A stretch of DNA of 64,000 nt from the NCBI GenBank assembly GCA_965113315.1, contig OZ220363.1; one strand, 5' to 3'. This document shows, in pieces, positions 1 through 64,000 of this stretch. A program made the position numbers and the translations under genes. The number at the start of each line of letters is the position of its first letter. Position 1 is the first letter of the stretch. Origin of the DNA: Podarcis vaucheri. Taxonomy: Eukaryota. Below the pieces are notes generated by a model. That model did not search any database. It saw nothing but the letters and a program-made list of their open reading frames with translations, and was not told the origin of the DNA.

Positions 1-295
1 GCGGGCTGACAAAGACCAGCACTGCAGAGTGGATGATTAGATGTGTTTCTGTTGAAGGATACTTTGAAAACCTGCGTGAAAAATAATTATTACTGAAAAC
101 TGTAGTGCTTAGGCCAAGTCATGGAGAATAGCATGTTACTTTTTATGCACACCCTCTTTAACACATCTGCATGTGCTCCAGGATAACAATTTTTTAATTA
201 GAGGAATGATATGGAAATAAACAAAAGTTGTCCCAAGAATTCATTGTTACTCTGTCTATGGAAGGGGAAGTTAACATGGACCCCTACAGCTCCCA

Positions 296-375
296 GGAGA
301 CAGGAGTGCCTGGCGTGCTCTGGTCCATGGGGTCACGAAAAGTCGGACACGACTAAACGACTAAACAACAACAAC
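296..375 (+). mobile_element. Bov-B (RTE) LINE 3' tail, extremely 5'-truncated
   Basis: Matches the 3' end of the Bov-B copy at 11330-11795 (GTGCCTGGCGTGCTCTGGTCCATGGGGTCAC...GACTAAACGACTAAACAACAAC). Flanked by a 10-bp TSD ACAGCTCCCA (286-295 and 376-385). Confidence 0.9.
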
Positions 376-603
376 ACAGCTCCCATAAGCCTTGCCAGCA
401 TGTGGTCAAAGATAATGGGCATTGTTGTCAATAACAATAACATTTGGAGGGCACCTCATTGGCTATACCTGGTCTAGAAGATGCTTGGTGCAGCTAGCAG
501 AGCCCAGCAGCTAGAAAGTTAATTCTTTGCAAGTTTGTTCAGAAGTTAATGTTGTATTTTACATTGTTGTAACCCACCTTGGGACCTTGGAGTACAAGGC
601 ACG

Positions 604-604
<1 letters not shown>

Positions 605-638
<34 letters not shown>

Positions 639-652
639 TACACACACACATA
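605..652. repeat. (CA)n microsatellite, imperfect
   Basis: Directly visible CA run with CATA interruptions. Confidence 0.95.
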
Positions 653-2124
653 CATAGATTCAGTGTATTCAATAGGTTTACTTCCTAGGAAGAGTATTGA
701 AGACTGTGATCTAACAGCACAGTCATATATACTGTACATTTACTCAGAAATAACTCCTGCTGTGTTAAATGGAACTCACTACCCAAGCAATTACCGTATA
801 ATTTAGGATTGCAGCCTAAGTTACTTATGTGCAAAGGACCCCAGTTGAAACCTGGACTCTTAGAAATTTACTAGATAGCCTGCGGCAGCATTTTCTCTCA
901 CCTGCAGCCACTCACCTCTAGTAGTCATATCATTGAATGGAAGAGGATACAGCTTGCCTCTAGTGCACATGTTCATAAATTATTAATTATTATTATTTAT
1001 TAAATTTGCATACTCAGCCCATACCTCCTGGTCTCAGGGATGTTCGCAACATAAAATCACACCACCAGAGCCAATCCAGTATTTCCACCAGTGTGCCCAA
1101 ACTGTTTCAAAATCACCACCTTTCCCTAACCATCCTGGTATGTGGCAATGACACTGCTACCAGGAGGTCAGCTCCACACCACCAGGCCACTTCTAATGGA
1201 CATTTGTTTTCCCTATCTTCAATCCAAGTAACCTATTTTACTTTCAAATCTGTGGAGGAAAGCCCATTGCATACATGTGTTTAACATACAATAAGCAGAA
1301 CAGCGCTTCCAACAGCATGAACTGGTCTCGGGCAGTGGTCTTTAATATAACAATAGGAATCTTACATTTATGGTCCTGTTTTCTCCTATGAAATGATGGA
1401 GACTCTGGCCAGCCCAATACATTTTGCTACTAGAGTTGAAGAACAAGATGGCACCTCCCCTCATTCCATGTTCGGAGGTCAACCAGAGTGGCAGATGAAT
1501 CTTACTAGATGTAATCTCCCAGTACATCTGAGGGCAGCAGGCTAGCTTAATGGACAGAGACCTTTGTGGAAGGTATTGGTGGCTAGGATAACTCTGTGGG
1601 AGCTCATGAGAAGCAGCTCTTTCCACACTGACTCACTGCATGGTCTCAGGCAAGTTAATTCTCCATCTGCAAAGCAAGGATTATAATACAATCATAGTGG
1701 GTGTTGTAAAATTTAATTGTGTCTGTGAAATACTTTGAAATCAGTCCAAAGCTAAAGGTGAACTCAAGTCTTTCTATGAAACATTAACATTATTGTTTAA
1801 GACTCTGAGGAAGAAGAACCACTCCTGAAAGTTCTATCTAGCAAAGGAGAGGGAGAGGGGAGGGGCTGCTTTCTGTCAACATTTCCCCACCAGGAAGGAT
1901 CAGGCATTACTTTTAGAACCACAATACCATTTATCAACTGCAAGCCCTCAACGTTATCCTATCTTTTCACAAGAAGTCATATATTTCACCTTTTCTCTAT
2001 TATCTTCCTGAAACACCTGTCTTATCGGGATCCTCAATCACAGGGAGAGTTTTTGCAAGCGCACACCTACAGAACCTTTTCGCACCTTGTACCGAACACA
2101 GAGGGGTTCAAAGTGCAGCCCATG

Positions 2125-3330
2125 TAATAATAATAATAATAATAATAATAAATTTTATTTATATCCCGCCCTCCCCAGCCGAAGCCGGGCTCAGGGCGGC
2201 TAACACTAAAATAGTGCAACATTATAAAAACATCATAAGAATTAATTAAAATCAGAATTGATGGCAACCATAAACTAAAGTATTGTAAAGATTGCCAAAG
2301 GAGGGAGTCAGGCTGTGCCCTAACCAAAGGCCTGGTGGAACAGCTCTGTCTTGCAGGCCCTGCGGAAAGATGTCAAGTCCTGCAGGGCCCTTGTCTCTTG
2401 TGACAGAGCATTCCACCAGGTTGGAGCCGCAGCCGAAAAAGCCCTGGCTCTAGTTGAGGCCAGCCTAACCTCCCTGAGGCCTGGGACCTTCAAGATGTTT
2501 TTATTTGAGGACCGTAAGTTCCTCTGTGGGGCATACCAGGAGAGGCGGTCCCGTAGATACGAGGGTCCTAGGCCGTATAGGGCTTTGAAGGTTAAAACCA
2601 GCACCTTAAACCTGATCCTGTACTCCACCGGGAGCCAGTGCAGCTGGTATAGCACCGGATGAATGTGATCTCGCAGCGAGGACCCCGTAAGGAGTCTCGC
2701 TGCGGCATTCTGCACCCGCTGGAGTTTCTGGGTCAGTCTCAAGGGCAGCCCCACGTAGAGCGAGTTACAATAATCCAGTCTGGAGGTGACCGTCGCATGG
2801 ATCACAGTGGCTAGGTCAGGGCGAGAGAGGTAAGGGGCCAACTGCTTAGCTTGGCGGAGATGAAAAAATGCCGCCTTTGTTATAGCTGTAATCTGCGCCT
2901 CCATAGAGAGGGAGGTATCGAAGATTACACCCAAACTCTTGACGGACGGTGCTGGCACTAATTGCACCCCCGCAAGAGATGGGAGTTGCCCCCTCAATCC
3001 CATATCGTCCCGTCCCAGCCAGAGGACCTCTGTCTTCGAAGGATTTAACTTCAACCGGCTCCCACGTAACCATCCAGCCACAGCTTCCAAGCATCTGATC
3101 AGTGTGTCTGGGGCCGAGTCAGGATGGCCATCCATCAACAGATAGAGTTGGGTGTCATCAGCATACTGATGGCAGCCCAGCCCAAAACTCCGGACAAGCT
3201 GGGCGAGGGGGCGCATAAAGATGTTAAAAAGCATCGGGGAGAGAATCGCACCCTGAGGCACTCCACACACCAAGGAGTGGCGGGATGACAGTTCCCCCCC
3301 AAGCGCCACCCTCTGTCCCCGACCAGACTG
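2125..3330 (-). mobile_element. L2-clade LINE, 5'-truncated, young
   Basis: Minus-strand RT frame, 3' UTR ending in the stem-loop GCCGCCCTGAGCCCGGCTTCGGCTGGGGAGGGCGG, and a (TTA)n tail at 2125-2150. Confidence 0.92.
2320..3327 (-). pseudogene. L2 ORF2 fragment: reverse transcriptase C-terminal half and C-terminal domain, uninterrupted
   Basis: Motifs GVPQGAILSPMLFN, HQYADDTQLY, SRLDYCNSL and LHWLPV..RI.FK are typical of L2 ORF2. The annotated ATG at 3357 lies in flanking DNA. Confidence 0.9.
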
Positions 3331-5440
3331 GGGACATTGCAGGCAAGGCTTGTGCATGAGCCCCTCAACAGTTTAACACCTCACATGCTGAAGTGAATGC
3401 CTGAACACAGCTTCAGTGGCTGAAACCAGAAAGGGATACTCAGTTGCACACAATATTTAAGCAAATGGAACTCCTGGTTTTTCCTCTGGCTTTATCTGCA
3501 CATTTAGGAACTTTTGGCTATGAAAGCAACACAGGAGCAGGAACGGGAACTTGGTGTGTGCCCCAAAATGGCATCCACACACAGGGTGCATACACTCCGA
3601 AGAAGGGCATAGCTACCAAGATATCATACGCTGGGTTAAAATTTGCCTTGCAGCACTCCGTATTTTCCTTCATGTTTCTAAAGGAAGATGAAGAAAATAA
3701 AAGCCTATTAAAATGATTCATTCACCTGTCTCACATATGCAATTCTTTGCTCCTTTTCCTCCTTGTACAAATCTTACTGGCAAGAGGCATGTCTGTGTCT
3801 TAGCAGCAGAGGAATAAAGCAAGCTTGTACAAATTTAAATAATTAGCCAGCAATCAACCCAAAATTGCATATGACTTTTATATTTTTAGGATCAAAATGT
3901 TAGCTCAGAAGGGATAATAAGGATTGCAGTGGCCTCCATAGATGGTTTCGTTTGGTGTTTTTTAGCTGTCATTTCTGAGCCTTGCTTTAAAACGTTCTAC
4001 AAAAACAAGTTCATCCATCAGTCAAATTGATATCAAGCATTCAGACTCAAAGATGGGCAAGTTCTTTGGATTGTCAAAAAAAAAGCCAAAAAAATCTAAT
4101 ATTACTGGTCAGATGGTTGCAAAGGAAGAATGTGGTGGCTGCATGATGAGTCCTGGTTTCTCATACAGTAAAATGCGGAAGAACTAGACGCTTCATATTC
4201 TGCAGCACTAGAACAGCAGTGGGGAATCCTCTGGCCCATAGGCCACTCTTGGCCTGCCAGCAGCGTCCAATTTGTCCCACAAGGCTATTTCCCCAAAAAG
4301 TACATCCGCCTGTCAATCAGTTGGTGTCACTTGTGATAGGCAGGAGTGCTGGCTTCTCAGCACCAGACAATTCAAAGAGTAGGTTAGCAAGGGGCAATAT
4401 ATTTTGAGAAGTAATGTGTTACATTTTTTAAGCTAAAATGCAAGGAAGCAGAACAGGTCAGCCCAGCAGAGAATGAACCCCATGGGCCTGTATCCTGCAA
4501 ACTGTTTCCGTTATTATTTAACCTTGGGGTTTAAATCATGGCTCTTTAGAATGTACTCCACTTCACTGTTCTTGGGTTTCATTTATTTATATCAATGACA
4601 GGGAATTTCGGGATGATTTGTATTTTGAATGCATGCAAAACCACAGTTGAAACAAATACACTTTATATGTTGAGCAGTACCCAAGCTCAGGCAGAGAGTT
4701 CATCAGTCTTCTTCACTCTTGTATGTTACAGGGATTGCCTCATTTTTGTATACAAATCAGCTCTTAATGAAGATCTCCTGAAATGGCTAATGGACTAGCT
4801 ACCAAATGAATTACCTTGCAGGTTCTTGGACTTTCTTTCAAGAATCTTTGAAGATTCCGATCACTTTACCCTATTATCTTATTCACATGTTTTATACAAT
4901 ATAATTGCATGGGGAAAAACCCATTTGTACATTATATATTTTTGACACTGTTCATGCCCGCTGTTTCCTAACTTTACCCCTCCTGTCTCTTGGCCTGTTT
5001 ACCACTACCCCACCACTGAAGAACAGGATAAATAAAAACAATGCTTTAAATAAATAAATTGTTATTTGTGAATGTTTAACCACAGCCCAAAACATTGAGT
5101 TTAAGAAGGTGAAGCTTGTCTGGTGTCCTTTCTCTCCTTGAGTCTGCTCAACTCTACTATTAAAGGCACAGAAGCAGAGGTAGTATTATAAAACAAAAAT
5201 TAAAGATGACTGCACAGCTGGGACTGTATACACCATCCCTCCCATTCTCTTCAAATGCTGATGTCCATCATACAACCAGTGCAAATAGCAATAGGCACAG
5301 CCTGTAGAAGTGGCAAGTCAAGTAAGAGATAGCACCACTCAAATGCTCACTAGTGTATATAATCCCTGCATAACTTGGTGTGGGTAGGCAGGCAGGCAGC
5401 ACTGGAGCATGAGAGAAGAAGGGAGAAGTGCACACTACCC

Positions 5441-5694
5441 CAGAGGTAGCCAACATGGTATTCCAGAGGTTTCCAAACTGTGTGTCGCAACACATTAGTG
5501 TGTTGGCTGCAGCATGTATGTGTGCTGCACGAAAGCTCTTATAAGGGGCTAGTTTAACCTCTGGTTTGCAAGTGTCACCAACCTGAAACGTTTGGAAAGC
5601 CCTGTGGTATCCTCTTGATGTTGTTGGGCTCCAACTCCCATCAGCCTCAACGGAATGGCTAACAGCTAGGAAAGGTGAGAGTTGGTTACCCCTG
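5441..5694. mobile_element. Degenerate hAT-type MITE interrupted by a second element
   Basis: Ends CAGAGGTAGCCAAC / GTTGGTTACCCCTG are inverted. The internal GATGTTGTTGGGCTCCAACTCCCATCAGCC resembles the hairpin MITE family seen elsewhere in the window. Confidence 0.6.
5464..5604. mobile_element. Non-autonomous hAT element nested in the MITE
   Basis: TIRs CAGAGGTTTCCAAAC / GTTTGGAAAGCCCTG and an 8-bp TSD TGGTATTC / TGGTATCC. Confidence 0.7.
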
Positions 5695-5799
5695 CTCTGT
5701 GCCACAGCCAGGCCAATAGCCTGTTCCACAGTTGTCAGAAGAGCCATAAGAATCCCACTGCTTTTACCTCTTGCGGCAACTATGCTGGAGGTCAGCTAA

Positions 5800-5970
5800 G
5801 TAACATACTTGAATGTATGAAGAGCCCTGCTGCATCAATCCAGAAGCTCATCTAGTCTAGTGCTCAGTTTTTGCAGTAGCCAAGCAGATGCCTGTAGGAA
5901 ATTTGGAAGCAGAACTTGACTGCAGAAGCAATCCACTGCCAGTGATTCCTACCAACTGGTATTAGAACAT
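5800..5970 (-). mobile_element. Old CR1-type 3' end remnant
   Basis: Reverse complement resembles the CR1 3' UTR at 56520-56657. Confidence 0.45.
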
Positions 5971-8359
5971 TGGACCGCATGACCCGTTCCCCACCCCACC
6001 AATTGCCAAGAAAAGACATCCTACTAACAAGTTATTTATGACTTACTTCAACGGCAGTCTCTTGTAAAATGAAAAAAGGCACTTTGATACTCTGTGTTGT
6101 TAAGAGTTTGGACTTTTTTTTCCTGTGTGACTTCAATATCCCCACTTTGCACTTCTGCCTTCATGATGTGTGGTTATCAAGATAGAACCACAATACCAAT
6201 AGCCCAGAAAAAGAAAATTAGCTGCTTCCCCTTTCTAAAAGCCATGTTTGACTGTAATTACTTTTATACTTGCTTGGGAAATCAGGCACCATTCTCAGGA
6301 GGTTTTAGAAAGTGGGGGAGGGGGAGAGGGGAGGAGAGAGTAGGGGGGGAATTGAGAGGAAAGGTAAATTGGATAAATCCAATTAAAAGTTCCTGTGGTC
6401 CTTGCCCAAACTTTTTCCCTCCGCCAAGACACAGAGTATAGTGGAGAGCATGTTTAATTTTTAAAAATGTATCACTCCTCTAGTCCAAACATTTCTGACA
6501 TTAGTCTAAAAGCCCAGCTATCAGTCATCAGAGAAAGCTTTGATCTTGAGATGCCAGCAGAAAAAGTGAAAGCCTTCCAGACAGAACTCTGGAAGGTGGG
6601 GTAGCACAAAAGAAGCTAAGGATTAGTTACAATAAAGCTGCACTGCTCATGTTACATTCAGACATGGAAAATGCAATGCATTGGCAGGGAGGAAGTTACA
6701 GCATCAAAGACACTGCAGTTTCCCTTCAAAAGGAGCTGCATCCTACTGGTTGCCACCCACTTTGAGAAGGCATGGAGTGGGGGAAACATGTGCTATCTCC
6801 GCTGCTCCCTTGCTAACCTTTGTGCATTTAGCACAGAAGTCTCGGGGATTCAGGAGAATGTGCTTATGTGCTTAGAATCCTCCTCAGTCAAGGTTCCCTG
6901 TTTCAGAAAGTGTTCTAAACGCAGAGATCAGAAGTGGAACAGGCAAGGACATGGGTGTTGGGAGACAGCGCTGGCATGTATTATTTGAATCACAGTAGAT
7001 CTAGCATACAGCCAAAAATTGCCAGTGGATTTATTCTCAGTGGGAAGCTGAAACCCCTTTCTTGCCTTTTATCTTATTTTTAAAAAACACTTTTAAAAGT
7101 GCTTCTGAAAGGACACCAACACACAGTTTAGGAGAAATGGTGGCAGCCTTCAGAGTTCTGCTGCTGTGCCCATGTCACTAAACCTGATGGCAAAACATGT
7201 TTTAAAAGAAATAGAAAAAGAATTGAACGAAAAAGGAAATGCAAGGCTGCAACTCCATCTTCCCAGCTGCAAAGGCAAATGTCCCCTTCTCAGGGCCGGA
7301 CTAGCGGTTAGGCAGGGTGAAACTGCTGCCTCAGGTACCACCCCTGCAGGCATCCCACCACCTGCACTGACACCGATTTCCAGCGAGATCTAACCGAAAT
7401 CACATGACATATTGCACAGCGCGCAAGAATTCACCAGAAAGTGGTGCTGATTCTGGTGTCACAGAGGAAACACTGGGATGACACTTGGAGGGTAGCACTT
7501 CCCATTTTGCCTCAAGCAACAAAACAAGATGCATCAACCCTGCCCCCCCCACTTCCCTCCAAAAACATTTCAGGCATCAAACTGGAACTCTCAAATTGGG
7601 ACCCAGAAGGCTGACACCAATTCCCCAACTTCAAGTGAATAATTTGGGGGTGGAGGACTGGCTACCTTGACACAAGCCCTAGAACTTGCAGATTTAGTAC
7701 AAAAAAAACCAGAATTGTGGCTTAAAAGATGCAAAAGTGCTACAAAACGGGAGGCAGATTTGCGCACCCTTAGATAGCAAAACACGCTTGTTGAAAAAAG
7801 GGAATCACTGTCTTGAGCAGTGTCCACATTATTCCTGCCCATCTCAATAGCCCACATTCCCTCTCCTCACAACCTTTTATTCCTCCTTTACTTTTCCCTT
7901 CTGTATTCCTCTTTAATCAAGATTCCTTCCTAATCAAAACAAATACAAGGAAGCAATTAACATCTTAAAGGAAACAGATGGTGAAATGGCACAACTTGTT
8001 TATTGCGTGAAGACCTAACGTGTTATCTCCTCTACATTCCTATGCTTTAATTAAGCACAGCCATAGGTAGATTCAATGTGCTCTGGAGTGGGCTCATCAA
8101 ATTATTGTTTCTGAAAAGCTGGATGTTATAGGAGGCAGAAGAAGAAAGAAAGAGTCAAGCCCCGATATCCAAAACATAGGCTAGGAAGAGCAAATCCCTG
8201 TGCAAGAGGGATGACAGAACAAGATATTCATGGGAAATCTTAAAAAGGAAGACACTGAAGGATCAAAGGGTCCATGTTAGAAAAACGGACAGAACTGCCA
8301 GCCCTTCACCTTTTAATCTCATTTTACCCATTATGAAAAATACACTTTATCCCACACTT

Positions 8360-8560
8360 GGGGAAGGACATAGCTCTGTAGCAGAGCATCTGCTTGCACA
8401 CAGAAGGTCCCAGATTACAGGTTCAACCTTCAACATCTCCAAGTGGGGCTGGGAAAGACCCCTGCCTGAAACCTGTAGAGCTGCTATCAGTCAGAGTAGA
8501 CAATGCCAAGTTAGATGGACCAATGGTCTGACTAAATATAAAGCATTTCCCTATGTTCCT
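8360..8560 (+). mobile_element. tRNA(Ala)-like-headed squamate SINE (Squam-type)
   Basis: A-box-like TAGCTCTGTAGCAGAGC, B-box-like GGTTCAACC, and body ...CCTGCCTGAAACC...AGATGGACCAATGGTCTGACT...ATGTTCCT. Related copies at 60918 and 61391. Confidence 0.7.
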
Positions 8561-8798
8561 TTAACCACGTTTGAAAGGCCCATGTATTGTTTCTCGACGC
8601 TTAAAGATAAGGACACCCTACAAGCCTATTTCATTATTCATCCTGTATGCCCAATGGAAGAGTCAATGTTAATGATGACCACTTAAGAGTGCAAGAGTCA
8701 AATAATGCTATACCTATCCCTCCCTCTGCAGCTCAGTTTCCTTGCAAAGACACAGAACTCATCTACGAATGCCACGAAAGTTATATAGCACAGAATGC

Positions 8799-8800
<2 letters not shown>

Positions 8801-8842
<42 letters not shown>
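8801..8842. repeat. (AT)n microsatellite, left flank of the Penelope-like element
   Basis: Pure AT run. Confidence 0.97.
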
Positions 8843-8845
<3 letters not shown>

Positions 8846-9190
8846 GGTTTTGGTGTCTTCGGGTGTCTTCCCGTGTAAGAGTCGGGGTGTCTGTGCGACG
8901 TTTCGACGAGGTCTCACTCGTCATCTTCAGGCTGGTGCTTTCGGCTTCTTGTTACTGGAACAGAGCAGAGTCTGGTGTTTGAGTTCCTATAAATACTGTT
9001 GAGGGGTGTGGTGTATAGCCTCCAACGTTCTGGGTAGAGAGGAAGTTCCTAGATTAGTGTGCCTTTTCTTCTTTTGTTCCTTAATTACTTGAGGGATATC
9101 TTGGGTGATTTCATGAGTGATATTCTGAATATCACTGGGTGGGTCATTAATTACTTGAGGGATATCTTGGGTGATTTCATGAGTGATATT
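8841..9190 (-). repeat. Left (inverted) pseudo-LTR, 350 bp
   Basis: Position x pairs with 19611-x; no mismatch noticed by eye. Confidence 0.93.
8895..8932 (-). ncRNA. Minimal type I hammerhead ribozyme-like motif (left pLTR copy)
   Basis: Reverse complement of the motif at 10679-10716. Confidence 0.7.
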
Positions 9191-9216
9191 GGGTGATTTC
9201 ATGAGTGATATTCCCG

Positions 9217-10380
9217 TGGCCACACGGGAAAGAAAAACTAGATAGCTTCCTCACACATCTCAACAGCCTACACCCCAAAATACAATTCACTATGGAAATA
9301 GAAGACAACAACCAACTCCCCTTTCTTGACGTCCTAATCTACAAAAAACCTGATGGCTCCCTAGGACACACTATCTACCGGAAAAAAACACACACCAACC
9401 GCTACTTACATGCACAATCACACCACCACCCTGCACAAATAAACTCCGTAGCCAAGACTCTCATCTCCAGAACCAAACGCCTGGCTGACAAAGACCACTT
9501 GACAACTGAGTTACAGAATCTCTCAAATGTGTTAATCGCCAATGGATACCAGAAAAACAGGGTTACGAAGCTAATCCAAAAAGAAACACCCCCCAAAAAC
9601 CAAGACACAGAAGAATACAATGGCATGGCCCTCCTTCCTTATATCAAGGGCACTACAGACAAAATCAGCAAAATCCTCCATAAACACAATATCAAAACAG
9701 CCTTCTGCACCAACCAAAAAATAGCCAATATCCTCAGAAACCCAAAAGACAAAATCCAGCTGGAAAACCAAGGGGTCTATGAAATACCCTGCAAAGTCTG
9801 CCCAGCCACGTACATTGGACAAACAAACAGACGAATAAATGCACGTATCGCAGAACACAAAAATGCCGTCAAAAAAGAAGAAAAAACTTCCTCTCTTTTC
9901 CAACACATGAAAGAAACAGGACACGAAATTAATTTTGCAGATTCCAAATTGCTCTTTAACATGGAACATCACCACAAGAGAATAATCATGGAAGCCATCG
10001 AGATAGAGAAACACCCTCACAACATGAACAAGCGTGACGACACGTCCCGCCTGCCAGACATCTGGAAATTAGCCCTCCCCACAAAAACCGACACCAGAAC
10101 CAGAGGCACACAGAACGCCGTCACCAATCAACCACACCAGACCCAAACCCAGACCCTCTCCACAGACATATTACAGACTCCATCCAGCAACCAAACTATA
10201 GTGGCACCTCCGGATGCTGCACCCCCCTGCAATCCCTACACAGATCTGGCTGGCACAAGGCACAAAACCATAGCTCGCCCCTATACACGAAGCCAAGCCA
10301 GAGCACAACTAAATGCAGCACAGCCATCTTCTCAGAAAAACTCTTCACAAGCTCAAGAGGTCAAGACACGAGAGCTTTAG
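9217..10380 (+). pseudogene. PLE polyprotein fragment: RT palm end/thumb, linker, GIY-YIG endonuclease and ~100-aa low-complexity tail
   Basis: IQFTMEIE..NQLPFLDVLI, YRKKTHTNRYLH..SHH, GVYEIPCKVC..TYIGQT.R....RIAEH, and EAIEI. Frame is open to the stop at 10380. The catalytic DD motif is lost just upstream by truncation. Confidence 0.92.
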
Positions 10381-10394
10381 CAACTAATCTACAC

Positions 10395-10530
10395 TTAATG
10401 ACCCACCCAGTGATATTCAGAATATCACTCATGAAATCACCCAAGATATCCCTCAAGTAATTAATGACCCACCCAGTGATATTCAGAATATCACTCATGA
10501 AATCACCCAAGATATCCCTCAAGTAATTAA
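10395..10530 (+). repeat. 66-bp tandem duplication within the PLE 3' UTR/pLTR
   Basis: Identical units start at 10395 and 10461; each contains the hairpin AGTGATATT-CAG-AATATCACT. Confidence 0.92.
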
Positions 10531-10770
10531 GGAACAAAAGAAGAAAAGGCACACTAATCTAGGAACTTCCTCTCTACCCAGAACGTTGGAGGCTATACAC
10601 CACACCCCTCAACAGTATTTATAGGAACTCAAACACCAGACTCTGCTCTGTTCCAGTAACAAGAAGCCGAAAGCACCAGCCTGAAGATGACGAGTGAGAC
10701 CTCGTCGAAACGTCGCACAGACACCCCGACTCTTACACGGGAAGACACCCGAAGACACCAAAACCTGCAT
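10421..10770 (+). repeat. Right pseudo-LTR portion matching the left inverted arm
   Basis: Reverse complement of 8841-9190; contains TATTTATA (10616-10623) upstream of the hammerhead motif. Confidence 0.93.
10679..10716 (+). ncRNA. Minimal type I hammerhead ribozyme-like motif (right pLTR copy)
   Basis: Core CTGAAGA (10681-87), stem II GACGAG/CTCGTC with loop TGAGAC, GAAA (10707-10), palindromic ACGT stem III and a GTC cleavage triplet ending at 10714. Stem I is only 2 bp (GC/GC), and there is an extra T after the core. Confidence 0.7.
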
Positions 10771-10796
10771 TCCTGTACCCGTGAAAATCTACGAAA

Positions 10797-10798
<2 letters not shown>

Positions 10799-10844
<46 letters not shown>
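10799..10844. repeat. (AT)n microsatellite, right flank of the Penelope-like element
   Basis: Pure AT run. Confidence 0.97.
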
Positions 10845-10848
<4 letters not shown>

Positions 10849-11329
10849 ATATATAAAGCACAGAAAGTGGCCCTTTAAAAATATTAGCCTCCCTAATTAA
10901 AATGGGCCTTCACTGAAGAAGGCTGCATTCTGTATACTTTTACCTGGGAGTAAGTCCCATTGTACTCAAACATGTTGGACGGCAATGTAAAAGTGTTGGG
11001 GCTAGGGTGCAGTCCTAACTCCAAACCACACAGAGCTTCCTGGCAAGGTGGAGACACCACCATATTCACAATCCTGCTGCACACAGTGACTAAGAGGGAA
11101 GTGGAGAAAATTTCTTCCTAATCCCTGCAATAGCTCCAGGCAGGTGCAGCACTTAGATTGGTTTCAAGTCCCGTGCCTCCAGTGGCAGCAGGATCAGGTT
11201 GTGATCCAGCAGATTCCAGGCCAGCTTATCCCCTGGAATTCCCCATTTTGGGGTCAGCTGGTCTCCTGCCAACGCATTAAGCAGGAGAGAGAAGTCAGCA
11301 GTGGCAAAGTGAAACTTATGTCAGCTGGT

Positions 11330-11795
11330 AAGATCCGTATAGTTAAAGCCATGGTTTTCCCAGTAGTGATGTATGGAAGTGAGAGCTGGACCATAAAGAA
11401 GGCTGATCACCGAAGAATTGATGCTTTTGAATTATGGTGCTGGAGGAGACTCTTGAGAGTCCCATGGACTCCAAGAAGATCAAACCTACCCATTATTAAG
11501 GAAATCAGCCCCGAGTGCTCACTGGAAGGACACATCCTGAAGCTGAGGCTCCAATACTTTGGCCACCTCATGAGAAGAGAAGACTCCCTGGAAAAGACCC
11601 CGATGTTGGGAAAGATGGAGGGCACAAGGAGAAGGGGACGACAGAGAACAAGATGATTGGACAGTGTGCTCGAAGCTACCAGCATGAGTTTGACCAAACT
11701 GCGGAAGGCAGTGGAAGACAGAAGTGCCTGGCGTACTCTGGTCCATGGGGTCACAAAGAGTCAGACATGACTAAACGACTAAACAACAACAACAA
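11330..11795 (+). mobile_element. Bov-B (RTE) LINE 3' fragment
   Basis: Translation KIRIVKAMVFPVVMYGSESWTIKKADHRRIDAFELWCWRRLLRVPWT...LKLRLQYFGHLMRR is classic Bov-B; ends in a (CAA)n tail. Confidence 0.95.
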
Positions 11796-13094
11796 ATGGG
11801 AGACCAGGCTCAGTAGGCAGAGCTAAGCAGAGGGACTGAATCCAAACCCTTCCATAACCTAGTCTAAGGGTTTGTATTCTTATTATTGCTCAGTAAACAG
11901 ATCAGCCACATCAAGCATTGCTATACATCTCTATATACGTGTGTGACTGTGAAGCAGGTGCTTAGCTTTCTCCCATCCAAAGCAACGTCTAAAAGTGCTC
12001 AGCTTTGGCCAGATCAAGGCTAAACTGATAAAAACAGTTTTAAAACTTGCATGTTTAAAATTTGCACCATTAAAAAATTAGCAAAATATGGCAGTATATT
12101 GATCAAAAAGCCACAGTTCCGTAACGCAACACCGAAACGGAAGGCCTAGCACATACCAGGGAAATGAACACAATAATGCCCACATCTGAATGCAGCTACA
12201 GGTTTAATATCTCTGTGAAAACTAAGCCTAAATCTGGGAGCCAAGTTCAAATTCAAGACACCACTGTTGATCCTTGTAGCAGATCCACCGTTTAATCCAA
12301 GAAATATTCAATCCCCTCCTTTCCCTGGGAGAATTTCTGAAAAAGGTGATGGGGTCTGGTGGGGTAGAGGCGGGGGAGAACTAACTCCTACAACTCCTCA
12401 AGGAAAATATAAACTTGAACCCGGCTCACTCTTTGAAAACTACAGCCTATAAAACACTTTGCAAACTACTAAGAAAAAGGAACAGGCCTGGAGTAATTTA
12501 CATTCCATAACTAAAATATTAAGATTTATTTCCTCCTCGCTCTCTGTAGAAGTGGCAGCAACAAAGGATTTTTCACTGACATGTCACGAATATTGACAAA
12601 GCAAGCAAAGGTTTGTTTTTCCTCCCTCGTTCACAGTGCAAAGTCATGTACTTGCAAGTGATATTTATATGTGGCTTTCTTCAGCATCTTCTGCCTCAAG
12701 CCAGAAGCTTGTCTGCTGTCCCTTCATGTTGAGAACATGCAAGCTTGCTTGGTTTAAAAGGTCAGTTGTAGCTTGATGCACACAGACTCTGATGCAGAAG
12801 TCCTTTATGGGGGTGGGGAAGCAAAAAAGAAACCATCCTAATATTAAGCAATATGTACTGTGATTTATTTCTTTTTTACAACTGAATGTGGGAACGAATA
12901 TGGACTTTTTTCTAATTTTCTATAGCATATTTCATAGTAAAAGTGATTTATTAAATTAAAGGCTCTTGCATTAAATCTAGGAGAAGCCCATGGTCACTGC
13001 AACCAGCAAAGCACGATATGTGATGTAATATTTGCACTCAGTAATCTTGCCTTGTTGTTGCTATTTTTAATTTTAAAAAACATCTGCAAAACTA

Positions 13095-13460
13095 GTTAAG
13101 ACCTCATCTAGGGTACTGTGTCCAGTTTTGGCCACTGCACTGATGAGATGGAAACAGACAAATTGGAGCAGGTTCAAAAGAGGGCAATTAAGACAGAAGG
13201 CAAGTCTTATGAGGACAGGTTGAAGAAAACTGGGTATGTTTAGCCTGGAGATGAGAAGAGGGCACACAATAGCACACTTGAAAGGCTATCACATTGAAGA
13301 CAAGGACAAAGACTTGTCCTCTGCCAAAGGGCAAGACTAGATCTAATGGTATATTTTGGATGAACAGTTGCAAAAACTGCAAAAGAGCACTTTGACAGTG
13401 GAACTAGTTACGCGTGGAATGATGGGCTCCCCCTTCACTCCGCCTTTCCAGCAGAGGCTG
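13095..13460 (+). mobile_element. Old CR1 LINE ORF2 3' remnant
   Basis: AGACCTCATCTAGGGTACTGTGTCCAGTTTTGG (RPHL.YCVQFW) and AAATTGGAGCAGGTTCAAAAGAGGGCA (KLEQVQKRA). Confidence 0.7.
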
Positions 13461-13873
13461 TACTGAGCAGGAGATGATATATATGGTAAAAAAAAATGAG
13501 GTGCCAATACTCATTTATTGATAAACGTGCCAAGGTGCTAGCACAAAATGGCTGCCAAAAGCAGCAAAAAGAGAGGTGATGGTATTCTTTACCATTGAAT
13601 ACTGCCATAAAAAGGCATACAAATAACAGATTAAGGTGTCAATCCACAAACCACTAACTCTGTAACAGACCAACTAAAGTTAGTAATACAGTTCCATAGT
13701 ATGAATCATGGGGCTTTTCACACGTTCTATGAATACACGAAGTGGGGTGGTAATCATGATCACCTCTACTATCTCTGCCACCAACCTCCACATGTTCATC
13801 TGAAGGTCTGAACAGAGCCTACAAACATGCAACAGTACACGGATACAGCAGAACTAGTCACCCATTGCAAATA

Positions 13874-14114
13874 CAGTGGTACCTCTAGCTAGGAACTTAA
13901 TTCGTTCCGGAGGTCCGTTCTTAACCTGAAACTGTTCTTAACTAGAGGCATGCTTTTGCTAATGGGGTCTCTTGCTGCCGCTGCACTGCCAGCACACGAT
14001 TTCCGTTCTCATCCTGGGGCAAAGTTCTCAACTTGAGGTAACTCTTCCAGGTTAGCAGAGTTTGTAACCTGAAGCATTTGTAACCTGAGGCATTTGTAAC
14101 TCAAGGTACCCCTG
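13874..14114. mobile_element. Tc1/mariner (Tigger/pogo-like) MITE, family A
   Basis: TA-CAGTGGTACCT...AGGTACCCCTG-TA with internal TAACCTGAAGC repeats; homologous to the copies at 28912, 33486, 58259 and 63121. Confidence 0.88.
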
Positions 14115-15553
14115 TATTTGTGCAATATGGCAACCTTCAATTTGCACTTAAAACTCAGGGAAGTTGGAGGCTCACGGGTGTTAAGGTACAGTTTGGAGGT
14201 TCCCAGTTGGGGGGCGGTTCCATGTTGCAGTGGGTTGAATTAGCTTGTATCAGTTCAAAGTAAGAATGGCTATCTCCTGATCTGAGGGCAGGCAGGTTGT
14301 TTAATTCATTCTGAGCCAAATTTAAGAGAAGGGGGGAAGTGCTATCCACTCTTTTGTTTGAAAAAAAACTATCTAAAATTAAGGCTAAGAGAGTTATTAT
14401 TTTATTATTTATTAAATTTGTATACCACCATTCATCCACAGATCTCAGGGCAGATGGCTGTTGCTTATAATGTAACAATATTGCCCAGTTCTGGCTATAT
14501 TACTGAAAGTTTTCCTTAAGTCATTTCAGAAATCTACCCTGCTCCATTTTGCCATTACAAGTACTAAGATCATCAGTGTCAGTGGAAACGAAGTCCACAG
14601 AAAAGCACATGCATGTGTGAAATTAGCGCACATGATAATTTGCATGTGGGTGTTGTGTTTCTTCCTAAACATAAGCAGTTTCCATGTGGAAAAACCGTGA
14701 GTATATAGCAGCCCTTCAAGTAAGAGGTCTTCAAGGCTAATGAAAAATAATTTCTTCTTGGCAGTATCACGGCTAGATTCAGAGGCACATCCCTACGCAA
14801 GTTTCTCATGAAGACGTTTCCAAGTTATTTAGTCCACAAGTTGGGGCGGGGAGGAGGGAGAAGAATTGGCAACTGCACTCCCTTCATGGAGAAGTTTATC
14901 TGTGAATTAACTGATTAAAAGCAGAGCAGCTGAACTGCAATAGGAAATGGGTCGATAAGAGACCTTTAGTGGATGGGGAGCCATTGATCAATAATTACTT
15001 TTCTGCTAAAGAGTCTTTTCCTGAAGTAGCAGAGGCCCTCCTTTTGCATACATCTTCAACATTTGCATTAACCTTTACAGCGCAAGGATTAAAGACAATC
15101 ACACCACAGACATTCTATAAGCACTTGATTCTATCCCTTTCCCCCTTCTTCATCTCCCATTTAAAAACCTGGGCATGCTGCTTATTGGCCAAGCACTCCA
15201 CAACTCCCACCTACCTCCACACCTGTGCAGTTTTGTGACCTACTCAGCTTAATGCAGCCTACCAGCCGTGTATGGTGGCCTACCTAATTCCAGGGGTTTT
15301 TTCCTGCCTGCCAGGGACTTCAGCTTGGTGTGTCACAAATTGTGAAGGCCTTCTAGACATGTCCAATACAAGGACGGCAGGCATTTCTGGGGAGAAAGAA
15401 AAATAGAACGTCCAGGAAAACTAAACACTCTGAATATAGTTGTGCATCTTTCAACACCATTACGAGGGCGCTAATATAGGGAGCCAAGAGTGTCAAACCA
15501 GAGACCATCACCGATGGAATTCTTGGGCATATGGAGTTATTGGCCTGATCTTC

Positions 15554-15820
15554 ATAGAGTTAGAAGGGTCATCTAGTCCAACCCCCTGAATGCAGAAATC
15601 TCAGCTAAAGGATCTATGACAGATGGCCATCCAACCTCTGCTTAAAAAGCTCCAAGAAAGAAGAGTCCACAACCTCCCGAGGGAGACCATGCCACTGTCG
15701 AACAGCTCTTACTGTCAGAAAGTTTTTTTCCTGCTGTTTAGTCGGAATCTCCTTTCTTGTAACTTGAAACCATTGGTTCAAGTCCTACCCTCTGGAGCAG
15801 GAAAAACCAAGCTTGCTCCT
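15554..15820 (-). mobile_element. CR1 LINE 3' fragment
   Basis: Reverse complement resembles the CR1 3' end at 31077-31293 (CCACTGTCGAACAGCTCTTACTGTCAG; TCTAGTCCAACCCCCTG). Confidence 0.8.
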
Positions 15821-15897
15821 GACCCAGATCAGAAACATGATGGAGAGCAAAGGTTTAAAGCCCCCTTATCTTCACTGTGTCGCAATACCATCTAGAC

Positions 15898-16033
15898 CAG
15901 GCATGGACAAACTTGGCCCTACAGATGTTTTGGGACTACAATCCCCATCATCCCTGACCACTGGTCCTGTTAGCTAGGGATGGTGGGAGTTGTAGTCCCA
16001 AAACATCTGGAGGGTCATGTTTGGCCATGCCTG
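15898..16033. mobile_element. 136-bp hairpin hAT (Charlie-like) MITE
   Basis: CAGGCATGG...CCATGCCTG with long inverted arms; perfect 8-bp TSD ATCTAGAC. Confidence 0.9.
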
Positions 16034-19000
16034 ATCTAGACCAAAGGCCCGTCTAGCCCAGCATCCTGTTTCCAACAAGGCTGACTTGGGGAGGGCTGTA
16101 AGCAGGACATGTGGACAATGGCTCTCTCCTTCTGTTGTTCCCCTACTGAGAGGCATGCCAAGTGATCCTGGAGTAGATATATTGAAGGTCCTGGTTCAAA
16201 AGAGCAGGGAAAGCCATCAGGAATAAAACTGTTAGAATGAGCAGATGGTCAAAGCAAAGGACAGGAGCTAGACACGGAAAGCTTGAGTGGCCTAAAATAC
16301 CTGGGGGAGGGAAATTCTAGAGAGTACCTGAAGTGGACAGGCATGATATAGGGCGTAACAGGGGATTCGTCCTGGGTAGCCTAGCGTCCAGGCATAGGAC
16401 CAAACTTCATGCAGTGCCAAATCCATTACTAAAAAAAACACATCATGGATTTTAGAGTTAGTAGTAGGCATGGAGGCAATTTTCATTGTGACTGCCGCAC
16501 TCAGGAAAGGGAGTGCCTCTCCAGCCAAAATTCTGACGAAAAGCAGCAGTAGGAGACCCCCCCCCCAGCAAATAGTAGTGCAGGGGGCTATTTTTATGAG
16601 AGTCATGGCTGAATCCTGGAGAGGGAAGGGCTGCTCCTCCCCTTCCTGCATGCTGCCATGCTGATTAAAATTGTCCCCACAACTATTATTATGACGCACC
16701 ACTCTCTCATTTGGAAGTCCTCTGATCTTCGTTGTGTGATGGTGCTCTGCAATTACTCAGTGATGAAGAAAATGCATTCTGCATACACTCAGGAGGCACT
16801 TACATATAATATATATAATAGGAATATATGAGAGCATTTAAAACTGATGCTAAGGCATCAGTAAACCAGGGCCCAAATTAAGCTCTGTTGATTTCCAAGC
16901 ATCTTGTTCCAGATGGTGGTAGTGGGCAGCCAATCATCATCCCACTTGCTTGTAGGTTACAGCAGCCTGAGAGCAACCTTCCAGAAGCCACATGTCATTG
17001 ATGGGTGGGACTGAAGTCAAGTGGGCAGGGGCCAGAGATACAACTCTTAACCCTGTGCAGTGGGCTACAGTCTCAGCCACACATTAAAAAAAGAACAGGT
17101 TTCTATGCTCATCTCTCTCCATCCTGGCAAGTGAGAAGCTTTTCTGCCATTCAAGGGCACACCCCAGCCATGGGGCACACCCATGGAGCAAGGCTGATGA
17201 AGAGTAAGAACTTGGGAAGAGTCCCAGCCGCCATTCAGAGAGGCCTGGGTAGCTGCATTCAGCCCTCAAGGCAAGAGCTTCCTCATCTCCGAGTTACAAA
17301 GTAAGTTCATAAATCAACTGTTGCACAAAGCAAACTTCTAGTGAAGGAAGAGGTGGACTGCGTGTTTAACTAAAGTCTAGTTCCAGTGCATTGTCATAAC
17401 TCAGTGGTGGGCAGACAGCAGACCAAGATCTGCTAGTCAATTTCCAATTGAGTGTTTACAATCAAAACATGTGACTCTATACTCCCAAAGTGGGGAATCT
17501 CTGATCTGTGGGCCCAATATGGCCTATCAGGCCATTTTTGGCACGCTGCACCCACTTTCACCGCACTTGGCAACATATGGGATACCAGGCACAGAAAACA
17601 AAACCGAGACTTGGAATTTCAAGCAGCCACTAAAATGAGGAAGAACTGGGAGTGGACTTTCAAGCACACTCCCAATTCTTCCTTTCAATCATCAGCTTGA
17701 ATTCAAGCCAGTGGTGCAAGAGATCTTTGTTCTGCATCTGCAACTTGAGCCACACCCACAAAGGAAAAGTGTTACTGTGGGTCATCTGATGTCACTGTGA
17801 CATTAAGTGACAGGTGGGCCACCCTTCCCAGCTGTCAAAATAGCCCACAAGGGGTGTGGGAACTCAGGATCCTGTTTGCTTACTGGATATTATTCCTCAC
17901 CTCTGCTGAGTCTGACTACTGGTCCATTTAGCTTAGTCTCCTCTGAAGCGACTTGGAGTGTCTTTCCAGAGGTCTTTCCCAGTCCTACCTGAAGATTCCA
18001 GGAATAGAATCCGAAACAGTTTGCATGCAAAGGATGTGCTCCACCACTGAGGATTTTGGCAAAACAGACTGAACTACGTAGAATTAATAAGGTACTTCTT
18101 ACATTCTTAAGGAAGAGTACATACTCAGAAACACTCAATAGAAAATTGTGTATGCCTTCGCTGTTAAAGGGATCCTAAAAACGAGCTCTCGCTTTGCCAT
18201 TTTAAACAACTGTATGTCTTCAAGGAGACCAGTAAAAGTAGGTAGACCACACAAAACTGAAGTCAGCTCACCTCTGTCAACTGCAAGCACCACTGCAAGT
18301 CAAAAACAGCACACAACTGAGGGGAGCACTCACTCCACTATTTTTTTTAAGGATTTCTCAAGTTGGTTGGAAATCTAGGGCAGCCAAGAGGAGTCTTGCA
18401 CTTCAGCTCTGAGCTGCAAATCCCTCTGCTTTTTGTTGAATACCTGGTTGCTCCTTCCCTCAGTACTGCTAATACACATCAATCCTAATTCACAACAGCC
18501 CCCTGCTGTTCCAATTCATTCACCTCCCCTGAGCAGAGATTGCAATTCAAGGCAAACTGTGAAATGCCTTGTGATGGGGACAAAAAGGCTCTCTAGGGAC
18601 AAGCTAAGGTCAGCAAACTTACTTTGTTTGGAACCTCTGATCCACTTCATCCTGGGTCTCCTGAGGTGACAAGAGCATGCACTAACCAAATGAGCCTTTA
18701 ACAGATTTGTCCAAAGGAGTGAATAAAGAAATTTACTTTGACAGCTATAATGGAACAAGTTCTGTAAACAAAACACAGCAGGAGAAAGTGGGGGGGGGGA
18801 GGAGGGAGGAAAGAGACCTCAGCATTTTTTCCATTATTATTTTTTTGAGAAGTGCTCTGTCTGCTTTAAGGACAAGTATTCTGATAACAGTGTAGCAAAG
18901 TGTTCAAAAGACTTCCTTTACATTATCGCAGTAATCCTTACAATGGCTGTTTAAGGCAGAAGTGTATTATCTCCATAAGGTGCTGGGGCCAAGCAAAGGG

Positions 19001-20328
19001 AACTTGTCGAAACGGCCACTCAGAGTTTATGTCCAAGGCAAGATTTGAGTTGGGAACTTCCCCATTTCTGCAGCAGTCTTCACATGTTGCTCAACATCGA
19101 AGGAAGAATGGAGCTGAACTGTTGGGTCCCACTCAAAATGTCACTTGACTGAGTTACCCCCTCCCCCCCCCCCATATATCTGAAAAGTAACAAGTAACTG
19201 AGATACATGAGTAGAACGAGGGCCCTGTTCCTCTGCTTATGTGTGACAGCACACAACGAGGGGTTAAATCTTACAAACTACAGTACATAGTCTTTCCAGG
19301 AGCAAAGCACAGAACAAACACCACATAGAAGGCACTTTAAATGCATCCCTGGAGCAGCTCTGTTCCTGTGTGGAAACTTAATTCGTGTGTGGTTGTTGCT
19401 TACCATTTAAGCTGAAGAAGACTCTCCCCACTAACACCAACTTTTTGGAAAAGGAATAACTCCTACTGACATTCTTCTGTGAGCAAAATGCTTCAGAATC
19501 CTTTGCCTAGCTTATCTTCTGTTCCTATATGTTATCCATAATATTTTCTCCACCACCACGAGAGGTGAAGCTGGTGGTAATGTGTGAGAAGGGGTCTTCA
19601 CAGCAGCATTGAGAGCATGGAATGCCCTGCCCAGGGAGATCCTGCACTGGGTACTTTTAAATTCCACTTGAACATATTTTTTTTTATTTCAGTTGGCCTA
19701 TGTTGGATGGAAAACCTCTGGCCCCTAACGGGTTGTTGGATTACAACTCTCAGAAGCCCTACCTGGGCTTAGCCAATGGTCAGGGATGCAAGGAGCTGAC
19801 CTACAACAAAAATCTGAACAGTCACAGGATCCCCATCCCTGTTTATGTGATTTTTCTCTCTTCTCTTTGGATTGCTTTGCTGCTGTGCTGGTTATAATTT
19901 CCCATTCTTATTGCTGACCACTGTTTTTAATCGCTTGGTTGCAAACTGCTGTGAGCTGGAAAAGCAGCACAAAAGTATTGCAAATTTTAAATATATCTCA
20001 TTTATTTATTTACAACAAATTCCACCATTCCACCAATGCTCAAAGTAACTAACTGGGATTGTAATGCAGCAAAATAAAGCACAATGGAATAATAAAAAGT
20101 AGTCTTTAAAGATGGGAAACTGATGAAGAAGAGATGACATCTGCCCTTAGGTTAAACAAAGGTGCCAAGAACTGAGCAGGGTTTGTTTTCAAGCTCTCTC
20201 CTGCCCAAATCTCACTCCACCCAATAGGTAAGCTGATTTAAAACAAAAAAACATGTAGAGTTTTCTGTATCAAAAGCAACAACACTTTTGCATTTATAAA
20301 ATGTTGTATGTTCCCGGTGAGTCTAATA

Positions 20329-20460
20329 CAGGCTTCCTCAACCTCAGCCCTCCAGATGTTCCGAGACTACAATTCCCATCATCCCTGAGCACTGGGTCCT
20401 GCTAGCTAGGGATCATGGAGTTGTAGGCCAAAAACATCTGGAGGGCTGAGATTGAAGCTG
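20329..20460. mobile_element. Hairpin hAT MITE, variant with a damaged right end
   Basis: Shares the core CCCTCCAGATGTT..GACTACAATTCCCATCATCCCTGA..CACTGG with the copies at 15898, 50347 and 51765. Confidence 0.75.
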
Positions 20461-21869
20461 GGCAACTCAGGCTTCTGGGATTACCTTTTTTACCACCTTC
20501 TTTTTTTAAAAAAAAAAGTAAAACCTTGGGTTCCACCATACTATGGCTGTAAACCGCTTTGATATTTTAAAATAAAATTGTAGTGTATACAAATATTTTG
20601 TAATAAATAAATCAAAATAAATACCAACTATACTCAGCAGCAACAACCGAAGCCCATTTCACAACCAGCCTTAAGAATGCATGCAAACCCCACACACCAC
20701 TAAATATATGTTTGTTCCATCATGAAAAACATTTCAGCATTACAAAGTACTGAACACACTGGGCTGCATTAAACTTATAGAGCCATTGGAATTAATGAAC
20801 AGCACTATGTTAGCTTGAACCTGTTTTACATTACATACATATGCTGTTTCTGCATTTATCAGCCACACATTCCAAGCAAAGGAGGTTGCTCTTAAATGTT
20901 AATGGGGGGGGGAGAGAGAGAGACATATTTAGCTTTTGCCTCCATGTTGCAGCAACATAGTACACACCATGCAGCCTGCTTACTTTTGCTCCCTGTTCTC
21001 TGTGCCTTTGTTCCCCACGGTGCAATACTCTTCCATTTCTTGTAAGAGACAAAGCACAAAGGACAAAGTCATTGGCTCTTGACTGTCACTGAAGCACCAC
21101 TCAAGCATTCTTAGCTATTAATTCTTCCCCTCAGCCTACTGCTTCAGTGTACCTATTTTACAGGAGGAGAAAGAAAGGCAAAGTGAACAAAGGCACATGC
21201 AGTCAATGAGGAAACAGCAGATCCCAAGTGTTTCCATTTGGAATCTCCAGCTCTACACATTCAACTATACAATTGCATTAGCTTTAGTCTTTCAACGATC
21301 AGTAAAAGTGACTAATGCCTTTGTTTAAACACTAATTCAGGGCCTGACCTTTGAGTCAAACTGTTCTGGAAGAAAGATATCATGGAGGCAAATGAGATTT
21401 TACCGGCCTAACAAAGGTAGAATATTTGCGGTTTTCTGAAACAACAAGTACACAATTCTGTGTTTCAAGAGACGCTAGAACAAAGCCTTGGAAGAGATGG
21501 TAGAGAATTTTCCTTGGTCTGCATCTTTAAGTGAACCAATCAAATTTGCACCTTTCAATTAATACAAAGATTGCAATGTCATTATTCCTCATATTCCACT
21601 TCTCCAAATTTTGCAACACAGCTCTCAGCTCAAAGTGTGTGTGTGTGCGTTTAAGATAAAATATATTTAGAAATGTGTATGAGATTAAAATGCTAATTTA
21701 AACAAGAGGTGGGGTTAAAAAATGCAGATTAATGCAGAAACCAGATGGAACAGATTTATGAATAAACGTATGCGGAAGTGATATTGACTGGAAAGCTACA
21801 GCCAAATCCAAGGAAATGTGGGTTCTTTTAAAAAAAACAGCATTCAAGAACAAGCCCAAATCTGAAACC

Positions 21870-22105
21870 CAGGTTGCCCAGCCCCAGGCGCACAGGAGGG
21901 CGGAGCCAGCCGGCCGCCTCAGCATCTCACTGGCTCAGTCGCCCCCAAACTCGCAGTGTAGAGCCACCCACAGAAGAAGAGCCCACTGCGGCGCTCCGAC
22001 CGACGGGCAGGCTCTTCCCCAGACTCAGGCCCTGGACTCTCGGCCTGGCGCCCCTCAGAGCCCGACGCCCAGGTAGCCCACACCCCTAGTGCCTGTGGGT
22101 AAGAT
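21870..22105 (+). promoter_or_regulatory. Small CpG/GC-rich island; putative plus-strand promoter and first exon
   Basis: Isolated CpG cluster with GC box GGGCGGAG (21898-21905) followed by donor-like CAG|GTAGCC (~22072) and TGG|GTAAGA (~22098). Not recognisable as a repeat. Confidence 0.45.
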
Positions 22106-22760
22106 GGCCCTGTTTGTTTTTTGCAGTCTTCAGAGTAGTAGAGTACTGGACCATTTAAACAAGATTTTAGCTGCAGCTCATTCATTTTCAGCTTTGTATT
22201 GCTGTTATTTAAAAAGTACGCCTAGATATTCCTTTGTGGTGCCTATAACCTAAGTTTAAGGTGCCATTTGGCTCTTAGTTTTCACATATCAGTTTCTATT
22301 TATTTTTATTTAATTAATTAATTTATATACCGCCGTATACCTGGAGGTCTCATGGGGTTCACAGAAAAAAGTTTCTAACACTGCCACAAGTAACTGTTGT
22401 AAATTTAAAACCAGTAGATGCTTTCAGTCTCTTCCTCATAGTGCACAAAATAAGGAGAGGAAATTTGCACAAACCCAAAGCTCAGCACATCTCATTTACA
22501 TAACAAATCACAATTTCCCCTTTACTTCTGAATCAGGCTATGGTCACTTTCGATGAGCCTCACAGAATGTTATGTACACTAACTCAGGAACCATACATGA
22601 TTATGAACATATGTTCTCAATACTGCACCAAGACTAATCTTTGCACCCACTTTTAAAAATGCATCTTTAATCACCTAAATACGTAGAAACACACACGCTC
22701 TCAAAACTGGAAACCTACTTACACAAAATGCAAATTGTCATTAGCTAATCTAGTTCAAAA

Positions 22761-23120
22761 GGGGCGCGGGTGGCACTGTGGGTTAAACCACAGAGCCAAA
22801 GGCTTGCCGATCAGAAGGTCGGCGGTTTCAATCCCTGTGACGGGGTGAGCTCCCATTGCTCTGTCCCAGCTCCTGCCAACCTAGAAGTTCAAAAGCACGT
22901 CAAAGTGCAAGCAGATAAATAGGTACCGCTCTGGCGGGAAGGTAAATAGCGTTTCCATGTGCTTCTCTGGTTTGCCAGAAGCAGCTTAGTCATGCTGGCC
23001 ACATGACCCAGAAGCTGTCTGCAGACAAATGTCGGCTCCCTTGGCCAGTAAAGCGAGATGAGTGCCGCAACCCCAGAGTTGTCCGCGACTGGACCTAATG
23101 GTCAGGGGTCCCTTTACCTT
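22761..23120 (+). mobile_element. Sauria SINE, full length
   Basis: tRNA-like head GGGGCGCGGGTGGCACTGTGGGTTAAACC, core GATAAATAGGTACCGC, tail CCTTTACCTTT; TSD TAATCTAGTTCAA / TAATCAAGTTCAA. Confidence 0.93.
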
Positions 23121-25689
23121 TAATCAAGTTCAATTTGCCACCAACAATTTTATTCTGGAATTCAACAGAAGGGAGATCAGGTTGAATTTTTGGTAGGTTT
23201 TTTGTTTAAAAAAAAAGCCCAACAAAAGCAGCAACAAACCTCTATTTCAGCTGCATTATTTTTCTATCACATTATCTCACACACAACACTCAAAACAACT
23301 AAAATTGAAAAAGTAGAGGAAAATTGTCTTCCTTTTAGTTTGTTTACTCAGTATGTTTGACAGTACTCTGTATACAGCCAGATGCACAATTTCCTTGGTA
23401 AAGCACATCAGTCAGGATTCCCCTTTTATTTGCAAGAAGGGAAATATTTAATACTTAGGAAAGTATAATTGCAAAAGAAAAACTGTCGAGGAAGGTAGGA
23501 ATCAAGGGTGGAAACTTACATCTTTGTTATTGACTAGAAAAAACAGAATAGCATCCTTAACAAAATGTGTACTGAGAATTATATTTATCCACAAAAGTAA
23601 AAGACCCTACTACAGGCATGGTCTTAGTTTATATTACTCATGAAAATCACCATCATTTACCATGCATAGGGATGAGTCAAGTTACAGAGAACTATAAGGA
23701 AAGAATTAAACAAAGGTCTGAACAATTTATTTAATACCAGTACCGGTTCCTAGTCTTGAGCCAGCTGATCGTCTCATCCTAATCCAAAGCCTCAAAACGA
23801 AAATACAGTAACTTTCCACAGCAACCCAAGGGCTTTATTTCAGCAGTACCAAAATCCAGCTCAACAAGTGGAAAACCTGATGCATTCTTAGAAGCCCACC
23901 ACTCTGTGCACTGTACCACAACCTATAAAAGCCAGAGGATGCACGGAGCTTCATGCGGGCAGCGACAGCTCTCCAAGGAAGCCCAAAAATAGCAGAGAAA
24001 GATGCTTCACATGTTAAGGGAGAAATTGATGGGAAGCACAAGAAGCAGATTCCAAAAAGTGATGAAACAAGATGGATAGAATCCAGCACACGATGAGATG
24101 TCTCTTTGCAGACTGGTCAGTTGCCTCCATGTCACCCTTTGTGAAAATCTCCCTCCTCTACACGCAGCGGCGATAACTCAGCCCTTTGAAAAAGGTGTGG
24201 GAGTGATGCAGGGTTTGGACGGAAAGAGATGGCAGGGAAAGATGAAGGGGGGGACCTCATATGGGCAGTCTACGGCTGGAAGCTTTGAAAGCACAAGGTT
24301 TCTGCAAATGCCTCTGCTAAAAGCAGAGGCAGGCTCCTGGATCGATTATGCATGCACACCACTGAAAACACCAGCCGCTTAAGTGCCAGAGCCCTGCTGG
24401 ATAATTTATAGGCCAGTGTTAGTATTCACAGAGTGGTGGGCAGAGTTCAGAGGAACAAGGTAGAGAATAGAAGTTTAAGACAACTTTCATATATCACTTA
24501 TCAGCCATTCACTGCAAATTTCTGGGCTTGTTTCACAGACGTAAGCAAGGGGCAAAAGCCCAATCAGGGTCTCGGTGGGTACCAGCAGCCGCTCCAGAAT
24601 AAATGAAGGGCATTGATCTGCATCTTTGAAATATGATTAGATAAAAGCTGCCTTAATTTTGAAATCAGGTCACCTAGTATTATCTTTGACGAGCAGCAAC
24701 TATTGGGGTATGGGACATTCAGCAGTTGCCTTCATTCCCTGTAGCACTTTTCACATGTTCATTTGAATAGGTAGACAAGGGGGAGCAGGATTCCACTTGT
24801 TTAGGATCACTGGTTGTGAGCTAGTTCATGTGCAGCAGTAGGTGAGGAAGAGCCCTCCACCAAATCTGTACATAGCGTGGGACCAGAGGCCACAAGCAGG
24901 TAAAATGCTACTCTCTTCTGTTCAGAGTAATCTGTGGAAAGTGCTTGTGCATTGTCTCCACACACTGTAAGCTACTGTGCACTAATGTCTTAGGTACAAC
25001 TCAGAGTAGTAAAAACCCTACTGCAGGCCTGTATTCACAGTCCCACCAAGAATCTGCTGTTATTGACACCTGTGTGGAGCCTGAACACAGCGGTCAACGT
25101 TCAACCATCTAACATAAACAACACAGTCTAGTGACACTTTTCAGACTGAAATGCCTTGTTGAAATACCTTGCAACTTGCATAAGCATCTTAATGCAATTC
25201 CTCCTGTCCTGATCTGTGATTATTAAGAGTGCTGCTTTAAAAGCATCGTTATCCTACCACCACCCAAAAAATCACCAGGTGTTCTCAGATATTTCCTCCT
25301 TATTTATAATTGACATTTTATCAGAGTTTTCCAAAGCAGAGTTACAGAAACCTTTATGAAAAGAAAGCTCCTGTTATTGAGGAAAATGTTGCTAACTTCT
25401 GCGGAAGTCTAAAACCTCGCTTAAACTTCAAGCTATGCTGTATTTGCAACTGTGTTCATTCCAGGAGGTGATAAAAATGGAACAACTGGTCCTACCAGAG
25501 GCTGTCTGTGGTTTTGCATCTGTTACAATTAGTATTTTTCCTGATAATACCAAAGTCCCAAAGCCTTTTTAACCATACTGCTACACCCAGTGTGCCAACA
25601 TAAACATTCTTGCTGCTGCCAATAAGTACCAAATAAATTTTTGCATTTTGGGGGGGGGGGTTAACCAGTAACTGAGTACTCCTTAACAA

Positions 25690-26545
25690 GATTGCAGGCC
25701 CAGGCTGCATATTACCCCACCCCACCCCCGCTCAGGTGAGCTACCAATAAAGGAGACCACACAGTTGAATGGGATCAAATCAGGCCACAACTTTATTGAC
25801 AACAGATGAAATGGTTTGGCATAGGCATTGGGTAAACATTTATTTCCGGGCTGCCTACCAGAAATGACATCAGGGTCAACCCGGCAGCAGGGATTCCTAT
25901 GACTTACATCAAATAGGGGGATCCCTGAAGGGATCCCCGCCTCTAGGAGTGCTGATGCCCAAGCCCCCTGTCTGGGCAAATGGACAGAAGCAACTCCATC
26001 ATGGATCCCTTTAACGAGATACCCTATTTCTGGAGGGGAATGCGAGGGTACACCCCCCTTCCAACCAAGGCTAAGCTCACCCAATGCCAAAACTGCCAAA
26101 GTTGTGATGATTGCTATGGGGTAGGCAAAACCTCCAGGTCATAGCCAATTCGCTTGGTAGGCAAATTCCTACCTGGCCTCACTAGTACGACGACCACCGC
26201 AGCCATAGAAAGGTCAATTCAATGAGTACAGTCATACCTCGGGTTGAATGTGCTTCAGGTTGAGCGCTTTCAGGTTGCGCTCCGTGGCGCGTTACTTCCA
26301 TGTTTCACCAATCGCGCATGCACACTCAAAATGATGTCACGCGGATGCGCGGAAGCGACAAAACGCAACCAGCAGGCGTGCCATCGTGCCTTATGTTCCA
26401 TTCAGGATGTGAACAGGGCTCCGGAACAGATCCCGTTCGCATCCCGAGGTACCACTGTAAATGCAAAATTACCAGAGTGGATGAGTTGATCCAACAAAGA
26501 AGAGCTGGGCATCGTGGGCTGGCATGGGCTGTTTTAAATCCCCCG
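25690..26545 (-). mobile_element. Unclassified LTR-like repeat interrupted by a MITE
   Basis: On the minus strand, TATA-like GATTTAAAAC (~26535) and AATAAAGTTGTGGCC (~25797); GC/CpG-richer than the flanks. Boundaries are uncertain. Confidence 0.35.
26229..26457. mobile_element. Tc1/mariner MITE related to family A, with a different interior
   Basis: TA-CAGTCATACCTCGGG...CCCGAGGTACCACTG-TA; CpG-rich interior. Confidence 0.82.
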
Positions 26546-26560
26546 GGAGCAGACATGAGG

Positions 26561-27125
26561 GCAGGGGTGGAGGAAGGGGGTGCGATGGGGGTGGACCGCC
26601 CTGGGTGTCACCACTGAGGGGGAGTGACAAAACGCCAGGCAGCACTCACAGCGGGGCCTGCAGCATGCCCAAACCACATCTCTCTTCTGGAAGTGACACG
26701 GTGGCTTGGGCACCTGCAGGCTCCACGCTGCCCCTAACGGTCCACCCGCCGGCGCCACCCCCCTCAGCTGTAGGGCGGCTGAGTGGGAAGAGGCAGGCAG
26801 ACTCCTTGGAGGCCCCGCAAAGTGTCCTGCCCCAGCTCACCCCGCCCCTGGGTGAAGGGAATGTGCGATGCCCCAGGTGCCCAATCAACTTGCTCCATCG
26901 CTGCTGAGGGAAGCCTGATTGCTTCCTTAAGCCCGCCCCTGGAGAGCTCAGCCCTCTGGGCCAGCCTGCCATTGGCCAATTTGGCAAGCTGATGCAGAGC
27001 AGGATTTCAAGCCGGGAGCACAAGCCAAAGCTCACGTTCCAGCAGGGATCAGACCCTGACGCCCAGCCCTGCATCGCCAGCGGGAACGGAGGCGCTGGGC
27101 ATCCCGCAAAGCCACCACACCCCTA
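26561..27125. mobile_element. GC-rich putative non-autonomous DNA transposon or composite repeat
   Basis: Begins CAGGGGTGGAGGAAGG...GGTGTCACCACTGAGGGGGAGTGACA, a terminus style common in squamate DNA-transposon relics. The right end is not well defined. Confidence 0.3.
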
Positions 27126-27500
27126 AAAAGGGGGTAAGCAGATTTACCTGAAATCCCAGAATCAATCTCTACAAAACTACTTCATTTGGAGATAATTCCA
27201 CATGCAAACACAGCATCTCCTGCTCACTGAAACAACTCTGCCTATTCCCCTGTGCTGCCCCTTACGCCTGGAACTTTTGCTGTTGTTGACTGAACTCACT
27301 AGTTGCTTTTTTAAAAACACAAAACTAACTCAAGATTACTTACAAAATAGTAGCAGATAAATTAAAAGGCACAATCAACCAAAGATGGCAACAGGCACAC
27401 ATGATAGTTCATTGCCATGATGGATAAACCACACACACTATCTTCTCCAAGTTTCTTGGCTGCATCCTTGTCCTAATCAAGATAAGCTTCAAAATTGTCT

Positions 27501-27568
27501 CATAGAATCATAGAGTTGGAAGAGACCACAAGGGCCATCGAGTCCAACCCCCTGCCAAGCAGGAAACA
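27501..27568 (-). mobile_element. CR1 3' tail fragment
   Basis: Reverse complement is essentially identical to ~31217-31284. Confidence 0.88.
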
Positions 27569-27814
27569 TCCCTTAGATTTAGAGAAAAGACTAGATCTCA
27601 TGCAGAAGTACATATTTTCTAGTCACTCCATTTAGAAATGAGAATTATTTCATGTGTGGAGTAGAAATTCGCTTCTTAGTTAATCATCTGGCTTTTTTGA
27701 CAATTTAGGACTCAAACCAGTTATCCAATAAGAAAGGCAACAGCATGTCCATGAATGACTTGTTTGAGCCAGTGTACCAAAATAAGGTACATGAACACCC
27801 TTGGTCCCTGCAGC

Positions 27815-27995
27815 TATTTATTTTTATTTTTATTATTTTTATTATTACCACCCCCACCCCCATACACACTCTGGGTGGCTTCCAGCACATATAAAAGCAT
27901 AATAAAACATCTAACATTAGCAACTTCCCGATACAAAGCTGCCTTCAGAAGTCTTCTAAAAGTTGTGTAGTTCTTTATCTCCTTGGCATCCGACA
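27815..27995 (-). mobile_element. L2-type LINE 3' end, second family
   Basis: Reverse complement is homologous to 33960-34170 (TTTAGAAGAC.TCTGAAGGCAGC; GGAAGCCACCCAGAG); ends in an AT-rich tail. Confidence 0.65.
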
Positions 27996-28911
27996 GTTAA
28001 AACACATGAGCACGCTTCACATATAAAATTAGTACTTGTTAGAACTACATTCAGGCTTGCTTCTTCCTTCACACATGCCTCCTTTTTTTTTTTTTTTTAG
28101 GTGCTTCCCCAAACCCCGCATACCTTCCTATCTGAGTACTTTTCCCCTGGCACAGGAGAAGGCAAACTCCAGGGCTTTTCCTGCTCTTTCAAGCAACAGA
28201 AACAGAACCCGTAAAAAGGCAGCTCCTTTCCTGCTTTCTTTCTCTCCTGAACATGAGAGGCACAGAGCAACAGATCTGGAACATAAAGCATTATTAATAG
28301 CCACTGTCCTGCCATGATGAGTCACCTCACCACATAAGCAGAATCACAAGCAGGTTTTTTTGTGTGTTTTTTTTAAAAGCCCTTTCCCAACAATCGTAGA
28401 CCAACAAGGTAATTTATTGGCAGCATTAGAAGTGAAATACCAATCAATTGCACTAATATTGAAAGCACACTATGGTATATCATTGCCTAGCAAGGGAGGG
28501 AGAAGTACTTGCGGAATCCAACACAGTGATTCAAAACTCATTCCATCCTTCTGGGAATAATAAGATCCCTTAGATAGCTATTAGAGACATTCTTTTAGTC
28601 ACCTAGCCATAAATATCCCATAAGCAAGAAGTGCTGCGGCGAATGCAGAAATCCGGTCACTGTGCCATCGTAGAAAATTATCCCCCCCCCCTTCTAAAAG
28701 CAGATCGGTTCTATGGGAAATTTCCAAATGGGCGGGAGAAAAGGTGTCCCACGGTTTCAAAGTCACAGGCATACATACCTGCTCAGATTTCCCTGTACTG
28801 TGTCATGTTCTAGGACAAGGATAGGGAATATATTTCAGCTAGATGGCCACATTCCCTCCTTGGGGAGCTACCTAGAGGTCCCCCCAGAGGCAAAAGTGGG
28901 CAGAGCAACTA

Positions 28912-29138
28912 CAGTGGTATCTTGGGTTAAGAACTTAATTTGTTCCGGAGGTCCGTTCTTAACCTGAAACTGTTCTCAACCTGACGTACCACTTTAGCGA
29001 ATGGGGCCTCCCGCTGCCACTGCCGCCACTGCCATGCGATTTCTGTTCTCATCCTGAAGCAAATTACTTAACCCGAGGTACTATTTCTGGGTTAGCGAAG
29101 TCTGTAACCTGAAGCGTCTGTAACCTGAGGTACCACTG
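28912..29138. mobile_element. Tc1/mariner MITE, family A
   Basis: TA-CAGTGGTATCT...AGGTACCACTG-TA. Confidence 0.9.
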
Positions 29139-29157
29139 TAATGTGAATTGTACCTTT

Positions 29158-29320
29158 ATAGAATCATAGAATCATAGAACTGTAGAGTTGGAAGGGACCC
29201 TGGGGATCATCTAGTCCAACCCCCTGCAATGCAGGAATATGCAGCTGGTCCATACAGGGATTGAACCTGCACCCTTGGTGTTCTCAGCACCATGGTCTAA
29301 CCAACTGAGCTATCCAGGCC
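29158..29320 (-). mobile_element. tRNA(Ile)-like-headed SINE with a CR1-derived 3' tail
   Basis: Minus strand reads GGCCTGGATAGCTCAGTTGGTTAGACCATGGTGCTGAGAACACCAAGGGTGCAGGTTCAATCCC, then a CR1 tail ending (TTCTATGA)n. Flanking repeat CCTTTATAGA. Confidence 0.82.
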
Positions 29321-29560
29321 TTTATAGAGTCAAGGTGGTTTATTTACACTTGGACATCCTTCTCTATTGTCCATCCAGGCAAGCAAGGAGAATCATTAAA
29401 GTTAAAGGACACATTCCAACCAGGCAAATATGCACAAAGATGATCTGGTGCAGGTGTGTGGCCTGAGCAAAGTTCATAGAGCTATATTTAGGGCCTGCGG
29501 GCCTTGTTTACCCTTAAAACTGAGTGACAATGCAAATTGTATGCATGTTTTGTCCAAAGA

Positions 29561-29763
29561 AGGCCCCTGAGTCCCATGGGAAGAGGGATTGACACTCTGA
29601 GAATTGCAGCTCTGGGAGGGGAACAGGGGTCTCCAAACAACTCTCAGCACATTTAACAAATTACAGTTCCCAGGATTATTCGGGGAAATCGATGACTGTT
29701 TAAAAGTAGTATGATACTGCTTTAAATGTATAGTGCTTTAAATGTATAGTGCAGATGAGGCCT
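29561..29763. mobile_element. Partial DNA-transposon MITE (possibly PIF/Harbinger-like)
   Basis: Ends AGGCCCC...GAGGCCT; interior TGCTTTAAATGTATAGTGCAGA with a 16-bp tandem duplication. Confidence 0.4.
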
Positions 29764-29955
29764 AGGATTGTGGCGACTGTTGTATGTGCAACTATGCTGG
29801 GAGGTAGGGAGGGGAGGAAGGAGAGGTTAAAGTAAATAACCTGCCTATAGTATTTGATTTTTTAAAAATTACAATTTCAGCCAATTGCCCACCTGAACAG
29901 GAAAGCTTGTTTCAAAAACTGATGCTGACAAAAGGTGAAATTACTCAGCACATAA

Positions 29956-31400
29956 GTAGTTGTTGGCATCTGTCTCTCTTGGGAGACAATGGAGGAGTGT
30001 ACCTTGTTGTAGCTGTACAGACAGATGCAGGAAATACATGTTTTGTTGCAGCTGGGGCAGATAAAGGCGTCCAGTTGTGATGCTGCAGACGCACCATGGG
30101 GTTTCTTTTCTCAACACTCCTCCCAGTGGCCATTCCTTCTCTGGTCACGGCTATGGATGCACAACCTGAATGACTGTCTCCAGCCACTGTGGTCATCTAC
30201 AAGGGATCCCCACATAGCAGGGCTGATGTTGCCAGCCTTCGTGCCACATTTGCAGACATCTTTGTAATTCAGTTGGTCTGCCAACGGGCCTAGTGCCTGA
30301 AGAAACCTGCCCGCAGAGCACGTCCTTGGAGATCCTGCCCTCTTCCATTCTGTAGACTTGACCAAGCCAGCATACGCGTCACTAAGACAGGAGTGTGAAC
30401 ATGCTGAGAATGTGAGCTTGGGAGAACACATCTTTGTTTGAGACTCTGTCTTGCCATGTGATGTCCAAAATCTTCCTGACACAATGCATGTGGAAGGCAT
30501 TGAGGCATCGCTCCTGGTCATTGTAAATTGCAGACCACTCACCTCCATAAAGCAGTGTACTCAACACGCAAGCCTGGAGAAGCAAGCCATTGCTGTAGTT
30601 GCCTTGCCAATATGCTCAGATTCAATGGAGATGTTGCTGATTATGGTGGAGTCCTGGTAAATGAAATCATCTACCACCTCAAGCGAGTGGTCACCAATGC
30701 TGATGTGTGGAGTAGTGGTGAAGTCCTGACCCAGGATGTTGGTCAAAACTCCCTGCAGGCTTGGGCAAAATAGTTGATGAGTCTCTGTAGAGCTTCCTCA
30801 GAGTCAAGGCTGTCTTCTGCTAACAACATCTCTCAGATAAGGACCCGTCACACTTTTGTTTTAGTGAGGAGATGTGCCAGGTTGAACAGTCCCCGTTGCT
30901 TCTTGAATATCTTCAATCCAGCTGAAGGCACAGGAGATCAGCAGGGAGAAGAATATGCCAAAGAGTTGGGGCAAGAATACAGCTCTGTTTCACACGGCTC
31001 TTTATACAGAAGCCGTATGAGGATGAGCCATCGTGCTGGACGGTGCCCCACATGTTCTTGTGGAAGGACACAATCACCTAAACATTAGGAAGAACTTCCT
31101 GACAGTAAGAGCTGTTCGACAGTGGAATTTGCTGCCACGGAGTGTGGTGGAGTCTCCTTCTTTGGAGGTCTTTAAGCAGAGGCTTGACAACCATATGTCA
31201 GGAGTGCTCTGATGGTGTTTCCTGCTTGGCAGGGGGTTGGACTCGATGGCCCTTGTGGTCTCTTCCAACTCTATGATTCTATGATTCTATGATCTTGTGA
31301 AGCTTCCTATCTTGCTGGGTGGTGTGAAGAGTCCTTTTCAGATGACAGGATCAAATAGCAGCTGGCGCAGTGAGAAAACCATGTTGATTGTTGACCGCTG
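29956..31400 (-). mobile_element. RTE-clade LINE (non-Bov-B family), degenerate, interrupted by a CR1 fragment
   Basis: Frameshifted peptides QACVLSTLLYG.E, LNAFHM.CVRKILDITWQDRVSN and LEVVDDFIY..S.IS..ISI; CAA-type tail at ~29956-29965. Confidence 0.85.
31077..31293 (+). mobile_element. Young CR1 LINE 3' end nested in the RTE element
   Basis: LNIRKNFLTVRAVRQWN.LPR.VVESPSLEVFKQRLD coding end, followed by a (TTCTATGA)n tail. Confidence 0.92.
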
Positions 31401-33485
31401 AGCTCTAAAGCTGCGTTGTGACTTGGGATAGTTATGTCATAACTGGAAAATTGTGGCCCCACCTACAACTGAGCCCTGAAAGGTTTTCACAAGGGAATGG
31501 GACCCTCAGGCTGAAAAGAGGCTTCCACTCTTGCCCTAGAGCTTCAGTGGAAATTAAGCAGGTATGGACCTGGTCAGAGAAATGGAGAATGGAGAATGGT
31601 TCACTAGAAGGTGAATGCTGTTACTTATGGAGCCAAAGTAGAGCCCCCCACATACAAGACAAAGGTATCACTAAGTTTAAAGGAGCCCCAAAGTCTGCAG
31701 GAATACTACAATTACGGGGGAAACTCCCCCCACAAAAATAGGACTGAGCATGCACAGTGGTCATGTTATGCTTACTTTTTTGACAGTCAACTGTGTGAGA
31801 TTGAATGGATTGGTTGGAATCCAGAAAGTAGTATTCCATTCTGCTAACTTTTGTTGTAGTTCTGACTTGCGTTATTGATCTTATACCAGCACCTGATCAT
31901 TTCAAAAAGGCACGTGTGTGTATCTTTATAGCTATGCTGTAGCTATTTAGCTACATAGAGAAACTGTATGCCACTCCATGATTCTAGGATGAAGGGCAGT
32001 ATAGAAATTTAACAAACAAAAATGTAACCTCAGAAGCAGCCTCACATTGAACTTCATCAGTTAAGTCTCTCTGAAGCCAATACGTATAGACCATCGTGGT
32101 TGTCTTTGTTTGCAAAGCCACAGCCCAACAGAAATCAAAAAGCAACTGATAAAACTATAAATGCACCACAGCATATTTGCCAAAAACAAATTGAATTTGA
32201 GCGGGCACACTCTGAGGTCACAGACACATACTGTTCAGGGTGCATTTGTGTGAAAAAGAATCCAATCAACCTCAGGCCTACTCCTGATGCGGGGCCATCC
32301 ATCAAAGGAGCTGAGCTTGCTTCACATAACAATAATAGCCACCTCACCCACGTAACAAATGGGCACAAAAAGAAAGTGATGGGCCTTGAGTTATGCAGTC
32401 TTTAGAACAAAACCAGAAGCTTGGGTTCCAAACATTGCAGTTTGCTCACAAGAGTTGCCTCCGGCTTGTGGGGCAAAAGGCCAGAACACAGACTAAGAAA
32501 TTTACAGTGCAACAAGTGTAATATTGTGGTATTCCTGCTCAGGGTTCCAGACAGGTAGCAAAGCCCTCTTCCATTGCACTCCATTTAATTCCACTTGGGA
32601 CAGTTTTCCATCGTCATGTATACAGTCAACATTCCACAGCCACTAAGCATGCTGTCTTCATCGGGCTTCTTAAGAGAGCTCCCTCCTTACTTTTTTCTCT
32701 CAAGGTAGTCTCAGCGTTTTCTAACACCTACGTCTTCTGCATAGGTGGGGCAGTTGTGGATACATAAGGATCCAAACGTCGGTGTCAGATCTACATATTT
32801 TGCCATAGCGTGAGGAAGTCTGCACTCCCACCACCCACCCCTCCTGCAGGTTTGTGTCTAATCATCCTTGCTGCCACCACTGCTACCAAGAGAAAGATGA
32901 CTACAGGTTCATGTCCCATCCTGCCAATGTGGCAGCTTCTTGCCTTCCTCTTCCTGGGGTGAGCAAGAAGGTAGGGCCATTCCTAAAAAACAATCCCTTG
33001 GAAGTTGGCACCTCTGCACATTCACCAAGTCACTAAGTTTATTCTGCCTTCTAGCATAAGTTAAGTCAAGACTCAGACTAGTTTTGCTTTACAGACTCCC
33101 TCTTTTACACAAATTAATTGGTTTGAATATGGGTGAAGCATGCATGCAAACCTGTTGTCCATTAGCAAAAATAGAAATAGTGTACAATTTCAGGAGGTGG
33201 GAGGAGGCAAATTTCCAGGAAAAGTATGACAATTATTTCCAGGACAACAGTCAAAAAAAAAAAAAAAGGAGAGGGAGAAGGAAAGGAAGAACTGCTACAG
33301 ACACAGCTTCCAGAACAGATTGGAGGAGGTGCTATTCCTATTTTAACAGTGCCCAAATCTGCTTGAGGCAGGCTGCTTTATTCCACCTAGTGGTAGGGTA
33401 GAGCTCAGCCACTTGGCTACATTTGGGCAGCCTGCCTGAGCCAGCATACTTTGGACATAATTAAGAAGCAACAAACTATCAGTTA

Positions 33486-33711
33486 CAGTGGTATCTCAGG
33501 TTACATACGCTTCAGGTTACAGACTCCGATAACCCAGAAATAGTGCTTCAGGTTAAGAACGTTGCTTCAGGATGAGAACAGAAATCGGGCTCTGGCGGCG
33601 CGGCAGCAGCAGGAGGCCCCATTAGCTAAAATGGTGCTTCAGGTTAAGAACAGTTTCAGGTTAAGTACGGACCTCCAGAACGAATTAAGTACTTAACCTG
33701 AGGTACCACTG
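33486..33711. mobile_element. Tc1/mariner MITE, family A (opposite orientation)
   Basis: TA-CAGTGGTATCTCAGG...CCTGAGGTACCACTG-TA; the interior is the reverse complement of the 58259 copy. Confidence 0.9.
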
Positions 33712-33959
33712 TATTTCATTTAAATAATAATATTAATACTGTAATTATAATAATATAATAGGGTGTCATTTCAATGGTCTTAGCAAAGGCACCAAAATGT
33801 CAGGCCAGTGAGATCAGATGCCTGTTCATTGCTTACATTTTTTTAGTCATATGAAGAATTCATTCTAGGATGGTACGGTACATTTGAGCAAGTTCTGCAC
33901 ACTATCTCACTAGAGTGGTACATGCCCTGCTTATCCCCCACTTGGATTACTGCCATTCT

Positions 33960-34175
33960 CGGCAGTAGAACTCATCCTGTGGAACACCCTCCCATCGGAT
34001 GTCAAGGAGATGAGTAACTATATAAACTTTAGAAGACATCTGAAGGCAGCCCTATACGTATAGGGAAGCCTTTTAATGTATAATGTTTTTATATATGTTG
34101 GAAGCCACCCAGAGTGGCTGGAGCTACCCAGTCAGATGGGTAGGGTACAAGTAATAATGGCAATATTATTATTAC
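33960..34175 (+). mobile_element. L2-type LINE 3' end, second family
   Basis: LWNTLP.DVKE coding end, homologous to 27815-27995. Confidence 0.65.
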
Positions 34176-35344
34176 TATTTAATTTATTATAAATATATAC
34201 ATTTTGCTAGTTATAGCCTGGTGTTGCTGACAAATTCTAAGAAACAAAAACATACTGAATTTTTTAAATGGAAAGTGTAATTTGCTAGTTTCAGGGCTGT
34301 GTACAGCACCACACATCTACATTCCAGGACCTTGACCTGGGGGAAACCTGACCTGCATCCAGGCTTGAATCAATGTTTAATTAAGGTTTTTAAAGTCCTA
34401 TAAGATCAGGAGAGGGGGAGCAGGGGAAAGACACTGATTCTCCCTTTCCTCTCTTCCCAATTGAACCGCAGAGAGCAGAAGGGCTGGATCTTACTGGGTG
34501 CTGTTTCACCCATGCATTCCCTGTAGGAAACATGCTGGCAAACCAGCAGACCCCTTCAGCCAGTAGAGCTGCACCCTTGGCACACAGTTCCTACAGTGCT
34601 GCTGCATGGGCTCGACAGGCTTCCATGGCCTCCACAATCTGCTGCCCTGCTCCTGCATAGTTTCCTCCAGTGTGTCCCACCAAGGTGTGGTTCAGCCCTA
34701 GCTGTCCTTGCCACCAACACCTGCAACTCTGTGGCTGCCATTTAGCAGACTCACCTTTCTGACCATCCCTCAACTGGCTCCTGCATCAGCAGTCATCATC
34801 AATGGAGGGGGAAGCACATAACTGACAGTGAGAGACCAACTGTCTTCTGGCACTGGCTCAGCACAGGAACAGGAGACAGGTCTTCTCTATTCCTCTCCCC
34901 CACCCCAATCTCCTCTTCCCACCTTGGGACCTCTGCAGTTTCAGCCATTTCCTTTGGAATCCTGCTATGGTCTACTTTCCAAACACATTACCTGTGGGTA
35001 ACATGCTCGTAAAGCAAACCCCTGCAGCTAGCAGGTGAAGGGTTCAGTTGCACTTATGGACTGCATACACGTGTTCCCCTGCTGGGAACATGCATCTAAA
35101 GTCAAAATGCAGCACAGGGCTGTTTGAAAGCCCTCTTACAGCAGCCATGGGTTGCATTTGGCAGAGGCTGCCTGACTCTCCTCCCAGCAACCCACCCATT
35201 AACAAACCTAGATTCCTCCAGGCAGCCCAACCCAGGGTGATCAGGGGTTGTCTTGACGCAATTCAGGCAAAGTCCAGATCAGAGCAAATTGGCCTGGCTT
35301 TGTTTGGGCTTTGGCGGAAACTGGTGTGTAACCCTTTTCATTTC

Positions 35345-35790
35345 TTGCCAAATTTGGTTAACATCATTTCAGTTTTGACAGGTTCAGCCCACCATCTTGA
35401 TTCAAACTGGAGTCCAATGGTATCCAAATATAGACCAAAGACCACTCCTCCATTTCAGGAACCACTGTCAAATTGGGCGACATTATTTGCATTGCGGTCC
35501 AAATCAGTGCAGTTTTGAATAGTTCGGTCTGCTTCAAAATGACAGCCAACAGTATCCAAATATAAACCAAAAGTCCATTGCTCCATCTCAGGAACTGTCA
35601 TGCAAACTGATTTCATGCCAAATTTGGTTTAAAATCTTTTCACTTAGGAATGGCTTTGCTCACCATCTTGCTTCAAAATGGCCTCCAACCATTTATAAAC
35701 ATAGACAAAAACCTGTTCCTCACACTTGGGAACAGTCATGCCAAGTTGGAATGATAATATCTACAGACACATCCAAATTGGTGCAGCTAG
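35345..35790. repeat. Degenerate ~135-bp tandem repeat with ~270-bp higher-order period
   Basis: TTCAAA.TG...CCAA...AAA(T/C)ATA(G/A)AC.AAA...GGAAC recurs at 35401, 35534 and 35672; GCCAAATTTGGTT...CACCATCTTG recurs at ~35348 and ~35617. Confidence 0.6.
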
Positions 35791-35919
35791 TGTTAGGCCC
35801 ACAGAAGAAGGTTTTAAGCTGCTGCTTCACAATGAGGTAAAACCTCCCAACATGTTGAACATTGGGGTATAAGTTTAAATAAAATCATGATGTGTAACCA
35901 TTGATTGCTTTATCCAGCA

Positions 35920-36310
35920 TAAGTTTATCTAATCCCCCTTTAAAGTCATCCAAATTGGCAGCTGTCATTGCATGTTGTGGCAGCAAATTCCATGAGATGA
36001 CTATGTGCTGTGTGAAGAATGCTTCCTTTTGACTGTCTTGAATTGAGATATTTGCTCATCCTAGTCCCAAAACAGATGAATGGCAATACCACTACTTCTT
36101 GTGTTCCTCCACAAGTTCTTGTTGAGAACTATCCATTTAGTCCTACTCTCTTTTCCCAGTTCCCAGGTTCCAGTATATAAGAGGATCCACCATCTTAACC
36201 CATGACTGCTAAGTTTTACTCAAGAGCATTTGGCAAAGGATTTTATCAGAAACATCTTGGAAGTCCAAATGTAAAGCGTCTACCACATCACCCCCAGTCA
36301 CCTGGAATAT
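35920..36310 (-). mobile_element. Old CR1 remnant(s)
   Basis: Reverse complement resembles CR1 ORF2 3' region sequence and a degenerate YLDF.K.FDK RT motif. Confidence 0.5.
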
Positions 36311-39265
36311 GCTTTTCAAACTGTTGAGTTCCATACAATGAGTAGCATACTATTTGCTCTTACCTGTGATCATGTCCAAAGTACTTGCAACTCCATTGCC
36401 TCCCTCCCTCTAAAAAGAAGAGCCTGAAACTTGGACTTCTATCAGCAAAGTCCACCAGTCCAGGAGGCTCTGCAGATTTATTATCTGTTCTAATTATTAA
36501 TTACATTTATATAGCACCTCTATATTCCAAGGAGCTCAAGATGGTGTACATGGTCAAAAGAATGACTGCTTGTGTTAGCTGGCAACTTTGCTACAAATGC
36601 CTATCTACAGCTCATTTGATTCCCTCCCTCTAGAGGGCTTCACCAGCTGTCTGGGGCCAGACTGCCAGACACCAACAAAGGGACTTACGCCGAACAACTT
36701 GCATCTCACCAAGATGAATGCAACCCACCAGATATGAATGGTGGCCCATGAAGGGCTTGAGGAACTCTGCTTTTTTCCCAGGCCAATGCATGCATCAGAA
36801 ACAGGAGATTAGATCAGGACTCTGGTAGGCTGCCACATATGGCTATCAGATTGAGTTTGGCTTGGTGGAGCAGAAATTGTGCAGGCCCAGGTTATGGCAG
36901 GCTCCCAAATTACACTTATCACTCCTCACCAATTGTTATTCTTGCCCACCCCTAAAGCTCGCATCCTGCTGCTGGAAATTTGTTTGGATGCAGGAGATGC
37001 TGCGGCAGCATCAAGGGCATTGCAAGGAACAATTCTGGGAGCCGAATGCCCCTCCCTGCCAAACCGAAAAATGCGCCCACATCCCGGTGCAGCTGGAAAA
37101 ATGGAGGGGGCCTGTCTTCCATCCTCTCATGGTATCAGACTGTGCTAGTTACCAGATGAGAAACTGGCATCTTCCATGAGATTCAGATAGCCCACCACTT
37201 TGTTCCTGGGGATTGAAGGCTCCTGGTGTTAATTAGCTCCTGTAATATGATGGATGACAGCAGGAAAGCCAGAAGTGACACAGGCAAATTGCATTCCAGA
37301 ATGAGCCTTCCCTCCTCATCAAGGGCACTGGAAAGGGATCTGGAGAAAGACAGGAGCTGAGCTGCAACACCACCACCTGGACACAGTGTATATAAATACA
37401 ATGAGGCTGTGGGAATCGGGAACAAGGAAGTCCACCCTCAATGCTAACAAGAGAAAACAAAGAGCGTTTGACCTGCCACAGGGGAGCAACACACACAGGT
37501 TTCTTGGGCTGATCCCTGTTGACATGAATAAATTGAATCCTTGAGGAAAGGATAAGATTGCCCTGCCCTGATTTGGTGGTCGAGCCCCTGCTGCCCATGG
37601 GAAGCAAAGGAAGACACAACTAGACACAACAACATACTAAGGAAGAGAAGGCGGCAGCATCCTTTTCTCTCCAAGACTGAGGCCAAAGGAGAACAGATGA
37701 GAACTGGGGCAAGGAGGCAGTTGGGTGGGAAAGAGAAAACCAGCCATGTATCTCCCATGATGAAGTTAGGGATGGGAGATGAGACAGGCCAGGGAAACTG
37801 GAAGGGATGGCCTGGGTACTGCAGCACCATACCACAGAGGTATAAAATATTAATATAAAGTTAAAAGGGGGGTATATCCCTAGTGTATGAACATCCATAC
37901 ATCACCTTAGTTCATTGTATCAACTGCCAGTGCATAGTCATCCCATTCTCCTGCAGTCTTCTCTCTCTTCAAGCACACATTGTCCTAGGACCAGCTCATC
38001 CACTAGACAAACACAGTACTAGCACTGCATGCAAGCCCTGCAAGGGGAAATGGAGATACTATGTTCTGCAATTAACTGTCCCAGAAAAAGGATGCTTCCA
38101 GAAGACCTATTTATTGAGTATTCATCCAGATTTGCTTGAGGGGAGACTAGATGATGTTGCATCAAAGGTGGTGTTCTCTCGCACTTCCCAGTGAATTTCC
38201 TGTCACTTTCCTTATTGCAAAAACTCTGATCTTGGAGAAGCAGATCTGTTGCACAAGACCTCCCAAAACAATAATGGTGAGACCTGAATTTTCGGGTATG
38301 TGATTGAATCCCACCTGAAAGCAGTGTCAGTTTGGAAACACCCAAAGGTAGAGCAGCAAGATGAAGAGATTAGGGCAGAGGGGACAGAAATCTACAGTGG
38401 GGATTGCAAAGAGACAGGAATCAAGACCAAGAGATACATCTAACCCGATTTATAGATCCTAATAATGTCTAGGACCAACTCCATTCTCCACTTACAAAAT
38501 AACAATTACAGAGTTCTATTTATCCACCCTAAGCTTGCTGTATTGAAATGCAACCTTCACAAATTCAGAGCAATCACCTGGTACAGCTCTGTTGGAGCTA
38601 TTACTTTAAACTGGGAGTTGCACATCTGAATATTCCCCCATTTAAACAACAACCCTGAAAATCAGCTCAGTGGCAGATGACAGGCCAGGATGGTTCTCTC
38701 CAATATGTTTGTTTTCTTTAAATGGCAACATTTAACTATGCAATACCCTGTTTACAGTCTAAAGTGGAGAGTCCCAGCAAGACTGTATTATGTGATTACT
38801 CTGAACACAGAGATCAGCTCTCAGGACTCAGCCAGTCCACAGAAATTGTGTTGTGGTTGATTTTCAAAATGCAAGTGATTTTTAAAATGGAAAGTGGAAT
38901 AAGGGGCACTTTGAACTTGGAACCAGGGGGAAGAAAAAGGAGCCACCGAAAAGGAGTGCTCACTTGTCTCCCAAACACATTCAGTACACTGACAACACTC
39001 CTTCCAGATCAAGGCTTAGTTGCAAAAGCCTTTTGCACGTCAAACATATTGCGTGTCAATAACTATATTGTTATTGCCCAGACCTTAGTAAGAACAATCT
39101 TTGAGATACTTTTTATAAGTGCCTCAACTTTCTGCATCAAGGATGATCCGCGAGGTAATTCCAGTAACTTCTTTTTGCTGGTTAAAAATGACTAAGCACA
39201 TAAAGGTGCCTTGAGTAAGCATATGAGTCTGAATTGTTCTTTTTAATGAAAAAGAGCTAACTCAC

Positions 39266-39358
39266 CCTAAGACAGTTTTTGACCTTGGCTGTTTGGGGTT
39301 GTTGCTTTCTACGCCCTGATACAGCATCTCCTGCATCTGCCAACTTCCAAACTTCCAC
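39266..39358 (-). other. Candidate 93-nt internal exon of the minus-strand gene
   Basis: Pyrimidine-rich tract plus CACTTTAG|G acceptor and consensus donor AGG|GTGAGT; same strand as the putative exon 1. Confidence 0.3.
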
Positions 39359-40117
39359 CTAAAGTGCAGTAGACTATGCAAAGCTGCTTGCCAGGAGGAC
39401 GGGGAGGAAGAAAAAAATAATGAGGAAAAACAACTCCCTATATTAAGACACACACAAACAGAGAGAGAGCGAAACACACAAACCAGAATCTGAGAGGTGG
39501 CACAAACAGGAAGCCCAATGTTCACCAAAATGATACAGCTTAATTCTACAGGAATCAAGGAGAAGGAATAGCCACTTGCAGATTTTGATCATGGTCATAC
39601 AAAACCCTGGAATCTGCTTTCCGGCTAATGCTATGCTATATATTACATGAAAAGAACCAGTGGAGTATGCACATTATTTGGTGCTAGAAAATATATCTAA
39701 ACCTGGGGTGGTGAACCTATGACCCTCCAGGTATTCTTGGACTCTAACTGCCATCAGCCCCAGGTGACCCGGCCAAAGGCTATGCTGGCAGAAGCTGACA
39801 GGAGTTCTAGTCAAGCAGTAACTACAGGTCTGCAGGTTCCCCACCTCTGATCTAAAAGAGAAAAGCCAAACTCAGGCACTAGCATTTAGCACTTCAATCC
39901 ACAACCTTTTTTTTCCCCCAAAAGAAAGTCCCATTCGTTTTAACAGGACTTCCTTCTACATCATAGGATTTGAATCATGGGGATGTTTTGCGGCAGAAAT
40001 ATCAAAAGTGGCCAAGGGCTAAGAGGCCAAGAGACCTGAGCTCCCATCTCACACCAGAATTAAGTTGATTCAAGGACAGAGATGGGACAGGCCACTGGGA
40101 CACAGTTATCCTTTTAA

Positions 40118-40139
40118 TCATCATCATCATCATCATCAT
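40118..40139. repeat. (ATC)n microsatellite
   Basis: Direct observation. Confidence 0.9.
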
Positions 40140-43100
40140 TTAATTAAGGCTATTACCTTGCCCCTGCCCCAAAATGCCTTGAAAATTATTCAGGCCAAGC
40201 AGAATTTTCACATATTTTGATCTTCATGTTGAAATCGTCACGTTCAATGGGAAAGAATCTTTAGCCAAACAGCTAAGCGAATTACAAAAAAAACCAAGCA
40301 GTGTTTCTCGATCTTGCATCCAAATACTAAACAGTGAGAGGTGGAGGAATGCAACATTTTGTCAGCTTCAAAGAGACTTTTAAAGTTGCAGCATAACTTG
40401 ACATTCCCTTCATCTTCATTTAAAAAAACTTACTGTTCAATCTCTGCTCCATGGATGAGTACAAAAGAACCATCACGGGTATGGGAAAGTAATAACCAAA
40501 AACTCAAGAGACTGATATTACTTTCTCAGGGTGGGAGTTTCAATTTAACAAGTGTAGCACCCCCTACCTGTTGCTTAGCTGGTCACTGCACTATCACATA
40601 CTGCCTTGGTGAGAGCAGCAATACAACCTGCCAGTTACTAAATGGGCTCGAAAGAATAAACTTTCTCAGCTCAGCTCTAAGAGGCTGGACCTGGGCACAC
40701 CTGAGAAGCAAAAAACCAAGGAGCTTTGTCATTTCCCAGTATTTGCCTATGAAAATTGTGCAAATCAGATGCCCCATAAGCCTTGCATCTCGGCTTCTGC
40801 GGTTCTCATTTGCTAGAATTCCTCAAGGTCAGCGAGGAAAAGGAGAGCGAGAAAAAGCAAATGGAAGACGAAGACATTGCACTACGAGCACCTTATTCAG
40901 CCCATTTCTGTTACCAGCTAGTAAAGCAGAAAATATGGAGACCTTTGAACACTGCAGCCAAATTCAGCCACATGCAGAAATAAAGAGGAAACTGTCTGCC
41001 GAGATGACGGAAGCCATTAGAGATCATTCCTTTCTACCAGATTTGCTAACCGCACTACAACACACCCATCTAATGATGGTAAGAAAACAGGTTTGCCTCA
41101 AGGAGGAAGGCCTTTTCTAAAAAGGGAGAAAAGGGATTTCAAAGGGTCAAGACACCGTGTCAACCCTTTGCGCCCAGCTTTCCTTCGCTGCTGTGCCCTT
41201 CCCCACACTTCCAGGCACGCTCTCCACCCACTGCCTAGCAAAATTTCACCCACACAACATCAGCAGGGCTAGAAAGCGGCTGACAAAAAAAGAGAAAAAA
41301 GGAAAAAGATAGGGCGTAACTGGAAGGAGGTTGCAATGCTTTCTTGAGACCAGAAAAAGCCATTTCTCCCTCTTTCTCTCTCCCCCCACCACCCCACACA
41401 TTCTAATGGTGAAAGGCAAGTTTCTTCTGCACCCTCCTGCAACACACATACAAATGTCACCCATGATTCGATGCCCTCCGATCTCATATGAGTATGCAGC
41501 CTTCAGCACAGAAGTACACGGGATCAATTACATCCCTGCTATGTCTGATCAGAAGCACGGAGATGCTGGGGAGGAAGTATCTGGAGGGACAGCGAACAAG
41601 GACAGGCCTGGAGACAGTAGCTTGGTCCTGGATGTGACATGACTCCCACATCCCTCTCCCTTTGTATTGCAATGCCCTCCAGCTTGGACACACACGTATC
41701 TGGCCTTTGTGAGGGGAGGGCGCCGTTGGGTGCCTGCATGCATGCCATATACTCTCCAGTGTTGCAGGCTGCATCTTCCCCAGAGTACGCTTTCCTCATC
41801 CACAGCTGCCTGGAGTAACCTTTATTCCAATATGTCGCAAGCATGTATTTCACGGGTGGTTAAACCGAATCATTATCGCCAGGCATTTACTTGACCAAAA
41901 AATGTTATTACCCATCGCCGAGTCTACACAACACAAAGACACCCACCCGCCTTCTCTTCTCCAGCCCCCTTCTACCTTCGTTACATACCCTCCTTTTCAA
42001 CATGCGAATCGTATGACAACATGCCCGGGCTTGGGGGGGGGGGACAGAGCAGAAGGAGCAGGCGGCAAAATGCATAGGTGTGCGTTTGGCATTTGCTGTA
42101 TTTTCCAGTTCCCGAACAACGCCTATCAGCTCTCCCCCAACCCAACACGTAGATATAATTTCAAAATGCAAGGTATAGAATTAAAACCACGGCCTATCGT
42201 GAAGATCTCGGATATTAACCGTGATCCGCACATGCATTGGGAGCCCAGATATGTGGGGCACAAAGCAAAGGTCATTGTGCTACGGTTGTAATACACATGC
42301 ACACACCCCAAAAAAAAGCAAAAAAAAAAAAAAGCCGCAGAGCCATCAAGAGGTAATACAGAATTTTCTCGTCAAGAGCCGAAAAGCCTACGGGGGGTGG
42401 GTGGGGGGAGGCAAGAGGAGGAGAAAGGGTGTGTGGATAGAAAAACAGGGGAGGAAATGGTAGAAAATGAGGAAGGGGCTTATGAAGACCATACAGCCCT
42501 GAGTCTAATCCCAAAAATTACAGTCCATTGTCCGTCCCCCCCCCATCCCCACTTAATATACCTTATTTGCTCTCCAGTCTCCCCTACCAGCATTACAGAC
42601 AGATTTCTGTATCTTGGTTTTGCAGCAGTGGGTCTAATAACTCGCTGATCAAAACCCCTCACTAAAGATATCCCCTCCCATTCTTTTTTTTTTTTTTTTT
42701 TTAGCTCTGGCCTAAAGAATAATGTGTTTTTAGAGATAATGGTGGCTATTAAAAAAAAAAATAGAAGAGGACACATCACAGACATTATTCAAGCAGCTCC
42801 CCCGCATCACCTCAATCTCCCACAGCACGCACCATGATTTTTTCTGATTCCCTCCCATTCCTCCCCCAACCCTTTTCCCCACCCATCAAGAACGACAATC
42901 ATAAATAAAAATTTACCGAAAAAACCAACAACAATGAAAAAAAATTGGGAAACGAAAAATCCACAACTCAATCTGGATAGCCGATCTCAAAATCCCAAGC
43001 ACTAATCCGCTTGAATTCGTTCTTGCCCTTATATAAGCAGCAGCACACCAACATGTTCAGTGGAAACGCAGTGTAAAATGAGGCCAGGGTAGAAGAGCCA

Positions 43101-45099
43101 TGGAGAACGGTGATATCATCGGATATCAGCTCCATCAAGGAGCCATCATCACCAACATGATGAAATCAAATGTGGGGGCCTCAAATTTTAATTTATTTAT
43201 TTACTGACGTGACATTGTTCCACAGACATCCCTTTCCCCTCCGTTTCCCCCCACCCCACCCCCCGTTGTTGTCATATAAAGGATGATAAGGAATACACAT
43301 ATTTTGCTCCCAAAGCATACTCCTCTACCAAGAGATACCCCGAAAGCTCCAGAAAGAGCAACCTCACTGGCCAAGACTCTTGTTTATATTTCATTGAATC
43401 AATTAATACAGCCCCAGTTGTTTTAAGTATCACCGATATTTTGGTGTTCGTAGGTAAAACCCCGAGACGTCTCCCCTTTCCCACAATAGAGAGGAAAGAG
43501 CGATGGAAAATAATTCCATCGATGCCCATAATAAAGGGGCACAAAAGCACATACATACAGAAAGGCAGCAAACTAAAATGGTAACCGTCATCTCTCGCGG
43601 AGGGGGGGAAAGGGGGGGCTTTTCACCAGCCTTTAGATAAACTTGTAGAACTGGGTACCGTGGACCATTTTAACTTAAAATGAGAGCGACAACACCCCGG
43701 CGTCTCATGGTATATTTAATGGCCGATTCTACACGGTGAACAGACAAGCTCTCCTTGGCATCTTCTTTTCCCCACCCAGATAACATCCTTCTCTCTGACT
43801 TTTCGCTAGACTAGTTAGGAGTTCACCCCCGCAAAATCCAGTCCCCAAAATATACCATGGCACAAATACTGGTTAGCGGTCATAGGGGGAAGGAAAAAAT
43901 TCTCTCAGAGATCTGAGCATTTGACACTGGAAAAAATCTCATGCTACAATTGAAGAAGAATAAAAATGAATTGGTTGGGGGAAGGGGGGGAGAAGCTATT
44001 TTCATCGAAATTCTGAATATTCAGGCCAAAGAAGAAATGAAGAATGAGAGGTTGTTAGGTAAGGAGGGGGACCCTGGCATTTCAAAAATGGTTTCGGGAA
44101 TTTATTTATTTATTGGTTATTCTGCCTTTGAGGTCTTTTATTACCTACGCATTCTTTAGTTTATTTTAACCAAAATTGCAAAAAAAACAACAGAGCGAAT
44201 AAAATTCACTTTTGTGGGAGGAAAGAAAAATGTGCTTTGGTTTGGTGTTGTTGAAACAAAATAATTTCAGAGATTTTGTTTCCTCATCATAAAAATAAAA
44301 TAAAATGTAAATGTAAACAAAAGACCATGACACTTGCACGCAGCACTAGAGCTGGAACCCATTGGAAAGGGAATTACATCACTGTCCTTCATGGTTTAAA
44401 ATTGGAAAATAACTGAAGGTTTGGATGTTGGGGGGTGATTTTTTTAATTTAAAAAAACCTGGGTATTTCGCACACATTTTTAATTTATTTATTTTGCATT
44501 AAGAAATCATCCAACCAACCTTTAAGGTCACTCCTTGCCTGGAAGCTCACAGCACTTGCTCGTAGTGGAAGTTTTCAGGCAAAGACAAGTACTAAATCAT
44601 TAATATAAACAAATGGAAGGCGGGGAAGGAAGATTCTTGTAATAGATCCAAAGTAGTATGGGGGGGGAGATCCTTCAAATCTTACTCCCTTTTCATTCCA
44701 CCCCCCTGATAAAAAATATTCAGGGTTGGGATGGGGGGAAAGAACCTAAAGAAGATCTAATATTCTTACAAAAAAAAATATTTTGGCTTCTTAAAGAGAT
44801 CCCTGCCACAGTTTAACCCAGCACTGCCTCTTTCCCTCAAAATAACCATTTTATTTTAAAGCCAAGTGCTCAGTGCAACTGATCGTCGAAATGAATCGAG
44901 TTAAAGGTACTGGTCAAGGTTTGGAGTTTGTGCTTGTCACCTTTAAAAAAGAAGAGGAGGAGGTATTTGGAGAAGATGTGCAGTTTTCCTCACGCTCAGG
45001 CACACGTAAAAATTACTTTCTGGGGATGAGAAAATCCAGTATGAGGGGAGAAATAACTTTACAAAATCCTGTCCACCATAATAAATCTCTATAATACTG

Positions 45100-46030
45100 A
45101 GGGTAGGCGTTTTGGGCAGGCTTGGGGGGGGTGTTTTCTTTTCTTTCGAAGACCCACTCTATTCTTCACAGCTCTCTCTGGTGAGAACTTGGAGCACCTA
45201 ACACCTTCCGAAGCGGGGGAATCTCTCGAGTGGGCGCGCTGAAATTCTCCGTCCGTCGTGGGGAGCGAGGCGTTGTATTCCATCCTAGGGAACCATCTCC
45301 TTCTCTCTCCCGCCCGCCGCCACCGAGAAAAGTCTTACCTTGGTAGTTGAGAAGCGAGTGGGGTTGTTTAACCAACTCTTTGTTTGTTTCCTTCTTTGGG
45401 GGGCCGCTAAGAAATCCAGGGGTGTCTCTTGCCTCTCTCTCTCAGCAAGAGAGTGTGGTGGGAGGGGAAGCGCGAGGCGGGACCGGGAGGGCGTTGTCGG
45501 AGGCGCAAAAACGCGGGCTGCGAAGCAGGCTGAGGGAACGCGCGATGCAGGCAGCGAGGAGCGAGGGAAAGCTTTGGCGCGCCTCAGCCCCTCTCTCCGC
45601 GAGTTGCGTGCGAGGAGAGATGCGTAGAGCGGAGCGCTCTGCCTGAGACTGTCGGAGGAGCCCAGGAATTTCACGCACTCCGGAGCCGGCCCCTCCCCTC
45701 TCCGGCGCGCAGACCCCAGCATTTAAAGGGACAGCCGCGGCTGTGTGTAATTCGGGGCTCGCGCTCCTCCCAGCGCTGTTTTGCAAACAGCTGAGAAGAT
45801 GTAATCTGGGGACATCCTCAAGCCCAGGGATGACTAAGAGGCAGGTGCTCGCCAGCCCCGCTTTCTCACGCCGCAAACTCCAACTGGGGAAGGCAGATAA
45901 CGCGCGCGGCTCCTTCTCTAGGGAAAAGCTACGGTCAATCGAGGCGGGGGGGGGGGTTAAGCCAATTGGCTTCTCCAGAAATTAAGCAGGAGGCGAGGGA
46001 ACAGGCTCTCATAGCACCGGAGGGTGGGTT
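45100..46030. promoter_or_regulatory. CpG island / Pol II promoter
   Basis: Dense CpG and high GC; GC box GAGGCGGGG (45941), palindromic double CCAAT GCCAATTGGC (45961-70), and minus-strand TATA-like CCCTTTAAATG (~45720-45730). Confidence 0.85.
45339..45700 (-). other. Putative non-coding first exon of an unidentified minus-strand gene
   Basis: Begins ~25-30 nt downstream of the TATA-like motif, has no ATG that I could see, and ends at a strong donor CAAG|GTAAGA (45339/45338). The TSS is estimated. Confidence 0.55.
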
Positions 46031-46155
46031 AGGCAAGGAATGATACCTTCGCCTTCATCTCTTTCTATACCCTGTAGGAATTTTAATAAAAATGTTTGCC
46101 TTGTTTTGTTGCATTCTCTCAGTTCTTTTGACTGATGTGGCTCAAGGCTCTTTTA

Positions 46156-46204
46156 CAGAGAGAGAGAGAAAAAGAGAGAGAGAGACGTATAGTGTGTGTT
46201 TGTT

Positions 46205-46240
<36 letters not shown>
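46156..46240. repeat. Compound (GA)n/(GTTT)n/(GT)n microsatellite upstream of the promoter
   Basis: Direct observation. Confidence 0.92.
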
Positions 46241-46242
<2 letters not shown>

Positions 46243-47457
46243 CTATCCATCTATCTATCAGTTCTGCAAGCTGCTCCGTAACTGGGCCCCCAACACTCAC
46301 GAAATGCAAACACAACTGTCTGGATTTTGTCTTTGCAGAGGAGGAAAAACTGGGGGAAGAATGGCGCTCCAGCTATTAAGAGTGGCTTACTCATGCTGGG
46401 AACTAGGCAGGCACTTAAAGTTCACCACTGATAGATCACACACCGCCAGCCTTTCCCATTTAGGAATACAACAGCCTTGTGGAAAGACGGAAGGGTTTCA
46501 TGTCAAGGTGTTTTTTTGTGTGGTAAGGATCAAAAAAAGTAGTTAAACAAACGTGCTGCTATAATATCTTCCTTTCTGCTGCATGTTTTATGTGCTTCTT
46601 TCACGTAGTTATTTTCACACGGCTGTCTATTGTAGGAAATGACAAACGAGGATCTAATAGTCCATTAGGAAGGCACAACCCGGTGCTTTTGCTTTTCAGA
46701 GGATTGAGAAATTAGAACGAGCAGTTTCACTTTCTGTTCCCATTCAGTTCCTTTAACTCACATGCAAGCATTGTATTTGTGGTTGCCAAATAATAGTAGA
46801 CCAGATAGTCATTAACTATTTCAAAACTGGGACCCACATTTAACCTAAATATGCATTCGAGGATCCATTTCTTTCTTTTTTGCCATCTATTTGTGTGGCA
46901 ATGGTGCTTTTGTTGCCACCCACCTTAGATCAGACTGCGTTTATATTTTATTTTACATTTTAAACATATAGGAAAATTCTATTCCTGTCTACTCAAAAGT
47001 AATTCCCATTGAGTTTAATGCAACTTATTCGTAGGTAAAATATCTGTTTGCAGCCCTAATATTCCAGGGTTTGTTTGTTTGTAAGGACACCCAAGGCAGA
47101 TACCAAGAACAAATATCAAATACACTTAAAAATCAATGAAATGCAATAAAAATAATAATTCACAAAACTAAAGCAGAGAATAAAAAGAATTAAACCAGAA
47201 GAGCAAAGAGGAGCACTGTGCCAGCTAACCTTTCTGTCTCATCCTGATAGTTCTCCAAAACAAAAACAGGTTTATGCAACCTGCAAATAGTTTTTTCCTT
47301 TTTTTTTTTTGTCTATAAATTTTGTTAAATAAAAATATAGACAGTTCCAAGAGGCAAAGGAGAGAACAAAATGAACATGTATCATACAGGGAAGAGTTCA
47401 GGTGATCAGCTGTAATGGCCAAAAAAAGTATTTTCCTACATACCTGTCTCCTTGTAA

Positions 47458-47590
47458 CAGGCATGGGGAATCTGCAGCCCTCCAGATGTTGCTGGACTAC
47501 TGCTCCCATCATCCCTTACCCTTGGCCATGCTGACTGGGCCTTCTGGGAGCTGGAGTTCAACAATATGTGGAAGGTCACAGGTTCCTCTT
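47458..47590. mobile_element. Older hairpin hAT MITE copy
   Basis: CAGGCATGGGGAA...CCCTCCAGATGTTGCTGGACTAC.GCTCCCATCATCCC; similar relics at ~19720-19840 and ~39700-39850. Confidence 0.6.
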
Positions 47591-47744
47591 TACTGGCCTA
47601 AACTCTGAAGATGGCGGACACAAGAGAAGGAGCTAGACTTTTAGTTTTAGATGGGCAGCATCATTTGGGAGAAAGCCGTCCCTAAAATATTTTAAATTAC
47701 TACGATACAAAGAGCTATTTGAAGCATGGCTAAAGACTTGGGTA

Positions 47745-48426
47745 TGTCCTGTGGCATTTTTTTACTGCCCCACCCCTTTGTAGTCCCTCATGTCCTCTCT
47801 GTGATGGTTGCCATTGTAACTGAATTGTACAGGTTAGTATTTTATGTGATATAAGGTGAATGTTGTGTAGGGGGGATATTTATAATATAAAGTAGGGTGA
47901 GTGCAAACGAGAGCAGGAGATTTGGATGAAACATTGTCTTATATTGGTGGGGTGTGATAGAATACGGATGCTTGTGTGTCAGCTGAAGACAGTTGGGATT
48001 TTGGAGAGGGAAAGAAAGGGTGGTTGGTGTGGGAGCTGAGAAGTAGGATAGGATAGGAGAGATCGGAATAGAAGTATAAGCACATGTTATAAAATACCAA
48101 GTATCCAAGCACTGTTAAAGTACCTGCTACATTCTGCTTTCACTGTTGTAATAAAGTTTTGTTTCTTCACACCACATCTCATGTTTGACTAAGCTCTGAG
48201 GTTGTGAGAACGCCAGTGATATTAGTGTTTATATGGTGAAACCAGAATACCAGTTGTCGGGAGATTGCTTAAGGTATTGGACCCCCAGTGCTGGGAACTC
48301 TATAAGGCACATATAGGGACCCAGTAGGGCTTGAGAAATCCTTTACCAGATAAAAGGGATTGGTGATTAGAATTAAAGTTCCCTCTTGCTCCTGAGAGGT
48401 GGGCATAGGTAGAGGAGGGCACGACA
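47745..48426 (+). mobile_element. Possible solo LTR
   Basis: TGT...GCACGACA ends, TATAAAA (~48088) and AATAAA (~48150); no convincing TSD and the left boundary is uncertain. Confidence 0.35.
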
Positions 48427-48673
48427 ATATCACGAACTTATTTTGAAAGTTTCCTCAATTTCAAAAGGTCTTCACTCTGGGGCATGGATGAGGGCAACTA
48501 TCTGAGGGTCCCCAGCTCTGTTAGCTGCATGTGATTGGTTTGCATTTCTTTGGATCCCATGCTTGGCTAAGGAAGTAATAGTGCAATTATAACAGAAGAC
48601 AGTTCTACTGAATTGTGTGGGGCTTACTCCCAGGTAATTAGGTCACTTCATTTACCTGAAAGTAAGTCCTATT

Positions 48674-49085
48674 TAAGGATGGATAAATCAGTTTCTCTTG
48701 ATTTCTTGTTTTTCCCATCTTAAATTTGATTCTCCACATTTCCACATCGGTTTGTGATTTAAAAAGATGTCCTCATGAAAATTCACTAGCACTTTAGTGT
48801 AAATTTCTCTTAATATACATATATTTGTATGCAATTTTGCTTAATATGCACATTTTTGCAAAGCAATATTCCCTTATATTTGTAAAAGGTTTTTTGTAAA
48901 TTGTTTTCACTAATATATGCATTTACCCTAGTATATGTCTGTTTGTACACATTACTTGACTGAAGAACTGCATTGCAAAATTCAGAAAACTATGAATTTT
49001 TGAAAGAGGGCAGTGCTTCAGCTCTTGTACTGTTTAGAAAATGGAAATTGGGTAGGTTCACTTTTAAATTTCTACCCCATCCCTA
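48674..49085. mobile_element. Non-autonomous hAT element (TAGGGATG-type ends)
   Basis: TAAGGATGG...CCATCCCTA with a degenerate 8-bp TSD GTCCTATT / GCCCTACT; AT-rich interior. Confidence 0.65.
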
Positions 49086-49302
49086 GCCCTACTGAATTCA
49101 ATACGACTTACTGCCAAGCAGATATGGCAAAGACTACATGCAACCTAAGCCTTATCAGACACTGAAACGCAATTAAGGTTGGTGCCTGCTATACTTCAGG
49201 GTGCTTACTGGGTTTTTACAATTCATATAGTAGTAAAGAATACTATAGACTAATTATTTTTTTATTTAAAAAAGCATTTTTTTTCCTTGTGTGGGAAAAC
49301 TT

Positions 49303-49472
49303 GTTGTTGTTGTTTAGTCATTTAGTCGTGTCCGACTCTTCGTGACCCCATGGACCAGAGCACGCCAGGCACTCCTGCCTCCTGCAGTTTAGTCAGACTC
49401 ATGTTTGTAGCTTCGAGAACACTGTCCAACCATCTCGTCCTCTGTCGTCCCCTTCTCCTTGTGCCCTCCATC
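49303..49472 (-). mobile_element. Bov-B 3' fragment
   Basis: Reverse complement matches ~11615-11795; 13-bp TSD TGTGGGAAAACTT (49290-49302 and 49473-49485). Confidence 0.92.
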
Positions 49473-50346
49473 TGTGGGAAAACTTACAGCCTTCTAAATA
49501 TCAGCATCCTCTTAAAAATAGCTAGGAACAAAACATATGCTCACATGATCTTCCTTCAAAGAGGTCAAGCAGGAGTCTTGCTGAAACAAAACAGAAATTT
49601 GCCACAAATGCACATTGTAGAATCCCACTGGTTTTCCACTGGTACAGCCAGTGCACCTCCAGCCTGAAGACCTATCCATTACTGCTTACACCAGCATCAC
49701 TATGATGTTTATGCAAATGCCTCCATACTCACTTTTGGCCACACCCACTGCTGGCATTTAGCACCTGGAGGATGTTCTGAATGCAACCCTCTATCCAAAA
49801 AAAGGTTAACAGTCCCTGTCTTAGGGAGACATTTTGCACCTCTCCAAAGCACTCCTTTGCCTTAAATTTTTAGCACAACCATAGTGTCCTGCAGGGTGCA
49901 GCTGGAGATGTTTTGTGCAGTATGAAGAATTGTGAAGTGGAAACTAAGCTTTGGCGCTGATATGGAGTTCTTACTGAGAACTAAGCGGTTTTTTAAAATA
50001 TATATATGTACATAGGGGAATATAAGAAAATGAAAAATAAAATACATATGAATTTTAATATTTTCAGTCCTATAGTAACTGTATATCTGAGTCTTCCTTG
50101 CCCCTCCATTTCTTGCAAAATAGCTCCACTTTTCCTTCATCACTGTGGTTTTCTTTCTCATTTTTCCTTCCTCCCACTTGCAGTTTCATTCCCTTCCCTC
50201 CCCCCACATCTTTTTTTTTTTTGAAAAAATTTCAAGGCATAGAACATTTGTGGACCAGGGAGGGTGCACCATTAACTATTCAGTGCAGGGCCAAGGCAGC
50301 TTGGAATAAACTCTGGCTTAGTCAAATGTTTGTGATCACCCTAGAC

Positions 50347-50482
50347 CAAGCATGGGCAAACTCAGCCCTCCAGATGTTTTGGGACTACAACTCCCATCAT
50401 CCCTGACCACTGGTCCTGTTAGCTAGGGCTGATGAGAGTTGTAGTCCCAAAACATCTAAAGGGCCAAGTTTGCCTATGCCTG
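50347..50482. mobile_element. 136-bp hairpin hAT MITE
   Basis: Inverted arms; perfect 8-bp TSD CCCTAGAC. Confidence 0.9.
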
Positions 50483-51645
50483 CCCTAGACTTCCATGAAG
50501 TGAATTTCCACATGCACCTACCACCTGGGAACAATTTAAACATGCATGTTTGCTATTTGATGATGGAGTGGAGACTTGTGTTTGCAAAAGAGCCATCACA
50601 GAACAAAGTCCAGGGCTTAGACCTCTTGTACCATCACAGTCAATTCACAAAATGCAGATGCAAGTCATCAAGTGTTGTGTACTCAAAGTGGCACTAGCTC
50701 AAGCAATGCACCGACAGGTGTCAATCAGTTCTCAGGCACACTCACTTCTCTGCAAAATACATAATGAAACGTCCTTTTATCAGACTCAAGTCTGCACCTG
50801 GGATAAAGAACAAAAGAAGAACCCAGTTCTGTACCTAAGGCTTACAGTCAAAAATTGACTGTAACTTTATGACAAATCGGCTGTCTCTTGTGGACAGACC
50901 CTGTATTTTTCTGCAATCTGCATACACTGCCTAGATGTTAGTGACAAGCATTTACCATGTAGATAAATGGAAACACATCTTCCAGTCCCTCTTTCCTGAA
51001 TCTTAAGACAGAACTGAGAACCTTCTCTTTTGTTTACAGCGTCAAGGTATCTCATGCTACTCAATAAATAAGAGTTACAGTCTGCAGAACTGATAGATCG
51101 CTTTGCCCACTGTTGATGTGCAGTTGCCGCCAAGAAGCGTATCAGACACACAGCCTCCCTAAATGACACTTCAAAGCAGCTCTAAGCCTTCCCACAGGTG
51201 GAGCTTCTGAAAACTCCATAGTGACTTTATTGGTGATTTATCCATATAACAGATGCCTGCCAACAAGAAAGGATGCAGAAGGGATTTTTGCAAGCTGAAA
51301 ATGGTGAATAGGAAGGGGCACAATCTGCAAACAAGAATTCAGGTGCTAGAGAAAAAGGCTCCCTCATAAAACTTCAACGAAGTCAGGGTGGTCTGCTTTA
51401 TTCGTTTGTTATTTTTGGATCTATCCCAACGGTCTTGCTGTCCAAAAGACCGGCACGTTTTTATTTATTTATTTTTGCAACATGAAGTGGGCAGTGAACA
51501 GATGTGAAAAATAAAAGGGAATAATGGAGAATAAACATTTGACGCCATTCTCTGGGACGTAACCACCTTTATTGATAATATACAAAAGTGGGTAACAGGT
51601 TTCCCATTTTGTTTTTTTCAGAACACTGCATATTAATATTTATGA

Positions 51646-51695
51646 ATAAGTGTCTCCAGCATAGCAACATATAAGTGTCTCCAGCGTAGCAACAT
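51646..51695. repeat. 25-bp tandem duplication
   Basis: ATAAGTGTCTCCAGC(A/G)TAGCAACAT occurs twice. Confidence 0.9.
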
Positions 51696-51764
51696 GTTTC
51701 TAAAGTGTTGTTATGGGGTCCGCACACACAAAGGCAGGAAAGTAGTCCTTCCTTCATTCTATAG

Positions 51765-51900
51765 CAGGCGTAGCCAAACTTGGCCCTCCAGCTGTTTTGG
51801 GACTACAATTCCCATCATCCCCGACCACTGGTCCTGTTAGCTAGGGATGATGGGAGTTGTAGTCCCAAAACAGCTGGAGGGCCAAGTTTGGCCATGCCTG
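51765..51900. mobile_element. 136-bp hairpin hAT MITE, young
   Basis: ~57-bp near-perfect arms; perfect 8-bp TSD TTCTATAG. Confidence 0.92.
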
Positions 51901-54156
51901 TTCTATAGGATAAGCTAGAACTGGGAAGCACAGCTCTGCACACAGCTGCCCCATAGGGTTATAATACTACTCTAGCAGAAGTATTCCCTAGCAGAGATAC
52001 AGTATTTCCAGCCCACTGAGGATTGCCATTGGATCTCCTCACACCATGAACGGCTATAAATAGTACTAGCTGTTTAGCCTCAGTTTTTGCCTGGGCAACG
52101 ATACTCCTTACTCTTTAGTGGTTCTCTACCATGACTGACCCTTGATTCTCAACTCCCTTTTGACAGTTGCCCACGGTTCAGCTCTGACGAGGAGTGGGCT
52201 TAAATGCCCATTTGTGTGGGAACAAAAGATGGAAAGAAATTTAAAAATAAAGCGAGGGGTTTTGGGTTAAAAATAATATTTTGAGCTGCAGATCTCTGCC
52301 AGTTGACATGAAGGGGGAATTTATTGGGATTCAGAACCCAATTCTCAGGCTGATCTCTTGACCGCAAAGTTACCACTTCTCACTGCATCCTTTGTGCTGC
52401 ACCATCCTCAACACACCACGTGTGTCAGGAAATCAAGCGCTGGGTCTCTTAACCACCCAGCATTTGGAAGCCACTGCCATTGTGCAGAAGGCAAAAATTG
52501 CTGCCAGCTTGTAAACACAGAGATGGAAGAAGAGTTTGGAGTCATCAGTACCAGAAGCCTGGGGAAAATACTCCAGAAGAAGTCTTGCACTTTTAATGGC
52601 TAAAAGCAGGGAAGCAAGGGAAAGAAACACTTCTGTTTTCATGACACTTTTTTTTTTGCATGTGGCAGTTTTCATTAGTCTCTTTGACTGTTATCAGTGC
52701 TGCTATGCACAAAGCCAGCTTCAAGAATACATGGAAAAATCAGCGCTGCTTTTACACAGAAAAACAGTACTCTTACAGGGCCATGTAAATTTATTTTCCA
52801 CAAAGGAAGGAAGGTTTCCATCTACTGATCGCAGGGAGCAGTGGAAATTATAAACTGGTGCCTGAGGGCAGCTCTGTGGTATGGGTGGGACCAAATAAAA
52901 CAAAATCTAGTATAGATAAGACAGACATGCTGTTGGTTGGGGAGCCCTGCTGATCTAGCCAGAAGTTTTGCCACCAGCTGGGCACAGGGCTTCTCTTCCT
53001 TTGAAGAATCAGGTACGCAGCTGCTTAGGATTGCTTTTATCATCTTAGGCTGGTTCACAATATGCAATCTATCTAGAGTTAGCAGACTTGGCTTAGACTC
53101 AGTTACACACTAACACTGGTTGCATCCAGACTAAAGCAGTGTAACTCTCCCTACTTAGTACTACAACGAAAGACAGTGTGGAAGTTTCAGAAGGTAGAAT
53201 ACTCCGCTTGTGGGGACCAGATGGTTTGCTCATGTTTCACAACTTTTGAACCAAGTTGCACTGGCAATTGTATTTGTTTCCAGACTTAGTGCTGGTGCTA
53301 AATTTTAAAGCCACACGTGGCTTGGAACTGGCTCAGTGGGGGAAGGACTGCCCACCCCCATATAAGCCTGCTCAGGCCCTAAGATCAGCCTCAGGTGCCC
53401 TGTTCTCTAGGCCAATCAAGTTGGTAGGTACTAAGGACAGGGCCTTTTCAGTGGTGGCTGACCTTTGTGTATTCCCTCCCTGGAGAACTCTGCTTACTCT
53501 CTTCTCATGTGACCTTTAAACAAGCCCTAAAGCTCCTTTCTCCAGGCTTTGCGTTTATCTTATTCCTGGCTTCCTAGATATAATTTTATCTGATACTATT
53601 ATTTATGCTATTGTTGTATCTTGTGACAGCTTGCCCTAAAAGGTGGGTGCAAAATAACAATAAGGAGATGGCAGAGAAAGGGGGTTACATGGCTTTGAGG
53701 GAATCTCAGCATTTTTGACACAGATTTTCCAAAGTTGAGCAGAAGCCCGGTATTCATAGTGCTGATTGGTCTAGCTGTTGTATCAGTCATGAAGCAACTG
53801 CCCCACCCCCAACCTTCTCAGAGCAGGGCTTTTCAAAGAACTCATTGGCTAGCCCTTGAACCATTCACAAAGCCATATCATCTGCCTCAGAGCAGACTTC
53901 GAAGTGTTTTTAGAAAGTGAGGAACATTACAAAAAGTGCTGTAGTCAGCTCATCTGAAGAAGGAAACAACCTTTGTTAAACCAAAAAAAAAAAAAATCAG
54001 AAATATCAATAGTATTGTAATTTAAATGTACACTATTTAATAGATTTACATTCTGGAGACTGAAGTTGGGGGGATGGGACTTTTCTTTACTAGTAACAGT
54101 GAGAAAGCATTACATACACACTCTAGGTTCCTCCCCATTACGTCCCTTCATGATTA

Positions 54157-54418
54157 CCGTATTTTTTGCTCTATAAGACTCACTTTTCCCCTCCTAAAAA
54201 GTAAGATGAAATGTGTGTGAGTCTTATGGAGCGAATGCAGGCTGCGCAGCTATCCCAGAAGCCAGAACAGCAAGAGGGATTGCTGCTTTCACTGCGCAGC
54301 GATCCCTCTTGCTGTTCTGGCTTCTGAGATTTAGAATATATATTTTTTCTTGTTTTCCTCCTCCAAAAACTAGGTGCGTCTTGTTGTCTGGTGTGTCTTA
54401 TAGAGCAAAAAAATACGG
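54157..54418. mobile_element. Tc1/mariner (pogo/Tc2-like) MITE with an internal hairpin
   Basis: TA TSD; ~23-bp TIR CCGTATTTTTTGCTCTATAAGAC; internal 35-bp inverted repeat at 54252-54330. Confidence 0.88.
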
Positions 54419-55509
54419 TACTTCCCCAAATGGAACAATAAGCGTGGGCTTTTGTTCTTAACTTCCACTTCTCCTGTAAAGCAGAGAGCATTAAGGAACA
54501 GTCTGTTTTCTGTTCAGAGGAGAGAACCTTCTATCAAACTTTAATGACATCCTCCCCTCAACATCAACCACATTTCTTTGACTCTCTGCCTTGAATAGGA
54601 TTTCAGTTTTAATGAACCAATTTTTGACATATTAGCCATGAAAAGCCTTCTCCCACATTCTGAGTCTTTCTGTCAATGACCAAAACCTGGATATCACTAA
54701 GTAGATACATTTGAAATGAAATAATGAGTCAGCCCTTCAAAATCACGACTCTGAAGACATAATTCATTGGGGATGTTTTAGTTACCTACCTCTTAGAAGT
54801 GTTGCCATCATGTTTTCAACCTTTTCTTCACAGAGCTGAAAGGAACAAAATTGCTTTCTCTCCCCCACCCCCTTAGTTAAAATAGCTTTTAAATGAAAAC
54901 CTGAAATTCCCAGGATTCCCCTCCCACATTATTTTCTCCTCCTTGGAAATTCATATATCTACATATGGGAAATCCTTAACATACTGCTTAACAGTTGAGT
55001 GGTCACTATAAGACTGAAAAAGCCTATGTTTACTTTTCAGTGGATACGCTGGGGATAAAAATATATAGATGCGCACAGTTTTCACGTCATCTTACTCCTA
55101 CTTTTGACTGCGAAACTACAAGTAAACTTTATGGGACTTAGCCCTAAGAATAATTGAAGAGGGAAAATATGGTGCCAATTGAAAAGAGGGTGGGACTGCA
55201 CACTGCTGCAGCAAATAAATGTGGCCAAACCCATTTTCCCCCAAGATAATGCCAGTAAAGGAGTTGACATTTGTGTGTAGGTGTTGGGGGGAAATAGGTG
55301 CGTGGGAGCATATGCTTAACCCTCCTCATGCACTTCTCTCTCTTGTAAGCCCTGTGCCTCTCTTGTAAGTCCCCCCCCCTTCTGTCTTAATGGGAGTTCT
55401 GGAACGGGGTGACAAAAGGGACGTTGGCAAGTGGAAAATGGATGCAGAGTGAATCACCTTCAACTGCACCAGTTATCTCTTCCCTGCATTGAAAATGAAA
55501 CTGCCAATA

Positions 55510-56092
55510 TCATAATGCCATTTCACAAAGCTATGGTGCAACACACAGTTCTGGTCGCCTCATTTCAAAAAGGATATTGCAGAGCTGGAAACAGTTCTGA
55601 ATAGGGCAATCAAAATAATCAAAATAATCAAGGGGATGGAGCTAGTCCTCTAGGACCCACGTACCTACGGGACCACCTCTCCTAGTATGCCCCGCCCACA
55701 AATGACAACACTTTGGAGGTTCCAAGTCACAAGGTGGTTAGACTGGTCTCAACTAGGACCAGAGCCTTTTCAGTACTGGCCCCGACTTGGTGGAAATCTC
55801 TGTCACAAGAGACTAGGGCCCTGCGGGATTTGACATCTTTCCGCAGGGCCTGCAAGACAGAGCTGTTCCACATGGCCTTTGGTTTGGACTCAGTCTGACC
55901 CTTATGTTTCCCTCCCCTTACGGTTTTGACCTATGGGCTACTTTTAAAACGAAGCTTCATTTTAAATTGCATTTTAACCTGTATTTTAAATTGCTTTATT
56001 TTATTTTTTTCTATTATGTTTTTCTTGTAATTTTATTGGTGTTAGCCGCCCTGAGCCTGGCTTTGGCCGGGAAGGGTGGGGTATAAATAAAA

Positions 56093-56132
<40 letters not shown>

Positions 56133-56657
56133 GGAAAGGTTGCAGCATATGGGACTTTTTAGTTGAGAAAAAAGACAAGTCATGACATGACATTCAGAAA
56201 ACAATACACGGCATGGAAAAACTGGATACAGAAAAGTTTTTCTCCCTCTCCCATAACACTGGAACTCATGACCATTCAATGAAGCTGGATGCTGGAAAAT
56301 TCGGGACAGACGAATTAAATAATTTCTTCAATACACAGCACATTGTTAAACTATGGAATTTGCTCCCACAGGAGACAGTGATGACCACCAAATTAGATGG
56401 CTTCAAAAGAGGTTAAAACAAATTTGTGGAGGATAAGGTTCTCAACGGCTACAACCTGTGAAAGCTATGCTCTGCCTCCACAATCAGAGGCAGTAATCCT
56501 TCTGGATACCTTCTGGATACCTCAGGAGGGGAGAGAGCTCTTGGGCTGAAGCCCTGCTTGCAGGTTTCCCATGGGCATCTGGTTGGCCACTGGGAGACCA
56601 GGATGCTGGACTAGATGGGCTATTGGCCTGACCCAGCTGGCTCTTCTCGTGTTCTTA
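55510..56657 (+). mobile_element. CR1 LINE 3' portion split by an L2 insertion
   Basis: QFWSPHFKKDI.ELE.V..RA.K.I before the insertion; ERLQ.MGLFS.EK and KLWNLLPQE.VM...LDGFKRG after it; 3' UTR ends CTAGATGGGCTATTGGCCTGACCCAG...GTTCTTA. Confidence 0.8.
55650..56131 (+). mobile_element. L2 LINE 3' fragment related to the 2125-3330 copy
   Basis: Peptide VRLVSTRTRAFS..APTWW.SLSQETRAL.DLTSFRRACKTELFH.AFG matches the C-terminus of ORF 2320-3357; same terminal stem-loop and (TTA)n tail. Confidence 0.92.
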
Positions 56658-58258
56658 AAACAAATTCAGGATTGGGAAGTTGGGAACCCCATGTATGGCT
56701 CAAATAATAGCATGTCCTCACAGATCCCTAGCTGAACTTTGTATTTGTCTTGAACTAGAAACCAACCATTTCCACAGCTGAAAATGAAACAGCAGAAGGA
56801 AGGGATGAGGTACTACTACAAGTCACAGATCTTTTGAGGTGGGAGCTGCAGATGGTGTCCTGAGTTGCATTTGGTCCAGTCCCATTACAAAATGGCTCCC
56901 TCTAGTATTCTGAAAGTTGGCCTTTTTGTTTCTAAAACATTATCCGTTGAATCACTGATAGAGCATTAACACTGCCAAACGTCTTTGTGAAATGGAAAGC
57001 AAGGTGTTCCAGATTATTTGTTATATCTAGGTTTTCTAATGATAATGCTCAAGTCACAGAACAAGGGTAGCTGGGTTATTTATTGTCCATACTTATTTTT
57101 CTTTTCTTTTCTTTTTTTGCCTTCCCACCCACTTTTGTCAAGTTAGCACTTTTAGTATCTCCTTTCCAGAAGCTAATACCCAAGGTGAATTTAGAAGTGG
57201 CAGGTCCAAATTGTGATCGGATCATCTCCGTTGTGGCAGCCGAAACTGATCTTATCTGGATGGTGACCTTACCCACTTCAGAGAGCAGAACTCATTACAA
57301 TAATAAGGAATAACAGAGACAGAGAAAGAGCAATCACAGCAGAGCCTGGAAAGAATTCACTTTACCATCATTTCAGAAGATTAGTTCTAAGCCTCTCTCC
57401 TGTAAACGTCATTTTTCACTCCAGCAGGAGGTCCAGTTCAGAAATTATTCTGGCCGACTCACAGGCTGTATCTCTTTACCCCTGATTTGCAATCCATTTC
57501 CACCTCCTCCTAGCGCACTCAATTGCATTTGTTTAATAGCTAAACACACGATGCTATTTGATAATGCAACATTTTGTTTGGGATATAATAGGAAGGATTA
57601 TCAATATACCTGCATCTGTATGTGAGACGGCACCTAAAAATGAACCCATGAGGATCTTGATTATAGAAATGGGGTGGGTGGGTGTGCGCGCGCATGTGTG
57701 TTTGTGTGTGAGTGCGACTGGCATTGAATGCTGCATATGCTTGCAAGAATGTAAATGCACATGTGAAAATACTGCAGGGGTGTATTGGTCCATTTGTAAT
57801 CGGAACTGACCACTGGCTAAAGCTATTGCTGAGCACACCACTTCACGTGTATATTTCCTATTAGGCTCACAATCATTGGACCTTATGGGCTGCTTTCAGC
57901 TACTGTGTCCTGACAGCACAAGGATTCCTGCTTGCATAGTGGGGCTCCCCCCCACACATCTTCCCCCTCCACACACATTGTTCCCAAATCTAATCCAGAG
58001 GGTTGGAGAAACCCCTAGAACAATTTATTGGGTGCACAGGGGGAGATATGGAGGGAAAGGAGAAAGGAGAGAGCACAAGGAGAAATCACCAGAAGAAAAA
58101 TATCTGTCAGGGGGCTTTTAGCCCAGAGCTGCTCTGCTTTCTGGAAAGAACATGGCTATTTAGTCTGTGAATGACTGAGGTACCAGCAAAGGAGATAAAG
58201 ATGACAGTGCTCCCTTAGTAGCATTCTTGGTGGGGCAGGACAGCCCAAGTATAACATA

Positions 58259-58484
58259 CAGTGGTACCTCGGGTTAAGTACTTAATTCGTTCTGGGGGTC
58301 CGTTCTTAACCTGAAACTGTTCTTAACCTGAAGCACCACTTTAGCTAATGGGGCCTCCTGCTGCTGCTGCACCGCAGGAGCACGATTTCTGTTCTTATCC
58401 TGAAGCAAAGTTCTTAACCTGAAGCACTATTTCTGGGTTAGCGGAGTCTGTAACCTGAAGCGTATGTAACCTGAGGTACCACTG
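58259..58484. mobile_element. Tc1/mariner MITE, family A
   Basis: TA-CAGTGGTACCTCGGG...GAGGTACCACTG. Confidence 0.9.
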
Positions 58485-60004
58485 TGCATAATTTCAAAAC
58501 TACCCGGTTTACCTCTGACCCCACTAACTTGGAGCTCTGGCCCAGCCCACTGCTGCTGTCATGTAGCCCCTGACCAATTACCTCAGAGGGAACGTGGCTC
58601 TCATCCCTGGTGCATGCTCTTATTGGGCACCCAGTTGAAGGCTCTCATCTTGGTACTTAATGGCTGGCAGTTGGCCTTTAATAGTCTCTAAATTTGCCAC
58701 CCAGCGCAGCCATTTTACTTTCCTTGGTGTGGCACCACCCTCTGTATTTCTCACTGCTTTTAATGGTGTCACTTTATCCTGCCTATAACTGTACTGACAA
58801 TCAGGTCCCCCTCTCCCCTTAGACATAAGCCTTGCTGCTACACAGAACCTTATGGACACAGAAAGAAATTGGACACCTGCATACTCCACACTCCATACAA
58901 GTAACATATGTCTGGTACATATGTGCCTGTCATAATCCCTTACTTGTGCTTACAATGGACTTTTGATCATGTGCTCATGACATCACAGTAGGCGGCTGTG
59001 AATTCAAGCCATTTAACTTGACCCTGTTTTGGCGCAGCATCTCTGAGTTTGGGAGACACAGTACATCATAGAAAGAGATCTGCTGCTCTCAACACCAGCT
59101 CACATGAGTTTTACAGGGTGCAGATTTAGTATGTGTTTTTACCTGTAATGTGATTTTATGCTTAAGAGCTCCTAAGTTCAGGGGATGCAGGGCCTATATT
59201 AGTAACAGAGCCACTTCAGGGCATCTTAGAGCAAAGTTCTATAAGGCAGGAGCAATTTGTATTTCCTTTTCTTCAATCCATATCCCATGTAGTGGCAGTG
59301 GGCTTTAAGCTTTCCAGCCAGGTGTCTACTGTTCCACACATGCAGGTTTGCACAAGGGCCCTTCTGAGCTGCCCTAGTTATCTAAGAGAACTAAGAGAAC
59401 GAGGAAGGCAGGGGCGCACTTATTTGAGCTGTTCAGGGCTGCCTCAAGTCACCCTGCGACTTACTGTAACAACTTTATGGTGAGTTCCAGCACCTATTTT
59501 TCTCGGGGTGAAAAAAAAAGCACCGCTTTCACCCAGCAAGATTGCCTGTATGTCCCAGGATATGAACTGGAGGCATGTGAGACCAATGCCTTGTGGAAGC
59601 CAAGCAGATGTGGCTCTGGTCAGTAACTGGATTGGTGACCACCTAGGAACCATATGTATATTGCCCTGAGTTCCATTTTGGAAGAGAAGTGGGAAATAAA
59701 GGTTAAATAAACAGATACCTACATAAAATGTTCTATCTATCCCCACCACTCCCAGCAGGACTGGGGGGGGTGGACTTAAAAAAACAACAACCTGCATTTA
59801 TAAGAAATGCAAAACTTATACAGGTTGCAGGATTTAGCTTTTCTTGATGCAATAGAAGCATTAGATGACAAGTCTCTAAATGGCCCTTAATATCTCTTTT
59901 CTTCTCCCCCCGGCTACTTTCCTGCCGCTATTATCCTTCTGTTCAGCTCCATATCATGCTGCTTCTTCAAGCACTTTTAGAAGTTCCTTAAAGAGGCAGG
60001 CATA

Positions 60005-60345
60005 CTTCTGCAAACATGACATGAAGGCTGGCAACATTAACCCCACCCTGTGGGAATCCCTTGCAGACGACCGCAGCTCCTGGAGACAATCAGTCAGGTT
60101 GTGTATCCACAGCAGTGACCGGAAGATGAGTGACCACTTGGAGGAACGCAGATAGAAGAAATGCAATGTACATCTGCAGCAGCACAACCAGACTCCTTCA
60201 TCTGCCCCAGCTGCAACAAAATATGTCTCTCCCGTATCAGTCTCCACAGCCACAGCAGGTGCTGTAACTCTCCAACAGTTCGACTTCACTCCCAAAGGAG
60301 CAGTTCTCCACTGTCTCCTGACACAGACAGATGCCAGCCACAACT
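60005..60345 (+). mobile_element. RTE-clade LINE 3' fragment, same family as 29956-31400
   Basis: CK.DMKAGNI.P..WESLADDRS.WRQS and FICPSCNK.C.SRI.L.SH zinc-knuckle-like end. Confidence 0.82.
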
Positions 60346-60393
60346 TCAGTGCTGGCTGGATTTTAAAGCCTGGATTGATTTCTATTTTTGCAG

Positions 60394-60763
60394 TGTTATG
60401 TACTGAGTTGAATAGGATCCAAACTGCAGCAGTCTGATTGGTCCTAGAACAATAGGATCCAAAATGCAGCAGTCTGATTAGTCCTAGAACAATAGGATTC
60501 AGAATGCAGCAGTCTGATTGGTCCTAGAACAATGCAGCAGTATGATTGGTTGGCAGGAACCACCCAATCCTGCTCCAGATAGAAGTGAATCCACAACCTG
60601 ATTGGCTTACAGTAGAATTCCGGAATTAGCCAATCATGTGCAGCCCATTGTGTAAATAATGTATATAAAGCAGATACTGTGAGGGGACATTCATTCATTC
60701 TTCCTCACCACTATGAGCTGAATAAAGAGCATGAAATCACTTTGCGACTCTGAGTATATTTCA
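60394..60763 (+). mobile_element. Solo LTR (370 bp) of an LTR retrotransposon/ERV
   Basis: TG...CA ends, 4-bp TSD GCAG, 40-bp tandem repeats with ATTGG boxes, TATATAAAG (~60663) and AATAAA (60721). Confidence 0.85.
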
Positions 60764-60917
60764 GCAGTTTAAAAGGTGATCAATGTTCATTCATGGAAAA
60801 ATGCCACGGGTGATGCCAAGTAGGTGGACCAACTGTATTTCAGATGGTCTTCAGGAGAAGTTATGTAGGAGCCTCAAAATGTTACATTCCCTTCTCATGC
60901 TCCATTAACTGAGGGCT

Positions 60918-61115
60918 GGGGCCATAGCTGAGTGATACAGCATGTACATTGTACACAGAAGTTCCTCCACCTAATCCCTGGTAACTTCCATTAAAAAAAG
61001 GTGGAGGTACAGATGGTGTGAAATACCTGTACCTGGGACCCTGGAGAGCCACTGCCAGTAGATAGTATTTGCTGAATGGATGTATAGTCTGACTTGGGAT
61101 AAGACAGCTTCCTCC
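60918..61115 (+). mobile_element. tRNA(Ala)-like SINE, degenerate
   Basis: Homologous to 8360-8560. Confidence 0.6.
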
Positions 61116-61390
61116 AATATCCCTTCCTTAACCGACACCACCTGTTTCACTTGCCTGTGTTCTTGGCAAGACCATCCTTTGGTCTTTGCAGCACAAAGAC
61201 TTATGACATCACAGAAGGCTGCCATGGATATTCTCTGGCAAACAGGTTGAAGCAAGCTAGTTAACCCAGAGCTATGTGAGATCCTTTGGGACTAGGAACC
61301 TTTACAGCCCTGATCAGTTAGACGAGGCAAAGTCCATTGAAACAAATGAGTTAGCTGTGCTTAACTCAGTGCAGGAGTGAACTGCTACAT

Positions 61391-61564
61391 GGGAAGGTGC
61401 CACATACCAAATCCAGACCATTGGTCCATCTAGCTCAGCAACTGTCTATATTGACTGGTAGCAGCTCTGCAGGGTTTCAGGCAGGAGTCTCTCCCAGCCC
61501 TACCTGGGGATGCTGGAGACTGAATCTGCATGGAAAGCAGATGCTCTTCCACTTAGCTATGGCC
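61391..61564 (-). mobile_element. tRNA(Ala)-like SINE
   Basis: Reverse complement is homologous to 8360-8560 (CAGACCATTGGTCCATCTA; GGTTTCAGGCAGG). Confidence 0.7.
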
Positions 61565-61769
61565 ACCCTCAAATTAAAGTATTGCCACCATGGGATGCAA
61601 CATACCTTAGGCACCACAAGATATGTGTGGCAGTTTCAGTTGCCAAGCACTTGACATCTTTAAGAAAAGACAACCAAGAGTGCCTGCCTGCCTTCTCCTT
61701 TCTCCATAGTCAGGCCATATTTGACTGAAGACCAAGAAGATAACCTGGGGGAACATATGCTCCTTCAGG

Positions 61770-62013
61770 CAGGGGCAGACCTTGGTAATATGGCACCCTG
61801 TGCAAGGCCAAAATTTGATGCCCCCAGATCCCTTGCACTGCCTTCCCAAGCGAGGTAAGTGAGGTGCTGGGCTTTGGGAAGGAGGTGCAAGGGCTCTGGC
61901 AGGGTCCTAGCTGGGCAAATGCTAAGTAGGCTTTGGAAAGGAGGCGGGAAGGCACCCCCTCGGATTGGCACCCTGTGCAGGAGAACCCATCATGGTGCCC
62001 TAAATCTGCCTCT
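61770..62013. mobile_element. Putative hAT-like element nested in a hairpin-MITE relic
   Basis: Ends CAGGGGCAGA / TCTGCCTCTG; TGGCACCCTGTGCA is repeated near both ends; MITE sequence CTCCAGATGTTGCTGGATTACAGCTCC resumes after it. Confidence 0.45.
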
Positions 62014-63120
62014 GCTCCAGATGTTGCTGGATTACAGCTCCTGTCTTCAGTGGCCATTGTCATATTGGATGGGGATGGAGCTGGAATCCAGCAACAAATG
62101 GAGCAGAGTTCTCTGTTCTGTTTCTGTTCAGAGATTTCTCAGTTTACCCAGAGGTAGGGTGGAGGCTGTGGGACTACAAGATCTAGAGAATTCTAGCAAG
62201 GGATGGAAAGTGGCTACTATCCCATAGGGATGACTCAGCTTCAGAGGGGAAAACCACAAAGCCACAGTAGGCAAGTACTTTATGATGAACTACTAAAATG
62301 TCAGAAAGTAATGAGCAAGCTTTTGGCAGGAGATCTGGCCAGTAAGAAAGAAACCCTCCCAGAGAGACATCCTTCTGAAACTGTAGAGGACCACAAGTTA
62401 GATTCCTACTTCCTTTTCTCACCAACCTCTCAGAAGTTAGTAGCAAGATGCAGCTTCTTTAGCATGAGGATTGATTAGTCCTAGATTCTCCCAGGATTGG
62501 TCAGCTGGAATGTTCTCTTTTCATAGAAATATTGGAGACCCAGCAGCTCTATCTAATATTGAGCCTGGCAATCCTATTTTAAGCCGGCAGGGTGGTTAAC
62601 GTGTGAGAAAGCCAGAGGGACAATAAGGCCTCAGGCCAGGCCTGGAGCAGAGACGGTAGTGGTGGAATTGTATGGAAAGAACAAGGCTGGGAGACATAAG
62701 ATTCCTAAATTCATGTGGCAGAGTGCACAGGTTTTTAACAGCTGTATAGTAGGAATCACTGGCTGCTTCACCCAGAATTATAATTGGGGGGACTACATCT
62801 GTGAAAGTGATCATTTATTAATTGGTGGTACCATAGTAAATCCAAATCTCTGGAGAACCTGTTGAAACCAAGCAAGCTGAGCTTTCAGATAGGGCTGCTT
62901 TTAGTTTCTCTGACAGAGGCTCTGTGCCCGCAACAACAGCATGGCAAGCAGAAAAGGAACAGATGTTGCTTTTTCTAAAAGATGACACTCTTTAGATGAG
63001 AAGTGATGCAAAGGAGATAAGAATTTGTGTGTCTATAGTAACTGTGTGTAGAAGGGCACATTGCAACAGGTAAAGCTATGCAGTGAGATAACCTGTACTT
63101 ACAAAAAGGATTACAAACTA

Positions 63121-63362
63121 CAGTGGTACTTCTGGTTAAGTACTTAATTTGTTCTGGAGGTCCGTTCTTAGCCTGAAATTGTTCTTAACCTGAAGCACCA
63201 CTTTAGCTAGTGGGGCCTCCTGCTGCTGCTGCACCGCAGGAGCACGATTTCTGTTCTCATCCTGAAGCAAAGTTCTTAACCTGAAGCACTATTTCTGGGT
63301 TAGCAGAGTCTGTAACCTGAAGCGTATGTAACCTGAAGCATATGTAACCCGAGGTACCACTG
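63121..63362. mobile_element. Tc1/mariner MITE, family A
   Basis: TA-CAGTGGTACT...GAGGTACCACTG-TA; carries one extra 15-bp subterminal repeat relative to the 58259 copy. Confidence 0.9.
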
Positions 63363-64000
63363 TAGTTGAAAAGAGTACAAATTTCAAAGACACTGGAACC
63401 CTGTCCTCTTTCCCCCTTGGTCATCCTGACATCCTTTGCAAGCATTCAAAAAGGACACTCTTTGGATAAAGACCTTTAGAGGGTCAGTCAAGGACATGTT
63501 TCTGCCTGAGGACAAGTTGGTGTCTCCTCTCCCCAGTGGCAGACCTACATTTCTGGGGCCCTGAAGACTGAACTGTCATAGGGGCCCCTTCGCAACCAGC
63601 AACAATGTCTGGACAACCACTGTTCTCTTCTTCAATGGGATTGTTTCATGATGGATCAACACACTTTTATAACACCTGTGCTACTGACTCAAACTTCGGG
63701 ATTGTTGAAATATATACAACTAAAAATTAATCAATTTGATTCAAATCAATGTGACTCAAATTGGATCTACTAGTCCCAATATTTTAAAGCAATTGCACTA
63801 AAGTTGCTTCCGGGGCCCCGCTGGGCCCTGAAGTTCAAGCAGCTACTGAAGTTACAATTTCACTGTTAACTAGCCTAAACATAGCAAGCCCTGTGCAGGC
63901 TAATGGAAAGTTTACTTTGTTTGTCTTCCCAGGCCAAGCTACACCTGCTGAAATTATCTTAATTCTCTTAGGAGGCAGTTGTCTCACCTCACCTCAAGTG

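Follow-up and report, generated by a model that had tools for sequence, protein, structure and literature searches.

Penelope-like elements (PLEs) of the Penelope/Poseidon clade are described, in PMC8557442 and PMC3846280, as inserting in 5′-truncated form with an inverted pseudo-LTR (pLTR) and a one-sided tail of 30–40 bp; their pLTR contains the first codons of the ORF and a two-way TATA-like motif, palindromes occur at the inverted junctions, where they were interpreted as the result of self-priming (PMC3846280), and the endonuclease carries a CCHH motif and lacks a zinc finger in the linker. Minimal hammerheads in PLE pLTRs are likewise reported in PMC4209133. The best described individual element is Poseidon_Ac (PAc), from Anolis carolinensis, which targets AT-rich DNA and has a C-terminal GIY-YIG endonuclease; according to Frangieh et al. 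(2024; PMC11167929), PAc is predicted to form a dimer and cuts and extends both DNA strands, and two reverse transcriptase (RT) start sites, one of them at +111 to +118, bound its tail. Initiation by PAc is described there as non-homologous, and both this paper and PMC8557442 state that the formation of the inverted repeat and of the tail is an open question.

The element analyzed here (positions 8,841–10,800) is the sole copy in the 64-kb window, that is, the whole 64,000-nt stretch of DNA that was analyzed, and neither blastn nor tblastn retrieved a second copy from it. It is almost certainly an EN+ PLE of the Penelope/Poseidon type, inserted as a 5′-truncated copy, and consists of an inverted pLTR arm without tail (8,841–9,190, minus strand), a truncated ORF (9,217–10,380, plus strand), the 3′ pLTR, whose portion mirrored in the left arm spans 10,421–10,770 (plus strand) and whose 5′ boundary is not defined by the present copy, and a one-sided tail (10,771–10,800, plus strand). 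The arms are exact reverse complements, with 0 mismatches in 350 nt. The locus thus shares with the Penelope/Poseidon clade all the characters listed above, and differs from it in lacking an upstream direct pLTR and in a private 66-nt duplication within the pLTR. The first-pass annotation had assigned the sequence to an EN+ PLE with a 5′-truncated body, mismatch-free inverted pLTRs and an extension on one side only, and to a lizard family; the arms, the right-only tail, the CCHH motif and the nearest named relative, a Podarcis muralis RT-GIY-YIG protein 95% identical to the ORF, agree with it in all these respects. This architecture is textbook for a PLE, and all the structural features of the single insertion have already been described for these elements. 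The locus by itself is therefore ordinary, and its worth is that of a lead, residing in the matched element ends, both of which read GCAT into the flanking (AT)n, and in an ancestry nested among insect sequences.

A stop-to-stop frame of 391 aa occupies positions 9,205–10,380 (plus strand), of which the element-derived part starts at a Trp codon at 9,217 and would encode the C-terminal part of the RT (presumably the thumb), a linker, a GIY-YIG endonuclease and a low-complexity C-terminus. A search of longer proteins returned 42 matches among 793 candidates, the best being P. muralis LOC144326219 (XP_077778802.1, here P0001), which contains both RVT_1 and GIY-YIG; the ORF is colinear with its residues 314–692, with 361 of 379 residues identical, which makes a lacertid the probable host. 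The first residue of the frame corresponds to residue 314 of P0001, whose motifs FDV and YVDD are at residues 216 and 306; the entire catalytic core of the RT is thus gone and the copy is unable to make RT. Its non-autonomy had been anticipated from a truncated RT active site; the conclusion stands, although the RT motifs are wholly absent and not partly cut. The RT core is retained by PAc, by P0001 and by a 742-aa gene model from Crotalus. The uninterrupted frame of some 388 codons that had been claimed is indeed free of stops, but its last ~10 codons, from about position 10,350, are unlike those of P0001 and of a second relative (P0043), because a one-base frame shift at 10,348–10,353 (plus strand; seen as a frame change with tblastn), in the low-complexity region downstream of the endonuclease, displaces them with respect to both. 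Most of the residues that differ from P0001 lie outside the catalytic core in proportion to length (283/289 identical residues in the core and 78/90 in the C-terminal region; Fisher p = 9e-5), a pattern to be expected if selection acts on the lineages that transpose.

The endonuclease (9,772–10,035, plus strand) was recognized by its motifs, a 107-row alignment and a fold match. It begins with the motif GVYEIPCKVCPATYIG at 9,772, in keeping with the GVY..C..C..YIG pattern noticed previously, and its CCHH residues correspond to Cys codons at 9,790 and 9,799 and His codons at 9,904 and 9,922, with conserved R, E, and N; in the alignment, C192, H230, H236, and E259 are invariant and C195 and R210 are present in at least 90% of the rows. 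Cysteines occur in the stop-to-stop frame only at positions 168, 196, 199, and 342, and a motif scan of this frame found no CX2-5CxxC zinc finger between RT and endonuclease. The presence of CCHH together with the absence of the linker finger places the element in the Penelope/Poseidon type, following the definition in PMC8557442; membership of Neptune, Nematis or Naiad was discarded, given the lack of the linker finger and a C-terminal, not N-terminal, endonuclease. The Pfam GIY-YIG profile matched with E = 6.6e-4 and 20.4 bits, below the 22.6 cutoff. A structural model built from the 107-row alignment (pLDDT 90.6) is predicted to adopt the GIY-YIG fold: the top three Foldseek matches were all to the catalytic domain of I-TevI (probability 1.00, target TM 0.68–0.75, E 0.02–0.06), with no match at E ≤ 0.001. 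A sequence search of the PDB with P0001 did not yield any solved PLE structure; its 35 matches at E ≤ 1 were all distant RTs or polymerases, including TERT at E of about 0.9.

Each arm carries a candidate minimal hammerhead, with a CUGAAGA core, a 6-bp stem II and GAAAC-GUC, at 10,681–10,714 (plus strand) in the right arm and 8,897–8,930 (minus strand) in the left. The descriptor scan gave three matches on both strands of the window, two of them in the arms, as compared to a mean of 0.4 in 40 shuffles. Cleavage is nevertheless only predicted, because an Rfam scan of positions 8,700–10,900 returned 0 hammerheads and stem I, by inspection, has just 2 bp; the 15 Rfam matches at E ≤ 1 all fell on the AT tracts, and those to miRNAs were discarded as repeat noise. 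The A of the ORF start codon (10,687) is position A9 of the hammerhead core, and C3 and G8 immediately precede that codon, as in PAc, where cleavage is placed about 25–26 nt after the start codon (PMC11167929); the same layout here predicts an equivalent cleavage. The first 38 codons of the element ORF extend through the pLTR and tail (10,687–10,800, plus strand) and have homologous peptides in records from Laticauda and Micrurus. The pLTR also contains the perfect 66-nt tandem duplication (10,395–10,530, plus strand), with a 10-bp hairpin in each unit, which is present as well in the left arm, whereas P0043 reads through one unit only, and a two-way TATA-like motif at 10,616–10,623. The mirror image of the latter is a TATAAATA box in the left arm (8,988–8,995, plus strand), canonical in sequence and putative in function, which the inverted arm directs toward the endonuclease-coding body. 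A read-through transcript crossing both arms would be expected to fold into a 350-bp hairpin. Since the pLTR, hammerhead and tail cis-signals are kept, a read-through transcript could in principle be mobilized in trans. On balance we favor, with some reserve, a copy that was dead on arrival and was inserted in trans by the intact Penelope/Poseidon RT-endonuclease of a squamate family.

Both ends of the element read GCAT followed by (AT)n. The left (AT)21 tract (8,801–8,842) represents either the target microsatellite or a target duplication, the right (AT)23 tract spans 10,799–10,845, and these are the only two tracts of at least six AT/TA units in the window. Counted from the ATG, the element stops at +82 to +84 on the left and at +112 to +114 on the right. 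The AT at 8,841–8,842 is common to the left arm and the microsatellite, as demonstrated by the right arm; AT/TA make up 10.6% of the dinucleotides in the body. At the right end, the equivalent 2-nt overlap (10,799–10,800) is deduced from a conserved His codon, because no master sequence was found. Consequently, the extension previously described as 28 nt is confined to the right side as claimed, but measures 30 nt (10,771–10,800 or 10,769–10,798) once the shared AT is counted alike at both ends. A target-site duplication is not measurable, because the ends sit inside the AT tract. Outside the AT tracts, the unique flanks at 8,781–8,800 and 10,851–10,873 show a direct similarity of about 22 nt, with a local score reached by 0.4% of about 3,000 random pairs in a post hoc comparison; a small and old tandem duplication that included the microsatellite may be the reason.

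A 47-aa peptide from the pLTR and tail gave three matches among 1.84e9 representatives, the third of which, P0164, was set aside as an unrelated repeat protein; a search with it for a full-length N-terminus produced 0 matches among two candidates. The other two matches are gene models, one from Laticauda and one from Micrurus, whose alignment extends through ENLR and is followed by IYI or IHTHTHTH, so that the snake ends stop within 0–2 codons of the homologous tail-end codon; we read these peptides as related ends continuing into (AT)n and (AC)n, respectively, as judged from their sequences. P0001 and the 742-aa Crotalus model align over 557 residues from RT to endonuclease, with equal spans and 82% identity; as both are without the N-terminus, no full-length copy is among the sequences retrieved. 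As in PAc, the tailed end falls on a homologous codon: the tail-end codons read ENLRKH here and ESLRQH(I) in PAc, from our by-eye translation of the PAc template, and the terminal His of the lacertid element corresponds, also by eye, to PAc +115–117, within the RT start window reported in PMC11167929. While initiation by PAc is described as non-homologous, the ends of the lacertid element overlap the target by 2 nt, the overlap at the right end being the deduced one.

At the inner side of the left arm, 22 nt of the pLTR are copied again (9,189–9,213, minus strand; period 22, 2.1 copies, 100% identity), with a 2-nt (TT) microhomology and a stop at the apex of a pLTR hairpin located at 10,409–10,429. 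This re-copy runs into an 8-bp hairpin at the inversion junction (9,211–9,230), in which 9,211–9,218 pair with 9,223–9,230 (−9.3 kcal/mol); stems of at least 8 bp are found at 10 of the 1,522 positions of the body. Positions 9,211–9,213 (TTC) are shared with the re-copy and 9,214–9,216 are non-native templated bases, relatives having Ile before the junction Trp. The template of the eight junction bases is ambiguous, because the same bases match the reverse complement of pLTR positions 10,736–10,743.

Beyond the observed identity, truncation, end positions and junction anatomy, we infer cutting within (AT)n, priming from both target ends, stalling and joining through microhomology. The GIY-YIG endonuclease would cut the (AT)n tract, and both target 3′ ends would then prime reverse transcription within the pLTR RNA, at +82–84 and +112–114 from the ATG; the two priming sites would be 30 nt apart and each could pair 2 nt (AT/AU) with its primer. 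The right-hand cDNA would reach about 1.58 kb and stall just before the YVDD codons, whereas the left-hand cDNA, of about 350 nt, would stall at the pLTR hairpin. After a 22-nt slip-back and snap-back extension, their 3′ ends would be joined via a 3-nt microhomology, and the outcome would be a truncated body, an inverted pLTR and a one-sided tail. In the twin priming of L1, the opposite target strand supplies a second primer, and an internal segment becomes inverted; here, the second primer would act at a fixed position, 30 nt away from that of the first, and the inverted part would repeat the terminus, unlike in L1. The cutting and extension of both strands by PAc, together with its predicted dimer, make such a two-ended route natural, although PMC11167929, in the part available, draws no link between them and inverted pLTRs. 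We give this route an even chance for the present insertion, and extend it only tentatively, with somewhat less confidence, to the origin of the inverted pLTR and one-sided tail of PLEs in general. If true, a two-ended route primed by AT/AU would revise the claim that PLE initiation uses no target homology.

The main competitor, which we regard as rather unlikely, is a single-primer route: one tail-primed cDNA would stall, fold back and jump onto its own pLTR part, copying it in sense, and the endonuclease would resolve the product at the border of pLTR and tail, leaving a tail-less inverted arm. The 8-bp snap-back hairpin at the junction is in its favor, as is the identity of the arms down to the 66-nt duplication, expected from a single template, and both components have precedents in the literature, self-priming for palindromes of this kind (PMC3846280) and endonuclease-mediated resolution for the tail (PMC8557442). 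On the other hand, a 2-nt overlap puts the left end in phase with (AT)n, like a primed end, and the tail of PAc is explained by two RT start sites with extension of both strands (PMC11167929). A single locus cannot separate two-ended priming from self-priming of a single cDNA; a young family with pristine junctions, however, permits comparing both routes genome-wide, and the lacertid element would provide a second natural substrate beside PAc.

The absence of differences between the arms (0 in 348 nt) sets a 95% upper limit of 0.86% on their divergence, from which the insertion is probably younger than about 0.9–4.3 Myr, if the rate per site and year is taken as 5e-9 to 1e-9, values that are assumed, not measured. 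The label "very young" given to the element is thus sustained as an upper bound only. It is plausible that the family is still active, as judged from the available sequences, and its RT-to-endonuclease frames are colinear in the P. muralis and Crotalus relatives; in a different lizard, the green anole, Penelope insertions are reported as polymorphic (PMC7561263). The arms could also belong to an older insertion and have been homogenized by gene conversion, as could be suggested by the frame shift near 10,350 and by private differences from both P0001 and P0043 or, at positions that P0043 does not cover, from P0001 (e.g., D30, K113, Y134). We consider this very improbable, since the non-repeated body is also free of stops, the core is 98% identical to P0001, and both the scars at the junction and the repeats in the flanks have stayed pristine. 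The observed/expected CpG ratio is likewise 0.51 in the non-repeated body, 0.62 in each of the arms, which have 10 CpG apiece, and 0.52 in the whole element, vs. 0.26 in the rest of the window, which confirms that CpGs were retained in the arms, as had been noted.

That the inversion is an artefact of assembly or of library fold-back is less credible still: perfect identity of the arms would be expected from it, and PLE inversions are a known trouble for short-read assemblies (PMC8557442), but the one-sided tail fits what has been published on PLEs, the unique sequences on the two sides of the element differ from each other, and the junction contains templated micro-insertions instead of being a plain palindrome. 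Finally, the perfect repeats and their TA context would also be accounted for by a non-autonomous DNA transposon that had terminal inverted repeats of 350 bp, used TA as target site and had picked up part of a PLE. This hardly merits consideration when the repeats are themselves PLE sequence with hammerhead, ATG and first codons, with homologs in snakes, when one end has a 30-nt extension and when the right repeat leads without a break into the ORF, as it does in P0043.

Phylogenetic trees were built exclusively with database matches, and contain neither TERT nor Repbase references. Tree 1 included the window ORF and 147 of 162 proteins, after dropping 15 with fewer than 190 aligned residues; tree 2, the window ORF and 50 of the 162 proteins, chosen by hand (33 named and 17 unnamed); and tree 3 was derived from tree 2 by removing three long-branch rows and adding three named ones. 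Tree 3 grouped the window ORF with sequences from Podarcis, Phrynocephalus, Vipera, Ahaetulla, and Crotalus and one unnamed row (100/100). This squamate clade is nested in a larger one of 29 rows (100/98), in which a further 20 rows comprise 10 from beetles, two from cockroaches and eight unnamed, and a damselfly sequence is next outside it (95/93); the branches between these levels are not starred in tree 3, and the sister rows are unnamed. From this topology the lacertid/agamid/snake family is probably insect-derived, with mostly beetle relatives, within a sampling of top hits that has an unnamed outgroup. A single clade holding all squamate rows plus the Anolis sagrei protein P0137, a group set by host taxonomy after the trees were viewed, was rejected (p-AU 8e-67), which suggests that this family represents a squamate invasion separate from that of the anole element. 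P0137, assumed to be PAc-like, is about 50% identical to the lacertid element and falls outside its clade; by sequence, therefore, the lacertid element and PAc probably belong to different lineages. It appears doubtful that the two-ended, AT/AU-primed route in PLEs and an insect-derived second squamate invasion, recently mobile in wall lizards, both hold.

The relatives from Phrynocephalus, Crotalus, Vipera, and Ahaetulla, together with P0001, belong by sequence to the same family or lineage as the lacertid element; the ORF is 68% identical over 373 aa to Crotalus KAK9411220.1. Their records are unannotated or mis-annotated gene models. Without constraints, tree 3 joined the agamid with the lacertid (99/98), but a grouping of the agamid with snakes survived the AU test (p-AU 0.155), and we do not claim horizontal transfer between squamates. 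In the accessible parts of PMC12910113 and PMC6050309 there was nothing on PLE mechanism or on a lacertid family, and we found no literature on such a family, on insect-to-squamate PLE transfer or on PLE twin priming in a search whose scope left out most subscription journals; the family may already be named in Repbase or Dfam.

Pieces of this PLE family corrupt gene models of lizards and snakes. They are built into models from Laticauda (P0163 and P0166), Micrurus (P0165) and Ahaetulla (P0045); a snake MFS transporter model ends in pLTR/tail sequence, and a model designated "P2Y purinoceptor 1 isoform X3" is a PLE RT-endonuclease. Additionally, a PLE protein labeled as Escherichia coli (P0089) was placed near the Anolis PLE in tree 1, and probably results from contamination of a bacterial assembly.

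A Pfam scan of the 87 ORFs of the window gave a single match, to an unrelated RT at 2,323–3,372, and identified no host exons among them, although short exons would be missed; a bacterial promoter scan has no bearing on a eukaryote and was discarded. The RT match lies in a stop-free frame of 350 aa (2,320–3,372, minus strand; RVT_1, E = 4e-17) related to 55,650–56,120, which we take to be the 3′ portion of a further LINE, L2/CR1-like and fairly young. The segment at 11,290–11,800 (plus strand), some 500 nt away from the PLE, is presumably a 3′ fragment of an RTE/BovB-like LINE, with related pieces at 294–376 and 49,301–49,473. Other repeats are palindromic MITE-like sequences of ~150 bp (15,891–16,040, 20,338–20,455, 50,341–50,490, and 51,756–51,911; 75–90% identity) and dispersed SINE-like sequences of ~230 bp (13,864–14,120, 28,907–29,141, 33,485–33,716, 58,256–58,485, and 63,110–63,368; 78–96% identity). 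CpG-island-like segments occur at 45,001–46,000 and 26,001–26,500 (observed/expected ratio 0.74–0.89), possibly with a host promoter near 45.5 kb.
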